From Octopus bimaculoides (lineage: Eukaryota), in NCBI RefSeq assembly GCF_001194135.2, contig NC_068986.1:106567904-106631903 (forward strand): a stretch of DNA of 64,000 bases. The letters run 5' to 3'. The notes below the pieces were generated by a model, which did no database searches, was not told the origin of the DNA, and was given only the letters and a program-made list of their open reading frames with translations. Shown here piece by piece: positions 1 through 64,000 of the stretch. The first letter of the stretch is position 1. Each line of letters opens with the position of its first letter. A program made the translations under genes and the position numbers.

Positions 1-299
1 TATCCAATTAACTAAAGACTTGTTTTGTTTATGCTTTTCCCTCCGGTTTTTTGTTCTATGTGTGCCATAAATATCGCCATCCGTTTAGAGAAAAATTTGT
101 AGTTTAGAATCAGTAGTTCTTTGACTGCTATTTCTAAATTTTCAGTATGTTGGAGAAGCAACTCAATGCTAATCCCTGTATATTTATGATGATAAATGGT
201 TTTACCGATAAAGGTTTTTTTCATACTGAACTACTTGGCAAAATTGTTAATTATTAATTCTATTATTAATTGACGATTCCCTGCCCTTATTCTTGTATA

Positions 300-338
<39 letters not shown>

Positions 339-352
339 TGTGTGTGTGTGTG
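300..352. repeat. (GATA)n followed by (TG)n microsatellite
   Basis: Direct read of tandem tagata/gata and tg units. Confidence 0.95.
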
Positions 353-1103
353 TACATATATAAGTATGTATGTGCGTTTGCGTATTTGCGTTTGTATATG
401 CTTGTATATGTGTGCCACTGTACATTTTCTACCTTTGCATGAAGTATGTCTTAATATATATACTGATGTCATTGTAAGCGTTATTGTGGCATTCAAGGAA
501 TACCAGCGTGTCTCTATTTGTATTTTAAACAAGGTAAGTATGTTAATTTCGTTTTGTGAATCAAATTACATTTTCCTAGATCTACATCCTCTTGGCGATT
601 GAATCCAGCGCAGATACAACTATCTAGTTTTATGGATGTCAAAATTGTATAGTTTTAAACCCAGCACTGATGAAATCTACAAATTCTTCATAGTTCTGCA
701 TGGTAGCTAATTTTATTTCCTAGAATTTGTTTTTGGTATACGTATGTATATATACGTATCTATGAATATATGTATCTATATGCATACATATATGTAAGTA
801 AATGTATACACGCATACATGCATACATATACACATACATTAGGAGGTTAGCTTTGAAAAGTTGCATTCCCTAGCGTTCGGTAAATATGTGCTTATTTTGG
901 TAGTTTTGACTTATAAAGTCCCTCTAAGCGTGAGGCATTACTGTATAGTAATGCCCTTATATAAATTATATTATATATATTTATGTAAAAAAAATGATGG
1001 GTTTTTTTTCCTTATGAGGTTTTTTCACGCTGACTACTTGATAAATTATTATAAAGATTTTATCCTTATATTATATTATATATATATATACATATATTTA
1101 TAT

Positions 1104-1107
<4 letters not shown>

Positions 1108-1156
<49 letters not shown>
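1108..1156. repeat. (CA)n microsatellite
   Basis: Direct read. Confidence 0.95.
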
Positions 1157-1164
<8 letters not shown>

Positions 1165-1199
1165 CATATATATACCTTGCATATTATTTTCTTTTATAG

Positions 1200-1264
1200 C
1201 AAAGAGCCCAATAATTCGCAAAAATCATAAGAAAATTCAGAGACAGGCACCTCCTTGTCCATAA
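1200..1264 (+). CDS. Candidate short terminal exon, paralogous to the 3' part of the exon at 7947-8253
   Basis: Acceptor ttattttcttttatag ends at 1199. Codons from 1202 read KSPIIRKNHKKIQRQAPPCP*; codons from 1201 read KEPNNSQKS*. Downstream 1272-1460 aligns with 8247-8435. The reading frame is unresolved. Confidence 0.4.
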
Positions 1265-1356
1265 AGCCATAGCGTAAAGAGATAATATGTAGACCGGGTC
1301 AAGATTGAACTATTCTATCATATATTTCTCACTGAAACACATGTAAGAAATAACGT

Positions 1357-1408
1357 AATAAATAATTTCAGCACCAACTCTCCCTTTACTTTTTGTTTTG
1401 TTTCTTCC
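1357..1408 (+). terminator. Putative polyadenylation signal (AATAAA plus T/GT-rich downstream element)
   Basis: aataaa at 1357-1362, then ttttgttttgtttcttcc about 25-45 nt downstream; same architecture at 8318-8380. Confidence 0.45.
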
Positions 1409-1624
1409 TACGTACGCATTGTGATCTGTATAACTTTAGTAACCATTAGAAGGACAGTTTATACTTTTGCTGTGTAATTCTTTTGTACGTTGTACACTTT
1501 AGCTCGGTCGTTACAAATATCAAATAATTTAGTATATACCTTACATACCCATAAATGCGAACGCGAATATTTTGCTTTGCACCAAATATCTTACTGATAT
1601 CAATGTATACAGACTTCTTTAACT

Positions 1625-1960
1625 GCACGACCACTAAGTTAATATATGCTGTCCATTGCTCCCTCTACAATTTATGCAACATTAAGAAACTGGCCGCTGA
1701 CTAGCTATCAGGTACGCAAAAAATTTAGCAGCATGAGACGTGCTACGGGTCTTCTGTATCTCGTTACTTACACTCCGTCGACCATTTACCCGCCCTCTCT
1801 AGGCCTACTACATATTCACCATCAATGGATTCACTACTTCTAACCTACAGAAAAAAAAGAGTTCATTTGCCCTCCAAAACTATAGTCTAGTATCATACAC
1901 ATCTGCTTTGACACAAACACCATCAACCCCACATAATCTCGAATAGCCTCTCACAATATG
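1625..1960 (+). mobile_element. Degenerate Penelope-like element, GIY-YIG endonuclease remnant
   Basis: Frameshifted translation NIYAVHCSLYNL / ETGR*LAIRYAKNLAA / SSVSRYLHSVDHL matches the PLE consensus IYxIxCxxC..YIGETGRxLxxRxxEH..VxxHF. Confidence 0.7.
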
Positions 1961-2779
1961 TATATATAAACAAATAAAAAAAAAAGAAGCACCATTAGCA
2001 TGTACATATCNNNNNNNNNNNNNNNNNNNNNNNNNNNNNNNNNNNNNNNNNNNNNNNNNNNNNNNNNNNNNNNNNNNNNNNNNNNNNNNNNNNNNNNNNN
2101 NNNNNNNNNNNNNNNNNNNNNNNNNNNNNNNNNNNNNNNNNNNNNNNNNNNNNNNNNNNNNNNNNNNNNNNNNNNNNNNNNNNNNNNNNNNNNNNNNNNN
2201 NNNNNNNNNNNNNNNNNNNNNNNNNNNNNNNNNNNNNNNNNNNNNNNNNNNNNNNNNNNNNNNNNNNNNNNNNNNNNNNNNNNNNNNNNNNNNNNNNNNN
2301 NNNNNNNNNNNNNNNNNNNNNNNNNNNNNNNNNNNNNNNNNNNNNNNNNNNNNNNNNNNNNNNNNNNNNNNNNNNNNNNNNNNNNNNNNNNNNNNNNNNN
2401 NNNNNNNNNNNNNNNNNNNNNNNNNNNNNNNNNNNNNNNNNNNNNNNNNNNNNNNNNNNNNNNNNNNNNNNNNNNNNNNNNNNNNNNNNNNNNNNNNNNN
2501 NNNNNNNNNNNNNNNNNNNNNNNNNNNNNNNNNNNNNNNNNNNNNNNNNNNNNNNNNNNNNNNNNNNNNNNNNNNNNNNNNNNNNNNNNNNNNNNNNNNN
2601 NNNNNNNNNNNNNNNNNNNNNNNNNNNNNNNNNNNNNNNNGCGCCCGCTCTCAGACTTTGCATACCCATCTACACACATACATACAAGCGTAAACACTTT
2701 AAATACACAAACGCACAACTGTACGAGAACGTACACTTATTCACAGACATCGCTATACTCACATAGTTCCACTTGACTC

Positions 2780-2850
2780 CATAGCTGTCCTTAAGACCTT
2801 CATGGCTGGTTCGACAATAACACAAAACAAAGTCAATCCTTGTCACTGAC
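2780..2850 (+). repeat. Dispersed repeat homologous to 9262-9330 (probable PLE terminal segment)
   Basis: ccttaagacctcatggctggttcgacaataacacaaaacaaagtcaatccttg aligns with ccttaacgacttcatatttggttcgataattgctgaaaacaattgtcaatccttg. Confidence 0.55.
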
Positions 2851-2864
2851 ACATCTATCTACTT

Positions 2865-2865
<1 letters not shown>

Positions 2866-2932
<67 letters not shown>

Positions 2933-2937
2933 TCTCT
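2866..2937. repeat. (CT)n microsatellite
   Basis: Direct read. Confidence 0.95.
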
Positions 2938-3401
2938 CCTGCACATACACACACACGCACACACAAATATGCAAACGCTCACACTCACACACCACACATG
3001 CATGCGCACTTCAATCAATTGTAACTTCCCACACTAACATATGCAAGCGTGTGAGCACTTTCAAAACTGTACATAGACGCACACACATTTCTATCTTCTC
3101 CTTGTACCGCTCTGTACGTTTCCTTTAGTCTCCATCACTCGTTACTATTCCATAGCAGTTACAACCCACTCCTCCAGTCTCTTTTACCTTTGAAATTTGC
3201 TTTTGGATATTCTCACTTCAGCAACGGAGGTCTCTCTACTGTCATGTAAAAGAAATTTTCTTCCCCAGAACTTTTTTTAAAAGTGACAAATGTATTTCTG
3301 TTTAAACTCTCTACACGCGCTACCACAAAACCGTCAGAGACTTTCTACATGTGTTTCTTTTCTCATATAAATACATACATACATACATACATACACACAT
3401 G

Positions 3402-3433
<32 letters not shown>

Positions 3434-3465
3434 CACACACATATATATATATATATGTATGTATG

Positions 3466-3499
<34 letters not shown>

Positions 3500-3514
3500 T
3501 ATATNNNNNNNNNN

Positions 3515-3564
<50 letters not shown>

Positions 3565-3624
3565 TGTGTGTGTGTGTGAGTTTGTGTGTGTAATAAATAA
3601 TAATAATAATCTTTCAATCCTCGT

Positions 3625-4030
3625 AATATGAAAATCAGCTACTCCTGTCGCATCAAACTTTGAACGATATAATGTACGAAAACACATCCTCCAATCTACC
3701 TGTAGCTATCGAGATTATGCCAACTTCTAACTAGGAGGATGGCATCACAAGACACCATGCAGGTACGAGAGCTAAAAATTTCAAGCTGAGGTATATCCGC
3801 GCATTCAGCTCCAGGGATAGGAAGAACTCCAGCTCTTTGTCCTGCTTTAGGTATAGACTCCACGATAATCGAATTTTATTTCAATATGAAATGGACTTTC
3901 GTTGGCAAGGCTTTCTTCGCCTGGACTTCGCAACTCCTATCTCTGTCTCTGTGTGATACTCCGCATACACCATCAAACCATCGAATCCACCGAGGGGAAA
4001 AATGAACAATATTATTGTTGTCAGCAATTG
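3625..4030 (+). mobile_element. Possible highly decayed Penelope-like RT-to-GIY-YIG linker
   Basis: MKISYSC at 3628 resembles the PLE linker motif xKxSYSC; the downstream match is weak. Confidence 0.3.
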
Positions 4031-4650
4031 TTGACGCCTTGTTAATGAACTTCAAGGGACTAAGAGCAGATAATCGAGATGTAGAGGAATGGTTTTACTC
4101 ATGAGATTACTGTGCAATTACATAAGAGGAAATTTTAGAGATTCTGGTGTCAGAACGTGCGAAAATAATAGGTAACTCGGCAGTTGGCCCCTACTACGTT
4201 TGGGAGCAGGATAGAAAAATATTCTTATCTACTTGAAGTGTTAAAAGTAAAAGGTAGACATGGTTTTACGGGATTTGGTTACAGGGAATGAAATGGATTT
4301 TCATGGTCCAGAAATGAATGCAGCACCCCTCATGGGACATGCATCAGCTAAGAAGGTCATTATGTCTTATTTAGATTTCTAAATAAGAGATATAACGTGA
4401 ACATCGAGTAGAACATTGAGGCATACAAAAAGTTTAGAGAAGCCATTAGGAGGAAAAAGCGAAACTGACCGTGAAATCGTTCCACGTATACCATGACAAT
4501 GTTGTGTACATACATTTTTGGAAGTAAATCAAGAAATCGAAAAATGGGATTGGACATTAGCACTCTACCTTCCCTACATACTACATCTACCGCATTCGGA
4601 ATGCTATTTGTTCGGGAACAACGATTTTATGCGAGAGACTAAATGAAATT
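4030..4650 (+). mobile_element. Degenerate mariner transposase remnant
   Basis: Pieces resembling DLVTGNE (IVTGDEKW), KKFREAIRRKKR (LREAIRRKRP), HDN, and WDWTLALYLPYILHLPHSECYLF (WEVLPHPPYSPDLAPSDYHLF); many stops and frameshifts. Confidence 0.7.
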
Positions 4651-4783
4651 GGATGTGTTCAGTGTCCCTGTGCAGCCCCTTGGGCTTCTACTGCAGCCTT
4701 CAGTCGACGTGCGTGTGTGTGTTTATATGTGGATGGTGTTTGTTCATGCGTGTGCGTAGAAGCATATGCGTGCNNNNNNNNNN

Positions 4784-5020
4784 TTCCACGTATACCATGA
4801 CAATGTTGTGTACATACATTTTTGGAAGTAAATCAAGAAATCGAAAAATGGGATTGGACATTAGCACTCTACCTTCCCTACATACTACATCTACCGCATT
4901 CGGAATGCTATTTGTTCGGGAACAACGATTTTATGCGAGAGACTAAATGAAATTGGATGTGTTCAGTGTCCCTGTGCAGCCCCTTGGGCTTCTACTGCAG
5001 CCTTCAGTCGACGTGCGTGT
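4784..5020 (+). other. Identical copy of 4480-4716 next to a 10-N gap (probable assembly overlap artefact)
   Basis: Sequence is identical to 4480-4716 and bounded by N runs on both sides. Confidence 0.75.
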
Positions 5021-5120
5021 NNNNNNNNNNNNNNNNNNNNNNNNNNNNNNNNNNNNNNNNNNNNNNNNNNNNNNNNNNNNNNNNNNNNNNNNNNNNNNNN
5101 NNNNNNNNNNNNNNNNNNNN

Positions 5121-5157
<37 letters not shown>

Positions 5158-6095
5158 ATGTATGTACACGCACACATACATATATATGCATGTTATCAGG
5201 TTGTATTTTTATACAAGCGCAATTGCGTTTGCACGTGTTTTTGTGTTTGTACACACACATACACGCGCGCACGCATACGCACACATATATATAATCTTTT
5301 GATATAGAAAATATTTATTCTTTCCGTAAACTCAAACCAAATACTGTCGTTGCTACGAATGACAAACAGTGATGAAGTTTGGATACTATTGTTCTTGGGT
5401 TGGTGTGAATGTAGCAGTAAGGAAAAAGTTACCTGCTGCCCGTTGTGTTGCTGTCGCTGATTGTTGTACCACTGGGTTCTATCTTACGTCCACCGATTAT
5501 GATGTCAGTTCGGGTTAGCTGCTGTTCGACGTCTCTGTTGGTTTCTGAAGTCTCCCAATACTCTCTCTGTTTATGTAGCTAAGGAGTACCGAATTTATAC
5601 CGTTGGTTAAGATCAGAAAGTCGCGCACCAAAACGTTAAGTTCTCACTGGAGCCAGTTTCACGCAAAATTTAGATTGTCCGACATTTATTTCGATAACGT
5701 GGGTAGTATCCAAGCGAATCATGATATCGGATTTGGATATCCGAGTGACTAATTATTCCTGCTAGTCACGCACACACACATACACGCACAATCGCACACA
5801 CACATGCACATACATTCACACAGACGTATATTAAGATATACATATATATGGACTTAAAAATCTCTCTGTCTATATATCTGTACAAGCGTTTATATATCTT
5901 AGGAGTTATGCATTTACTTGTAAATGTGATTTAGTCAAAACCTGACTCTAGACAAGTGTTATGGATTTAAATATGCATGTATATTTAACGTAATACAAAC
6001 TACAACTACACTATACGTAAAAATACCCACCTTACACACTGGTTTAGTGGCATATATTCTCATCCGTCTCTATCCATATATATATATATATTGGC

Positions 6096-6148
<53 letters not shown>

Positions 6149-6523
6149 NNNNNNNNNNNNNNNNNNNNNNNNNNNNNNNNNNNNNNNNNNNNNNNNNNNN
6201 NNNNNNNNNNNNNNNNNNNNNNNNNNNNNNNNNNNNNNNNNNNNNNNNNNNNNNNNNNNNNNNNNNNNNNNNNNNNNNNNNNNNNNNNNNNNNNNNNNNN
6301 NNNNNNNNNNNNNNNNNNNNNNNNNNNNNNNNNNNNNNNNNNNNNNNNNNNNNNNNNNNNNNNNNNNNNNNNNNNNNNNNNNNNNNNNNNCACACACACA
6401 CACATATATATATATATACATATATATATATATTTATATGTATATATATATATAAAATGTAACCACATGTGAATCCTAGGTGATTTTCTTCCACCTTCTT
6501 CGTTATCTATTGGACGTTCCTCT

Positions 6524-6558
6524 GTTTCTGAAGAAGAGCACTGCTCGAAATATTAAAC
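6524..6558 (+). ncRNA. Minimal hammerhead ribozyme motif (PLE type)
   Basis: GTTT-CTGAAGA-A-GAGC(ACT)GCTC-GAAA-TAT-T-AAAC: core CUGANGA and GAAA, stem II GAGC/GCTC, stem I GTTT/AAAC, self-complementary ATAT in place of stem III, extra A after A9. Predicted cleavage after 6554. Confidence 0.65.
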
Positions 6559-6653
6559 CATCCTTCTTTCCTTCCCAGGGCGTCTACTAATACTTTACCT
6601 GTACCACGAGTTCGCGTTGTTGCTTTTCGGGTGGGATTTACAATATATATACA

Positions 6654-6849
6654 CAATTGCTGCATGGTGTTTATATGCCATTTAAGAAGCATACAAAATC
6701 CGTTAGATTCACTTCGACATTTAAATTTAATTTGCGACATGTTCACTGACAAAATTCCGTGCACGCAAATTAAATTTAAATGTTGAAGTGATTCTAACGG
6801 GTTTTTGTGTTTCTTAAATGGCTTAGAAACACCTTCCACGCTGCAATTG
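6654..6849. repeat. Long imperfect inverted repeat (fold-back, arms about 85 bp)
   Basis: gccatttaagaagcatacaaaatccgttagattcacttcgacatttaaatttaatttgcg pairs with cgcaaattaaatttaaatgttgaagtgattctaacgggtttttgtgtttcttaaatggc; outer caattg on both sides. Confidence 0.9.
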
Positions 6850-6923
6850 ATTTCATTCCAGCACACGATCTCAGATCAAGTCACTTGCTATGCAAGTACA
6901 TCTCCGTAACAATACATACATAC

Positions 6924-6955
<32 letters not shown>

Positions 6956-7040
6956 TTGTGCATTTATGTATATGCATATATATATACATACATATATATA
7001 TATGGATGTATAGATAGATAGATATATACATACATGTTCG

Positions 7041-7126
<86 letters not shown>

Positions 7127-7283
7127 NNNNNNNNNNNNNNNNNNNNNNNNNNNNNNNNNNNNNNNNNNNNNNNNNNNNNNNNNNNNNNNNNNNNNNNNNN
7201 NNNNNNNNNNNNNNNNNNNNNNNNNNNNNNNNNNNNNNNNNNNNNNNNNNNNNNNNNNNNNNNNNNNNNNNNNNNNNNNNNNN

Positions 7284-7343
<60 letters not shown>

Positions 7344-7432
7344 TTATATGTATATATATATATAAAATGTAACCACATGTGAATCCTAGGTGATTTTCTT
7401 CCTCCTTCTTCGTTATCTATTGGACTTCCTCT

Positions 7433-7463
7433 GTTTCTGAAGAAGAGCACTGCTCGAAATGTT
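7433..7463 (+). ncRNA. Second hammerhead core, ending at the predicted cleavage site
   Basis: GTTT-CTGAAGA-A-GAGCACTGCTC-GAAA-TGT-T, then unrelated sequence; the 3' strand of stem I is missing. Confidence 0.55.
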
Positions 7464-7946
7464 TGTGTTATTTATATAGTATACATATACCGATATGTAC
7501 ATCTGTATGCATAAATAAATATATATATCTGTATGTGTGTGTTTGTATTATGTATGCACATGGCAATATATTTGTTTATGGTGTCCTATAAATCTCTGTA
7601 TAATATCTTTTTTTAAGATACGTATATAATTCTATACGTTATTGATCTTTTTTTGACAGATTGAATACGTGTTTGTATTTGTCTACAAGTTAAACAGCAC
7701 CCTCCAAAAAATAAATATCTTTATTTTTCTTTCTCCTTGCGTTTGCCCTGTCCGATAGCTCTTACCATTTTGCAATCAAATTCATCGCAATTAAAATTAT
7801 ATATTTTAATGATTGTCAATTTGTTTAGATTTGTATAATATTGTTGTAGAATGTAAGAATTTATGATAATTATCAATGCAAATTAACTGTATTTAACAAT
7901 ATTTATTTTCGCTTTACATAAATAAATGTTTTGTATATTTTTATAG

Positions 7947-8253
7947 AAAAGACAAAGACGAGGACAAAGAGGATAAGGACAAGGACAAAGACAAAGAAGG
8001 CAAAAATAAAAAAGACAAGAAAAAAGACAAAAATAAAAAGAAGAAAGACAGAAAGAAAAACGGCAAAAAAGGCAAAAAAGGCAAAAAAGGCAAAAAAGGC
8101 AAAAAAGGCAAACATAAGACAGGCAAAAAAGGTCACCAAAAAAATAAAAAAGGTCACCAAAAAAATAAAAAAGGTAAACATCGAAAGCCAAAGCCCGGAA
8201 ATAACAAAAAAGACAAAGGAGATCAAAAGAAAGATCCAATGAACGAAATGTAA
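7947..8253 (+). CDS. Probable terminal coding exon encoding a low-complexity Asp/Lys/Gly-rich, highly basic C-terminal tail (101 aa)
   Basis: Acceptor tgttttgtatatttttatag ends at 7946. Codons from 7948: KDKDEDKEDKDKDKDKEGKNKKDKKKDKNKKKKDRKKNGKKGKKGKKGKKGKKGKHKTGKKGHQKNKKGHQKNKKGKHRKPKPGNNKKDKGDQKKDPMNEM*. Pyrimidines fall mostly at third positions, repeat variants are synonymous (GAC/GAT, AAA/AAG, GGC/GGT), repeat units are 9 and 21 nt, and AATAAA follows. The +1 frame (ORF track 7931-8242) is also open. Confidence 0.62.
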
Positions 8254-8317
8254 AGAAGATAATACGTATACGAGGACAAGATTTAATCATTCATATAATC
8301 CTCACTGAAACACGTGT

Positions 8318-8380
8318 AATAAACAATGTAATAAACTAATTTGAGAGCCAACTGTGCTGTTTCTTTTTGTTTTGTGTTTC
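8318..8380 (+). terminator. Putative polyadenylation signal(s) plus T/GT-rich downstream element
   Basis: aataaa at 8318-8323 and 8330-8335, then ttctttttgttttgtgtttcc; conserved with 1357-1408. Confidence 0.5.
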
Positions 8381-8449
8381 CTACATATACACTGTGATAT
8401 TTATGACTGTAAGAATCCATTAGAACGAAAGTTTGATCCTTTCCCGTTC

Positions 8450-9330
8450 TACCGTTCATTCATTTAATACCTGTCGGTATTCAGCATGGTTGCCATAACA
8501 GGATTCCCTTTCATTCACCTCCGGAGATAACGGGGACCCACTTTCTCTCCCAGACTGTATAGCTTTGGGTCTCGAATTCCTTCCCAATATGTCTAAACTC
8601 TAAGGCGGCGAGCTGGCAGAATCATTAGCACGCTGGGCAAATGCTTAGCGCTATTTCGTCTGACTTTACGTCCTGAGTTGAAATTCTGCCGAGGTCGACT
8701 TTGCCTTTCATCCTTTCTGGATCGATAAATTAAGTACCAGTTGCTTACTGGGGTCGATCTAATCGACTGATCCCCCTCCCCAAAATTTCGGGCCTTGTGC
8801 CTAGAGTAGAAAATAATATTTCTAAACTCATTTTTTTCTTCTCAAACACCCCCTTTCTTACCTACACATTTCTACTTAGCCAACTCACACCAATATCTCT
8901 CTGACCACCCCAACTCATCACTACACTACCATTTGCATTCTGTACACAAACACACAAACCCCGCTGCCCAACACATTTTCACAGCTATCTCTTACACACA
9001 TCCATACGCTCGTATCCACCTTATTACCACTGAATGCTTCTACATACACCAACACGTCCACATACAGATAATGTGTTACGCTCTCACGCTAAGATGTATT
9101 TACCTAGACATACTTGTTCTCTGTCCACGTACACCCATCTGCACAAAACACTCATGTAAAAGCTTGCACTTAACCTTCACTTGAAATGTACATATAAACG
9201 CATACCTGGGCTACAATGCACACCCGCTGATATACCTGTTATTTCTACTTTGTGTCACTGCTCGCCTTAACGACTTCATATTTGGTTCGATAATTGCTGA
9301 AAACAATTGTCAATCCTTGCGATAGACAAG
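8450..9330 (+). mobile_element. Penelope-like 3' remnant (endonuclease end plus C/A-rich tail), interrupted by a SINE
   Basis: 8540-8590 resembles 14975-15030; C/A-rich tail as at 15030-15440; end resembles 2780-2850. Confidence 0.4.
8604..8817 (+). mobile_element. tRNA-derived SINE, family A (GGCGGCGAGCTGGCAG... head), full length
   Basis: A-box TGGCAGAATCA, B-box-like GAGTTGAAATTC, central ggtcgactttgcctttcatcctt motif; TSD tctaaactc at 8592-8600 and 8821-8829; many homologues in the window. Confidence 0.9.
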
Positions 9331-9410
9331 TCAAGCCATTGTCAAGCCATGTCAAGCGATGTCAAGCCATTGACATTGTGAAGCCATTGACATGTCAAGC
9401 CATTGTCAAG
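9328..9410. repeat. Minisatellite of 10-11 bp units (gtcaagccat[t])
   Basis: At least six degenerate copies read directly. Confidence 0.85.
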
Positions 9411-9749
9411 ATATGTTAAGTATATGTATATCAAGCCATAGAAAAAGGTACGAAGCGCTTGCAAAAATGTATATAAAGGCACAGTTTTCTGTTCCCTTCT
9501 TAACATCACCCCTTGTTTCTCTCTCTACGTTTCCTCCGGTCTTCATCACATCTTGCTATACCGTACCAGTTAGGCTCCAAGTCCCTGATTCGTGTTCCTT
9601 TGCTTATTCAAGCATTTTATACATATACGCGTGTATATAAGATGATTGAATTTCACGGCACATCACATAAATATATAAATAACAGCATGTGGTAGGATAA
9701 CGAATACAGTTTCTAAAATGAATAGAAAAATTCGAAGAATTACTTTCCT

Positions 9750-9823
9750 CCACCGATAGAACGCCTGTCATATCTAAAGGAAATGTAGGTTCGAATCCCA
9801 CGGGTGGCCTTTGACATTTTTTT
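9750..9823 (+). pseudogene. tRNA-like pseudogene or SINE head with a deleted D-arm segment
   Basis: ccacc...ggtgg acceptor-like pairing, T-arm gtagg-TTCGAAT-cccac with a canonical B box GGTTCGAATCCC, T7 run at 9817-9823; too short for a cloverleaf. Confidence 0.55.
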
Positions 9824-10686
9824 GTCCTAAAGAACTTTTCAACCCAATGTTTAAATGCCATTAGTTATTGCTTTATGATGCAGTTTATGAACCTTCTCTC
9901 GGTAGTTTATAAGTCGCGACAGCTGGAAGAGCCGGATCATGTGATTTCGCCATTCCTTGAGCTTCTCAATGGCCGGAGTGCCGCTGGATACATCTGCTGA
10001 TTCTCCTGTCGGCAATTTATACAATCTCGCTGTCGTGGCAATTTATTCATGTACCGGTATCACAAATAGCCAGTGGGCTTATTCAAAAATAATTAGTAGC
10101 AACAGCAGCATTATTAATACTAAAAGGTCTCTTTACCCAATACAGGGTACAGTATATTGCTCAGTATTTTAGCGCATATATTCTCCAACGAAATAGAAAT
10201 CAACTAATCTTTCATCTGAAAGCATTTCTATTACTTCTGGCATGACAGGAAGAGACGAATCACAATCCATGGAAGTTAAATTTTGAGGCTCAAGCTAAGG
10301 ATCAAAGAGAACTTAACATATTGTTATGTATACCTATAATATAATGAAGGGAGAGAACTTACAATATTTTCCGAAGGTTGCGAGATAAACGTTTGTCAAC
10401 GACCTTTTGGCAGCAGTGAAATAACGTTGGTATGGATAACCAAATATATATACAGGAAGTTAGCATGATACGAGACAGGTAATCTCATTTACTGCCTGTT
10501 AACGAGCAAGGCAGGTAATCTCGTACTTCCTGTGAAAAAGAGGAGTGCCGAAGACAGCTGCAGCTTGGCGCGGATAATACCAAAACGAGAGACGGAGCTG
10601 CATACGGGTCGGACCGATCACCACCTACCATTAAACAGTCGAGGACTGGACATAATCTCAATCTTCGAACATTAATTTCCTTTTGT

Positions 10687-11489
10687 TTACATCAGAATTT
10701 GTCTGATCGTAACAATATTCCGATTGATCTTTGAAAATATGTCCAGAAGATTCTGTTGTTTCATGTGATTTGGTTTTTCTTTAATGAAAACATCTTGCAT
10801 TTTATGTGTGTTGGCAATCCGTCGCTTACGACGTCAAGGGTTCCAGTTGATCCGATCAACGGAACAGCCTGCTCGTGAAATTAACGTGTAAGTGGCTGAG
10901 CACTCCACAGACACGTGTAGCCTTAACGTAGTTCTCGGGGATATTCAGCGTGACACAGTGGGACAAGGCTGACCCTTTGAATTACAGGTAAAACAGAAAC
11001 AGGAAGTAAGAGTGAGAGAAAGTTGTGGTGAAAGAGTACAGCAGGGTTCGCCACCATCCCCTGCCGGAGCCTCGTGGAGCATTAGGTGTTTTCGCTCAAT
11101 AAACACTCAAAACTCCCGGTTTGGGAATCGAAACCGCGATCCTATGATCGCGAGCCCGCTGCCCTAACCACTGGGCCATTGCGCCTCCACTACATTTTAT
11201 ATATACACATTATATTCTGCTCATTAATAAATGTGTTTTGCTCCTTTCCTTGAATCAGTTCCTCGGTCAGGTATCTATCTTTAGGCACATTTTCATCTGT
11301 CGATGCTCTATCGTCATTATCATCACCACCACGCTCATCTGATGTGTTCTTATCAGCACTTATCACCGTATCAGCAGTTCCACTATCTCTGAGCTGGAGA
11401 ACACTTGGAGCATCACTATCAATGTCTATTCTCTCCCGAATAATCTTTTTATCAAATAACTGAGCTACTTCATATAATATACATTCAAC
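10687..11489 (-). pseudogene. Coding-like ORF of unknown family interrupted in frame by a SINE
   Basis: 11489-11190 reads VECILYEVAQLFDKKIIRERIDIDSDAPSVLQLRDSG...EQNIMCIYKM* (99 codons, AG immediately upstream). Removing the SINE and one TSD continues in frame as QDVFIKEKPNHMKQQNLLDIFSKINRNIVTIRQILM* (10797-10687). Confidence 0.35.
10808..11190 (-). mobile_element. tRNA-derived SINE, family C (GTGGAGGCGCAATGGCCCAGTGG head; possibly the octopus OR2 type), full length
   Basis: A box TGGCCCAGTGG, B box GTTTCGATTCC; TSD cattttat at 10798-10805 and 11193-11200; homologues at 25353 and 39175. The family name is tentative. Confidence 0.92.
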
Positions 11490-12131
11490 CTATTCTAATG
11501 TAACTACAAAGATTATGTTCATTATCACCGTTAATATATGTGATAGATGGCCATTATTTATATCAACTTTGTATAGAATTATCCTGGAGTAAATTGACCC
11601 AAGACTTTACTATACTCCAAATTACATCTTTCACATTAAATTATTTCTGAAAATGTCGAAAGTTTTTCACATAAATATATTTGTGCATCTGGTTTTCAGC
11701 GTATGACGCATATCTTGCTCTAAAGGCTGGAGTATTAAAGTATAACTGGTAGGTATATAAGCAACACATACATTGTCCTTGATTAAAACTTCAGAAAAAG
11801 ATGTGTAGAGGCCTTATTAAAAGTATTTTGCCTTCATGAGTTAGTGCCACAGATTAACAATGAACCCTGGCTTCATGCACAAACTTCTTTAAAGACCAAT
11901 CGGTGAAAATATGCGTTTTAAACAAAGCTGATATCATAAGTATATAGATACGTAACCAAAGGAGCATACCCCCACGCTTGCTCATATGTACAGAAATACA
12001 AACAACAGACCTACAAATTTAATCAATTATAATTTCTCCCCAAGCACCTCTTCATAACTTCTCACTCTAAAAATATAATTGCCACTCCACTAAAACCCAC
12101 ACACCCAAGGAGATGTTTAACATAGACTATA

Positions 12132-12690
12132 CAGGGTGGCCCAAAACGTAGGTTTACAGTATTCACGTAGGTTTACAGTTACCAGGTTTTAATTTCAGCT
12201 TATGCATTAAGAGTTGCAATGATGTACTTGGTATGGATAGTTCTAGAGAAGCACTTCGTGTGGACTTCTTTGGACTGTTCACAAATGTCATAGCCACTAA
12301 CATCTCATTTATTTTCTGTCACAGAAGTCTTAGGGCGTCCAGAGTTCGGTGCATTGCTCGCTGAACTTGTGGTATCAAATTTATTTCTTATCTGGTAAAA
12401 TGTCTGGTGTGAAGGTAGAGGAGTGTGAAAGGCTTCTTGTATTTTTCAGACTTCCAATACTGTTTTGGTATCCACTTCCTTTGTTCTTGATTTCAACTGT
12501 TTGCCATGGTTCACACTTTATAGTACCTGTAAAAAAAATAAAGATTACAAACCGAAGAATGAGCTTGACAAAATGAACTAAATTAGCATAGAATAATAGT
12601 TTCATATTTTATAATTAAGATCTAAACTGTTAATATATGAATGCGAAAGAGATAGTTGAATAACTGTAAACCTACTTTTGGGTCACCCTA
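12132..12690 (-). mobile_element. Internally deleted Tc1/mariner element with TIRs and TA target duplication
   Basis: TIRs cagggtggcccaaaacgtaggtttacagt / actgtaaacctacttttgggtcacccta; TA flanks; minus strand encodes a transposase N-terminus (EQRKWIPKQYWK...IRNKFDTT...SGRPKTS...SPKKSTRSASLELSI) that stops before the DDE domain. Confidence 0.88.
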
Positions 12691-13018
12691 TATAAAACTA
12701 ATAATAACTTCAAAGTATCGCAGTCCGACAATGGCTTAACTCGCCGAACCTAAGAAGTCACTTTGAATATTATTCTCGTTTAGAAATAGTAAATATATGT
12801 ATATTTATGCACGCCCACGCACACAAACTCACAGACGTATACGCACATATTATATTTGTGTTAATATACATTCATAAATAAATACTTATATGCGCGAATG
12901 TGTGTGTGTAGTTATTATGTCAGTGTATATTAATGTTCTCGATAAACTGTTAACTTTACGACGAGATTAACCTCAATGCTGTTGCATCGAATTTTTCCCT
13001 CATTTTAATTGGAATCAA

Positions 13019-13072
13019 GCTTTTCTTTCCGCTGATGTGCTTTTCTTTCTGCTGATGTGCTTTCCTTTCTGC
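13019..13072. repeat. 20-bp tandem repeat, about 2.6 copies (ttttctttcygctgatgtgc)
   Basis: Direct read. Confidence 0.85.
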
Positions 13073-14071
13073 CATCAACGATTGATTTATCCTTTAAGTC
13101 GTATATACTTTCATTCAGCTGCATTGCGTATTACTTTATATATATATATATATNNNNNNNNNNNNNNNNNNNNNNNNNNNNNNNNNNNNNNNNNNNNNNN
13201 NNNNNNNNNNNNNNNNNNNNNNNNNNNNNNNNNNNNNNNNNNNNNNNNNNNNNNNNNNNNNNNNNNNNNNNNNNNNNNNNNNNNNNNNNNNNNNNNNNNN
13301 NNNNNNNNNNNNNNNNNNNNNNNNNNNNNNNNNNNNNNNNNNNNNNNNNNNNNNNNNNNNNNNNNNNNNNNNNNNNNNNNNNNNNNNNNNNNNNNNNNNN
13401 NNNNNNNNNNNNNNNNNNNNNNNNNNNNNNNNNNNNNNNNNNNNNNNNNNNNNNNNNNNNNNNNNNNNNNNNNNNNNNNNNNNNNNNNNNNNNNNNNNNN
13501 NNNNNNNNNNNNNNNNNNNNNNNNNNNNNNNNNNATATATATATATATATATAGCCTGCATTAGATAATCATCATTGTATTGTCTGGTGGTATTATTTCC
13601 GAATTCTTTTTCAGTTGTGTAATGTGATGTGCTGCAGTGGCTTTTGGATTATAGATGGAAGTGTATGGGATTTTATAAATGCGATTGTTGAAGTTAGTAT
13701 ACTTATAATAGACTTCTATTAAGAGGGTTATGACAAGGATTTCAAGCCGATATGCTGTATAGTTAAATGTGCTTAGGTAAAATATTCACCCGCTTTAATG
13801 CATGGATTCAAATAAGATACCTAGTATAAATGAATACGTCTGTATATATTGTTGTCTGTTTTCGTGAGCCTTACCTCAATTGTATTCTATCTGCAAAATA
13901 TGGTCAATTAATTTCATGTCTTATTTATCGTATAGTCTTCCTGCGCTGGTTTTGTATTAGAAAGGAATGCAAAACTTACCTCACTAGGTTTTCTTTTTAA
14001 CAACAAACTTTATACCTTGGAGCTATCAATGTAAACCAGCTTAACTCGCATTGTAATAAAGATATATAGTA

Positions 14072-14483
14072 GGCGCAGGAGTGGCTGTGTGGTAAGTAGC
14101 TTACTTACCAACCACATGGTTCCGGGTTCAGTCCCACTGCGTGGCACCTTGGGCAAGTGTCTTCTACTATAGCCTCGGGCCGACCAAAGCCTTGTGAGTG
14201 GATTTGGTAGACGGTACCTGAAAGAAGCCCGTCGTATATATGTATATATATATATGTATATGTATGTGTGTTTGTGTGTCTGTGTTTGTCCCACCGCTAT
14301 CGCTTGACAACCGATGCTGGTGTGTTTACGTCCCCGTCACTTAGCGGTTCGGCAAAAAAGAGACCGATAGAATAAGTACTAGGCTTACAAAGAATAAGTC
14401 CTGGGGTCGATTTTCTCGACTAAAGGCGGCGCTCCAGCATGGTCGCAGTCAAATGACTGAAACAAGTAAAAGAGTAAAAGAGT
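14072..14483 (+). mobile_element. tRNA-derived SINE, family B (GGCGCAGGAGTGGCTGTGTGG head, internal microsatellite), full length
   Basis: A box TGGCTGTGTGG, B box GGTTCAGTCCC, CORE-like ggcaccttgggcaagtg, (AGTAAAAG)n-like tail; homologues at 15447, 24574, 52629 and 55102. Confidence 0.92.
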
Positions 14484-14499
14484 ATTTTAGTTTCCCATG

Positions 14500-15440
14500 G
14501 GTTGCCGTTTCAGCCTCTGAGGATACATCGTAATTCAAGTTGCCCTCGTCCGCCCTCCTTCGTTGACTGCGCCGGAGCCCTCTATCCTCGTGTCTGTCCT
14601 ACCTCTATCCGGCTCCCTTCCCTTCACCCACAACTCCTATTCACAAGCTTAGCAACACACCATATTGTACATGCAATCGAAAATGTCCCGTCGTCTCTAT
14701 CCTCGCTGGTACGTAACACCTTCCATTCTATGTCAATAGACCCTTCAATAACATGCACAGCCAGCCATTTCATTTACTGCATCCTCTCCTCTTATATGGA
14801 ATAACCAAGATGATTTTTGGCTGACTTCTGTTGAACACTTACTGGATACAGGACTCAAGAAGGGCTCTCTAGTTTTCACATGACTTCTATTCAGTTGATT
14901 ACTCTCTTCAACCTCTATGTTCGGTTTGTTCCTGCATGGATACCATCGGAATCTTCTCTCCGTTTAAAGCAGAAATAATTGTTTTCCTTCCAGACATCGG
15001 TTCTGAATGGTTTTAATTCCAAACCACTTTTCCTTTACTCCACATCTCTCCATTCCACAAACAACCCACTTTATACATTGCAAGTCTCCTCATTCAAAAC
15101 ATCACACGCCCCTACATACTCCTATTAATGAAATACCCAAATTCATACATAGCCACAATTTACACATACACGTTGCTTCCACATATACTATCTTCTGTAT
15201 ATACACTGACACAAATACTTCAGTTACAATCCCACATGCTACACATATGTACACACAAGAAAATATTAGCGCCCCTCCAATTCCCAACCCCTAGAAACAA
15301 TTATGTCATCTGTTTCCATATAAACATGTTTATCCGGTATAGACAGACACAACAGCTCCATACAAACATACAAACAAGTACACATATGCCTAAAGTGAAC
15401 TCCCTAATACTGACAATCATTCCCCATGTTTTGAAGGTCG
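14500..15440 (+). mobile_element. Degenerate Penelope-like element (GIY-YIG plus C/A-rich tail)
   Basis: SITCTASHFIYCILSS-YME*PR*FLADFC*T...LRLKQK*LFSFQTSVLNGFNSK matches the PLE pattern FTCxSxNxIYCI..YIGET.R.LADRF.EH...LIF.L.T..PNGLN. Confidence 0.75.
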
Positions 15441-15446
15441 GATACT

Positions 15447-16535
15447 CTTTTACTCTTTTACTTGTTTCAGTCATTTGACTGTGGCCATGCTGGAGCACCG
15501 CCTTTAGTCGAGCAAATCGAACCCAGGACTTATTCTTTGTAAGCCTAGTACTTATTATATCGGTCTCTTTTGCTGAACCGCTAAGTTACGGGGACCTAAA
15601 CACACCAGCAACTGTTGTCAAGCGATGTTGTGGGGACAAACACAGACACACAAACATATACACACACATACACACACACACATATATATATNNNNNNNNN
15701 NNNNNNNNNNNNNNNNNNNNNNNNNNNNNNNNNNNNNNNNNNNNNNNNNNNNNNNNNNNNNNNNNNNNNNNNNNNNNNNNNNNNNNNNNNNNNNNNNNNN
15801 NNNNNNNNNNNNNNNNNNNNNNNNNNNNNNNNNNNNNNNNNNNNNNNNNNNNNNNNNNNNNNNNNNNNNNNNNNNNNNNNNNNNNNNNNNNNNNNNNNNN
15901 NNNNNNNNNNNNNNNNNNNNNNNNNNNNNNNNNNNNNNNNNNNNNNNNNNNNNNNNNNNNNNNNNNNNNNNNNNNNNNNNNNNNNNNNNNNNNNNNNNNN
16001 NNNNNNNNNNNNNNNNNNNNNNNNNNNNNNNNNNNNNNNNNNNNNCGAAAGGATGAAAGGCAAAGTCGACCTCGGCGGAATTTTAACTCAGAACGTAACA
16101 ATAGACGAAATACGGCTAAGCATTTCGCCAAGCGTGCTAACGTTTCTTATTTCTTTATTGCCCACAAGGGGCTAAACATAGAGGGGACAAACAAGGATAG
16201 ACAAAGGGATTTAAGTCGATTACATCGCCCCCAATGCGCGATTGGTACTTATTTAATCGACCCCGAAAGGATAAAAGGCAAAGTCGACCTCGGCGGAATT
16301 TGAACTCAGAACCTAACGGCAGACGAAATACTGCTCAGCATTTCGGCCGCCGTGCTAACGTTTCTGCCCGCTCGCCACCTTCTTTCAGTTTCCGTCTACC
16401 AAATCCACTCCCAAGGCTTTGGTCGGCCCGAGGCTATAGTAGAAGACACTTACCCAAGGTGCCACGCAGTGGGACTGAACCCGGATCCACGTGGTTGGTA
16501 AGCAAGCTACTTAGCATACAGGCATTCCTACGCCT
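15447..16535 (-). mobile_element. Family B SINE split by a nested family A multimer and an N gap
   Basis: 3' half at 15447-15690 and 5' half at 16381-16535 are collinear with 14072-14483. Confidence 0.85.
16046..16379 (-). mobile_element. Family A SINE head-to-tail multimer (at least 2 units; runs into a gap)
   Basis: Two units joined at gctaacgtttc|ttatttctttattgccc (16146/16147), the same junction as in the trimer at 35588-36226. Confidence 0.88.
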
Positions 16536-18202
16536 ACATGCACGTTTCTTATCTCCAAACAATTTTGTCAAACTATCATACATTCCCCCCAAATTTCAGG
16601 CCTTGTACCTTTACCAGAAAGGATTATAACTGAAAAAAAAAAAAACAAGCATTAATATCTATGTGAGACTTCATATTTGTGTGTGTGAGTGTACGTGCTC
16701 GAGTGTATGAGCTTGTGTGTGCGCATGTGTGTGTTCACCCCACCCCCCGTATTCTCTAGTATGTAGCAGTCACTTTATTTCCTGCTGCCACCAGGAATGG
16801 TGTTCAATCTGTGTCTTCTACAACTGTGTCCTATTTTTGCACCTCATTGGAAGCCATGTCACTTCCAGTTTTCTTTTCTTCTCACTCGCTCGCTCCCTCT
16901 CTCTCTCTTCTCTCTCACTCTCTTTCACTCTCCCTCTATCTCTTTCTTTCTTTCTTTCTCATTCTTTGCTCCGCTCTTCCCTTTATATTCCTCACTATCT
17001 CTGCCGAGTTACCAATACCTTCTTCACTTCTCTGCTTCCCATTCTTATTGATTTAAAATTTCTCGTTCTGCTTTTCCTCTCCATTTCTCTAATCTCCTTA
17101 ATTTCTCTTACAACACTATTTCTTATAACTACCATCTCTTCTTGCATGCAGCCCGCTCTTCATGCCATTCATTGTAATCATTCTTTTAAAAATGCATTTT
17201 GATAAAATTTCGCCTCATGTCAAATCATTTGAATACGTCAAATTACAGTCATAACCAAATGTAGTCCCCCTCCGCCCTTTTTTTTTTATCGTTATTCACG
17301 GAATAAAATCACAAATGTTCCTTACAAAAAAATTTAAAACAGGCAATTTTAAATCTGAATGCAATTGCTCGGTAAAAAAAAGATAAATATACTTTTGCAA
17401 ATGTGAGTGCCCCGTGTCTAATTCGTGTACATAGGCATATGGAAATATAAGCCAACGTCAAAGAACGGGAGAAAAAGGAGACTGAAAGTTTTGGGGAAAA
17501 AGACAGTAGAAGAATTACGAATGATGGTCCATAGAAAGAACAGCTACCTGTGAAGTTTCAAGTATACATTGTAAGCTGAGCGTATGTGAGAGTTTCAAGT
17601 TGTCATAAATAAAAAAAAAATCAAGGTGTCCTCTGAAGAATATGCTTGTTGCTGTAATACACCTGAATGCTGAAGTTGAAAACCGCATTGAGAAAATGAT
17701 ATCATTGTGAAATGCAAAGAGAACAATCTCTTATGCGTGCCCGTGTGTGCACGCACGCACGTGTTTGTGTGTATGTGCGTCCGTGTGTATTTGAATAATG
17801 CAACTCAAACAGCTCTATAGAAAAAAACTTCATCAAAAAAATCTTTGTACTCCATTTGAATACTTGTCCTTTAAGACATTTCCAACTTTGACACCGGACA
17901 TGCAAGAACTTAGTTTTTTTGTCAATGGTTTTATTTTGCTGATTATATAATCCAAGACATCACCTGATAATTCGTTATCGTAACATAGCTTTGAGCCACT
18001 GAATGAAGAGTAGAAAATGATCCGATAATTTTATGAGATTAAACTTTTTGATTATTCAAAAAATTATTGTCAACTTCCGCGTCTCCCACTACATACACAG
18101 AAACTTAAACCTAGCCATCACTCGGAAGCTCGTATGACATAATACCTTGTGCCATACTGTAGTTAACTGTTTTAAGTATGTTGCAGACGGGATGAGGCGT
18201 AG

Positions 18203-19481
18203 GCACTGTGTGGGTCCTTCCGCATTTGACAATGAATAACATCCAAAATGTGTCAGCTAGAAATGAAAGGTTGCGCCAACATTCAGCTGATACTTATTTT
18301 GAGGTACGTTGATAAGAACCATGTGAAATGAAGTGCATTTAAGCAGAATTTCCAGTTATACGATCTAGCATGTTCACTTAAGAAGCCAAGTGATAACGCA
18401 TTGCAGATTTGCTTCGTGCCGGAGTTGCAATTAGACGTATTGCTCAGACTGTTGGGGCCTCTATAAGCACTGTCTACAACGATAAGAACTGAATGCTGGA
18501 TATTGGAGGCATCAAGAGAAAGCAAGGAAGTGGAGACATAGACAAAAAACGAGATGATGCATTTCTTAAATTTCTCAAAGCTAAAATTTCGAAAGACCCA
18601 ATACAGCCATGAGAAAATTTCCATAGACATGGAAGTTGATCCAAAGACCATCATAAATTCTGTACACGCTGATTTGCATTTGGGGGTCATACGTGAAGAC
18701 CCCGAGACACCTATTTACTCATGCAATGAAATCCAAATGGCATGGAAAAGCCAAAAATGTTTTGCGATACCTGAAGCACGATGGACAAACCGCCAAAATC
18801 CTTTCAGATGAAAATATCTTTACCGTTGAGGCTGTTTTAAAACGTCGCAATGTCCCATACATTGCAAATCACCGTCTGAAGTAAAGGGCGTCTTTAGGAC
18901 TAAGCCGACAGCTCTAGTAATGATATTGGGAGATGTGGCCTCTCCATTTTTTCAAGTCCGGGAAAAAGGTGGGGGATGACGTTTATCATAAAGTTCTGCG
19001 GCATATGGTTTTGTCTTGGCTGAAATATAACTACCGCAACGGTAATTATTTGTGGACCCAAGATGGTTCTCCTGCTCATACGGCGAAGAAAGTGTAGAAA
19101 TTCAGCGAAGACAACTTCACCGACTTTTGGCCTGCCAACTTCTAGAAGCCCAGATTTGAACTCCCTAGACTATGCTGTAAGGGACAAATTGGAGCACTCT
19201 ACCAACGGAACTTCGGATCGAGGTCTTGACCACTTTAAGCAACTTCTGAAGGAAGAGTGGGACAACATGTCTGAGTACTTCATCATGAAGAGTTGTGACG
19301 CCTTCAGGCGGCGTGTGAACACTGTGGTGGACAATGAAGGCAGACATATTGAATAAATTGTCCCTTTATAGCCCTATAAACTTGTATTAAAAATATATTT
19401 ATGTTCGGTCGTTGGTTGTTGTTATATAAACAATTTGGTGAATTATCTATTATCTTCCAAGCTTTGCTTCCCCACCCAGTG
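18203..19481 (+). mobile_element. Near-full-length decayed Tc1/mariner-superfamily element, DD37D (maT-like) transposase pseudogene
   Basis: Reconstructed RIADLLRAGV...ILSDENIFTVE...WTQDGSPAHTAKKV...FWPA..SRSPDLNSLDYAV...EGRHIE*; D-to-D spacing fits 37 after restoring the frameshifted WP; degenerate TIR-like gcactgtgtggg (18203) / cccacccagtgc (19470). Confidence 0.88.
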
Positions 19482-19499
19482 CATATATACCGAAGCATA

Positions 19500-19590
19500 A
19501 GTGATGGGGTGAATCTATTCGACTGAACACTTGTTCAGTCGAAGGCGGTGCTTCAGGATGGCCCGATCCAATGATTGAAACTAGTACAGG
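19500..19590 (+). mobile_element. Degenerate 3' fragment of a family B-like SINE containing an 11-bp hairpin
   Basis: gaaggcggtgcttcaggatggcc...aatgattgaaac resembles the family B tail; ttcgactgaac-actt-gttcagtcgaa. Confidence 0.6.
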
Positions 19591-19611
19591 ATAAAAGGTA
19601 TGCATGCACGT

Positions 19612-19810
19612 GTGTGTGTGTGTGTGTGTGAGGAGGGGGGGGGCAGGTGTACGTGGGCGTGTGTGGGCGTGCGTGTGTGTGTGTGCGTGGGCATGTGTGT
19701 GTATGTGTGTGTGCGTAGGCATGTGTGTGTATGTGTGTGTATGTGTGCGTATGTATTTGTGTGTGTGTGTGTGCGTGTGTGTGTGTGTGCGTGTGTGCGC
19801 GTGTGCATGC
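19612..19810. repeat. Degenerate (TG/CG)n microsatellite
   Basis: Direct read. Confidence 0.9.
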
Positions 19811-21074
19811 ATATACGAATATATGTATAGTACGCACTTGGTTCATACGCGCAATTACACAGTATCATGCACACTTATAAAGAGAAATCCGTCTTCAGGA
19901 GAAAGGTATGTTACACAGTCCTTTAATCTTTGAATCGCTTCATATGTTAGACAGCGTCCTTTGTGATATATCAGCTGCAAATGATTTACTCAATTTTAGA
20001 ACATGTCCCCTTCGGAAATTTCATTTTCCTTAGCCATTCCTACAATTGGTTACAAACTACGCGGAGTGTTATAACCAAATATCTCAAAATGATTTGCACT
20101 TCTTATTGCTGATTAAATGATACTAATTTAATATCATAAAAAGGAAGCGTGACGAATAATGATGAGAGCGTCAAAACATTTTTCGAACCTCCACATCTCA
20201 TCTTTTATTTCACCTTCATTTCCTTACATATATAATTCCCTGCACAACAAAACTATTGTTTAAAATGCAGGTGAAAACAAAACTGAATCTTGTGATAGAT
20301 ACAATTGTCGCCTATCTAACTGTCATCGACTCATCTAAATAATGTATATACATAAACAGCCTAATAATATAAGAGATCATAAATATACAGAAATATTTAA
20401 TATATTTTCAAAGATATTCAGAATATTATCCATTCTTAATGAAATTTTAATGAAAACTTTAGATAGCAATTTAACAAAATTACAGTATAATCAAACATTG
20501 AGCTGCGAATCCAAAAGTTGATAACTCATCTCTGTTATGAAAGTTTCATTGTTTTCTATAATGATATTATATAATGTATACTAAACGCGCCACAATTTGT
20601 GAAAGTATATTTAGAAAATAATTGTTCTTTTCAGATATTGGTATCCAATTCTAAAATATTATTTGTTCATCACAAAACGAGTACTAGACTGGAAGTGAGT
20701 CACTGGTTAAACATAAACCGATATCATTTCAATGTCCTGAAAAGCTCACTAATCCATAAATCACAGGAACTTATGGTGCTAATTCATAATATACACGACG
20801 TGGCTATTATAAGGACTGCTTTCATTCAAGATACATGCAACAATTCGTTAACGAATATCTAGTTGAATTCATAAATTAGATGAAACGAACACTAAAATGG
20901 CATGGTAAATTAGCTTGACAGTGAGCTTAAGATCAATGTATAGTATCTGATGAAGCTACTTTATCTATAGTATTTGATGTAGTCAGCTTTCAGTTATTTT
21001 TGATGGCTGGTTTAGAAAAATACATTAGCTTATAAAAATACATTAATATTAACCCCTTCATACTCCAGTGTGTC

Positions 21075-21551
21075 TCCGTAATATCTATGAAGCAGCAGTT
21101 CGACCTTGCATTCAATATTACTGATATCTTCGGGACGGGCCTCCTCTCAGTGTCTTAACTTGTTTGATGGAATTCAGAATCAGTTCGTTAATATGGTGAG
21201 TCCTCATATTTTTTCTACTCTGTTGGAGTCTTTGGCTTATCCTCGAAATATAACTTAACTTCGTTGTATCTTTTCTATAATATTTCCATAGACATTAGTC
21301 TGATCAAATTTCTGGTCTTGTATCATGCAAATACCTTTCAACGTATCACTCGCTTCTCTTCTCAGGCGCATAGCTTTTCTGTTGAGCCTCGTTTTCATTA
21401 TAAGTCCTTTTATTCTGATAGTTTCTTTCCTCGAACTGCTGCTCTTTGGAACTCATTGCTATCGTCTCGTTTTTCCTGATCTATGGCATTCAGGCATTTA
21501 AGCTTTCTGTCAACCAACAGAAATTGATGGCCTTATGCCAAAATGTAAAAC

Positions 21552-21600
<49 letters not shown>
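21075..21600 (+). mobile_element. 3' end of a CR1/L2/Jockey-group LINE with an (ATT)n tail
   Basis: RITRFSSQAHSFSVE...YSDSFFPRTAALWNSL...AFKLSVN matches the typical LINE C-terminal SFFPRTxxLWNSLP motif; ATT repeat follows. Confidence 0.75.
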
Positions 21601-21608
<8 letters not shown>

Positions 21609-21667
21609 GTTGTTTTTTTCTTCTTTCTTCAAATTTTCTTCTATTTCTCGCCGAGTGTTTTCCGTAC

Positions 21668-21728
<61 letters not shown>

Positions 21729-22699
21729 NNNNNNNNNNNNNNNNNNNNNNNNNNNNNNNNNNNNNNNNNNNNNNNNNNNNNNNNNNNNNNNNNNNNNNNN
21801 NNNNNNNNNNNNNNNNNNNNNNNNNNNNTATTTAAAACGTCGCACAGTATCCAATATCGCGATGTTGTTGATTGAAGATATTGTGTCTACCGGAGGGTTT
21901 GTACTGTCCGTCAAGTCATAACAACGACCTAAATAAGTGGTAAATGCTTAATGGATATAAATGGATGTAGCAATTAGGTAACTCGGATGACGCAAACACT
22001 TTCCAGGTCTTTAGATATGTTTATAACTCGTTAAATTAAAATATAGTAAATTCTGGTTTCAGACGAAACGGTTGTGTCATTTGCCCCGCGGTATCTGATA
22101 GCAATTAAATCAATCGATAATCGTACATAGCATTAATCTACATTCTACGTTGTATGATCCTTTCCATTTCATTGCTTCTTCAAATATTCGATTCTATTTC
22201 CGTCCAAAATCGTATACATCAGAGATCGTAGGTAATTAACAGAACCAGTAAACAAAAGGAATTATCATTCTATAAAAGAATGTCGAATTTAAAAAGACAC
22301 ATCGTGCAATTAAAAATTATTAAGTGTGAATATAATGAAGCGTTAATAATCAATAACTTTATTCTAGTCAATGAACATCTCGGTGATAGAGGATGCACGT
22401 TATTCAAAGATAATGACCAAGACGACATAGCAGCTACTGTTAGCAAACTTCATGAGTTAAAGTAATTCTCAACTTAAGCAATATCTCTACCACAAAGAGA
22501 GCGCAAGTGTTCGGAGCGCGCGGTAGAGAACTGGATGATTTTGGTGGCTTAAGATACCTTATTTCTTAGAATATCGCAATTATATAAAACATTATAAACG
22601 GAGTACAATAATTATATTTTAAACACATTTTCAATAACCTCTTTGTCTTAATCAGAATATGAATAGAACATTGTATTATGTGTGAGAGTACGAAGTAGA

Positions 22700-24077
22700 C
22701 TAATTTCACTGTGAAAGTCTTCGCATTTTTTCAGTGGAAATGGAATTGTGAAACGAAACCATCGCACAATCAATGTCAAGGTTGAAAAGATGCGAATCTC
22801 CATCGCTGAGGTAGTTTTTTGATACGATATATTTCACCAAGGGTAGGACAAAAGGGTCTGTACTCCAGTAGGAATGGAGACATGCAAGTGTGACGCCGCA
22901 ACATTCAGAAGTGGGAGGGTCTGCATCTATTCAGATGATGTGTAGGCAAAGCCCTTTAATGCACAGTGCTTGATGCAGCAGAGTGTTTTCCTTCCAACTT
23001 TGGGGAAATTTATTTGCTTGGCTACGATGGGTGCAGTTGGACTGAAGTTGGCCCCTTCACAGTTTAGAAAGACACTGGAAATCTATTGCACCACATCTAG
23101 TGAACGTGTTTAATCATAAGCTGTAATGAGGACGACACTTTTGTTTTCTATTAGCTTTTGTCACATTTGATTCGAAGTGAGCCCATTTATAAATGCATCT
23201 GGAATCATTTCAAACCGGTACTGCTCAGCACTCACTGCAACAAAGCCACATATTCGCTAATATTTTTAGTTCGTTTAAAAACTAGTCCAGAGATTCCCTT
23301 GATTTCTTGTGGCTAAAAGATGGCGTGCCATTACGATGTTCTTTGGTGTAATGTACAGACACTTTAATGTATTCACAGCTTGTTCGTAGATTTTAGTTTC
23401 ACTGATGAATTCGTATACGTTCGATTCCAAATAATTAATCAAAAGATTCAGTTTATCGGTAATCCTTCCTTCCTGCCCTGGTAGTGAGTCTATAAAGTTG
23501 GTGAAAGTTCTAAACCANNNNNNNNNNNNNNNNNNNNNNNNNNNNNNNNNNNNNNNNNNNNNNNNNNNNNNNNNNNNNNNNNNNNNNNNNNNNNNNNNNN
23601 NNNNNNNNNNNNNNNNNCTGGTAGTGAGTCTATAAAGTTGGTGAAAGTTCTAAACCAGTGATTAAAGGTTTTATCAGCATTTGTGGAATTTGGGTCTACA
23701 TTCAATCTGTCAGATTTCAAGCATCTTTCCATGTCGTACGTGTTCTTTCACAAATTTCTTTCTCTATAGGCTGCACAGCAACTTTTTCCAATTGTGTATT
23801 TTCAGAAATTAGTTTATTTGATTGTAATGTATAACCAGTAAATCCCGGTTCAAAGAAACTAATTTCTAGTCAATATGCTAAATAGAAAGGCGTCTTATAG
23901 TGTTATTCACGATAGTCTTGACTCAACGTACGTTATTCCAAATGACCGTTCTATTTCTTCCTTTCCTTTCAAATGCGCATGTTCTTTATATCAAGGGATG
24001 TCACTCGAATCCTAGTACGGTTTGCATAACAGTTACAAACCGCTATTATAATTTATCAACTTATAATTCGCATAACA
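22700..24077 (-). mobile_element. Ty3/Gypsy LTR retrotransposon remnant (5' LTR plus degenerate gag)
   Basis: gag: MERCLKSDRLNVDPNS..FNHWFRTFTNFIDSL / KLNLLINY..YE..ARHLLATRNQ.GESLD...DAFINGL; a 40-bp overlap (23478-23517 = 23618-23657) flanks the gap. Confidence 0.82.
23793..24077 (-). repeat. Candidate 5' LTR (TG...CA, about 285 bp)
   Basis: Minus strand starts TGTTATG and ends AATACACA, contains a TATAAA-like motif and AATAAA, lies just upstream of gag; no matching 3' LTR seen. Confidence 0.5.
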
Positions 24078-24146
24078 CGTACGTTACGTGACGAGTAAAT
24101 TTTCTTTTTCTCGGCGAGGCATATACCTCTCGACTGATTCGGAATA

Positions 24147-24351
24147 TTCTTTTCTGCTCTAAGCACAAGGCCCAAGATTTTTTGGTAGGGGGCCATTAGA
24201 TTTGATGGACTCCACTACGCAACTGACACTTGATTTATGGACCTCAAAAGGATGAAAGGCAAAGTCGACCTCGGCGGAATTTGAACGTAAAGACTGACGA
24301 AATAGCGCTAAGCATTTCGCCCGTCGTGCTAACGTTTCAGCCAGCTGCCTT
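24147..24351 (-). mobile_element. Family A SINE
   Basis: Homologous to 8604-8817; TSD actgattcggaatatt / actcattcggaatatt. Confidence 0.9.
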
Positions 24352-24573
24352 AACTCATTCGGAATATTAAAAGAATACTTTTCGAAGTAGTATTGTAAGG
24401 ACAAAATATGCTGTCATCGTGTTACGATGCACAGATTCTGCACTGCAATGTCCACATTATATTTTAAACACTCTTAATTAACTAAAATTATATTTTTTGT
24501 CTCCCACGTATTTCTTGACCAAAATTGATTAAAATAAAATTTCAGCGTCAGTGAAATTTAATTTAATTGAAAT

Positions 24574-24991
24574 TTCTTTTATACTCTTACTTGTTTCAGT
24601 CATTTTACTGTGGCCATGCTGGAGCACCGTCTTTAGTCGAGCAAATCGACTCCAGGACTTATTCTTTGTAAGCCTAGTACTTATTCTATCGGTGTCTTTT
24701 GCCGAACCGCTAAGATACGGGGACGTAAACACACCACCATCGGTTGTCAAGCGACGTTGAGGGGACAAACATAGACACATAAACATATACACACACACAT
24801 ACATATATATATACATATACATTTATACGACGGCCTTCTTTCAGTTTCCGTCTACCAAATTCACTCACAAGACTATGGTCGGCCCGTGGCTATAGTAGAA
24901 GACACTTGCCCAAGGTGCCACGCAGTGGGACTGAACCCGGACCAATATGGTAGGTAAGCAAGCTACTTACCACACAGCCACTCCTACGGCT
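24574..24991 (-). mobile_element. Family B SINE, full length
   Basis: Collinear reverse-complement match to 14072-14483. Confidence 0.92.
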
Positions 24992-25352
24992 ATGCACCAC
25001 AACAATTAGTAATTTGTTACCAGCCAATCATATATATAACTTAACTTTCATTGGAATGCGTTACCGATTTCAAAATAAATGAATGATCTGCTTCAAAAAT
25101 TGTGAGTGGAGGAACTGAAACGGACAAAAGAAAAAAAAAACACAATTTCTATATTTGATTCGATTTGTCACCCGATTTGTTTTTGCCTGCATTTAAAACG
25201 AATCGGTTTGCTGGTCTTCTTAGCTGTAAGAATTTGCATTGATCCCCAATAACAATGGACAATTATTATTCACTTTGGCTAATAGAATCGAAATTTGAAC
25301 ATTTGCTATCGAAAATACGTTTTTATATTCAAAAGTATTAGTGCCACTATCG

Positions 25353-25718
25353 TGGCACTCCGTCGGTTACAACGAGGGTTCCAGTTGATCCAATCAACGG
25401 AGCAGCTCGTGAAATTAACGTGCAAGTGGCTGAGTAATCGACAGACACGTGTACTATTAACGTAGTTCACAGAGAGATTCGCCGTGACGGAGAGTGTGGC
25501 AAGGTTGGCCCTTTGAATTACAGGTACAAAAGAAACAGTGAAAGTTGTGGTGAAAGGGTACAGCAGGGTTCGCCACCCCCCCACACCCGTGCTGAAGCCT
25601 CGTGAAGCGTTAGGTAATTTTGCTCAATTAACACTCAGAACGCCCAGTCTGGGAATCGATACCGCGATCCCACGACCGCGAGTCCGCTGCCCGAACCATT
25701 GGGCCATTGCGCCTCCAC
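25353..25718 (-). mobile_element. Family C SINE
   Basis: Homologous to 10808-11190; TSD tgccacta at 25342-25349 and 25721-25728. Confidence 0.92.
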
Positions 25719-26490
25719 ACTGCCACTAAACGATTTCTCTGTTCATTTATTTGGATGAAAATATTCAGTGGCATTTCAAACTGATTTAAGAAATACAGTA
25801 AATAAATAGTAATTTAGTTTTCTTTATTTCTTTCTGTGCAAGAAGAGACATTCTGAAATGCATTAGCTTTCAGGTAGTTTGTTTTCGCTTTAAGCAGTCG
25901 AAAGTTGTCTTATGGATAAAACTCTAGTGTTCCCCTCAAAATTAATCATACAATAATTTTAGATTGCTGCTGAATGCTAACAAATAGATAAATTACTGAT
26001 CGATGTAAGTTCACCGTTTTGGTATAGATCCCATTTACATTTACATCAACTGTCAATGAAAAGTATGGGATGGTGAAATGAGTGGCTTGCTTCATAATAA
26101 TGTGACAAAATAACATTAAACATTACGGTTAGCTGTACTGATAGTATTCAGAATTCGGAAACGAATCTGCATTTATTCGTTCTATTTTCCGCCACTTTCT
26201 CAGCTAACGTACATATTTTCCCGTTATACATATGTGTTAGGCAGATCTAACATAATGCTGTTCACAGCACAGTAGATATGTTGAGGCAAGAATGAGTCGC
26301 TTGTGTTATACATGTACATATATATGCATATACTCATATATTGTTTATATATATATATATATATATATAAGATAAACAAGAGTGAAAAAACTACAGAAGG
26401 TTTGTGTTACATGGTTAAAGTATATATTTAAATCGTTATGTTAGAAAAATGTTAAAAAATTTTGAGTATATAAACATTGTATTTGGAGAA

Positions 26491-26497
<7 letters not shown>

Positions 26498-26582
<85 letters not shown>

Positions 26583-26592
26583 GTGTGTGTGT
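26498..26592. repeat. (TG)n microsatellite
   Basis: Direct read. Confidence 0.95.
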
Positions 26593-26663
26593 ATTCGCTT
26601 TCATGCATGTATATGTATTGAGGCAAATGTACATTCCTATATATAGGGGTTTATATTAGTATG

Positions 26664-26697
<34 letters not shown>

Positions 26698-26863
26698 TGT
26701 ATACACACGCACGCACACGCGCAAATATGCATGTCCTTGCTGAGACGATGCCCACCTTGCTCTGATATATATATATATTGTGCTTCTATTTTGTTCTTAA
26801 CTGAGCATGTCTGAAGAGATTTATGACTTCATCAATAGCTACACAATAATGCCTCTTTTCACT

Positions 26864-26902
<39 letters not shown>

Positions 26903-27575
26903 TAAGTGTGGTATCTATTTTAGTGAAACGCTGTGTTAGTGGTGTACACCAGTTGTGAAATCTATCAGATATATGCAGTGGGTTGATCTTAAATTTTCTT
27001 GGAAAATATGGCAATCTGAGCCAGTGGACATAGTTGCTTAGCAGGCTGATCAAAGCTGACATACGGTAAATTATTTTCTCTCCTCTAAAATGTAGGTGCA
27101 ACTATGTAATTTAATACTTAAAAATATATTCATGACTCATATATATTTACGGACTAAATTGTACGGGAAGAGATAGTTAAATATATTTCTACATATATTG
27201 TAATTTATTTATAAATGTTCTCCAAGATACAGAAATCAAGGGACTGGCTTTATACGTGATATCGTTTTGCCTTTAATATGAAATACAAATAGTCTCTTGA
27301 ATAGCACGTTGCTCATTACAAGTAGTACTGTGCAACAACAATCGATTCATAAATTATTCAAGAATAGTACTGCATACAACATTAAATTGTATTACAGTAA
27401 CACATATATAGACAAGAAAGATATACATTAGCAAAAACATGTGAGCTATGAGAAAAAGAATAATATCCACTGTTTCCATTTGTTGTAAATATCCACATTC
27501 ATTATACTCTAATGACACCAGTGTCAGCTGAAAGATAGTATGGTGAGGTGAGTTTATTTATCCCTGTTTCTACAG

Positions 27576-28220
27576 GAAAAGGTCTTATGGACAAGTGTTG
27601 TAAAAGTGTATGTGAGGGATATCGGTACACGAGAATCTGGGCAAGCAGAATATTTCGTTAGCAAGCAATGCCAACCTAAAAATATTGAATGATTAAAATA
27701 AAGGGCACACTAGAATTGTATCTATAGTGTAACAACTTTCAAATGCTTAAAACTGAGCACGCTAACTGGAAGTTGCTGCACGCCAAAAGATCTCTTGTGG
27801 CATACGTAGAAATAAAGAAAATGAATTATAATCTAATGTATTCCATAATGGCAGTTTGAAACGCCACGATGTATTTCCATCTAAATAAGCGAACGAAGAA
27901 TTCGGATGGTAGAATAATAATTTTAGAGAAAAATAAATCCACTATGTTTTAGATATCAAATATTCAAATTTCGATTCTGCTATCTGACATGAATAATAAT
28001 TGGCCATTGCTATAGGGGATTAATGTAAATTCTTACGGTCATGAAGAATGTTGCTCCGAACAACAATCCGGTTCGTTTTAATACAGGTGGAAACAAATCG
28101 TATGACAGCAGTTTGGCAGCTAGTGACATTGTAACTTTCAAATCAAACCACAGAATAACGAACATATTCCTTTTCCTCCTTTTTCAATCTCTATTTGAAT
28201 TTTTCAAAGCAAGGTTTTAA
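27576..28220 (+). other. Candidate exon pair 27576-27611 and 28087-28220 (speculative)
   Basis: tttatccctgtttctacag|exon|gtgagg and ttcgttttaatacag|exon; phases are compatible and give KGLMDKCCKSVCGNKSYDSSLAASDIVTFKSNHRITNIFLFLLFQSLFEFFKARF*. No homology recognised. Confidence 0.22.
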
Positions 28221-28704
28221 TAAATTCATTTATTCTGAAATCTTTGATAATATATTCTAACGACAAACTATGTAATATATATCGTTGGCTGGCTGGTTGG
28301 TTGGTTGGTACTGTTATTTTCAATTTTAAATGGTATTGGTTAATATGCATCGGTCAATGTTGATCGAGACATTTGAGGGAGATAACTTGCATAATTATAA
28401 TAAAATAAAAATTAATTAAAATATAGAATTCGAGCATTAGAGAGCTGAGTATGGTCATGGCACCATATTGAGAACATATTGATTCTGGCCTTACTCGGCT
28501 TGTTTTTACAATCCTGACGGTTTTAGAGACGTGTTTTACTGAAGAGGTCTAATAATGCAGAAACATATCCATATTTTCTCGGAATACAACATACGATGCG
28601 CTATTCCAGTATGTCTTTTTAATAGAGAATTTCATGAAATGATCTGCAACTGAACTCACTCGTCTGTATGTTATATTTTACTACCAACCTAAAGACGATG
28701 TTAA

Positions 28705-28850
28705 AGGTGCGTGAAATAGTGGTTAGAGAGTTCCACTCAGGATCCTTCGGTCTTGGTTTCGAGTTCTGGACAGAGACGTGCGTTGTGTTTTTGTGCAACA
28801 CTTCATTTTATGCTGTTCTACTTTATTCAGCTGCAAATGGATACGACAGC
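28705..28850 (+). mobile_element. Old, degenerate CORE-type tRNA SINE (family D; possibly OR1-like)
   Basis: aggtgcgtg..agtggttagag..ggtttcgagttc..gcgttgtgtttttgtgcaacacttcattt..ttcagctgcaaatgg resembles 53852-54090. Confidence 0.55.
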
Positions 28851-29599
28851 GATGATTGGTGTCCTCTTTAGAGTAAATGTGATATCGGTCACTTATACGC
28901 CGGAGAAGCAGGGTAACCAGCCTGTTGAGTCATAGAACTTGTCAGAGACCTATTGCCTAAAGATATGGAAAATATGATGAATACTGAGTTTTATCCACCC
29001 CCACAAAAATTATTTAATATGTTCTTTAAAATTTACTATATAATGCCTGGTAATATTGTTTTGTTTTTTTTTTGCAATTCAAAAACACAAATATTATTAG
29101 AGTATTTACACTAAAGAGAAGTGTGTAATAAATAACGTAAAATTTGTAGGTCACTAAGCAAGCATAACGATTTTCTGTCGATGAAATATTTGCCAAGTAA
29201 ATCAACTTCCTGGAAAGTAGATTTCTTTTAGTTACTGACCATGGTGTGTTACTAAAATTATGCGGAGTATCATAATCAAAGGATTCCAACTGATATCCTT
29301 TCCGCTTATATTGCCGGTACATACGCTGAGAATGTAACTCCAATGATGGGATCAGAGTAGAATATCAAGTTGAAACCTAAAATAGATTTGAGGATAATTT
29401 CGAAACTACAGCGAAATCGGATAATTCATTAATTCTAATATTAGCTTTAACTCGTTTTAAATCATGCATTTGTCCTTTTTACGTGCTTTTCGTTTTCTAA
29501 ATTAAGAATTATCCTAGTGTAATTGGTTGCTCTTTGATTTCCTGTGTGTTTTCGCTGCAGTTATAAAAGTGTGTCAGGTGAAACGGAAACGGAAATATG

Positions 29600-30000
29600 A
29601 AGCATAAACCTCAACGTGGTCGTGATTGTTGCGGAATGCCCGAAAGAGTATGATGGCGAAATGAACCGGTCGAAACAGGATTCTTCCGCAGGCAATCTGG
29701 AGCAACGTTACTCAACAGAGTGCGAATCTCGGAGAACACGGAGTCTTTCCAGGTTGTGTCAGCCTCTACTTCTCGTCATCGAGAATTCACAGCTCGCGCA
29801 CTACAGACACGTGATTAGAATGTCACTGGAACAACCATAACACGGATTCTTCAAGCCGATCTAACCTGGAGGATATCTAAGAGTAGACCAGTACGAGGGT
29901 GGCTAATATCCATACTCTCAGTTGGTCACACTTGGGAATCCAGCCAGAGAGTGTAATGACGTCTATACAGGTGACTGAGGAATTTACACCCATGACACTT
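29600..30000 (+). mobile_element. Degenerate RTE-like LINE C-terminal remnant
   Basis: LVIENSQLAHYRHVIRMSLEQP resembles xIERxQLRyfGHVxRM; heavily decayed. Confidence 0.5.
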
Positions 30001-30922
30001 GCGGGAATTGTGCGTGGAGTATATGGAAGGATAGACAAACCTCAACTTGTCACATAGGTGAATAGATTTTATATTTTTTACAACATGGCTCTTGAGGGAG
30101 GGTGAGGCTCATGGCCACTCTTCTACGCCAGTGAGATTGATGCCATAATGTTCCCCACGAGTCTTGGTAACACGATACTTGCAGGAAGAACATGAATGAG
30201 AGGAATACCAGACAACCGATGTTCTAGGAAAGTATAAGTGAATGTATTGTTTAGTGAAGGTCTTGGAGGTTCGATCCAAAAAAGTAATGGGTGGAGGAGA
30301 AGCAAGTTGGACGGGAATGCTTGGGTGGATGTAGGGGTATGAGAAACTATCATAGTACCGATGCTATCATAGCATCAGAAACTATCATAGTACCGATAGA
30401 AAATACAGAGCCGGCGGGTTAGTAGGCTAGGGTCTTGGACGTGTCTACGAGAGGCTTTATGGCCGGCAGTCGGATGAACTTTTTTCTGGATGCATTGTTC
30501 CTAATGTAAGACCAATACGGTCTAAGGTTATTTAGAAAATATGCGAACATCGAAGTGACGTATGAAAATTAATAAATATGTACAATTCCATAACGTATCT
30601 ATTGTTACAAAACATTTAATGAAAATTTCAGGTGATGATACAGAATGAAAATAAAAGATAATTAAGTCATATATCCGTTTGAAATTTGTTTCGAAGTTCT
30701 TGCATGTATATTGTGGTGCATTAAAAGACGAGTGATTTTTAACAAAGGAATACTAAAGAACACCGTATAGTAAGCAAGAAGATCTTCATGAGGGTATCAG
30801 AACGATTTTCTGTTGTCGATGTGTTTGCAAAGCAAGTCATTCAGCTGAAAAGCACATTTCCCTCTGTTACTGTCCACGATGTGTTATTGTAACTGTAAAG
30901 AAAATTATAATCAAATTATTGA

Positions 30923-31293
30923 AAGCAAGAGCACTCAGAGAGCGCAAACCTCCGTGAAGGCAACACAAAGTCCTCTCAACGATTAGCCAGAGATGATTTT
31001 TAAAATGAGAATATCTTAAATAAACTCGACTGCTGTTACATACTAGAATACTAAAAATGAACCCAGCCGATCTCAATAATTAAAAAAACAAACAGGAAAA
31101 ATAACCCAAAATCCTTGTCCGGTGTCGGATCGATCCCAAAATCTAATCAGTTTGTGCTAGACACAAAGCAAAATATCTCTGAAAGTTTCACCCGAATCCA
31201 TCCAGTGGTTCTTGGGATATCTTGTTCATGGACAAGGAAATAAACAAATGTGACTGAAAACAACACCTCCGCCTTAGCGAAGGCGGAGGTAAT
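30923..31293 (+). mobile_element. Non-autonomous Helentron-associated (HINE/DINE-1-like) element
   Basis: 5' subterminal acctccgt near 30948 pairs with 3' ggcggaggt; 3' perfect hairpin acctccgcctt-agcg-aaggcggaggt (31265-31290); no ORF. Confidence 0.65.
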
Positions 31294-31966
31294 AAATGAT
31301 TTCCTTTCCTTTTATATTGTATACTGATATGTTGAGAACGTAACAGCAATAATTGGAACATTGTAAGATGTTAAATATTAAATCAAAATAGGCTTTGGAA
31401 TAGTTTTGCAAATAGATATAAGGCGGATAATTTGTCTTTAATGTAAAGCTCGCGTATATCCAACATTAGAATATTTTAGTTTAATCATACACAATGAAAC
31501 GTTAGGTGAGATCAATATAGCTACCGTTAGGTTAGCTGCAGTTCAAATGCACCGATGTAATGCAGATGAAAAGCAAATAAATAAATCTTTCTTTGTTCAT
31601 GATATATTTACAAATCTGAAATGAAACATCGCTGCTATTTAAATTGATACATGTATACATAAACATACGCATATATACACCCACAAACCCAAACACACAT
31701 GCACACACACACACACACCGACACACACCACACCTGTTCCCGTAGAATGTTATACTCGACGTCTCTGGTGATTCAAATCGTATCTACTATATCCTGCCAG
31801 TACTTGAAGTCGACATGGTTGTTTTATTTCGCTGAGATCTCGATGTGTTTGTTGCTAGCCATGTTCTGGCGTTTTACATGCTTACATGATTTGATTCTTA
31901 AAGAATCCTTGTAACTAAATCATACATACGTACATACATGTGTGTATCATTTACATTATTTACATT

Positions 31967-32090
31967 GGACGGATAACTTTGTGGTAACAAGATGAGGACG
32001 GATATGTTATCCGTCCTCATCTTGTTACCACAAAGTTTTGGCTGATTTACTCTCCAACCTTCATCAATTGTCCTGGTAGAATTTTGAACC
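31967..32090 (-). repeat. Penelope pseudo-LTR end with a degenerate hammerhead and a perfect 30-bp inverted duplication
   Basis: Minus strand ttgatga-a-ggttg-(loop)-cagcc-aaaac (stem II intact, two core substitutions); arms 31975-32004 and 32008-32037 are exact reverse complements with a 3-nt loop. Confidence 0.7.
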
Positions 32091-32098
32091 CAAACCAA

Positions 32099-32099
<1 letters not shown>

Positions 32100-32132
<33 letters not shown>

Positions 32133-32212
32133 TATTCAAGGTACTGCCTGGAATTGAAATCGGAATCTTGGGGTTAGTAGCCAGCGTTCTTAACAATTAC
32201 GCTATATGCCTG
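32100..32212 (-). mobile_element. Short tRNA-head-only SINE with an (AAT)n tail
   Basis: Minus strand ggcatatagcgtaattgttaagaacgctggctactaaccccaagattccgatttcaattccaggcag then aataataat; degenerate A and B boxes. Confidence 0.7.
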
Positions 32213-32239
32213 AGTGAATTTTAGGGCTTATAAACCAAA

Positions 32240-33055
32240 TATTTTTGTCTACCTCCTTAATACCGGTTCCCATATTCTACTCATATTTGCACTAGGTCTG
32301 CTTAGGAGGTTATTGTATCCTAGCATATGTGACGCCTCATTTAGTTTTCGTATTTTCCTGTGGTGCTCTGTCCATATTTTAACTTCATCCCACAAGGGAA
32401 GGTGATCTCCGTTTTTCCATACATGATCAGCTATACCCGATTTTTCAGCCACTCGTGTCACAGCTTTACGATGATCCTCTACCCTTATTTTGAGTGTACG
32501 ACATGTTTCGCCTTTGTATCACCTACCACAAGTGCATGGGATGGCGTACACGTAGTCTTTGGTCCTATTCTCTTCTATTGGTGGTTTTGCACGAAGGAGA
32601 TATTTGCGAAGTGTTGTGTTACCCTTGAATACTGTCCTGATGTCATATGAACCGCATATCTTTCGCATCATTTCCGAGAGGCCTTTCGCATAGGGTAGAC
32701 AGACTTTAGTCAGTTTATGGGTTTCATCCTCTCGCCTCTTATTAATTGGAGTGGATAGTATGTTTTTTGGGTAGTTGTTGCTTAATAGATTGTTACTTAG
32801 CTTGATCATTTCTTCGTTTTGTGTATCAAGATCGCTACTTATATTCTTTGCTCAATCTTTTAGGTACTGAGCAATCCATCTCTTTACACTGTATGGATGG
32901 TGGGAATTGAAGTTGAGGTATCGTCCAGTGAAGGTTGGCTTGCGGTATACAGATATAATGAACCTATGCTTACTGCGTGTTATTGATACATCTAGGAATG
33001 CTAGTTGATTGCTTCTTTCCTTTTCCATTGTGAACTGTATGTCTGGATTTGTTCT
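32240..33055 (-). mobile_element. Penelope-like element: RT C-terminus plus GIY-YIG, decayed
   Basis: NPDIQFTMEKE..QLAFLDV..SVYRKPTFTGRYLNFNSHHP; LPYAKGLSE..YDIRTVFK; VYAIPCTCGR; SGIADHVW..RKLNEA. Confidence 0.92.
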
Positions 33056-33600
33056 TTGTGAAGTGTTGTTCTTCGTCTGAGGGACATCCGTGTTTGGCCT
33101 ATATAGTGGATTCCGCAAGCTGGGCAGGTAATAACTTACATTAAGTTATCAGAGGCACAAGTGGACTTTATGTTAAATATATCACCTTGTTTGAAGTGAA
33201 ACTCAGTACCCTCAAAAAGGTGGGGGCATGTGCCACAGTTCGGTCACCCGCAATTTTCCACTTTTGGTTCCACTGTTAAGGAATTAACAACGCTTAATAT
33301 TCTTTTATTTGTGGTTAGTATTTTTTCGATGATTTTGGTTGCATTCTCCTTTTGATAATTTTGTGTGATCTCAAAATTTCGTTCATGTTTTATCTCCAGT
33401 GAGAATGGATTAATTTTGGATGATGATGTTGAATGCCTCATTGTTTCTAGGATTATATGTGGAGATGTATAGAAGTACTTTAAAATCTGGTGTGATATTT
33501 CGATTAACTTCACTTCTGAGACGCAATTTTCAGTAAAAGTCCATAGTATTAACCTTGACTTCATTCGGGTTCAAACTGCGAGGGGTTGGTGTAAACATCA
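33055..33600 (-). mobile_element. Second, different Penelope-like element fragment (linker plus GIY-YIG N-half)
   Basis: VENCG*PNCGTCPHLFEG...TCASDNLM*VITCPACGIHYIGQTRMSLRRRTTLHKEQI. Confidence 0.82.
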
Positions 33601-33663
33601 AACCTCTTGCTAAAATATTGGTTTGTGTACTAATTCGGATTTTCTTTGAATAAGTGATTGGCT

Positions 33664-33767
33664 TTAGAATAAGCCATTAAGTCGATTTCTTCGGCTAACA
33701 CCCTTTAAGGTGGTACTCCAGCATGGCTGCAGTCAAATGACTGAAACAAGTAAAATAATAAAAGAAC
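33664..33767 (+). mobile_element. Family B SINE 3' fragment
   Basis: ggtggtactccagcatggctgcagtcaaatgactgaaacaagtaaaa matches the family B tail. Confidence 0.8.
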
Positions 33768-33835
33768 AATATATATGTATGTGAGTGTGTGTGTGTATTT
33801 GTGTGTGTGTGTGTGTGTGCTTGTGTGTATGTATC

Positions 33836-33837
<2 letters not shown>

Positions 33838-33888
<51 letters not shown>

Positions 33889-33968
33889 TTATTAATCTGT
33901 CTATCTACCTACATACCTATCTATTTATCTATCTATCTATCTATCTATCTACCTATCTATGTATCTAT
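33838..33968. repeat. (TATC)n microsatellite
   Basis: Direct read. Confidence 0.95.
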
Positions 33969-34013
33969 CTAAATATCTCTCTGTGTCACTAACTAAATGT
34001 CTATCGATCTCTC

Positions 34014-34065
<52 letters not shown>

Positions 34066-35167
34066 GTGTCTTTATTTCAAACTTGTTATGAATTCATATA
34101 TCATCTCTTTGTCTTAATATGTGTAACACCTTACAGATATAAGATGATTAATTTGAAAAGTTATGAAATTATAAAACAAGAGTAATTAACTCCATTACGA
34201 TTATTCCACACGCCTCACTCTTGAAATGTTATAAACTCGCCACATACTGTGAGAATATCTTTAAAAAATATTTATGTTGTTACATTTTAAATAAATATTT
34301 CTTCTAGTCACGAAACTTAATCTTCTAGACCATTCAACTCTGAATAAATGAACGGAAATACAACTCATGTCTTACATGATCCAAAGGTTTGCAAGATATA
34401 TTTAATTATAAGAAATCGTTTTTGCAACGTCTACAGCGACAACGTAATTAGTCGAAACATGTGTGGACAGGTCCAGACGCAGAATTTATGGGTGCTGCAA
34501 TGTATGTCTTAGGAGGAAAATATCTCCCCCTCAGACAACAGTGCACCCAAGAATACCGTAGGTTGATGAGACGTTGGTGTTGAACATGCTGTTGTGTGAG
34601 ACGGAGAAGCTATTCTCCCAAGAGATACACTATGGAACTTAGCATATTTTGCCTCTGAATCTGCCTAGAATCAACATGAAAATATTCATTGAATCTTAAC
34701 TTTCATACAATCGCTGGGTGTTATCCAACAGACTTTGGCAGAAATTGTAAGTGTTATTCATCTTTAGTACGTGTCCACATATAACACAAGAAAACGTATG
34801 AATATTTAATTGTTGAAGTCCATAACTGATAACAGAGTCAATATAAATTCCTTGTATAAACCATTTCAATATTAGAGTTAGGGTTGTTTGCTTTACACGT
34901 TTCTCCCCTTAAAATTATTATTGACTATTTTGGGTAATCTTATTCATGAACTGGATATTAAAACACACGCAGCAATATATGTTTCATAGTTTCACAGTGA
35001 AGTTAATCTTGCATGTTTCAACAGTAACTGTTGATTTCACAAATTCTTACTTCTCAAATATTCTTGGCTGTTTTTCCTGAATCGTTTCAATATCTGTCAT
35101 ACTCTATCATTGAAATTTTGTCACAGTAGGAAAGGCCCTTTTTTTTTGTATTATTTGAATGTGATAA

Positions 35168-35378
35168 TGGTTTCTACTATAGGCACGTGACCTGAAATTT
35201 TGAGGGGAGGGGCATAGTCAATTACATCGACCGCGGTGCTCAACTGGTGCTTTATTTACCGATCCCGAAAGGAGGAAAAGAACGTCGACCTTGGCGGACT
35301 TTGAATTCAGAACCTAAAGCTAGAAGAATTGAAGCTATTATGTCCGGCGCCCTAAAGATTTATGGCTCACCGCCATAT
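35168..35378 (-). mobile_element. Older family A SINE
   Basis: Degenerate collinear match to 8604-8817. Confidence 0.8.
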
Positions 35379-35587
35379 TTACTTATAATAATTATTACAT
35401 ATACTTTATAGAAAAATAATTCGTTTTATTCGTTGGCTTGTTAACTTCAAATGATTCTTGTTTGATACGATTTTAGAAGGAATATATTATATGTGAATTC
35501 GACGAAACTAAATGTCGTACATTACACAGGTACAATATACGTAAATACTACATATAATTATCGTTAGACTCTTCTACGTTCATATAA

Positions 35588-36226
35588 TCTTTTCTACTCT
35601 AGGCACAAGACACGCGAAAGTTTTAGAGAGGGGGCCAATCGATTAAATCAACCTCAGTACGCAACTGCTATTTAATTTATCGACCCCGAAAGGATGAAAG
35701 CAACGTCAACCTCGGCGGAATTTGAACTCAGAACGTAAAGACAGACGAAATACCGCCAAGCATTTCCCGCGGCGTGGTAACGTTTCTTATTTCTTTATTG
35801 CCCAAAAGAAGCTAAACATAGTGAGGTCAAGCAAATGGATTAAGTCAATTACATCGCCCCCAGTGCGTAACTGGTACTTAATTTATCGACCCCGAAAGGA
35901 TGAAAGGCAATATCGACCTCGGCGGAATTTGAACTCAGAACGTAGTGGTAGGCGAAATACCGCTAAGCACTTCGCCCGGCGTGCTAACATTTCTTAATTC
36001 TTTATTGCCTACAAGGGGATAAACATAGAGGGGACAAACAAAGACAGGCAAAGGGATTAAGTCGATTACATCGACCCCAGTGCGAAACTGGTACTTAATT
36101 TATCCACCCCGAAAGGATAAAAGTCAAAGCCGACCTCGGCGGAATTTGAACTCAGAACGTAGCGTCAGACGAAATACCATTAAGCATTTCGCCCGGCGTG
36201 CTAACGTTTCTGCCAGTTCGCCGCTT
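35588..36226 (-). mobile_element. Family A SINE head-to-tail trimer inside one target-site duplication
   Basis: Junctions at 35786/35787 and 35993/35994; flanks ttctacgttcatataa (35572-35587) and tcctacattcacataa (36228-36243), 13/16 identical, all mismatches are transitions. Confidence 0.9.
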
Positions 36227-36599
36227 TTCCTACATTCACATAAAGGACAAAAGACATCATCACTTCATATGAATCCAAGATTTTCTTTAATATTGTATCA
36301 TATATTCTTTAATGTCTTCATAAGCTTGTATGCGCCATCCCACTTATATTGTTGCTGGGTTCATCTATGACCATTAAATAAATACGATATGCCCCAAGTG
36401 ATATTATACGCTACATTTCATCTTTCCTTTGTTAGTTTAAATTGTGCAGTTTTTGCTTAGTAAACTAGTTATTTTCTTTCTGGAATCCCTAGCTACGGAT
36501 ATTACTTTACTGAGCAGTTCTCATTTGGCTAAAACTATATCATAGTTTCTTTAACGGTTATATTCGATATTGTTTGATATAGGTTCTAACTGGCTTACA

Positions 36600-36870
36600 A
36601 AGGATGTCCTGTCATGTTGTGAGCAGAATCAATGTTTTCCTCGGTGGTGGCAGTTCCAGGACCTTCAGTCCTTTGGTCATTTTCAAGGCTCTCCTCCCAA
36701 ATTCAGATGCCCACCGTTGCACTGCTGATGAAGCTGGAGCATCATCCTCTTAGGTAGTAGCCATGTTAGCATGAATAACTTTGGTAGTTAAGCACTTTCC
36801 CTGCCGGTACTTGATAACACAACGATGCCAAATTTTGTCCAGTTTCAAGAGACGTCGCTACTAGTTACAT
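36600..36870 (-). mobile_element. Mariner transposase N-terminal remnant
   Basis: DKIWHRCVIKY..KVIHANM..DDAPASSAVQRWASEF..SLENDQR..GTATTEENI matches the mariner HTH region. Confidence 0.8.
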
Positions 36871-36999
36871 TGGAATCTTCCTTAAACAGTCAGAAGTCAG
36901 CTTACCGGAGAAAATGCAGTCATTACTATTAGTTGAAATTAATGCATCCAAGATTTCACAACTTTTCAACTCACCCCTATATTTATCTAAATATAAATC

Positions 37000-37302
37000 T
37001 GTCTCTATTTCTCTCTTTCTCTCTCTCCCTCTCACTCTCTCTCTCACTCGCTCGCTCTCTCTCTCTCCAGCTCTGTCTCTCTCTCTAAATATATATCTAT
37101 CACTCTTTCTTTCTCTCTCTGTCTCTCTCTGTCTCTCTCTGTCTCTCTCTGTCTCTCTCTGTCTGTCTCTCTCTCTCTCTCTCTTTCTCGCTCGCTCGCT
37201 CTCTTTCTCCAGCTGTCTCTCTCTGAATACCTATGTATCTATTTATCTCTCTTTCTTTCTCTCTCTCTCTCTCTCTCTCTGTCTGTCTCTCTCTCTCTCT
37301 CT
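37000..37302. repeat. CT-rich compound microsatellite
   Basis: Direct read. Confidence 0.9.
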
Positions 37303-38258
37303 ACACACACACATATATAAGTATTTATAGATCTATGTATGTATACAAGTATGGGCTTATAATTGTATATGCATGTGTGTATGTGTATATAAAACTGTTA
37401 ATCAAATACTTGGTTCTTGTGGCAACTCTGAGCGAAGAAATATTTGATTGGGTTTAGCACTGTGTAATATATCTCATATAATTAAGAAAAGCACGGATAT
37501 CAATACACAAGCATCATCATAAAAGATAACTTTATGCTGTACAAACAATAATTGTGTGAGTGTTAATTAACCAAAAGAATGGATGAAAGAATAAATGAAT
37601 GCATGATTGGTAATTATCAGCTTCGCAGAAAGAAAATCTATGGGTTAAAATACAGAAATATGTGTCAGTTTTATAAATCAACGAAGCAGATGGTAATAAG
37701 TCGTATTAAGAGGAGTATCAGGTGGTTAGATGGTCTGTATGAAATATATATGCATCAGGTATTTATGACACCGTGTGCAGAATGAATCTACCAGGCCTAA
37801 GAAGTGGATTGGAGGAATTACTTGGAGTGTCGTACAAATGTTTCTCAATATGCGTGTGCTAAATTAAGTGTATTGTTCTATGCAAAATTTCGTAACAAAT
37901 ACACTGCCTTTGCCCGTAAAGATCATTCATCGATCTGACGGAGCAAGAAGTATGTGTGTATGTATGTATGTATGTATTATGCGTGTGTATATATGTAACC
38001 TGGTGCGTGTGTGTATGTGTGTGACTAAATGGAGAGATATAAAATAGATAACAATAGTTTAAATAGTCCCAAAGCTTTAAAAAAATTAATCTCAGACAGC
38101 TTTCAGAGAAAAATAGGCTTCATATATGTTTTGCTCTAAAATTGCGTTAAGCTCATAACTTATAATGAATATGATAATAGAATTATTTTCTACGAATTAC
38201 TCAGAAAAACAATATGGCGAATAATAAAATGTGAAACTCCCAAACATGCATAGATATG

Positions 38259-38323
<65 letters not shown>

Positions 38324-39174
38324 GCCCACAGATGATGACAACTACAACTCTATAACAAGTAAAATATGAAACAATTTGAAACTTAAAACGTTAAAATGTG
38401 TATCAGAATTCAGAATATTAAGTAATTGTATATTATTGAAGAAAACTTTTCAACCGCAAATTAAATTTTGTTTCATATTGATTAAGGTCCTACGGATATC
38501 ATCTTGACTAGTATATAACATCTTTAGCGAAGTCTATCTAGCTTTCGTTTTAGTTATTAAAGTTTCCCGAAAGTAACTCACCTAATAATTATAACACATG
38601 CACAGCTCAGTTCGGGAAGCAGTCGACTGAATATACTTCAACACATGCCTGGAAGAATCATTATCGACTCGAATTTTTACAGAACATATAATCGGAACGT
38701 ATACTTCTTCTTCACCATCAGTAATAATCTCAATACAATAACTATTATATTACAGGAATTTGCTTTGATACTTAATTTGTAACTGTTAAATCTCATTGTA
38801 TATGTATGTGTATATTTGTATACATATGTATGTATAAAATACATGATATAATATGAAGGGAGAAGAGGAGAGATTTCTGAATCCCACATATCACTTTATA
38901 CGTCTCTGCTCCTCTCATTTATTTTCTGTCTTTCTCTCTTACACACACTCGCTTTCTCTCTCTCTCTCTCTACTTCCATCTATCTATCTGTCGATCTCCA
39001 TTCCTTTTCTCCCTCAATGCATATTCATCATCCTAACTTAGCAGCCAACTTCTGTCTGCCGTTTTGGCCATATATATTGAACTCTTTCCATTAATTGGTC
39101 CATATTTTGAAATGTTTTAAGAAGAAATTCATGCGTTATGGATAATATTCTTATTATATATAAAGCAGACCTGG

Positions 39175-39544
39175 TTGTTGTTTGTTGTTGGCACTCCGTC
39201 AGTTACGACGTCGAGGGTTCCAGTTGATCCGATCAACGGAACAGCCTGAGCACTCCACAGACACGTGTACTCTTAACGTAGTTCTCGGGGATATTCAGCG
39301 TGACACAGAGTGTGACAAAGCTGACCTTTTGAATTACAGGCACTACAGAAACAGGAAGTAAGAGTGAGAGAAAGTTGTGGTGAAAGAGTACAGCAGGGTT
39401 CGCCACCATCCCCTGCCGGAGCCTCGTGGAGCTTTTTAGGTGTTTTCGCTCAATAAACACTCACAACGCCTGGTTTGGGAATCGAAACCGCGATCCTATC
39501 ACCGCGAGTCCGCTGCCCTAACCACTGGGCCATTGCGCCTCCAC
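39175..39544 (-). mobile_element. Family C SINE with an internal deletion and a perfect 14-bp TSD
   Basis: TSD taaagcagacctgg at 39161-39174 and 39547-39560; lacks the ctcgtgaaattaacgtgtaagtggctg segment present at 10871-10897. Confidence 0.93.
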
Positions 39545-39929
39545 ATTAAAGCAGACCTGGAACGTACGTGTCAATCGATTTCAAAGTAACACTATTTGGT
39601 TTGACTTTATTATTACAACGTATATATATATACATACGTGCATATGTGCACACAAGCGTACATGCACACTCACATACAGACATATACCTACATAAAAAAG
39701 TAACTTTCGTGTTTTGCTCATAAAAATGTGCATGCATAGAATGCTTGACAAGTGATCACAAGTGACGTTCTGCGACATGATTGCCACATGGTAAATGCAT
39801 GTGCGTACGCATGTCTGTCTGTCTGAATGTATGTATGGATGGTGTACGTAACTATGTAGCTATCTATTTGTGTCTCTGTCTCGATACATGCATTTATACA
39901 TTAATATGTGAGTGTATGTGAGGAGAAAG

Positions 39930-39964
39930 AGGGAAAGAGAGTGAGAGAAAGAGAGAGAGAGAGT

Positions 39965-40035
<71 letters not shown>
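39930..40035. repeat. (GA)n microsatellite
   Basis: Direct read. Confidence 0.95.
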
Positions 40036-40040
<5 letters not shown>

Positions 40041-40284
40041 TTTAAATAATATGAAACATCTTCATAATAATACTACTAAGCTGTCGAAAAATATAATTTT
40101 TATTTAAAACTGATTGAAGTATCTCCATTTGGAAGGTGAACAATATCAGAAACTACATATAATTTTAATGAATTATCTATTTCTGTCACTCAAAAATTAA
40201 TACTCTGCAGTAAGTTAGTATAATACAATTTTAGAATTATATATTATTGAACGTATCGTAAATTTAGAAGGAGTTGGTTTACGT

Positions 40285-40479
40285 AATATTCGCCGATGTT
40301 ACGTTCGAAAAACCCCCGTGATAATTGAAAATCTGCGAAGTAGAAACAGTACTGTACTGTATATATTTAAAATTATTTTGTAATTTCTATATATTTATTG
40401 TATTATAAATGCAAAACAATACCACGGAGGAATCGACGCAAGCTTAAATAATAAACTGCGATATGGCGAGGGATTACTG
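40285..40479. mobile_element. Possible pogo/Tigger-type MITE remnant
   Basis: Right end gcgatatggcgagggattactg is the reverse complement of a Tigger-like cagtaatccctcgccatatcgc terminus; left end is degenerate. Confidence 0.45.
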
Positions 40480-43362
40480 CATCCACCGACAACTTATAGA
40501 TATGATTTTGACTGACGAATATGTCATGTTAATACTGTACATCTAGCTTTTTGTTATACGGCGAGCTTCAACGTTTATTTGCATTTCGATAAAGACTTAC
40601 CCCACTTACACCATTGACGTCACTATTTAAATTCGTATGAATCCTGACAGACCACGGACTGTGTAAGGCAATTATAAAATGGAATATTTTTGTTAAAACC
40701 AATATGCACAACGGTCGAGTAACTGAATGCAACGTTTGCACCAAATAAAAGTTTACTGTGTTTATTTGTGATAAAAATACAAAATAAAAAACGTATTCTT
40801 CCCTACTCACAAACCGCTTTTAACTACAAATTGTCACAGTCTATCACAGTCTTGGTCTATATGTTGCATATAGAAAAACTGTATAGGCAGAAATATTTTG
40901 TCTCTATCACACAATTGAAAAGTGACTGCTGTCTAATGAAACATTTTTACAGTCTCAACTTGATAAAGAAAACCGACCATGGTATATAACAGACAATATA
41001 CATACGTATGTGTGATTGCATATAATTTGTCAACGCTCTGCGTGCGTCGATAAATGTGTACTTGAACAGAAATACAATTACAAGCGCCTTGCGGTTATAA
41101 TCTTTATGCTAAACTTTATACAGAGATCAGTGTTAGTTAAACATATATATATATATTAATTATTTTGATGTGTAACTTATTTTTGCATTGTAAATTAAAT
41201 AAATATATTTCTACCTCACTGAAACAAGAATGACTACTTTCCGTGGCTTATTATATTCTTGCGTACATTTCCTTCAAAAGTAGCATTGGTGACGTAAATG
41301 TCTCATTTCATCTGTGAACACAGTTTACGTTCCTTTTAGCGAAAATATTCGTGTGACTGTGATTTTTTAAAATTCTAGTCCAATAATAAAAACACATATT
41401 TGTGTAAGTGTGTACAACTGTACATGTATATGTGTGCATATGTTATATATACGTAGGCNNNNNNNNNNNNNNNNNNNNNNNNNNNNNNNNNNNNNNNNNN
41501 NNNNNNNNNNNNNNNNNNNNNNNNNNNNNNNNNNNNNNNNNNNNNNNNNNNNNNNNNNNNNNNNNNNNNNNNNNNNNNNNNNNNNNNNNNNNNNNNNNNN
41601 NNNNNNNNNNNNNNNNNNNNNNNNNNNNNNNNNNNNNNNNNNNNNNNNNNNNNNNNNNNNNNNNNNNNNNNNNNNNNNNNNNNNNNNNNNNNNNNNNNNN
41701 NNNNNNNNNNNNNNNNNNNNNNNNNNNNNNNNNNNNNNNNNNNNNNNNNNNNNNNNNNNNNNNNNNNNNNNNNNNNNNNNNNNNNNNNNNNNNNNNNNNN
41801 NNNNNNNNNNNNNNNNNNNNNNNNNNNNNNNNNNNNNNNNNNNNNNNNNNNNNNNNNNNNNNNNNNNNNNNNNNNNNNNNNNNNNNNNNNNNNNNNNNNN
41901 NNNNNNNNNNNNNNNNNNNNNNNNNNNNNNNNNNNNNNNNNNNNNNNNNNNNNNNNNNNNNNNNNNNNNNNNNNNNNNNNNNNNNNNNNNNNNNNNNNNN
42001 NNNNNNNNNNNNNNNNNNNNNNNNNNNNNNNNNNNNNNNNNNNNNNNNNNNNNNNNNNNNNNNNNNNNNNNNNNNNNNNNNNNNNNNNNNNNNNNNNNNN
42101 NNNNNNNNNNNNNNNNNNNNNNNNNNNNNNNNNNNNNNNNNNNNNNNNNNNNNNNNNNNNNNNNNNNNNNNNNNNNNNNNNNNNNNNNNNNNNNNNNNNN
42201 NNNNNNNNNNNNNNNNNNNNNNNNNNNNNNNNNNNNNNNNNNNNNNNNNNNNNNNNNNNNNNNNNNNNNNNNNNNNNNNNNNNNNNNNNNNNNNNNNNNN
42301 NNNNNNNNNNNNNNNNNNNNNNNNNNNNNNNNNNNNNNNNNNNNNNNNNNNNNNNNNNNNNNNNNNNNNNNNNNNNNNNNNNNNNNNNNNNNNNNNNNNN
42401 NNNNNNNNNNNNNNNNNNNNNNNNNNNNNNNNTATATATATATATATATATATGGGGAAACAAGTAGAAGAAAATGTAGAATAAATAGAGATAATTACTG
42501 ATTTATTTGCATTAAATTACAAATCGGATTGTTTCATACGTGCACCATGTTACACATGAGTGCAATGAATATAGAAAAATTGGGATCGAAACATGCATCA
42601 TATAAACATGAACAAGCAAAATCAGTGAATATTTTTAAACTTCATAGGGGTACTATATAATTAGGATCCCTTTTATACTTTAATGCACTCTTAGTTATTA
42701 TTTATATTCACTCTTTTAGCTATACAAAAGTTCTCAAGCTGTTTCTCTCTTTTATTTTTGGACCCAACAATTTTTAATCATTTGTTTACTAATTATAATA
42801 TTTAGTATATGTATATAATATATCCACAAATATTCAGAACCTATCAATAAAATAAAATCTCTAAAGATAGCTTTTAACTTTAACCAGCTAACACTATGCA
42901 CTTCTCTCAAAAGATAAAATAATCACCTAAGTTGCGTTAGCTCTTTTTGAAACCTGAAGAAGTCCTACAGTAACATAGAATGAATGTGGCAACTTCCTCG
43001 GCATTAAACAACATGCTTAGAGATTCCCACCAAATAGATGGTTCGACAGAAACATATATGTAGGTTCTTCGTACGTTTTACTTAATCTTTTTGAGCTTTC
43101 AACTTCCAATCAATTTATTTATTTATTTATTTATTTATACAGTTCTTTTTAAAAAATATCATCTTTCTTGAACGTGCAAATAATTCAGTAAGTACCTACA
43201 TTTATTCTCCATTTTCTTCTTGTTTTTCCCTCAATATTAAAAAATGTCAATAATCCTCAACTTATACCAACGATTTTACCATTATATGATACGGATTAAA
43301 CCAGTGGATTACCTATTATTATACAATCCATAATAACGACTTAACGTCCTCGAATTAACTGT

Positions 43363-43401
<39 letters not shown>

Positions 43402-43704
43402 TGTGTGTGTGTGTGTGTATTTATGAAGAAGGCAAACCAAATACAAAAATGAACAAGTGTCCAAGAGACATTTTCAGTTTGTATTATTAGATTGATTCTG
43501 AAAGCAAGGTAAAGTGATAAAATAGACGTATAACGTTCCACACATACATTCTTCGAATTCTTGAAGAAATTGCAGCAGAGACTGGCAAGAGAAGAGACGA
43601 GAGAAAATATAAAAAGAAAGATAAGAAAGAAGGTACGTGGCATAAGTTCACATGTTTAACATCTACAATGACACATACATACATATATAAACATACACAA
43701 AAAC

Positions 43705-43706
43705 AT

Positions 43707-43800
<94 letters not shown>
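43705..43800. repeat. (CA)n microsatellite
   Basis: Direct read. Confidence 0.95.
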
Positions 43801-43802
<2 letters not shown>

Positions 43803-45772
43803 ATATACGAACTTAAATACACACACACATACACATATATGGTCGCAAGCAAGATAACTTACCCACATCAGATCAACATTCGTTTTCACATATTTGCTTT
43901 AACTGATTGCAATTTCTGTGTGTCTCTGCCAAACCATCAATGCAATTGTGGTATTCTTTCTCTCTTAGTACAGGCACGGAATTATATAACGCGATGTTAT
44001 TTGATGCTCGGTAAAACGGCCGTGTTCTGCAAATCCTATCCGTAGTTGATCCATAAATAGTAGATATAGTGAAACTTTTATAGATACACATATGTTGTTA
44101 TACAAACTGATATTGACAAAATCCACTGTTACAAAATGTGAACAGATTATTCGACTTGCTTATATTTGATAATAGGAGAAATTGTTAAAGTTTAAGAGAG
44201 GCGTACTTACACTCCTCAGAATGTTATTTAATTGCAATTATATTAACATATACAACACTATATCGGACAACGCAAATTCTTCCTGAACAAAACATTGATA
44301 TTACACCAAGCGTAAATCGTTTATGACAATATGTTCAATAGTGACTTTACCTAATTCAGAAATATTCTAAATTTATAAATGCATCTAGAAAGCAAAAAAT
44401 AAATTAAATATAATCCACACTTAAATCTGGGATTCTAAACCACAATGAATTACATGACATGTGATAGGAACATTCTAACGCCAAGCGAAGTACTCGAGAC
44501 GTTAATGTCTTTGTAAAAACGCGTACAGACCTAACTACTCGTCTTCTTGAATGTATTCAAGAGTAATAAATGGCGTATGCTACTATATCAAACCTAAGAG
44601 TGATAATATTTTTGTGATGCTGAATAAAAACAATATTTTACGAAGATCAGTTGCAATCTATGCTGATATGAATAACTATAGTAGGGTTAAGGGTATCGTA
44701 CTCTCTGTAATTAGCAAAATGTTATAATTAATTAGAAATATGGACGCACATACTTACATGTAAGCACGAACACATAAGTGCGTGCACACATATGAGCGTG
44801 CACACATACGAGCTTGCACACACTCACATGCTCATAGCAAACAGTTTCGAAACAACGCCAAAACAACGCCAGATCATACATTCAAAATAAATGGAAGTGG
44901 AGAGACAAGTTACTGAAGAGATTGCAAGAGTGCAATGAAATAATTTAACAAAAAACTATATAAATTAATAAAGGACTGAACCAGTGCGTGTGTTTATTAC
45001 CGGCATAATGCCTCTCCCAAGGTTTAATTGTAATTAGAAATAGTTTTATGTTAAGGTTATAATTAGGTAAAAATACATTCTTACGATTAGGACAAGAAAT
45101 CGATTTGTCGATTTCTAATGTAAATTTAACTAGTCATATAATCTGAGCTGGTAAGGAATAACTTTTTCTAAAAATGTTTTGTTTTTTTTAAATAAATTCG
45201 TATTTATGGTGGAAACAAGATTATCAAACAGGGAAGTTTATGTTTTCTAATTACAATATTATTCCAGAGAGGCAATCCTTGGAGAACATTGTTGGTTATT
45301 TTGCTTAGTTAAGTCTATTAATATTCATGTAACGAAAATTAATACGAATGCCAAACAGGCGCATTTATAATCATAAATATTAATAGTTAAATATTCAGAG
45401 TGCAGTTTTAATAGCTTGCAGAAGAATAAATGTATTGAACATCGGTATCTACACATACATTAAATATATGGAGCTTTTATGAGACGAGTGAAATGCTAGT
45501 AACAGCAGCTGAGTGACACCCCAGTTATCAAATAAGTGTCCATAAATAGAAAAGAGTTTGAATTACAATATTAGGTAGAACTTCTTTGGTCACATGTCAT
45601 ACATGAGAGTTAAACTTGGGCTACATGAAACAACGCTTGCCAACACAGTTCATAAATATTTTTGTCTGAAACCTGTAGGCCAAAATTATTAATATGTAGA
45701 AAAGTGCCATGGATCTTTATCAGGAGTGTATATGTTGTAAACCAATACACTTTCTGTTCACACACACACACA

Positions 45773-45828
<56 letters not shown>

Positions 45829-47109
45829 GTTTAACTGCCAATAAATCCTTCAGGATCGCCACATATTCAAGATTACCTCCATGCAGTAAAGTCTTACAAG
45901 CAAGAAATCCTTACAGCCAACCCTAGATTTCAATCATGTAGTTAACGTCTTATAAGGGCATGACATTTAAAGCATACAGAATTATTAATAACAAGCATTT
46001 ACAAGTTTAACTCAATGGCTGAAGGAAATATCTGTACAAAAATACTGTGCACGATTAATTTTATACTAATGCATCCACGTATTAGTATAAAATTAACTGG
46101 ATGGATGTGACTTATACAAAAAGAAAAAAAGACACACTTGAGAGCGTATTAGACTTGGTATGAACTAAATGAAAAGTTCTCATGGTTAATCAATACATTT
46201 GTCTCAGTTTATATAAATATTAAGCTGGTACTAGAGAATTGATGACATACTAACATTTCGTGTAAGCATAACATGTATATACATGAAGGGGCCCATTTCA
46301 AGATTTCGATAAACCGAATGAAAAGCATGCAAATATCATAGACATTATGGGTGATCAGATGTATTGAATATGTGTTAATATGAAAATATGTTATATCTCT
46401 TTATTTCTAGTGTGCTTTATTAACCTAATTTAGAAAATTAATAAACATTTATTTCATACATTCTGTGATTACTAGCTTGGATATATATTTAATTGGAATC
46501 AAGTACAGATTACATACAATTTCAATGACCTTCAAAATTTGAGTTTGTAACTGCAATTCTATTGGTAAAATACGTCCATCGAAATATATTGTCAATAAAA
46601 TTATATAAAAAAAGCAAAATGATAATGTGATGTGTGTCAGTGATGATTAAGTAGGATTTGATAGTATTAATATTTTTGATTTCTTTTAGGAGTGTGTTTT
46701 ATAAATCTACTAAAAGACAGACAGCATCTTGATTCCACAAATAATTCGAAGAATGACTACACAACTAAACTTATAATGTGTCAATATGATTAACCTTTTA
46801 AAAATGTATAAACTTTAAACTATGAATAAGGAGGGACAGAAATCTTGTTATAAAAGTTTTATTCGGTTGCTGAAGTCGCTGCAAGTGTTACAACACACAT
46901 GCGTGTAATAGTATGCAAAAGGTTTTATGTATGTATATTTACATGAAACTGTGCGTATATACATATGCATATGGATTCATAAATGTGATTATTCATTGCT
47001 GAAGTTACAAAATCATATAAAAGTAAGTGCCATCTCGAAATTTAAGATTCGTAGAGTCGGATACCTGGTGATCATGGCGTATAAGTGACGAAGATTGCAA
47101 CATTCTTTC

Positions 47110-47250
47110 TGTAAAAGAGGCGACCTGTTGCAGAGCGGGTTGGATTAACGTGAAATCAAGTGTTTTATTCAAAAACATAACGCACCGCCTGGTCCGGGAA
47201 GTGAAACCACGATCTTGTGATCGTAAATATAACGCTCCAAACACTAGGCC
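47110..47250 (-). mobile_element. Degenerate CORE-type tRNA SINE (family D) 5' part
   Basis: Minus strand ggcctagtgtttggagcgttatatttacgatcacaagatcgtggtttcacttccc..gcgttatgtttttgaataaaacacttgatttcac. Confidence 0.6.
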
Positions 47251-47639
47251 AAAGTGTTACACTCCAAAATAAAAGATAGNNNNNNNNNNNNNNNNNNNNN
47301 NNNNNNNNNNNNNNNNNNNNNNNNNNNNNNNNNNNNNNNNNNNNNNNNNNNNNNTATATATATATATGCATATGCATATATAAGGGACCAAAGTGTACGT
47401 AGGCCGTATATATACACACGCGCGCACACACATACGCACATACTTATATATGCATATATATAAGTGCAAAAATTAACATATGTTTGCCACCACCAGAGTA
47501 AAGAATTAAACCTATTTAATGAGGTCCTTACAGTGTCATGAAAATATGTCCGTTTTATAATATCACTTCAGTATTCAATACAGAAAGGCTTTATCTCAAT
47601 CTTCACGCAAGAAGGAAAACACATCAATCTAACTTAGTT

Positions 47640-50127
47640 GAGCTACATCTCCGGTTTTCTTTCATGCAACTAAGAGAGCAATCTCACACTTACGATCTGC
47701 GCTGTGCGCAAAAACGTAACGCTGCTTTTTGCAATACATCAATCTTTCATGGGATTTCTAGTTGCCTTAAGAAGTCGTCACGTTTCAATGGGATTGAGTC
47801 CAACGCTCCCATTACCACTGTTATCACCTTTACATCAACCCTCTCGCATGCCATACAGTCTTGTCATTTCCACTTTCAATTTGGAGTACTTCGCGATTTT
47901 TTCAATCTCTTTACTCACAGCATTCATCTCATTTGGTATGGCTACATCAATGATCTGACAGTATTTGTCTCTCTTATTCAATATGACAATATCCGGCCGA
48001 CGGTGTTCGATTACACGATCCGTCTAGAAATCATAGTCCCAGAGTATCGTTCCTTTCCCATCCTCCTCCATAACTTTACTTGGTACATGCTCATACCAAT
48101 TCTCTGTTACTTCATAGTGGTATTTACGGCATAAGAGCCAATGAAGATATGCATTTTATCGTAGCAGCGCTTGTATACTTTATGTGCAAGGCTCTCACAT
48201 TCACTTACCAAGTGGGTCACATTTTCCACACTCTTGCCACAGAGTCTGAATATTTGTGTGTCAAACATTTTGTAGATATTATACTTCACTGAATTGGTAA
48301 CGAGATCCTGGTTTTGTTCGGTGATACGCTTCGAATCCCCTCGCTCCAGCCATGCCCACGATGCTGTATTATCCTTAACGTCCGGTGTATTCCTTTCAAA
48401 CTGTCCATAAATTCTCATTTCAAGAAGGTCTTCTTTGTCCTTCTCTTCAGTTCGTTGGTTAAACTCTTTCTTGTCCATCATTTCATCTGCATTTACACCC
48501 ATACCTTTTGCGGCACCTTGCAGCAGATTTTCATCACAATTTATTAAATACTCGGCAAGTGTTCTCCTTTCACTCCTTATACAATGGTCTTTACTAATAA
48601 TCCTCTGTAACCATTCTTTCTTTTCATATACAGCCAGTTTATGTTTGCTTTAGGATGTAGCGTCCTATGCAGCGTCATCAAATTTCTCGTCCTTCTATAC
48701 AATGTTGATATTTCTTCTTAATCCATTTGAGGATGGAAAAACTATATCTGACCACCGCAACTGCCCAAATATTCATTGCGGTTATCAAATTTTGGGCATT
48801 CGGCTTGGATTTCAACACCAACTTCATCCTTTTTTGACACGCCTCGCTGACCTTGACTTTCATTTCTCTGCGTAGAATGTCATCCAGCTCCAAAATCCCT
48901 AAATATCTATACCCATTATCGTCGGGTTCACCCACGGCCTCTCCTGATGATAACAGGAATCCTCTGCAGAATGCTTTCTTCCCTCAACCTCATATTAAGT
49001 ACTGATAATCCCAAATTCCATACCGATGTCCCTGGACTGTTTTGGTTAAGGAACCTATCTGTTTTCTAGATTTCTCAAACAATTTCAGATCATCCATAAA
49101 CAGAAGATGGTTCAATGGACCTTTCTTCCCACATCGGTAACCCATCTTAATTTTCCTAAGTGTCATTGTTATAGGTATTCGTGCAATTACAAAAAATTAA
49201 CGGAGAAAACGAGCCACATAGAAAGACTTCACATTTAATATTAATTTCCACAAAGAATACATTACTTGAGTACAATTTGGTTTTCGACCCTTTCAAGATA
49301 TTGTCAGCAGTACCAAACATCTGCAGGCATTCAACGCTCCAAGAATGAGGCACCATATTATATGCTTTCTTAAAGTCAAACCATGTTTGTATGATGTTTT
49401 TTTACAATGCCTCAAAACTGTTTTATCGATAACCTTGGTATTCTGATGTAAGAACTCTTCCTACATCCTTTTTGCTCCCTCGGTAGCATTTCTTTCTATG
49501 CCAGGAAAGCGTATGTCTTTGCCGTACATATTCCAGTGAGTATCTTCCAGATTATATTTAGGCATGCTATGGGATGGTAGTATCCCACAATATTCCCCTT
49601 TCTTCTATCTTTCATTACAAATGTTGTCCTCCCAGTCACCATCTACGCAGGGACTGTGCTTTTCTGGATACACTCATTCAATTGGGATGCTAGTCTTTCA
49701 TGCACCGGATGGCATCTCGTCAGCCAAAAGCCATGAATTCCAAATGGTCGAGGCACTTACCCACTTATTCTTTCACTTCACCCCTCCTTATGATAATACT
49801 CCTTTGTTTCTTTCCTCCTTGTAATTTTGCCTTGGCAGTTCCCATCCACATTACATCCATGTGGATGCAATGTAGTGGAAACAGTGTAGTGTGGAAACAG
49901 TGTAGTGCATAAGCACTACACTGTTTCCCCCATAATCCGCTCCAGAACTCCTTGGCTTGATTTGCATGAGGAACAAAATTTTCCCTATTTTGTCCTTCTA
50001 ACGTTCGGAAGAATTGCTTCGGGTTATTTTTTGAGCTGCATATCTCTGTTCACAAATCTTGTGATCTGCCTTTTTGCCATAGTCCTCTGTTTTAACTGCT
50101 CTATTACTGCGTCAAACCTATTCTTCC

Positions 50128-50128
<1 letters not shown>
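47640..50128 (-). mobile_element. 5'-truncated, decayed RLE-type non-LTR retrotransposon (R4/Dong-like)
   Basis: RT motif NHLLFMDDLKL (about 49081-49112), YRYLGI..., YGQF..SWAWL..G, zinc-knuckle remnant RLCG..ENVTHLVSEC, restriction-like endonuclease LWDY..TD..RRPDIV..IIDVAIP; 5' end abuts (TAA)n. Confidence 0.9.
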
Positions 50129-50129
<1 letters not shown>

Positions 50130-50164
<35 letters not shown>

Positions 50165-50177
50165 TACTATTATTATT

Positions 50178-50215
<38 letters not shown>

Positions 50216-50220
50216 AGTTG
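50130..50220. repeat. (ATT)n(GTT)n microsatellite
   Basis: Direct read. Confidence 0.95.
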
Positions 50221-50345
50221 TTTCATTATTAATATATGTTCGGCTTTTGTTTTGTATTTGTACAAGTTGACTCCAAGTCTCACCCAGAGACTTCAAGAGA
50301 CAAGTCAGAAGTTCAAGTTGGTGTTATTACTAGGTCGCCATGTAT
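50221..50345 (-). mobile_element. Probable 3' end of another non-LTR element ending at the same trinucleotide repeat
   Basis: Minus strand gtctctgggtgagacttggagtcaacttgtacaaatacaaaacaaaagccgaacata runs into (AAC)n(AAT)n; the clade assignment is an inference. Confidence 0.45.
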
Positions 50346-51043
50346 TTGGTTTTGCATAGACTTTTGTTCTAGAGAATGTATGTCAAATCACAAGTAAATT
50401 ACAAGTTTGTTTTAAAAGTTATTTGATTATAAAGCGATAGTGTGATGTTAAAATGACAGTAAAATATGTTTTCTGTTATGTACATTTAAAAGTATTCCGA
50501 CAACGTTTACGGATTAAAATATTATTATTATTATTATTATATTTATAGGTCTACACAAACCATACAAAGTTTTTGGTTAGCAATAATTTTAACCAGGTTA
50601 AACGAAATGTACATAAATGAAACGCTGTATACCAAAAAATATTATTGCTGTCGCGCCAGAAATATTAAACTAAATACACTGCACAATATCGATATTGTAG
50701 AACATATGGACAAATAAATGTTTGCTATCTCAGCCACATACGTCATTCTAATCGAAAACAATCTTACGCATCATTTCAAGTAATTTCTGAAAGAAGAGAC
50801 AAAATAATAACTCTTCAAACCACATTGAAGATAAATTTTCGCCAGAATGATTAAGTCACAGTCAATTTCCTTTCACTGGCTAATTATCTGGTCATTGATA
50901 AAGAATAGGAAATCAAGTAGAAGATTTTCTTTTTTAAAATATAAAATTTGTGTTAAATAATGTTGAAAATTGTTTTGTAACACTTCTTTCCTCAAGTATG
51001 TATTTTCCGTTGCACTCATTATTTCTTTATTAATATGTTTTCA

Positions 51044-51617
51044 TTGTTTTACGTTCTGAGTTCAAATTCCGCCGAGGTCGACTTTGCCTTTCATCGCTTC
51101 GGCCTGGATAAATTAAGTACCAGTTGCGTACTGGGGTAGATGTAATCGACTGTCCCCCTCCCCAAANNNNNNNNNNNNNNNNNNNNNNNNNNNNNNNNNN
51201 NNNNNNNNNNNNNNNNNNNNNNNNNNNNNNNNNNNNNNNNNNNNNNNNNNNNNNNNNNNNNNNNNNNNNNNNNNNNNNNNNNNNNNNNNNNNNNNNNNNN
51301 NNNNNNNNNNNNNNNNNNNNNNNNNNNNNNNNNNNNNNNNNNNNNNNNNNNNNNNNNNNNNNNNNNNNNNNNNNNNNNNNNNNNNNNNNNNNNNNNNNNN
51401 NNNNNNNNNNNNNNNNNNNNNNNNNNNNNNNNNNNNNNNNNNNNNNNNNNNNNNNNNNATTGTTTTACGTTCTGAGTTCAAATTCCGCCGAGGTCGACTT
51501 TGCCTTTCATCGCTTCGGCCTGGATAAATTAAGTACCAGTTGCGTACAGGGGTCGTTCTAATCAACTGATCCCCTGCCCCAAAATTTCGGACCTTGTACC
51601 TAGAGTAGAAAAGAATT
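51044..51617 (+). mobile_element. Two 5'-truncated family A SINE copies (51044-51167 and 51459-51617) flanking an N gap
   Basis: Identical over the first ~85 bp including the diagnostic catcgcttcggcctggataaa, then divergent. Confidence 0.85.
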
Positions 51618-51994
51618 TGTTTTCTGTGTCTAAAAACAAAACTTTAGTTAATTGCTTAGTTCCCAGAATAAAAATAAATATGACTATTTATTTTTATAGA
51701 AGAGAAATAGAAACTTACATTTTACGCTCTTTATGTTAGAACTATTTCGCCACTAAATGCATATATTTAAACTCATTTGGTTTTATATTTATACAATAAG
51801 AACAGAAACAAAATTTTAATAAAAAGAGTTTGCCAGTAATTGCTACAGGAATCAAGTGTGTAGCGTACTATGTGAATTGAAAATGCTTGTGACACAAGCA
51901 AATACAGACTCGAACAACATATTTCAGATTTCAATAACATTGTAGAAGGATTTCCAATTATATATTTGTGATATAATAATAATATTTATAATCG

Positions 51995-52206
51995 TTTCCA
52001 CTATTGACACAAGGCCTAAAATTTTGGAGGAGAGGCCTGTCGATCACATGGACCCATGTGCAAAACTGGTACTTATATCATTGACCCTGAAATGATGAAA
52101 GGCAAAGTCGACCTCGACGGAATTTGAGCTCAGAACATAAAAGACAGACGAGATGCCGCTAAGCATTTTGCCCGGAGTGCTCACGATCTTGCCACTACGC
52201 CACCTT
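51995..52206 (-). mobile_element. Family A SINE
   Basis: Collinear degenerate match to 8604-8817. Confidence 0.85.
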
Positions 52207-52258
52207 AATAATAATAATAATAATAATAATAATGATAATAATAATAATGATGATGATA

Positions 52259-52298
<40 letters not shown>

Positions 52299-52366
52299 CG
52301 ATGATAATGATGATGATGTTGATAATGATGATGATAATAATAGTAATAATAATAATAATAATAATA
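52205..52366. repeat. (AAT)n(GAT)n(AAT)n compound microsatellite
   Basis: Direct read. Confidence 0.95.
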
Positions 52367-52628
52367 TCTAGCTGGACCTGTGAAAACTTAACGGAAAACA
52401 TAAAAAAACTATAAGCATCTATAAATTGCATGGTGGTGGCTTGAAAAATAATTCTATGTTGTGACATTTACAGAATATGGAAAGAAGTGAAAAACCGATA
52501 ACAATATAATCACAACAAAATATTTGTTATGCAAACGTAAACAGAATTACTATTTAGCCTTAAAATACATCGTGCATATTCAATGAACCTTCTTGGTTTA
52601 GTGGTATGGAACGTTCTTCAGGTGTTCT

Positions 52629-53478
52629 GTTACTTGTTTCAGTCATCTGACTGTGGTCATGCTGGAGCACCACCCTTCAGTCGAAGAAATTGAGCCCTGG
52701 ACTTATTCCCTGTAAGCCTGGTGCTTATTCTATCAGTTTCTTCTGCCGAAACACTAAGTTACGGGGATTCAAACACACCGAAATCGGTTGTCAAGTGATG
52801 GTGGTGGGAGGCTAAACACACACACACACACACACACACAGATATATATATATATATAATATAATATAGGATAAATTCTTTATAAGAATTTATCAAGTAG
52901 TCAGCGTGAAAAAACCTCATAATGAAAAAATAACGAAAAATTTCGTAATGAAAAGATTCATCGTTTCTTCATAGATATATTTAAATATATATAAAGGGCA
53001 TTAACTGTGTATNNNNNNNNNNNNNNNNNNNNNNNNNNNNNNNNNNNNNNNNNNNNNNNNNNNNNNNNNNNNNNNNNNNNNNNNNNNNNNNNNNNNNNNN
53101 NNNNNNNNNNNNNNNNNNNNNNNNNNNNNNNNNNNNNNNNNNNNNNNNNNNNNNNNNNNNNNNNNNNNNNNNNNNNNNNNNNNNNNNNNNNNNNNNNNNN
53201 NNNNNNNNNNNNNNNNNNNNNNNNNNNNNNNNNNNNNNNNNNNNNNNNNNNNNNNNNNNNNNNNNNNNNNNNNNNNNNNNNNNNNNNNNNNNNNNNNNNN
53301 NNNNNNNNNNNNNNNNNNNNNNNNNNNNNNNNNNNNNNNNNNNNNNNNNNNNNNNNNNNNNNNNNNNNNNNNNNNNNNNNNNNNNNNNNNNNNNNNNNNN
53401 NNNNNNNNNNNNNNATATATGAAGGGCTTCTTTCAGATTCCGTCTGCCAAATCTATTGACAAGGCTTTGGTCGGCCCT
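52629..53478 (-). mobile_element. Family B SINE pieces (3' half 52629-52850, central piece 53420-53478) around an insertion and a gap
   Basis: Matches the reverse complement of 14072-14483. Confidence 0.75.
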
Positions 53479-53851
53479 GAAAGAAAAGGAAGGGAGTGGA
53501 GCGTGTTTGTAGTTTGTAGAGAAAACATTAAGCGTGCCTGAAAAACAAAATGGTATTTCGCCCCAAGTAAAAGACATGAAGAACTATCAAACAAAACGAA
53601 TAAGTAACAGGGTTAGGGGAAAGAAGAGAGAACTAACACTGGATCCTTCTAGAACACCCAGAATAAAAACCTAAACACCTGAAATACCTTCTCTGTATTC
53701 ATTATTAAATCTCTTTTCCTCTTTTTCATTACTGAAAGTAAAGAAGCTAGAAACGATCGATTGTATATCAGTTCAATCATTGTAAATGATTGAAGCTTTC
53801 CGTTCCGTGTCTTTATTGCTTAACTTCTTTTCTCTTCGGTTAAGAGAGTGA

Positions 53852-54090
53852 AGGTGCGTGGCTCAGTGGTTAGGGATATTCGACCCATGGTCGTAAGGTA
53901 ATGAGTACGATACCCGGCAATGAGCTGTGTTCTTAAGTAAGGCATTCTACTTCACCTTGCTGCAGTCCACTCAGCTGGCAAAAATGTAATCCAAAGAGGC
54001 CAGCCTCGCGACATTCTGTCTGAGGCTGAATCTCCCTGAGAACTACGTTAATGGTATGCATGTCTGTGGAGTACTCAGCCTCTTGTGCAT
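53852..54090 (+). mobile_element. CORE-type tRNA SINE (family D) sharing its 3' segment with family C
   Basis: tRNA-like head ggtgcgtggctcagtggttagg; 3' gctgaatctccctgagaactacgttaatggtatgcatgtctgtggagtactcagcc matches the family C body. Confidence 0.75.
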
Positions 54091-55101
54091 TAGTCTAATC
54101 CTTATGTGGTAATGAAGAGTGAAAGTGACTTCCAATATTTGATGTAGTTCTATGTCTTTGATTTAACAATATGTCTATGTATCTACTTTTCTTTCGATGT
54201 ATGNNNNNNNNNNNNNNNNNNNNNNNNNNNNNNNNNNNNNNNNNNNNNNNNNNNNNNNNNNNNNNNNNNNNNNNNNNNNNNNNNNNNNNNNNNNNNNNNN
54301 NNNNNNNNNNNNNNNNNNNNNNNNNNNNNNNNNNNNNNNNNNNNNNNNNNNNNNNNNNNNNNNNNNNNNNNNNNNNNNNNNNNNNNNNNNNNNNNNNNNN
54401 NNNNNNNNNNNNNNNNNNNNNNNNNNNNNNNNNNNNNNNNNNNNNNNNNNNNNNNNNNNNNNNNNNNNNNNNNNNNNNNNNNNNNNNNNNNNNNNNNNNN
54501 NNNNNNNNNNNNNNNNNNNNNNNNNNNNNNNNNNNNNNNNNNNNNNNNNNNNNNNNNNNNNNNNNNNNNNNNNNNNNNNNNNNNNNNNNNNNNNNNNNNN
54601 NNNNNNNNNNNNNNNNNNNNNNNNNNNNNNNNNNNNNNNNNNNNNNNNNNNNNNNNNNNNNNNNNNNNNNNNNNNNNNNNNNNNNNNNNNNNNNNNNNNN
54701 NNNNNNNNNNNNNNNNNNNNNNNNNNNNNNNNNNNNNNNNNNNNNNNNNNNNNNNNNNNNNNNNNNNNNNNNNNNNNNNNNNNNNNNNNNNNNNNNNNNN
54801 NNNNNNNNNNNNNNNNNNNNNNNNNNNNNNNNNNNNNNNNNNNNNNNNNNNNNNNNNNNNNNNNNNNNNNNNNNNNNNNNNNNNNNNNNNNNNNNNNNNN
54901 NNNNNNNNNNNNNNNNNNNNNNNNNNNNNNNNNNNNNNNNNNNNNNNNNNNNNNNNNNNNNNNNNNNNNNNNNNNNNNNNNNNNNNNNNNNNNNNNNNNN
55001 NNNNNNNNNNNNNNNNNNNNNNNNNNNNNNNNNNNNNNNNNNNNNNNNNNNNNNNNNNNNNNNNNNNNNNNNNNNNNNNNNNNNNNNNNNNNNNNNNNNN
55101 N

Positions 55102-55264
55102 CATGTGTGTGTGTAAGTCTGTGTCTGTGTTTGTCCCCCCAACATCGCTTGACAACAGAGGCTGGTGTGTTTACGTCCCCGTCACCTAGCGGTTCGGCAA
55201 AACAGACCGATAGAATAAGTGCTAGGCTTATAAAGAATAAGTCCTGGGGTCGATTTGCTCGACT
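55102..55264 (+). mobile_element. Family B SINE 3' portion
   Basis: Matches 14270-14420. Confidence 0.85.
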
Positions 55265-56109
55265 TTCATTATATACACACATTCGTAAATCTATAATACT
55301 TAAATATAGAATCGTGTTTTTGCAAGCTTGTCAGTGTGTCGGTAGTATTTTTGATGATAAATGTCACGCAGTATGTGATTTAAATGTTTTAACTGTTAGG
55401 CGCAAATGTAATTTGGCTATATTATATATTTGGATATCCGAAAAGGCCACTGTTTGTAACCTAGGTACTATGTTCTTATAGGTTAACGATGTATGTAAGT
55501 ACCGTTATAAGGAGGTAAGACAGATTCAGACTTAGAATGAGCGTTGATATTAAAAACGAAATGAAATATATGCTAGGAATTTTTTTATAAGTGAAAGGTT
55601 ATTGAATATCATTGAAGAGATAAAGTCCAGTGAGTTTACATACGTGTGAGATAACAATAAAATTTATTGCAATAAATTGGAACATGCATGCCCTGTGTGG
55701 GATGTGATTTATGAAAAAGCATAAGACAAAATACCAATTAAATTTAATTACAGAGGTGAAATGAATGCATAGTATTTTATTTTTGTAGATGAAAACTAAC
55801 AAATGAAAAGAAAACCAGAATATATAGGAGAAAAATAATACGCATATACGCTGCACGTTTACGTGAGCACAAGCGGTAGTCGGTGTATTCGGTTTCGCTG
55901 AGAATTGCGGAATGGAGGTAACTGGGGCACATTTTTGCGGTACAAGTAGAATCTTTTAGTGTTATCATAGATCAATCCGTGATATGCGTAACGCGGTTCA
56001 AAATTGTTATCTCGGCTGAATGATGAATGAATTAGCGATGAACGAGCTTACATGTAGTCTACTGATTTCTCCCATTCCGTTTCAATTGTATATGAAATAA
56101 ATAAAAGGG

Positions 56110-56169
56110 AGAGAGTGCGTGAGAGAGAGACAGAGAGAGAGAGAGAGAGTGAGAGAGAGACAGAGAGAT

Positions 56170-56210
<41 letters not shown>
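56110..56210. repeat. (GA)n microsatellite
   Basis: Direct read. Confidence 0.95.
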
Positions 56211-56211
<1 letters not shown>

Positions 56212-57589
56212 ATAAGAGTTTAGTTCATATCAGGATGAGTACAGACACTGGTTTGTTGGCAGGAAACGGTAAATTTNNNNNNNNNNTAAATTTTAATTTT
56301 ATTTTAATATAATAAGTATTTTACCTTTAACAATATGTATTTATTGCATCCCTTTTTTTTTTGTATGGGTACCAAAATATTTCATGAAAGTTAATTTAGA
56401 ATTACTGCTTGCAATATTTCCTGTAGTTGCCCATGGTGGCAAAATTATACTTTCGAAGTTACCTGTCATATGAAAAGTAACACTAGTTAAATTATGATTT
56501 GTTTTCCTTTCTTAATCGGGGAATTAACAAAGGAAACTAATGACTCTGGCTGAGAGCTTTATCACTTGATTAATCTGTTTGTAACCGGCTTAATCAGAGG
56601 AAGAAAGGGAATATCCATGACATTTTACATGGCTTCTGAAACCGAAGGAGGAAAGGAAAGAATCTACATCTCTTAGAATAGTACAATAGAAAGTAGTACA
56701 GTAAAATATCTTTAGGCTTGAGACCGCGTCACGATGCTACAACAGTGTCTGTCTATTTGTTTGTCAGTCTGTCTCTCTGTTTATCTATTTGTCGGTCGTT
56801 CCTTCTTTCAGGTTTCCTGATGAGCGAATTTATTGGAACTCTATTTCCCTTTCATTAAGGAATATCTATGTTTTCGTAAAATGATATTTAAAGATTAATT
56901 TATACAAATAAGGATCCGAACCTCTTGCCTTAAATCCAAAAAATATCTATTACACGACATTGGCGCACGTATATCTTCCAGCTCCCTAATCTTTGAATAA
57001 CACTGCGCCCAAATAATGCATCTCGCTGTTACAACTAGGCGCCTAGTTATATGTCCTCACAGAAACAGGCCTAAAAGTACTCTCACAAAGGCCTATATGA
57101 TTAGATAAACCTATATAGTTTGTTAGGAGCTTTGTAATATATCAAAGAATACTTTAGAAAATAAATATACCGTGAACATTTTCCCAATTTTCTGCAAGAT
57201 GTTTCCATGCAAATCTATTATATCTTCTGAGTCCAGCGATGATGACGAATTCATCTCAAGTAATCAATGTGCAAAGATTATTGACTGCTATTTTGTAATT
57301 AAAGCACTTTTTTAAGTAAGTGATATAAATAAATATGAACAAGAGACGATCATTCCATTTAATTCCTACCAAATGCTTAATTTCGTTTGATGATCCTCAC
57401 ACACAAAGGAATTAGCCTCATCTCTCTCCGAAGGTTAAATATTCTAGTAGTTTCTCGATCACTTTATCAATTTGTTTCTTATATTAGAGTGTATGGAGTC
57501 GAGTCTTCGACAGCCACGCTTGCTTTTAGTGCAGTCGTAAGGAAGAATCAATACGACATATCACGTGGCAAAACAGGCCCATTGAAACA

Positions 57590-57765
57590 AAGATGGAGTC
57601 CATCCATCAGGTTTCCACACAGTTTCCGACGATTCGGTTTCACTCACAAGACATATTTTCGCCAGAGTCTAAAACAGGAGATATTTACCCAAGATGCTTC
57701 GCAGTCGGATCGTATCCGGAACATCGTGATTACGAAATGAAATTCTTAACCACTCGTCCATCTCA
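57590..57765 (-). mobile_element. Old family B-related SINE 5' half
   Basis: Minus strand gtggttaagaa..gttccggatacgatccgactgcg..catcttgggtaaat..cttgtgagtga..cggaaactgtgtggaa. Confidence 0.6.
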
Positions 57766-58624
57766 ACACTTATGCACATCACGCATACATCAGCATTCAA
57801 ATACAGAGACTATTTACGAAGATTACGAAGTGTTACTCATAACGTTATCTATTCTAATTAGTAAGCTGCTCTCCCTATTATATCTCAACTTTAATATTAC
57901 AATCCTCTGTCAATTAAAAATATCGATACCAGTTTTTTTTTTCTCGCTCGTTATCGAATATTACAAATAACGCAAGCAGAATTTTAACTGTTTAATGTTT
58001 CAAAATCGATTTACAAGTTATGTTTAGTAGTGAAAGAATCAAACATGCAACTAATCAGTTCTTAATCACTGCACATGATAAAACTCATAAAATGTATAAG
58101 GACATATAATGTATAACTACAGGATGTTGTACCACGCAAGCTTAATAATAAACATTAACTAGCAGGGCCTGTGAATATTTCACGGAATTAATGGTAAACA
58201 TTGGTTTATTTCTGAAAACTTTATCCCGGAAAACTTCAAAGCGTAGCCTGTGCTGTGTCTGTATCAAAAGATAGTCGCTCATCTGCTAATCATCGAAAAG
58301 TGAAAGAAATTGGAATACGATGATTATGGAATATACTTTATATATACACTTTATATGCTTTATGCACAATTTTATAGCCTTAATACACAGCACTCATAAA
58401 ATAAATATTCACTCTTTTTTTTTTCCATTTTCCCATAAAAAAAAGTAATCCCGCTCAAATGATACAGCCTTTAGTCAAATTGCTGAATATTTCACGAAAT
58501 TGCACCTATGCGCATACGTTAAGTGACAAGTGATATAAAAAAAAGAGTTAGTTCAAATTAAAAAAAAAATACACTTTCACTGTCCAATCACCACCACCAC
58601 CTCCATCTCAACGAGTATATATAT

Positions 58625-58666
<42 letters not shown>

Positions 58667-60539
58667 NNNNNNNNNNNNNNNNNNNNNNNNNNNNNNNNNN
58701 NNNNNNNNNNNNNNNNNNNNNNNNNNNNNNNNNNNNNNNNNNNNNNNNNNNNNNNNNNNNNNNNNNNNNNNNNNNNNNNNNNNNNNNNNNNNNNNNNNNN
58801 NNNNNNNNNNNNNNNNNNNNNNNNNNNNNNNNNNNNNNNNNNNNNNNNNNNNNNNNNNNNNNNNNNNNNNNNNNNNNNNNNNNNNNNNNNNNNNNNNNNN
58901 NNNNNNNNNNNNNNNNNNNNNNNNNNNNNNNNNNNNNNNNNNNNNNNNNNNNNNNNNNNNNNNNNNNNNNNNNNNNNNNNNNNNNNNNNNNNNNNNNNNN
59001 NNNNNNNNNNNNNNNNNNNNNNNNNNNNNNNNNNNNNNNNNNNNNNNNNNNNNNNNNNNNNNNNNNNNNNNNNNNNNNNNNNNNNNNNNNNNNNNNNNNN
59101 NNNNNNNNNNNNNNNNNNNNNNNNNNNNNNNNNNNNNNNNNNNNNNNNNNNNNNNNNNNNNNNNNNNNNNNNNNNNNNNNNNNNNNNNNNNNNNNNNNNN
59201 NNNNNNNNNNNNNNNNNNNNNNNNNNNNNNNNNNNNNNNNNNNNNNNNNNNNNNNNNNNNNNNNNNNNNNNNNNNNNNNNNNNNNNNNNNNNNNNNNNNN
59301 NNNNNNNNNNNNNNNNNNNNNNNNNNNNNNNNNNNNNNNNNNNNNNNNNNNNNNNNNNNNNNNNNNNNNNNNNNNNNNNNNNNNNNNNNNNNNNNNNNNN
59401 NNNNNNNNNNNNNNNNNNNNNNNNNNNNNNNNNNNNNNNNNNNNNNNNNNNNNNNNNNNNNNNNNNNNNNNNNNNNNNNNNNNNNNNNNNNNNNNNNNNN
59501 NNNNNNNNNNNNNNNNNNNNNNNNNNNNNNNNNNNNNNNNNNNNNNNNNNNNNNNNNNNNNNNNNNNNNATATATATATATATATATATATATATATACG
59601 CACACACACACTTACACACATGAATCTCTTCACATGTGTATCTCTTCTTATAAATATACATAAGTGCGAAGAGATACACAACACTCATAAATCTTTTGTA
59701 TTGTGTAACATCTGGAAATAGCCATATATTATCAGCAAATTGTAACAATAACAATTTCAACATTTCTGGTCTGTAATGCAATAAATATTCAACTTCATAA
59801 CCTTAATAGAAAGTGTGTATTTTCCGTCTGGATTTTCGAAACGCCTAGCTTTTGTAATATTTTATTTTATTTTCTTACTGCGGTTTTCAGTGTTGTGTAA
59901 CTGTTAGTTGAACTTTTGATTATGATAATAACTTGGTTTCTGATAACAGGAATCCCTCGTTTTCGAAAATCTGGCAGGGACGCGAAATTGCTTAATTCAA
60001 ATTTTATTCTCCTATTGGTTTTCATAACATCAAGTGAGATTGCATTTCTATAGACTTTTTCAGAAACAAAAAAGGAATGAAAGAAAAGAAAACAACAGTG
60101 AACAGGCAAGGCGATCACCTACATGCGTGGAATTAACTATTTCTAAACTTGCATAGCAAAATATGGATACAAAAAGCCCAAAAACATTTCAATTGGAAAA
60201 CGTATATTCTCATCGCAAAAGTGGTGTCCACTGTATGAGGGGGACGGGGAATCAGCATCACCTAGATGATGGATAATATTTCCTTTCTTATAGTTCCTTA
60301 TCGTCAGAATCAGCTTGAGCGGTGAAGAACTTATCCAAAGTTGTTTGTGGTTTATAATACATCATCTCTTAGTACAGCTCAGCATAGAAACTGTGCTTAT
60401 TGTAAACTCATTTTGTAATTTTCATGTTATATTCATGATTAGATTTATTATCATCAAAAATCTGCAGCCCTTCCTCTAGAAGTGCCAAACCTTTAGCTAC
60501 GATTTTTGTACTCAGTTTAAGTCATGCAGGTTATAACAG

Positions 60540-61600
60540 CTGTTATCTGTATTCTCGGTCTGTTCTATTTCTAACAGTATCAGCTCTTTGTGAGATTAAC
60601 TTTTACTCTGGGACACTAGAATTTCAGTCACATCATTCTCTGACTTCTTCAAATTCTTCATCCTTTGCACGTGTCACACTATCTCTCCAAATGTAAAGCA
60701 GACTTTCTGTTTGGGGAAAACTTACAATGTGACGGATACAGTCTGACCATATCTCTTCCAAGCAATTTTCGAAGTTGAAGGCTTCACTTCATCCTATGGT
60801 TCAGTTATGTTTTCCAAAGCATTTATTATATAGAATTTCTTCCAGAAATCTTAAACTGTAGGTTTATCCCCCTTGTCAGTAGCTATCATATATTGTTTGA
60901 AATTTCTTATATAATATGCCTCGAAGTTTGCTATCTCAACTTGAGCCATTGACTGCAGTAAAGAAGTTGTATTTTGGAAGATATATTCTACTCTCACGTT
61001 ACCAGAAATGCCATTAAGGTCCGCTGAGTATCTCGATGCATTGCATAAAAGAAGCAATGTTTTGTTGGAAAATCCGGACGAAAGACGTTTGTTAACCACT
61101 CTTCGAACAGATTTTTTGTCATCCATGACTTCTTATTTGAACACCAAATTTTAGGTAGAATAAATTTCGTGTAACTCTTGAAAGTTCTTGGATTTGGGGA
61201 ATGATACACGTGTAGGGGCTTCATTTTTGTATCACTATCGACAATTTTTAGAAGCGTTAAACACCCGTGTTGATTGTTCCTCTCCAGAAATGAAAGACCT
61301 AGCAAGTGTTCACTTCAAGAAAAAAGCAGTTTCGCAAATTATTTTTGTCAACTGCTCAGAATAATTAGTTGCAATCTTTTTATCACCGCTCGCAGTCTCA
61401 CCAGTTATTTTTATGTTGTGCACATTCATGAGTTTCTTAAACATTTCAAAACCAGTTTTAATTCGAAGTTTCAGCTTCTTTTTTCTGCAAGTCACCATAT
61501 ACATTTTTGGTTTCTTTTTGAAATTACATTGTGTTTATCAACACATGACTCTGATTCAGATCTTCGATCCATAGACCCGAAAATCGTTCCATGTTAAGCT
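60540..61600 (-). mobile_element. Decayed pogo/Tigger (CENP-B-like DDE_1) transposase
   Basis: NIKITGETASGD; MKPLHVYHSPNPRTFK...WCSNKKSWMT...EEWL; TLLLLCNASRY...NTTSLLQSM...IANFEAYY. Confidence 0.85.
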
Positions 61601-61805
61601 TCACATTAGATCTATGGACAAATAAAGTGCTTCTTGAGCACTTGTCATAATTTTGTTCTCACGTATTGTTCCCACTGTAGACTTAGCTATGTTTAATATT
61701 GTGTCAATATGACTTAGTTTCAGTCCTGCATCAATTTTTTTTTTAAACATCAAGTTTAATATCCAGAGTACTTTCTTTGCAGTTCCTTTTCACATTACTA
61801 CCTTC

Positions 61806-62409
61806 GGATCTATTTTAAAACGGGGGCCACATTTTTCATTAATGTTTTACGTAGTGTTTTTGGTACCGAAAGACTTTCAAACTTCGTATACTTATCTATT
61901 TTCTGTTATAGAACAGAAAAATATTTTTGTATTCGAATTTATTTCATGTAAAAAATTGTCTTATTTCGATAATTTCAACCAATCACTGACAAGTATTCAG
62001 TTGTTTACATTTACTCCTTTGGCTGATTAAGCCATAGCTTCGTTTTATTTGCTTTTTTCATTTTAAATTTGCTTTTTTCATTTTCTTTTTTTTTCTTCGT
62101 TTTATTTGCTTTTTTCTTTTTAAATTTGCTGTTTTACCCTAACCCTAACCCTAACCCTATCACCGATAGAATTGTTTCAGAATCGTTTGTTTATGTAGTC
62201 GGCACTTAATGTATATCGGCTGAATGGACGTCAGTGATTGGTTGAAATTACAGAAATACGACAACTTTAACATGGAATAACTTAGGGATTTCTTTTTTTT
62301 TAAAGAAGACTAAGAGAAAAAGATGTTTTATATGACACATTCTACCAGTGTTCCAAGTTTCAAAGTGTTTCGTTAATGAAAAATGTGGCCCCCGTTTTAA
62401 AAAAGATCC
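61806..62409. mobile_element. 604-bp MITE with GG...CC termini, long TIRs and an 8-bp TSD (Merlin- or MULE-like)
   Basis: TSD ctaccttc at 61798-61805 and 62410-62417; TIR ggatctattttaaaacgggggccacatttttcattaa / ttaatgaaaaatgtggcccccgttttaaaaaagatcc; inner IR ttcaaccaatcactgac / gtcagtgattggttgaa; internal (CCCTAA)n at 62137-62159. Confidence 0.85.
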
Positions 62410-63020
62410 CTACCTTCAGGTCTGCATGATAACTTCTTTCCAGACATCGTAAATTGAAGGCGTATCCAGCACTAGCAACGATTAATTATCCGTAAGATAT
62501 ATGTAGTATAAAATTTTGCCAAATGAACATCTTATTTGTGAAAGCAGAAAAATAACTTATTCGTATTGATTTAATAATGAAAATGGGATGAAATGCTGAA
62601 GGAATGCGGAAGAGAGAGTACAGTTAGCTGACGTGTCACCAAATGTTATTGGCAATTCGCCCCTTCCACTTCTGAGCTAAGACATAGATACACACACATA
62701 CGCGCACACTCGGACACACACACATGCACACGAACATTCTTATACATACATTCATACGCACACATATGTACTGTTGTATCTTCTTAATCAAAAGTCACCC
62801 CTGAGAGACCTAAGGTGAAAAAGATTTCATTTAACTATTATATTTAATAGTTACCACGGCACTACGTTATATGTTATTATTTGAAATCGACTTCATATTA
62901 TATATTACAGCTGCTGTTGGTGGTTGTGTTCGTGTTGATGATAAACAACATGCACAGGTGCATACATAACTATACATGCATATTATATATGTATGTGTGT
63001 GTGCGTGTCAGGGGGCGTAA

Positions 63021-63051
<31 letters not shown>

Positions 63052-64000
63052 TTCATACAAACCGATAAAAACCTTGCGTCTTAATGTACAATATATATAT
63101 ATATATATATACATGTAACATGTAAAAATAGAAAGTATGTATGTATGTATATATCAATTAAATACAGAGATATTCTATAGACAATCCAATAATTTATTTA
63201 TATTCCAATATTACATTAAATACTATAAATATCATATATAACATAAAATAATATTATATAACTTAAATAATTATAAAAAATATAAAAGGCCAACAAATTG
63301 TTTCGACTTATATACATTTTTCTGATATACGTAATCAGGGTTCCATATTTAATTTATCCTTATAAGTTACTTTATCTTTATTATTGAATTATACCAATAT
63401 TATATGGTATCTAACAGAAGTACCAGGGAATTGGATGTTTAACACAACTCTTTGATGGATTTCCTTTCCCCAGCTTGTTGCTTGNNNNNNNNNNNNNNNN
63501 NNNNNNNNNNNNNNNNNNNNNNNNNNNNNNNNNNNNNNNNNNNNNNNNNNNNNNNNNNNNNNNNNNNNNNNNNNNNNNNNNNNNNNNNNNNNNNNNNNNN
63601 NNNNNNNNNNNNNNNNNNNNNNNNNNNNNNNNNNNNTATATATATATATATATATGTATATATAAATCTCAGGGTAGCAAAAAAATTTTAGAAATTCAAT
63701 TTACTAACGGTGAAGAAAAATTTAGTCAACAGACTATAGATTATTCATTTAAAATACAGTCTACATTTAAAACACATCAGAGATGCCTATAATAGGACAT
63801 CTGACCCGCTAGAAAGAGCAGCCAAAGCTCTACACCACAATTAGAGATAATTTCGAAAGGTAATGAAAAATAAAAACATTTACTATCTATATTCCGAACC
63901 AGGTTCGGCATTCTTTTTTATATTTGCTGCTGATAAGGTAAACCGCACGTGTGCGTTAATTTTTGAAAAATTAAACATATATGCACAAGTCCTGTTTTCT

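What the first reader, a model, noticed from the sequence alone, without database searches (positions are those of the whole stretch)
7947..8253. Hidden terminal exon encoding a 101-aa (KD)n-(GKK)n polybasic tail, missed by the ORF track
Seen: a good 3' splice acceptor (its TAG is an in-frame stop, so the frame cannot be entered without splicing), then an open frame KDKDEDKEDKD...GKKGKKGKKGKKGKKG...GHQKNKKGHQKNKK...DPMNEM*. By eye, 13 T residues up to 8236 all sit at third codon positions, repeat variants are synonymous in this frame, and the expansions are 9 and 21 nt. AATAAA and a GT-rich element follow. Inference: a real, repeat-expanded acidic-to-basic tail that could bind DNA, membranes or polyanions (H1/protamine-like, cationic antimicrobial or structural). 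The +1 frame (AKKAKK, ends 8242) is also open, which is expected in T-poor DNA, so the frame is not certain. The upstream exons were not identified.
Basis: partly seen in the sequence, partly recalled or inferred. Interest (0 to 1): 0.75.

Follow-up and report, generated by a model that had tools for sequence, protein, structure and literature searches.

The report
Expressed alternative last exon, polylysine tail
The stretch is a real, spliced and polyadenylated last exon of an unannotated gene. One sample transcribes it at enormous levels, and it most likely adds a 101-residue, lysine-rich, strongly positive tail to a protein whose front half lies outside the window.

Summary
RNA contigs from seven runs in five studies splice the same upstream sequence (…ATCAAGATCCGGAGGAAAATGTGTAAAAGA) onto base 7947. 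Coverage stops about 8345, ten bases after AATAAA. One run has word depth near 10^6. Three deep runs have no reads at all.

The same donor is also spliced to a second, homologous terminal exon at 1200-~1367, so these are alternative last exons. The short form would end DKEPNNSQKS*. The long form carries the (KD)n-(GKK)n tail.

Translation in the KD frame (codons from 7948) is inferred, not shown:
- All 13 T up to 8235 sit at codon position 3.
- All internal repeat spacings are multiples of 3.
- A related species keeps the frame and the same stop. Its five exon indels are -9, +3, +9, -39 and -15, against -1 and +4 in the intron.
- The AKK frame is closed by a TAA 6 nt before the junction.
- Frame 0 stops at 7974.

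Amino-acid sequence is not conserved (1 synonymous and 11 nonsynonymous changes). Only frame, composition and charge are kept.

No protein in the databases matches the tail or the junction peptides. The upstream exons (at least 548 nt of mRNA) are not in the window, so the start codon, any signal peptide, the tissue and the function remain unknown.

The parts
7927..7946 (+). Polypyrimidine-rich tract and AG 3' splice acceptor of the distal terminal exon
   Evidence: The sequence is tgttttgtatatttttatag. Spliced contigs of 7 runs begin their match at 7947.
7947..8253 (+). Coding part of the distal terminal exon. Base 7947 completes a split codon (GA|A = Glu). Codons 7948-8250 give the 101-aa tail, and the TAA stop is at 8251-8253.
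   Evidence: Translation. T phase. Shuffles. The related species keeps the frame and the stop.
7948..7998 (+). Charge-alternating block KDKDEDKEDKDKDKDKE, with net charge about -1
   Evidence: TRF reports period 6 over 7948-7997.
7999..8061 (+). K/D/N block GKNKKDKKKDKNKKKKDRKKN
   Evidence: Repeat spacings are 27 and 36. The related species has +3 (AAG) and +9 (AAAAATAAA) here.
8062..8112 (+). (GGC AAA AAA) array, encoding (GKK)5-GK
   Evidence: TRF reports period 9, 6.3 copies, 97% matches. The array is shorter in the related species.
8125..8175 (+). 21-nt repeat encoding GHQKNKK x2. It contains two 13-nt windows with 12 A (8138-8151 and 8159-8172).
   Evidence: TRF reports period 21, 2.4 copies, 100% matches. 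A-run analysis.
8176..8250 (+). Non-repetitive C-terminal end KHRKPKPGNNKKDKGDQKKDPMNEM. It is homologous to the start of the proximal exon.
   Evidence: Alignment to 1200-1230 in the same phase. The end KKDKGD[QE]K[KE]DPM[ND]EM* is kept in the related species.
8254..8345 (+). 3' UTR with AATAAA at 8318-8323 and 8330-8335. RNA coverage ends at about 8345.
   Evidence: X2's contig ends at 8345. X1 depth falls from 4.6e5 (bin 8308-8341) to 2.5e4 (bin 8342-8375) to 0. The stretch is 78% identical to the proximal exon's UTR.
8354..8379 (+). GT/T-rich element downstream of the cleavage site
   Evidence: Read directly from the sequence. No RNA coverage here.
1186..1199 (+). Acceptor (ttattttcttttatAG) of the proximal alternative terminal exon
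   Evidence: X1 contigs begin their match at 1200 and 1203, preceded by the same upstream letters.
1200..1370 (+). Proximal alternative terminal exon. In the same phase, GA|C AAA GAG CCC AAT AAT TCG CAA AAA TCA TAA gives the tail DKEPNNSQKS*, with the stop at 1228-1230. The 3' UTR has AATAAA at 1357-1362.
   Evidence: X1 word depth is 2e4-1.1e5 over 1194-1367 and drops to 971 after it. Homology to 8190-8398.

Best explanation
Window 7947-~8345 is the distal of two alternative last exons of one unannotated, strongly tissue-restricted gene. Its earlier exons lie outside the window, upstream of position 1 or in assembly gaps.

The same 5' donor (…AAATGTGTAAAAGA|) is joined to one of two exons:
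- The proximal exon at 1200, giving a short C-terminus (…GGKCVK-DKEPNNSQKS*).
- The distal exon at 7947, giving …GGKCVK-E followed by the 101-residue tail.

The tail has a charge-alternating (KD/E) lead-in, then a (K,D,N) block, a (GKK)n block, a (GHQKNKK)2 block and a short conserved end, DPMNEM*. Its net charge is +33 and its pI about 10.3. It has no hydrophobic residues, so it is probably disordered.

The distal exon looks like a duplicate of the proximal one. It grew inside the exon, just after its first two codons, by in-frame slippage of units of 6, 9, 21 and 27 nt. It still gains and loses whole codons between species.

What is shown and what is inferred:
- Shown: transcription, the splice junction, the 3' end, the shared donor, extreme sample-specific abundance, and frame-preserving evolution.
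- Inferred: translation in the KD frame.
- Guessed: the tail works by charge alone, as a polycation that holds the protein on polyanions (nucleic acids, sulfated glycans or mucus, or acidic membranes). Choice of last exon would then switch this tethering on or off.
For: Splicing and 3' end:
- The same 30 letters precede 7947 in X1 (21 contigs), X2 and X4 and in X8, X9, X10 and X11.
- None of those runs covers 7560-7933 at 95% likeness.
- Coverage ends at about 8345.
- Spliced contigs carry 363-548 nt upstream of the junction.

Abundance and specificity:
- X1 word depth is 0.5-2.0 million.
- Six other runs have depth 2-15.
- X14-16 have 0 reads in about 36 million sampled reads.

Alternative last exons:
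- X1 contigs on 1200-1367 are preceded by AGGAAAATGTGTAAAAGA and AAGATCCGGAGGAAAATGTGTAAAAGA.
- The two exons share a 78% identical 3' UTR and polyadenylation signal.
- Both exons start xAAAGA.

Coding frame:
- 13 of 13 T are at codon position 3.
- No shuffle reaches that phase bias, and two open frames occur in 0.08% of shuffles.
- All internal repeat spacings are multiples of 3.
- In the related species the exon indels are -9, +3, +9, -39 and -15, against -1 and +4 in the intron. Its KD frame is 84 codons long with the same stop, and 15 of its 17 T are at position 3.
- The AKK frame has a TAA in the upstream exon. Frame 0 stops at 7974 here and after a single codon in the related species.
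- The longest A run is 7, a limit met by 3.5% of shuffles.
Against: - The upstream exons could not be read, so there is no start codon and no direct proof that the reading frame arrives in the KD phase.
- Substitutions between the two species are as frequent in the exon (about 5%) as in the intron. They are 1 synonymous to 11 nonsynonymous, so nothing shows constraint on the amino-acid sequence.
- Frame-keeping indels are partly expected from slippage of 3n-long repeat units. Only +3, -9 and -15 are independent of a repeat unit.
- A +1 A variant after 8064 would break the frame. It appears in X4's contig and in 7.6% of X1's summed depth, but not in X8-X10.
- No protein in two database searches matches the tail or the junction peptides in the two frames that stay open across the junction.
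- The related species' contig is unspliced.
- The function is a guess from composition.
Confidence: 0.72

Rival explanations
1. The exon is real but is only a 3' UTR. The coding sequence ends either at the TAA 6 nt before the last junction (…QDPEENV*) or in frame 0 at 7974-7976 (…RRKMCKRKRQRRGQRG*; the proximal form would be …MCKRQRAQ*). On this view the KD open frame is a by-product of T-poor, 3n-periodic simple sequence.
For: - Both alternative frames are open or terminate properly across the junction.
- Exon substitutions are neutral-like, 1 synonymous to 11 nonsynonymous.
- No annotated protein carries the tail.
- T-poor DNA leaves frames open easily; a given frame is open in 2.7% of shuffles.
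- A frame-breaking +1 A variant is seen in some contigs.
Against: - A UTR does not explain all 13 T being at one codon position (0 of 20,000 shuffles).
- It does not explain five of five exon indels being multiples of 3, including three that are not a repeat unit (+3, -9, -15), against 0 of 2 in the intron.
- It does not explain the kept stop and C-terminal end in the related species.
- Frame 0 is not conserved; in the related species it stops after one codon.
- In the 30 upstream letters, the KD phase has A or T at 9 of 10 third positions against 4 of 10 for frame 0. That fits an AT-rich codon bias, but this is a weak argument and rests on my own knowledge.
Confidence: 0.18
2. These are two tandem paralogous genes, not one gene with two last exons. 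The second gene's own upstream exons would be hidden in the N gaps between 1430 and 7946 (630, 10, 10, 100, 242 and 157 N).
For: - The window has six N gaps in that interval.
- The 3' UTRs are diverged duplicates at 78% identity.
- Contigs of the DNA-like run X7 show further diverged copies of 8293-8375 elsewhere. That hints at a gene family.
Against: - The 27-30 letters in front of both acceptors are identical, while the duplicated UTRs differ at 22% of positions.
- At least 548 nt of upstream mRNA would have to fit into the gaps as exons with their introns.
- No trace of the 30-mer, not even a 12-mer from it, is present in the window.
Confidence: 0.12
3. It is a spliced, polyadenylated long non-coding RNA that is very abundant in one tissue. 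No part of it is translated.
For: - No matching protein in the databases.
- No Pfam family.
- No start codon seen.
Against: The same frame-conservation evidence as above. Transcripts this abundant and this restricted to one sample usually encode a product (my own knowledge).
Confidence: 0.05
4. It is a chance open frame in a purine-rich microsatellite and is not an exon at all.
For: The sequence is 63% A and built of simple repeats.
Against: Spliced contigs in seven runs, with sharp coverage boundaries at 7947 and about 8345.
Confidence: 0.01

Closest known systems
Alternative last exons that swap a protein's C-terminus, e.g. KRAS4A/KRAS4B, where one terminal exon supplies a polylysine membrane-binding stretch (own knowledge)
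   Same: One donor is spliced to either of two terminal exons, each with its own polyadenylation signal. One choice adds a strongly polybasic C-terminus.
   Different: - There is no CaaX box; the tail ends DPMNEM.
- The tail is about 5 times longer, repeat-built and preceded by a KD zwitterionic block.
- The two exons are diverged duplicates of each other.
KKE/D-repeat C-terminal tails of nucleolar proteins Nop56, Nop58 and dyskerin/Cbf5 (own knowledge)
   Same: A C-terminal, lysine-rich, K-K-D/E low-complexity tail. The first 38 residues look alike in composition.
   Different: - Those are conserved housekeeping genes that are always annotated. Here no database protein matches the junction peptides.
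- Expression here is extremely sample-restricted.
- Those tails have no (GKK)n or GHQKNKK repeats.
Histone H1 C-terminal domains and molluscan protamine-like sperm proteins (own knowledge)
   Same: A long, disordered, lysine-dominated polycation. A polycation of this kind would be expected to bind polyanions, and its sequence evolves fast while its charge is kept.
   Different: - The tail has 0 Ala, 0 Ser, 1 Thr and 3 Pro, and no S/TPKK motif.
- It has 2 Arg in 101 residues, so it is not protamine-like.
- No Linker_histone or any other Pfam match.
'Basic tail' secreted salivary proteins of ticks, which have a cysteine-containing body plus a C-terminal polylysine tail that targets anionic membranes (own knowledge)
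   Same: A polylysine C-terminal tail appended to a probably small protein that is very abundant in one tissue. The penultimate exon contains a Cys.
   Different: The signal peptide and cysteine framework cannot be tested here. There is no sequence similarity, and the phylum is different.
Lysine-encoding poly(A) tracks that slow or shift ribosomes (Arthur et al. 2015; Koutmou et al. 2015; own knowledge)
   Same: 38 of the 48 Lys codons are AAA. Two 13-nt windows hold 12 A.
   Different: Pure A runs never exceed 7 and are always broken by G, C or a wobble T. That looks like avoidance of, rather than use of, long tracks (3.5% of shuffles).

Membership tests
Alternative last exon (ALE) pair | The same upstream donor is spliced to two different terminal exons | tested here: met
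   Identical upstream letters precede 7947 and 1200/1203.
Alternative last exon (ALE) pair | Each terminal exon has its own polyadenylation signal and 3' end | tested here: met
   AATAAA at 1357-1362, with the depth drop after 1367. AATAAA at 8330-8335, with coverage ending at about 8345.
Alternative last exon (ALE) pair | There is a single copy of the upstream exons (one gene, not two) | not testable with these tools
   The donor exon is absent from the window. N gaps lie between the two exons.
Protein-coding exon | The open frame is continuous with an ATG-initiated upstream reading frame | not testable with these tools
   Only 30 upstream letters are visible. The KD frame is open through them, and the AKK frame has a TAA in them.
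Protein-coding exon | The frame is preserved between species (3n indels, no stops, same stop codon) | tested here: met
   Exon indels are -9, +3, +9, -39 and -15, against -1 and +4 in the intron. The related species has an 84-codon KD frame with the same stop.
Protein-coding exon | Purifying selection on the amino-acid sequence (an excess of synonymous changes) | tested here: not met
   1 synonymous to 11 nonsynonymous changes. Exon divergence is about equal to intron divergence.
Histone H1 / linker histone | Winged-helix globular domain (Pfam Linker_histone) | not testable with these tools
   The N-terminal part of the protein is outside the window. The tail alone gives no Pfam hit at E<=10.
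Histone H1 / linker histone | K/A/P/S-rich C-terminal domain with S/TPKK-type motifs | tested here: not met
   0 Ala, 0 Ser, 1 Thr and 3 Pro; no SPKK.
Protamines | Arginine-dominated composition | tested here: not met
   2 Arg against 48 Lys in 101 residues.
Amphipathic cationic antimicrobial peptides | A cationic sequence with a substantial share of hydrophobic residues that can form an amphipathic face | tested here: not met
   The only hydrophobic residues are 2 Met at the extreme end.
KRAS4B-type polybasic membrane anchor | A polybasic stretch directly followed by a C-terminal CaaX prenylation box | tested here: not met
   The tail ends …KKDPMNEM* and contains no Cys.
Nop56/Nop58/dyskerin KKE/D tails | The tail is attached to a conserved Nop or pseudouridine-synthase domain protein | tested here: inconclusive
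   Junction peptides in both frames that stay open across the junction match nothing in 5.8 billion proteins at E<=10. That argues against a conserved housekeeping gene, but the body of the protein was not seen.

The most novel reading that the evidence does not exclude
The gene encodes a lineage-restricted, very abundant small protein of one specialised tissue. Its charge is set by choice of last exon: a short neutral end, or a +33 polylysine tail that expands and contracts by whole codons. On this reading it is a previously undescribed cephalopod polycation used outside the cell (for example in an adhesive or coacervate secretion, mucus or egg-coat binding, or non-lytic antimicrobial coating) or for packing nucleic acid, with no homologue in current protein databases.
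Probability: 0.2. Interest if true: 0.65.

Novelty: new member of a known kind. Interest (0 to 1): 0.45.

Why it matters
- It shows that a start-less, low-complexity terminal exon can belong to one of the most abundant transcripts of a tissue and still be absent from protein databases. ORF- and homology-based annotation of cephalopod genomes therefore misses real products.
- If the tail is translated, the gene is a compact natural example of two things. The first is charge switching by choice of last exon. The second is a coding repeat that evolves by whole-codon slippage under selection for frame and charge only.
- A 100-residue natural lysine polycation would interest people who work on biomaterials, secretions or chromatin packing. 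That holds only once the tissue and the N-terminal part are known.

Tried and rejected
**Finding the upstream exon**
- Searching the window for the 30-mer, two halves of it, and all its 9- to 12-mers gave only chance matches of 10 nt or less.
- A metagenome scan for a 25-mer found nothing.
- I tried to obtain flanking DNA through the look-up of encoding contigs with three mechanical ORFs of the window (7931-8242 +, 7883-8290 -, 12-224 -). None is on record.

**Identifying the protein**
- The tail plus junction gave no hit at E<=0.001 among 8000 candidates.
- A composite query of the junction peptides in both open frames and both isoforms gave no hit at E<=10.
- Pfam on the tail gave nothing at E<=10.

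**Non-coding RNA**
- Rfam found nothing in 1-12000, and there are no tRNA genes.

**Reads**
- Three 2026 raw-read RNA runs had no reads, so strand direction, exact poly(A) ends and read-level checking of the +1 A variant were not possible.
- The related species' runs showed nothing on the proximal exon.

**Duplication extent**
- The introns in front of the two acceptors do not align beyond TTTTATAG. The duplication is therefore visible only from the exon onwards.

**Literature**
- Searches for GKKGKKGKK and for octopus plus lysine-rich found nothing relevant.

**Readings rejected**
- The AKK frame, because of the upstream TAA and the lack of an ATG.
- H1, protamine and amphipathic antimicrobial peptide membership, on composition.
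- A chance ORF, because of the spliced RNA.

Full report
**1. What is in the sequence**

The window at 7927-7946 reads tgttttgtatatttttatAG, followed from 7947 by 307 bases that are 63% A and only 5% T.

Translating from 7948 gives 101 codons without a stop, then TAA at 8251-8253: KDKDEDKEDKDKDKDKEGKNKKDKKKDKNKKKKDRKKNGKKGKKGKKGKKGKKGKHKTGKKGHQKNKKGHQKNKKGKHRKPKPGNNKKDKGDQKKDPMNEM.

- The frame starting at 7947 has 8 stops.
- The frame starting at 7949 (AKKAKK…) is open to 8242.
- All 13 T between 7974 and 8235 fall on codon position 3 of the KD frame.
- Tandem Repeats Finder reports period 9 (8056-8112, 6.3 copies) and period 21 (8125-8175, 2.4 copies).
- Every direct-repeat spacing inside the exon (27, 36, 27, 99, 9, 108, 21) is a multiple of 3.
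- AATAAA lies at 8318-8323 and 8330-8335, and a GT/T-rich stretch at 8354-8379.

In 20,000 shuffles of the exon:

| Outcome | Share of shuffles |
|---|---|
| A given frame is open | 2.7% |
| Two frames are open | 0.08% |
| At least 13 T in one phase | 0 |

One detail of the finding is wrong. The TAG at 7944-7946 is in frame with 7947, not with the KD frame. The KD frame runs open back to the TAA at 7894-7896 but contains no ATG, GTG or TTG. It still cannot be entered without splicing.

**2. It is a real, spliced, polyadenylated exon**

RNA contigs laid on 7560-8560 cover 7947 to about 8345 and nothing else.

- In X1 (21 contigs), X2 and X4 the match starts exactly at 7947 and is preceded by ATCAAGATCCGGAGGAAAATGTGTAAAAGA.
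- X8, X9, X10 and X11 show the same junction.
- That makes seven runs from five studies.
- The spliced contigs carry 363 to 548 nt in front of the junction, so the mRNA is at least about 950 nt.
- X2's contig ends at 8345. X1 depth falls from 4.6x10^5 (bin 8308-8341) to 2.5x10^4 (bin 8342-8375) to 0. That puts the end about 10 nt after the second AATAAA.

Expression is extremely uneven:

| Runs | Signal on the exon |
|---|---|
| X1 | word depth 0.5-2.0 million |
| X2, X3, X4, X8-X11 | word depth 2-15 |
| X14, X15, X16 (raw reads) | 0 reads in about 12 million sampled reads each |

Run names are coded, so the tissue is unknown.

**3. A second, homologous last exon uses the same donor**

A BLAST of the exon against the window found 8250-8398 matching 1274-1425 at 78% identity.

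- At 1186-1199 there is another acceptor (ttattttcttttatAG). It is followed by CAAAGAGCCCAATAATTCGCAAAAATCATAA… and a homologous 3' UTR with AATAAA at 1357-1362.
- In X1 this exon has word depth 2x10^4 to 1.1x10^5 over 1194-1367, dropping to 971 beyond.
- Its contigs are preceded by AGGAAAATGTGTAAAAGA and AAGATCCGGAGGAAAATGTGTAAAAGA, the same donor sequence as at 7947.
- The 30-mer, its halves and its 12-mers are absent from the window.

The simplest reading is one gene, with upstream exons before position 1, and two alternative last exons. In X1 the distal one is used roughly 10-20 times more than the proximal one.

Both exons begin xAAAGA. The end of the distal exon (…AAG CCC GGA AAT AAC AAA AAA GAC…) aligns in phase with the beginning of the proximal one (GAG CCC AAT AAT TCG CAA AAA TCA TAA). 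The distal exon therefore looks like a duplicate into which about 240 nt of repeats were inserted just after the first two codons.

A tandem-gene alternative cannot be excluded, with a second set of upstream exons hidden in the N gaps at 2011-2640 and elsewhere. It is less likely. The junction-proximal letters are identical, while the duplicated UTRs differ at 22% of positions.

**4. Which frame, if any, is translated**

Across the junction the three frames read as follows:

| Frame | Reading across the junction | Outcome |
|---|---|---|
| KD | …S R S G G K C V K E\|K D K D… | open |
| Frame 0 | …I K I R R K M C K R\|K R Q R R G Q R G * | stop at 7974-7976 |
| AKK | …Q D P E E N V * | TAA 6 nt before the junction |

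The AKK frame also has no Met, so it is excluded as a continuation. Three readings remain: the tail is coding; the coding sequence ends in frame 0; or it ends at the TAA before the junction. The last two make the exon a UTR.

The evidence for coding is internal and comparative. Besides the T phase and the 3n repeat structure, a 593-nt contig of a related species (organism B, run X6) covers 7703-8323. I reconstructed it completely from the listed differences; the length check is 573 nt, matching the contig span.

- Intron: indels of -1 and +4.
- Exon: indels of -9 (7962), +3 (AAG after 8016), +9 (after 8028), -39 net (8095-8145 replaced by 12 nt) and -15 (8182).
- All five exon indels are multiples of 3, and three of them (+3, -9, -15) are not a repeat unit.
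- The KD frame is open in that species (84 codons): NDKYDDKNKDKDKDGKNKKDKKKKDKNKKKKKKKDKKKNGKKGKKGKKGKHKKGKKGHQKNKKGKHGNHKKDKGDEKEDPMDEM*.
- It ends at the same stop, and 15 of its 17 T are at position 3.
- Frame 0 stops there after one codon.
- None of the 17 A runs of 5 or more in the exon differs by a non-3n length.
- The longest pure A run is 7, a limit met by only 3.5% of shuffles.

A weak extra point: in the 30 upstream letters the KD phase has A or T at 9 of 10 third positions, against 4 of 10 for frame 0. That fits an AT-rich codon bias (own knowledge).

Against coding:

- Substitutions are 1 synonymous to 11 nonsynonymous. Exon divergence (about 5%) equals intron divergence. Only frame, composition and charge appear constrained, which is typical of disordered polyelectrolyte tails but is also what a UTR would show for substitutions.
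- A +1 A after 8064 occurs in X4's contig and in 7.6% of X1's summed depth, but not in X8-X10. Its nature is unresolved.
- The organism-B contig is unspliced. It may be pre-mRNA, an internal-start transcript or DNA. This does not affect its use for comparison.

I put translation in the KD frame at roughly 0.75-0.8.

**5. What the product would be**

- Composition: 48 K, 2 R, 4 H, 13 D, 4 E, 13 G, 8 N. There is no A, S, V, L, I, F, W, Y or C.
- Net charge is +33, pI 10.3 and mass 11.7 kDa.
- The first 17 residues alternate charge (net -1). Residues 21-90 carry +3 to +7 per ten residues. The last 11 residues are net -1.
- A sequence of this composition is expected to be disordered and to act through charge.
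- Pfam gives nothing.
- Two searches of 5.8 billion proteins gave no match: the tail plus junction at E<=0.001 and the junction peptides at E<=10. The gene therefore appears unannotated as a protein.

My proposed mechanism is inferred, not tested. Choice of last exon switches between a short neutral end and a long polycationic tail, and the tail tethers the protein to polyanions.

**6. Comparison with known systems**

- It works like other alternative-last-exon switches of a C-terminus; KRAS4A/4B is the classic case with a polylysine end. It lacks a CaaX box.
- Its first third resembles KKE/D tails of Nop56, Nop58 and dyskerin. The absence of any database match to the junction and the extreme sample specificity argue against a housekeeping gene.
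- It fails the composition tests for H1 (no A, S or SPKK), protamine (2 R) and amphipathic antimicrobial peptides (no hydrophobic residues).
- Tick 'basic tail' salivary proteins are a functional analogy only.
- Two 13-nt windows with 12 A meet the published poly(A)-track pattern, but long pure A runs are avoided.

**7. Verdict**

This is a hidden, real terminal exon, very probably coding, and additionally one of a pair of alternative last exons of an unannotated gene that is hugely expressed in one sample. It is a new member of known kinds (an alternative last exon and a low-complexity polybasic tail), not a new kind of system. The decisive missing piece is the upstream 548 nt or more of the mRNA. 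It exists in public runs but could not be read with the tools here.

Noticed in passing
window 1954-2010 (next to N gap 2011-2640): A 57-nt AT-rich piece has word depth 3.6x10^3 to 1.8x10^5 in all four RNA runs X1-X4. The RNA diverges from the window before 1954 (loose end TATATAATCCATAATATAACCCACGAC). Some very abundant RNA matches only this fragment; it could be organellar or a repeat.
   Followed up: no
window 1273-1791: A 519-nt X1 contig at depth 971 runs past the proximal polyadenylation site and stops near 1791. X1 has no coverage of 7560-7946. This is more likely a minor long-UTR form of the proximal exon than pre-mRNA of the distal form.
   Followed up: partly
window 8065-8070: A +1 A variant (A6 to A7) after 8064 appears in X4's contig and in 10 X1 contigs, 7.6% of summed depth. 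It is absent from X8-X10. It would shift the KD frame into frame 0 and stop near 8118.
   Followed up: partly
window ~8600-8820, with copies at 16047-16381, 24143-24346, 35584-36227 and 51048-52207: A SINE-like interspersed repeat (…GGCGGCGAGCTGGCAGAATCATTAGCACGCTGGGCAAATGCTTAGC…) sits just downstream of the exon. It has at least 9 further copies at 77-89% identity in the window. ARAGORN calls no tRNA.
   Followed up: partly
window 8293-8375: Contigs of the DNA-like run X7 contain several diverged (80-90%) copies of this 3' UTR and polyadenylation segment, in contigs that do not otherwise match the window (rows 22-24). This hints at further paralogous terminal exons, or a repeat, elsewhere in the genome.
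   Followed up: no
window 18286-19353, 32252-33570, 48110-50049, 60854-61314: Long stop-free stretches here look like transposase or reverse-transcriptase remnants. No ordinary host gene was evident anywhere else in the 64 kb. These stretches were not checked against Pfam.
   Followed up: no
window 7703-8323 in run X6 (organism B): The related species' contig is unspliced through the acceptor at depth 45. The adjacent 7560-7695 has depth 3.7, and nothing follows 8334. No spliced form is seen in that run.
   Followed up: partly
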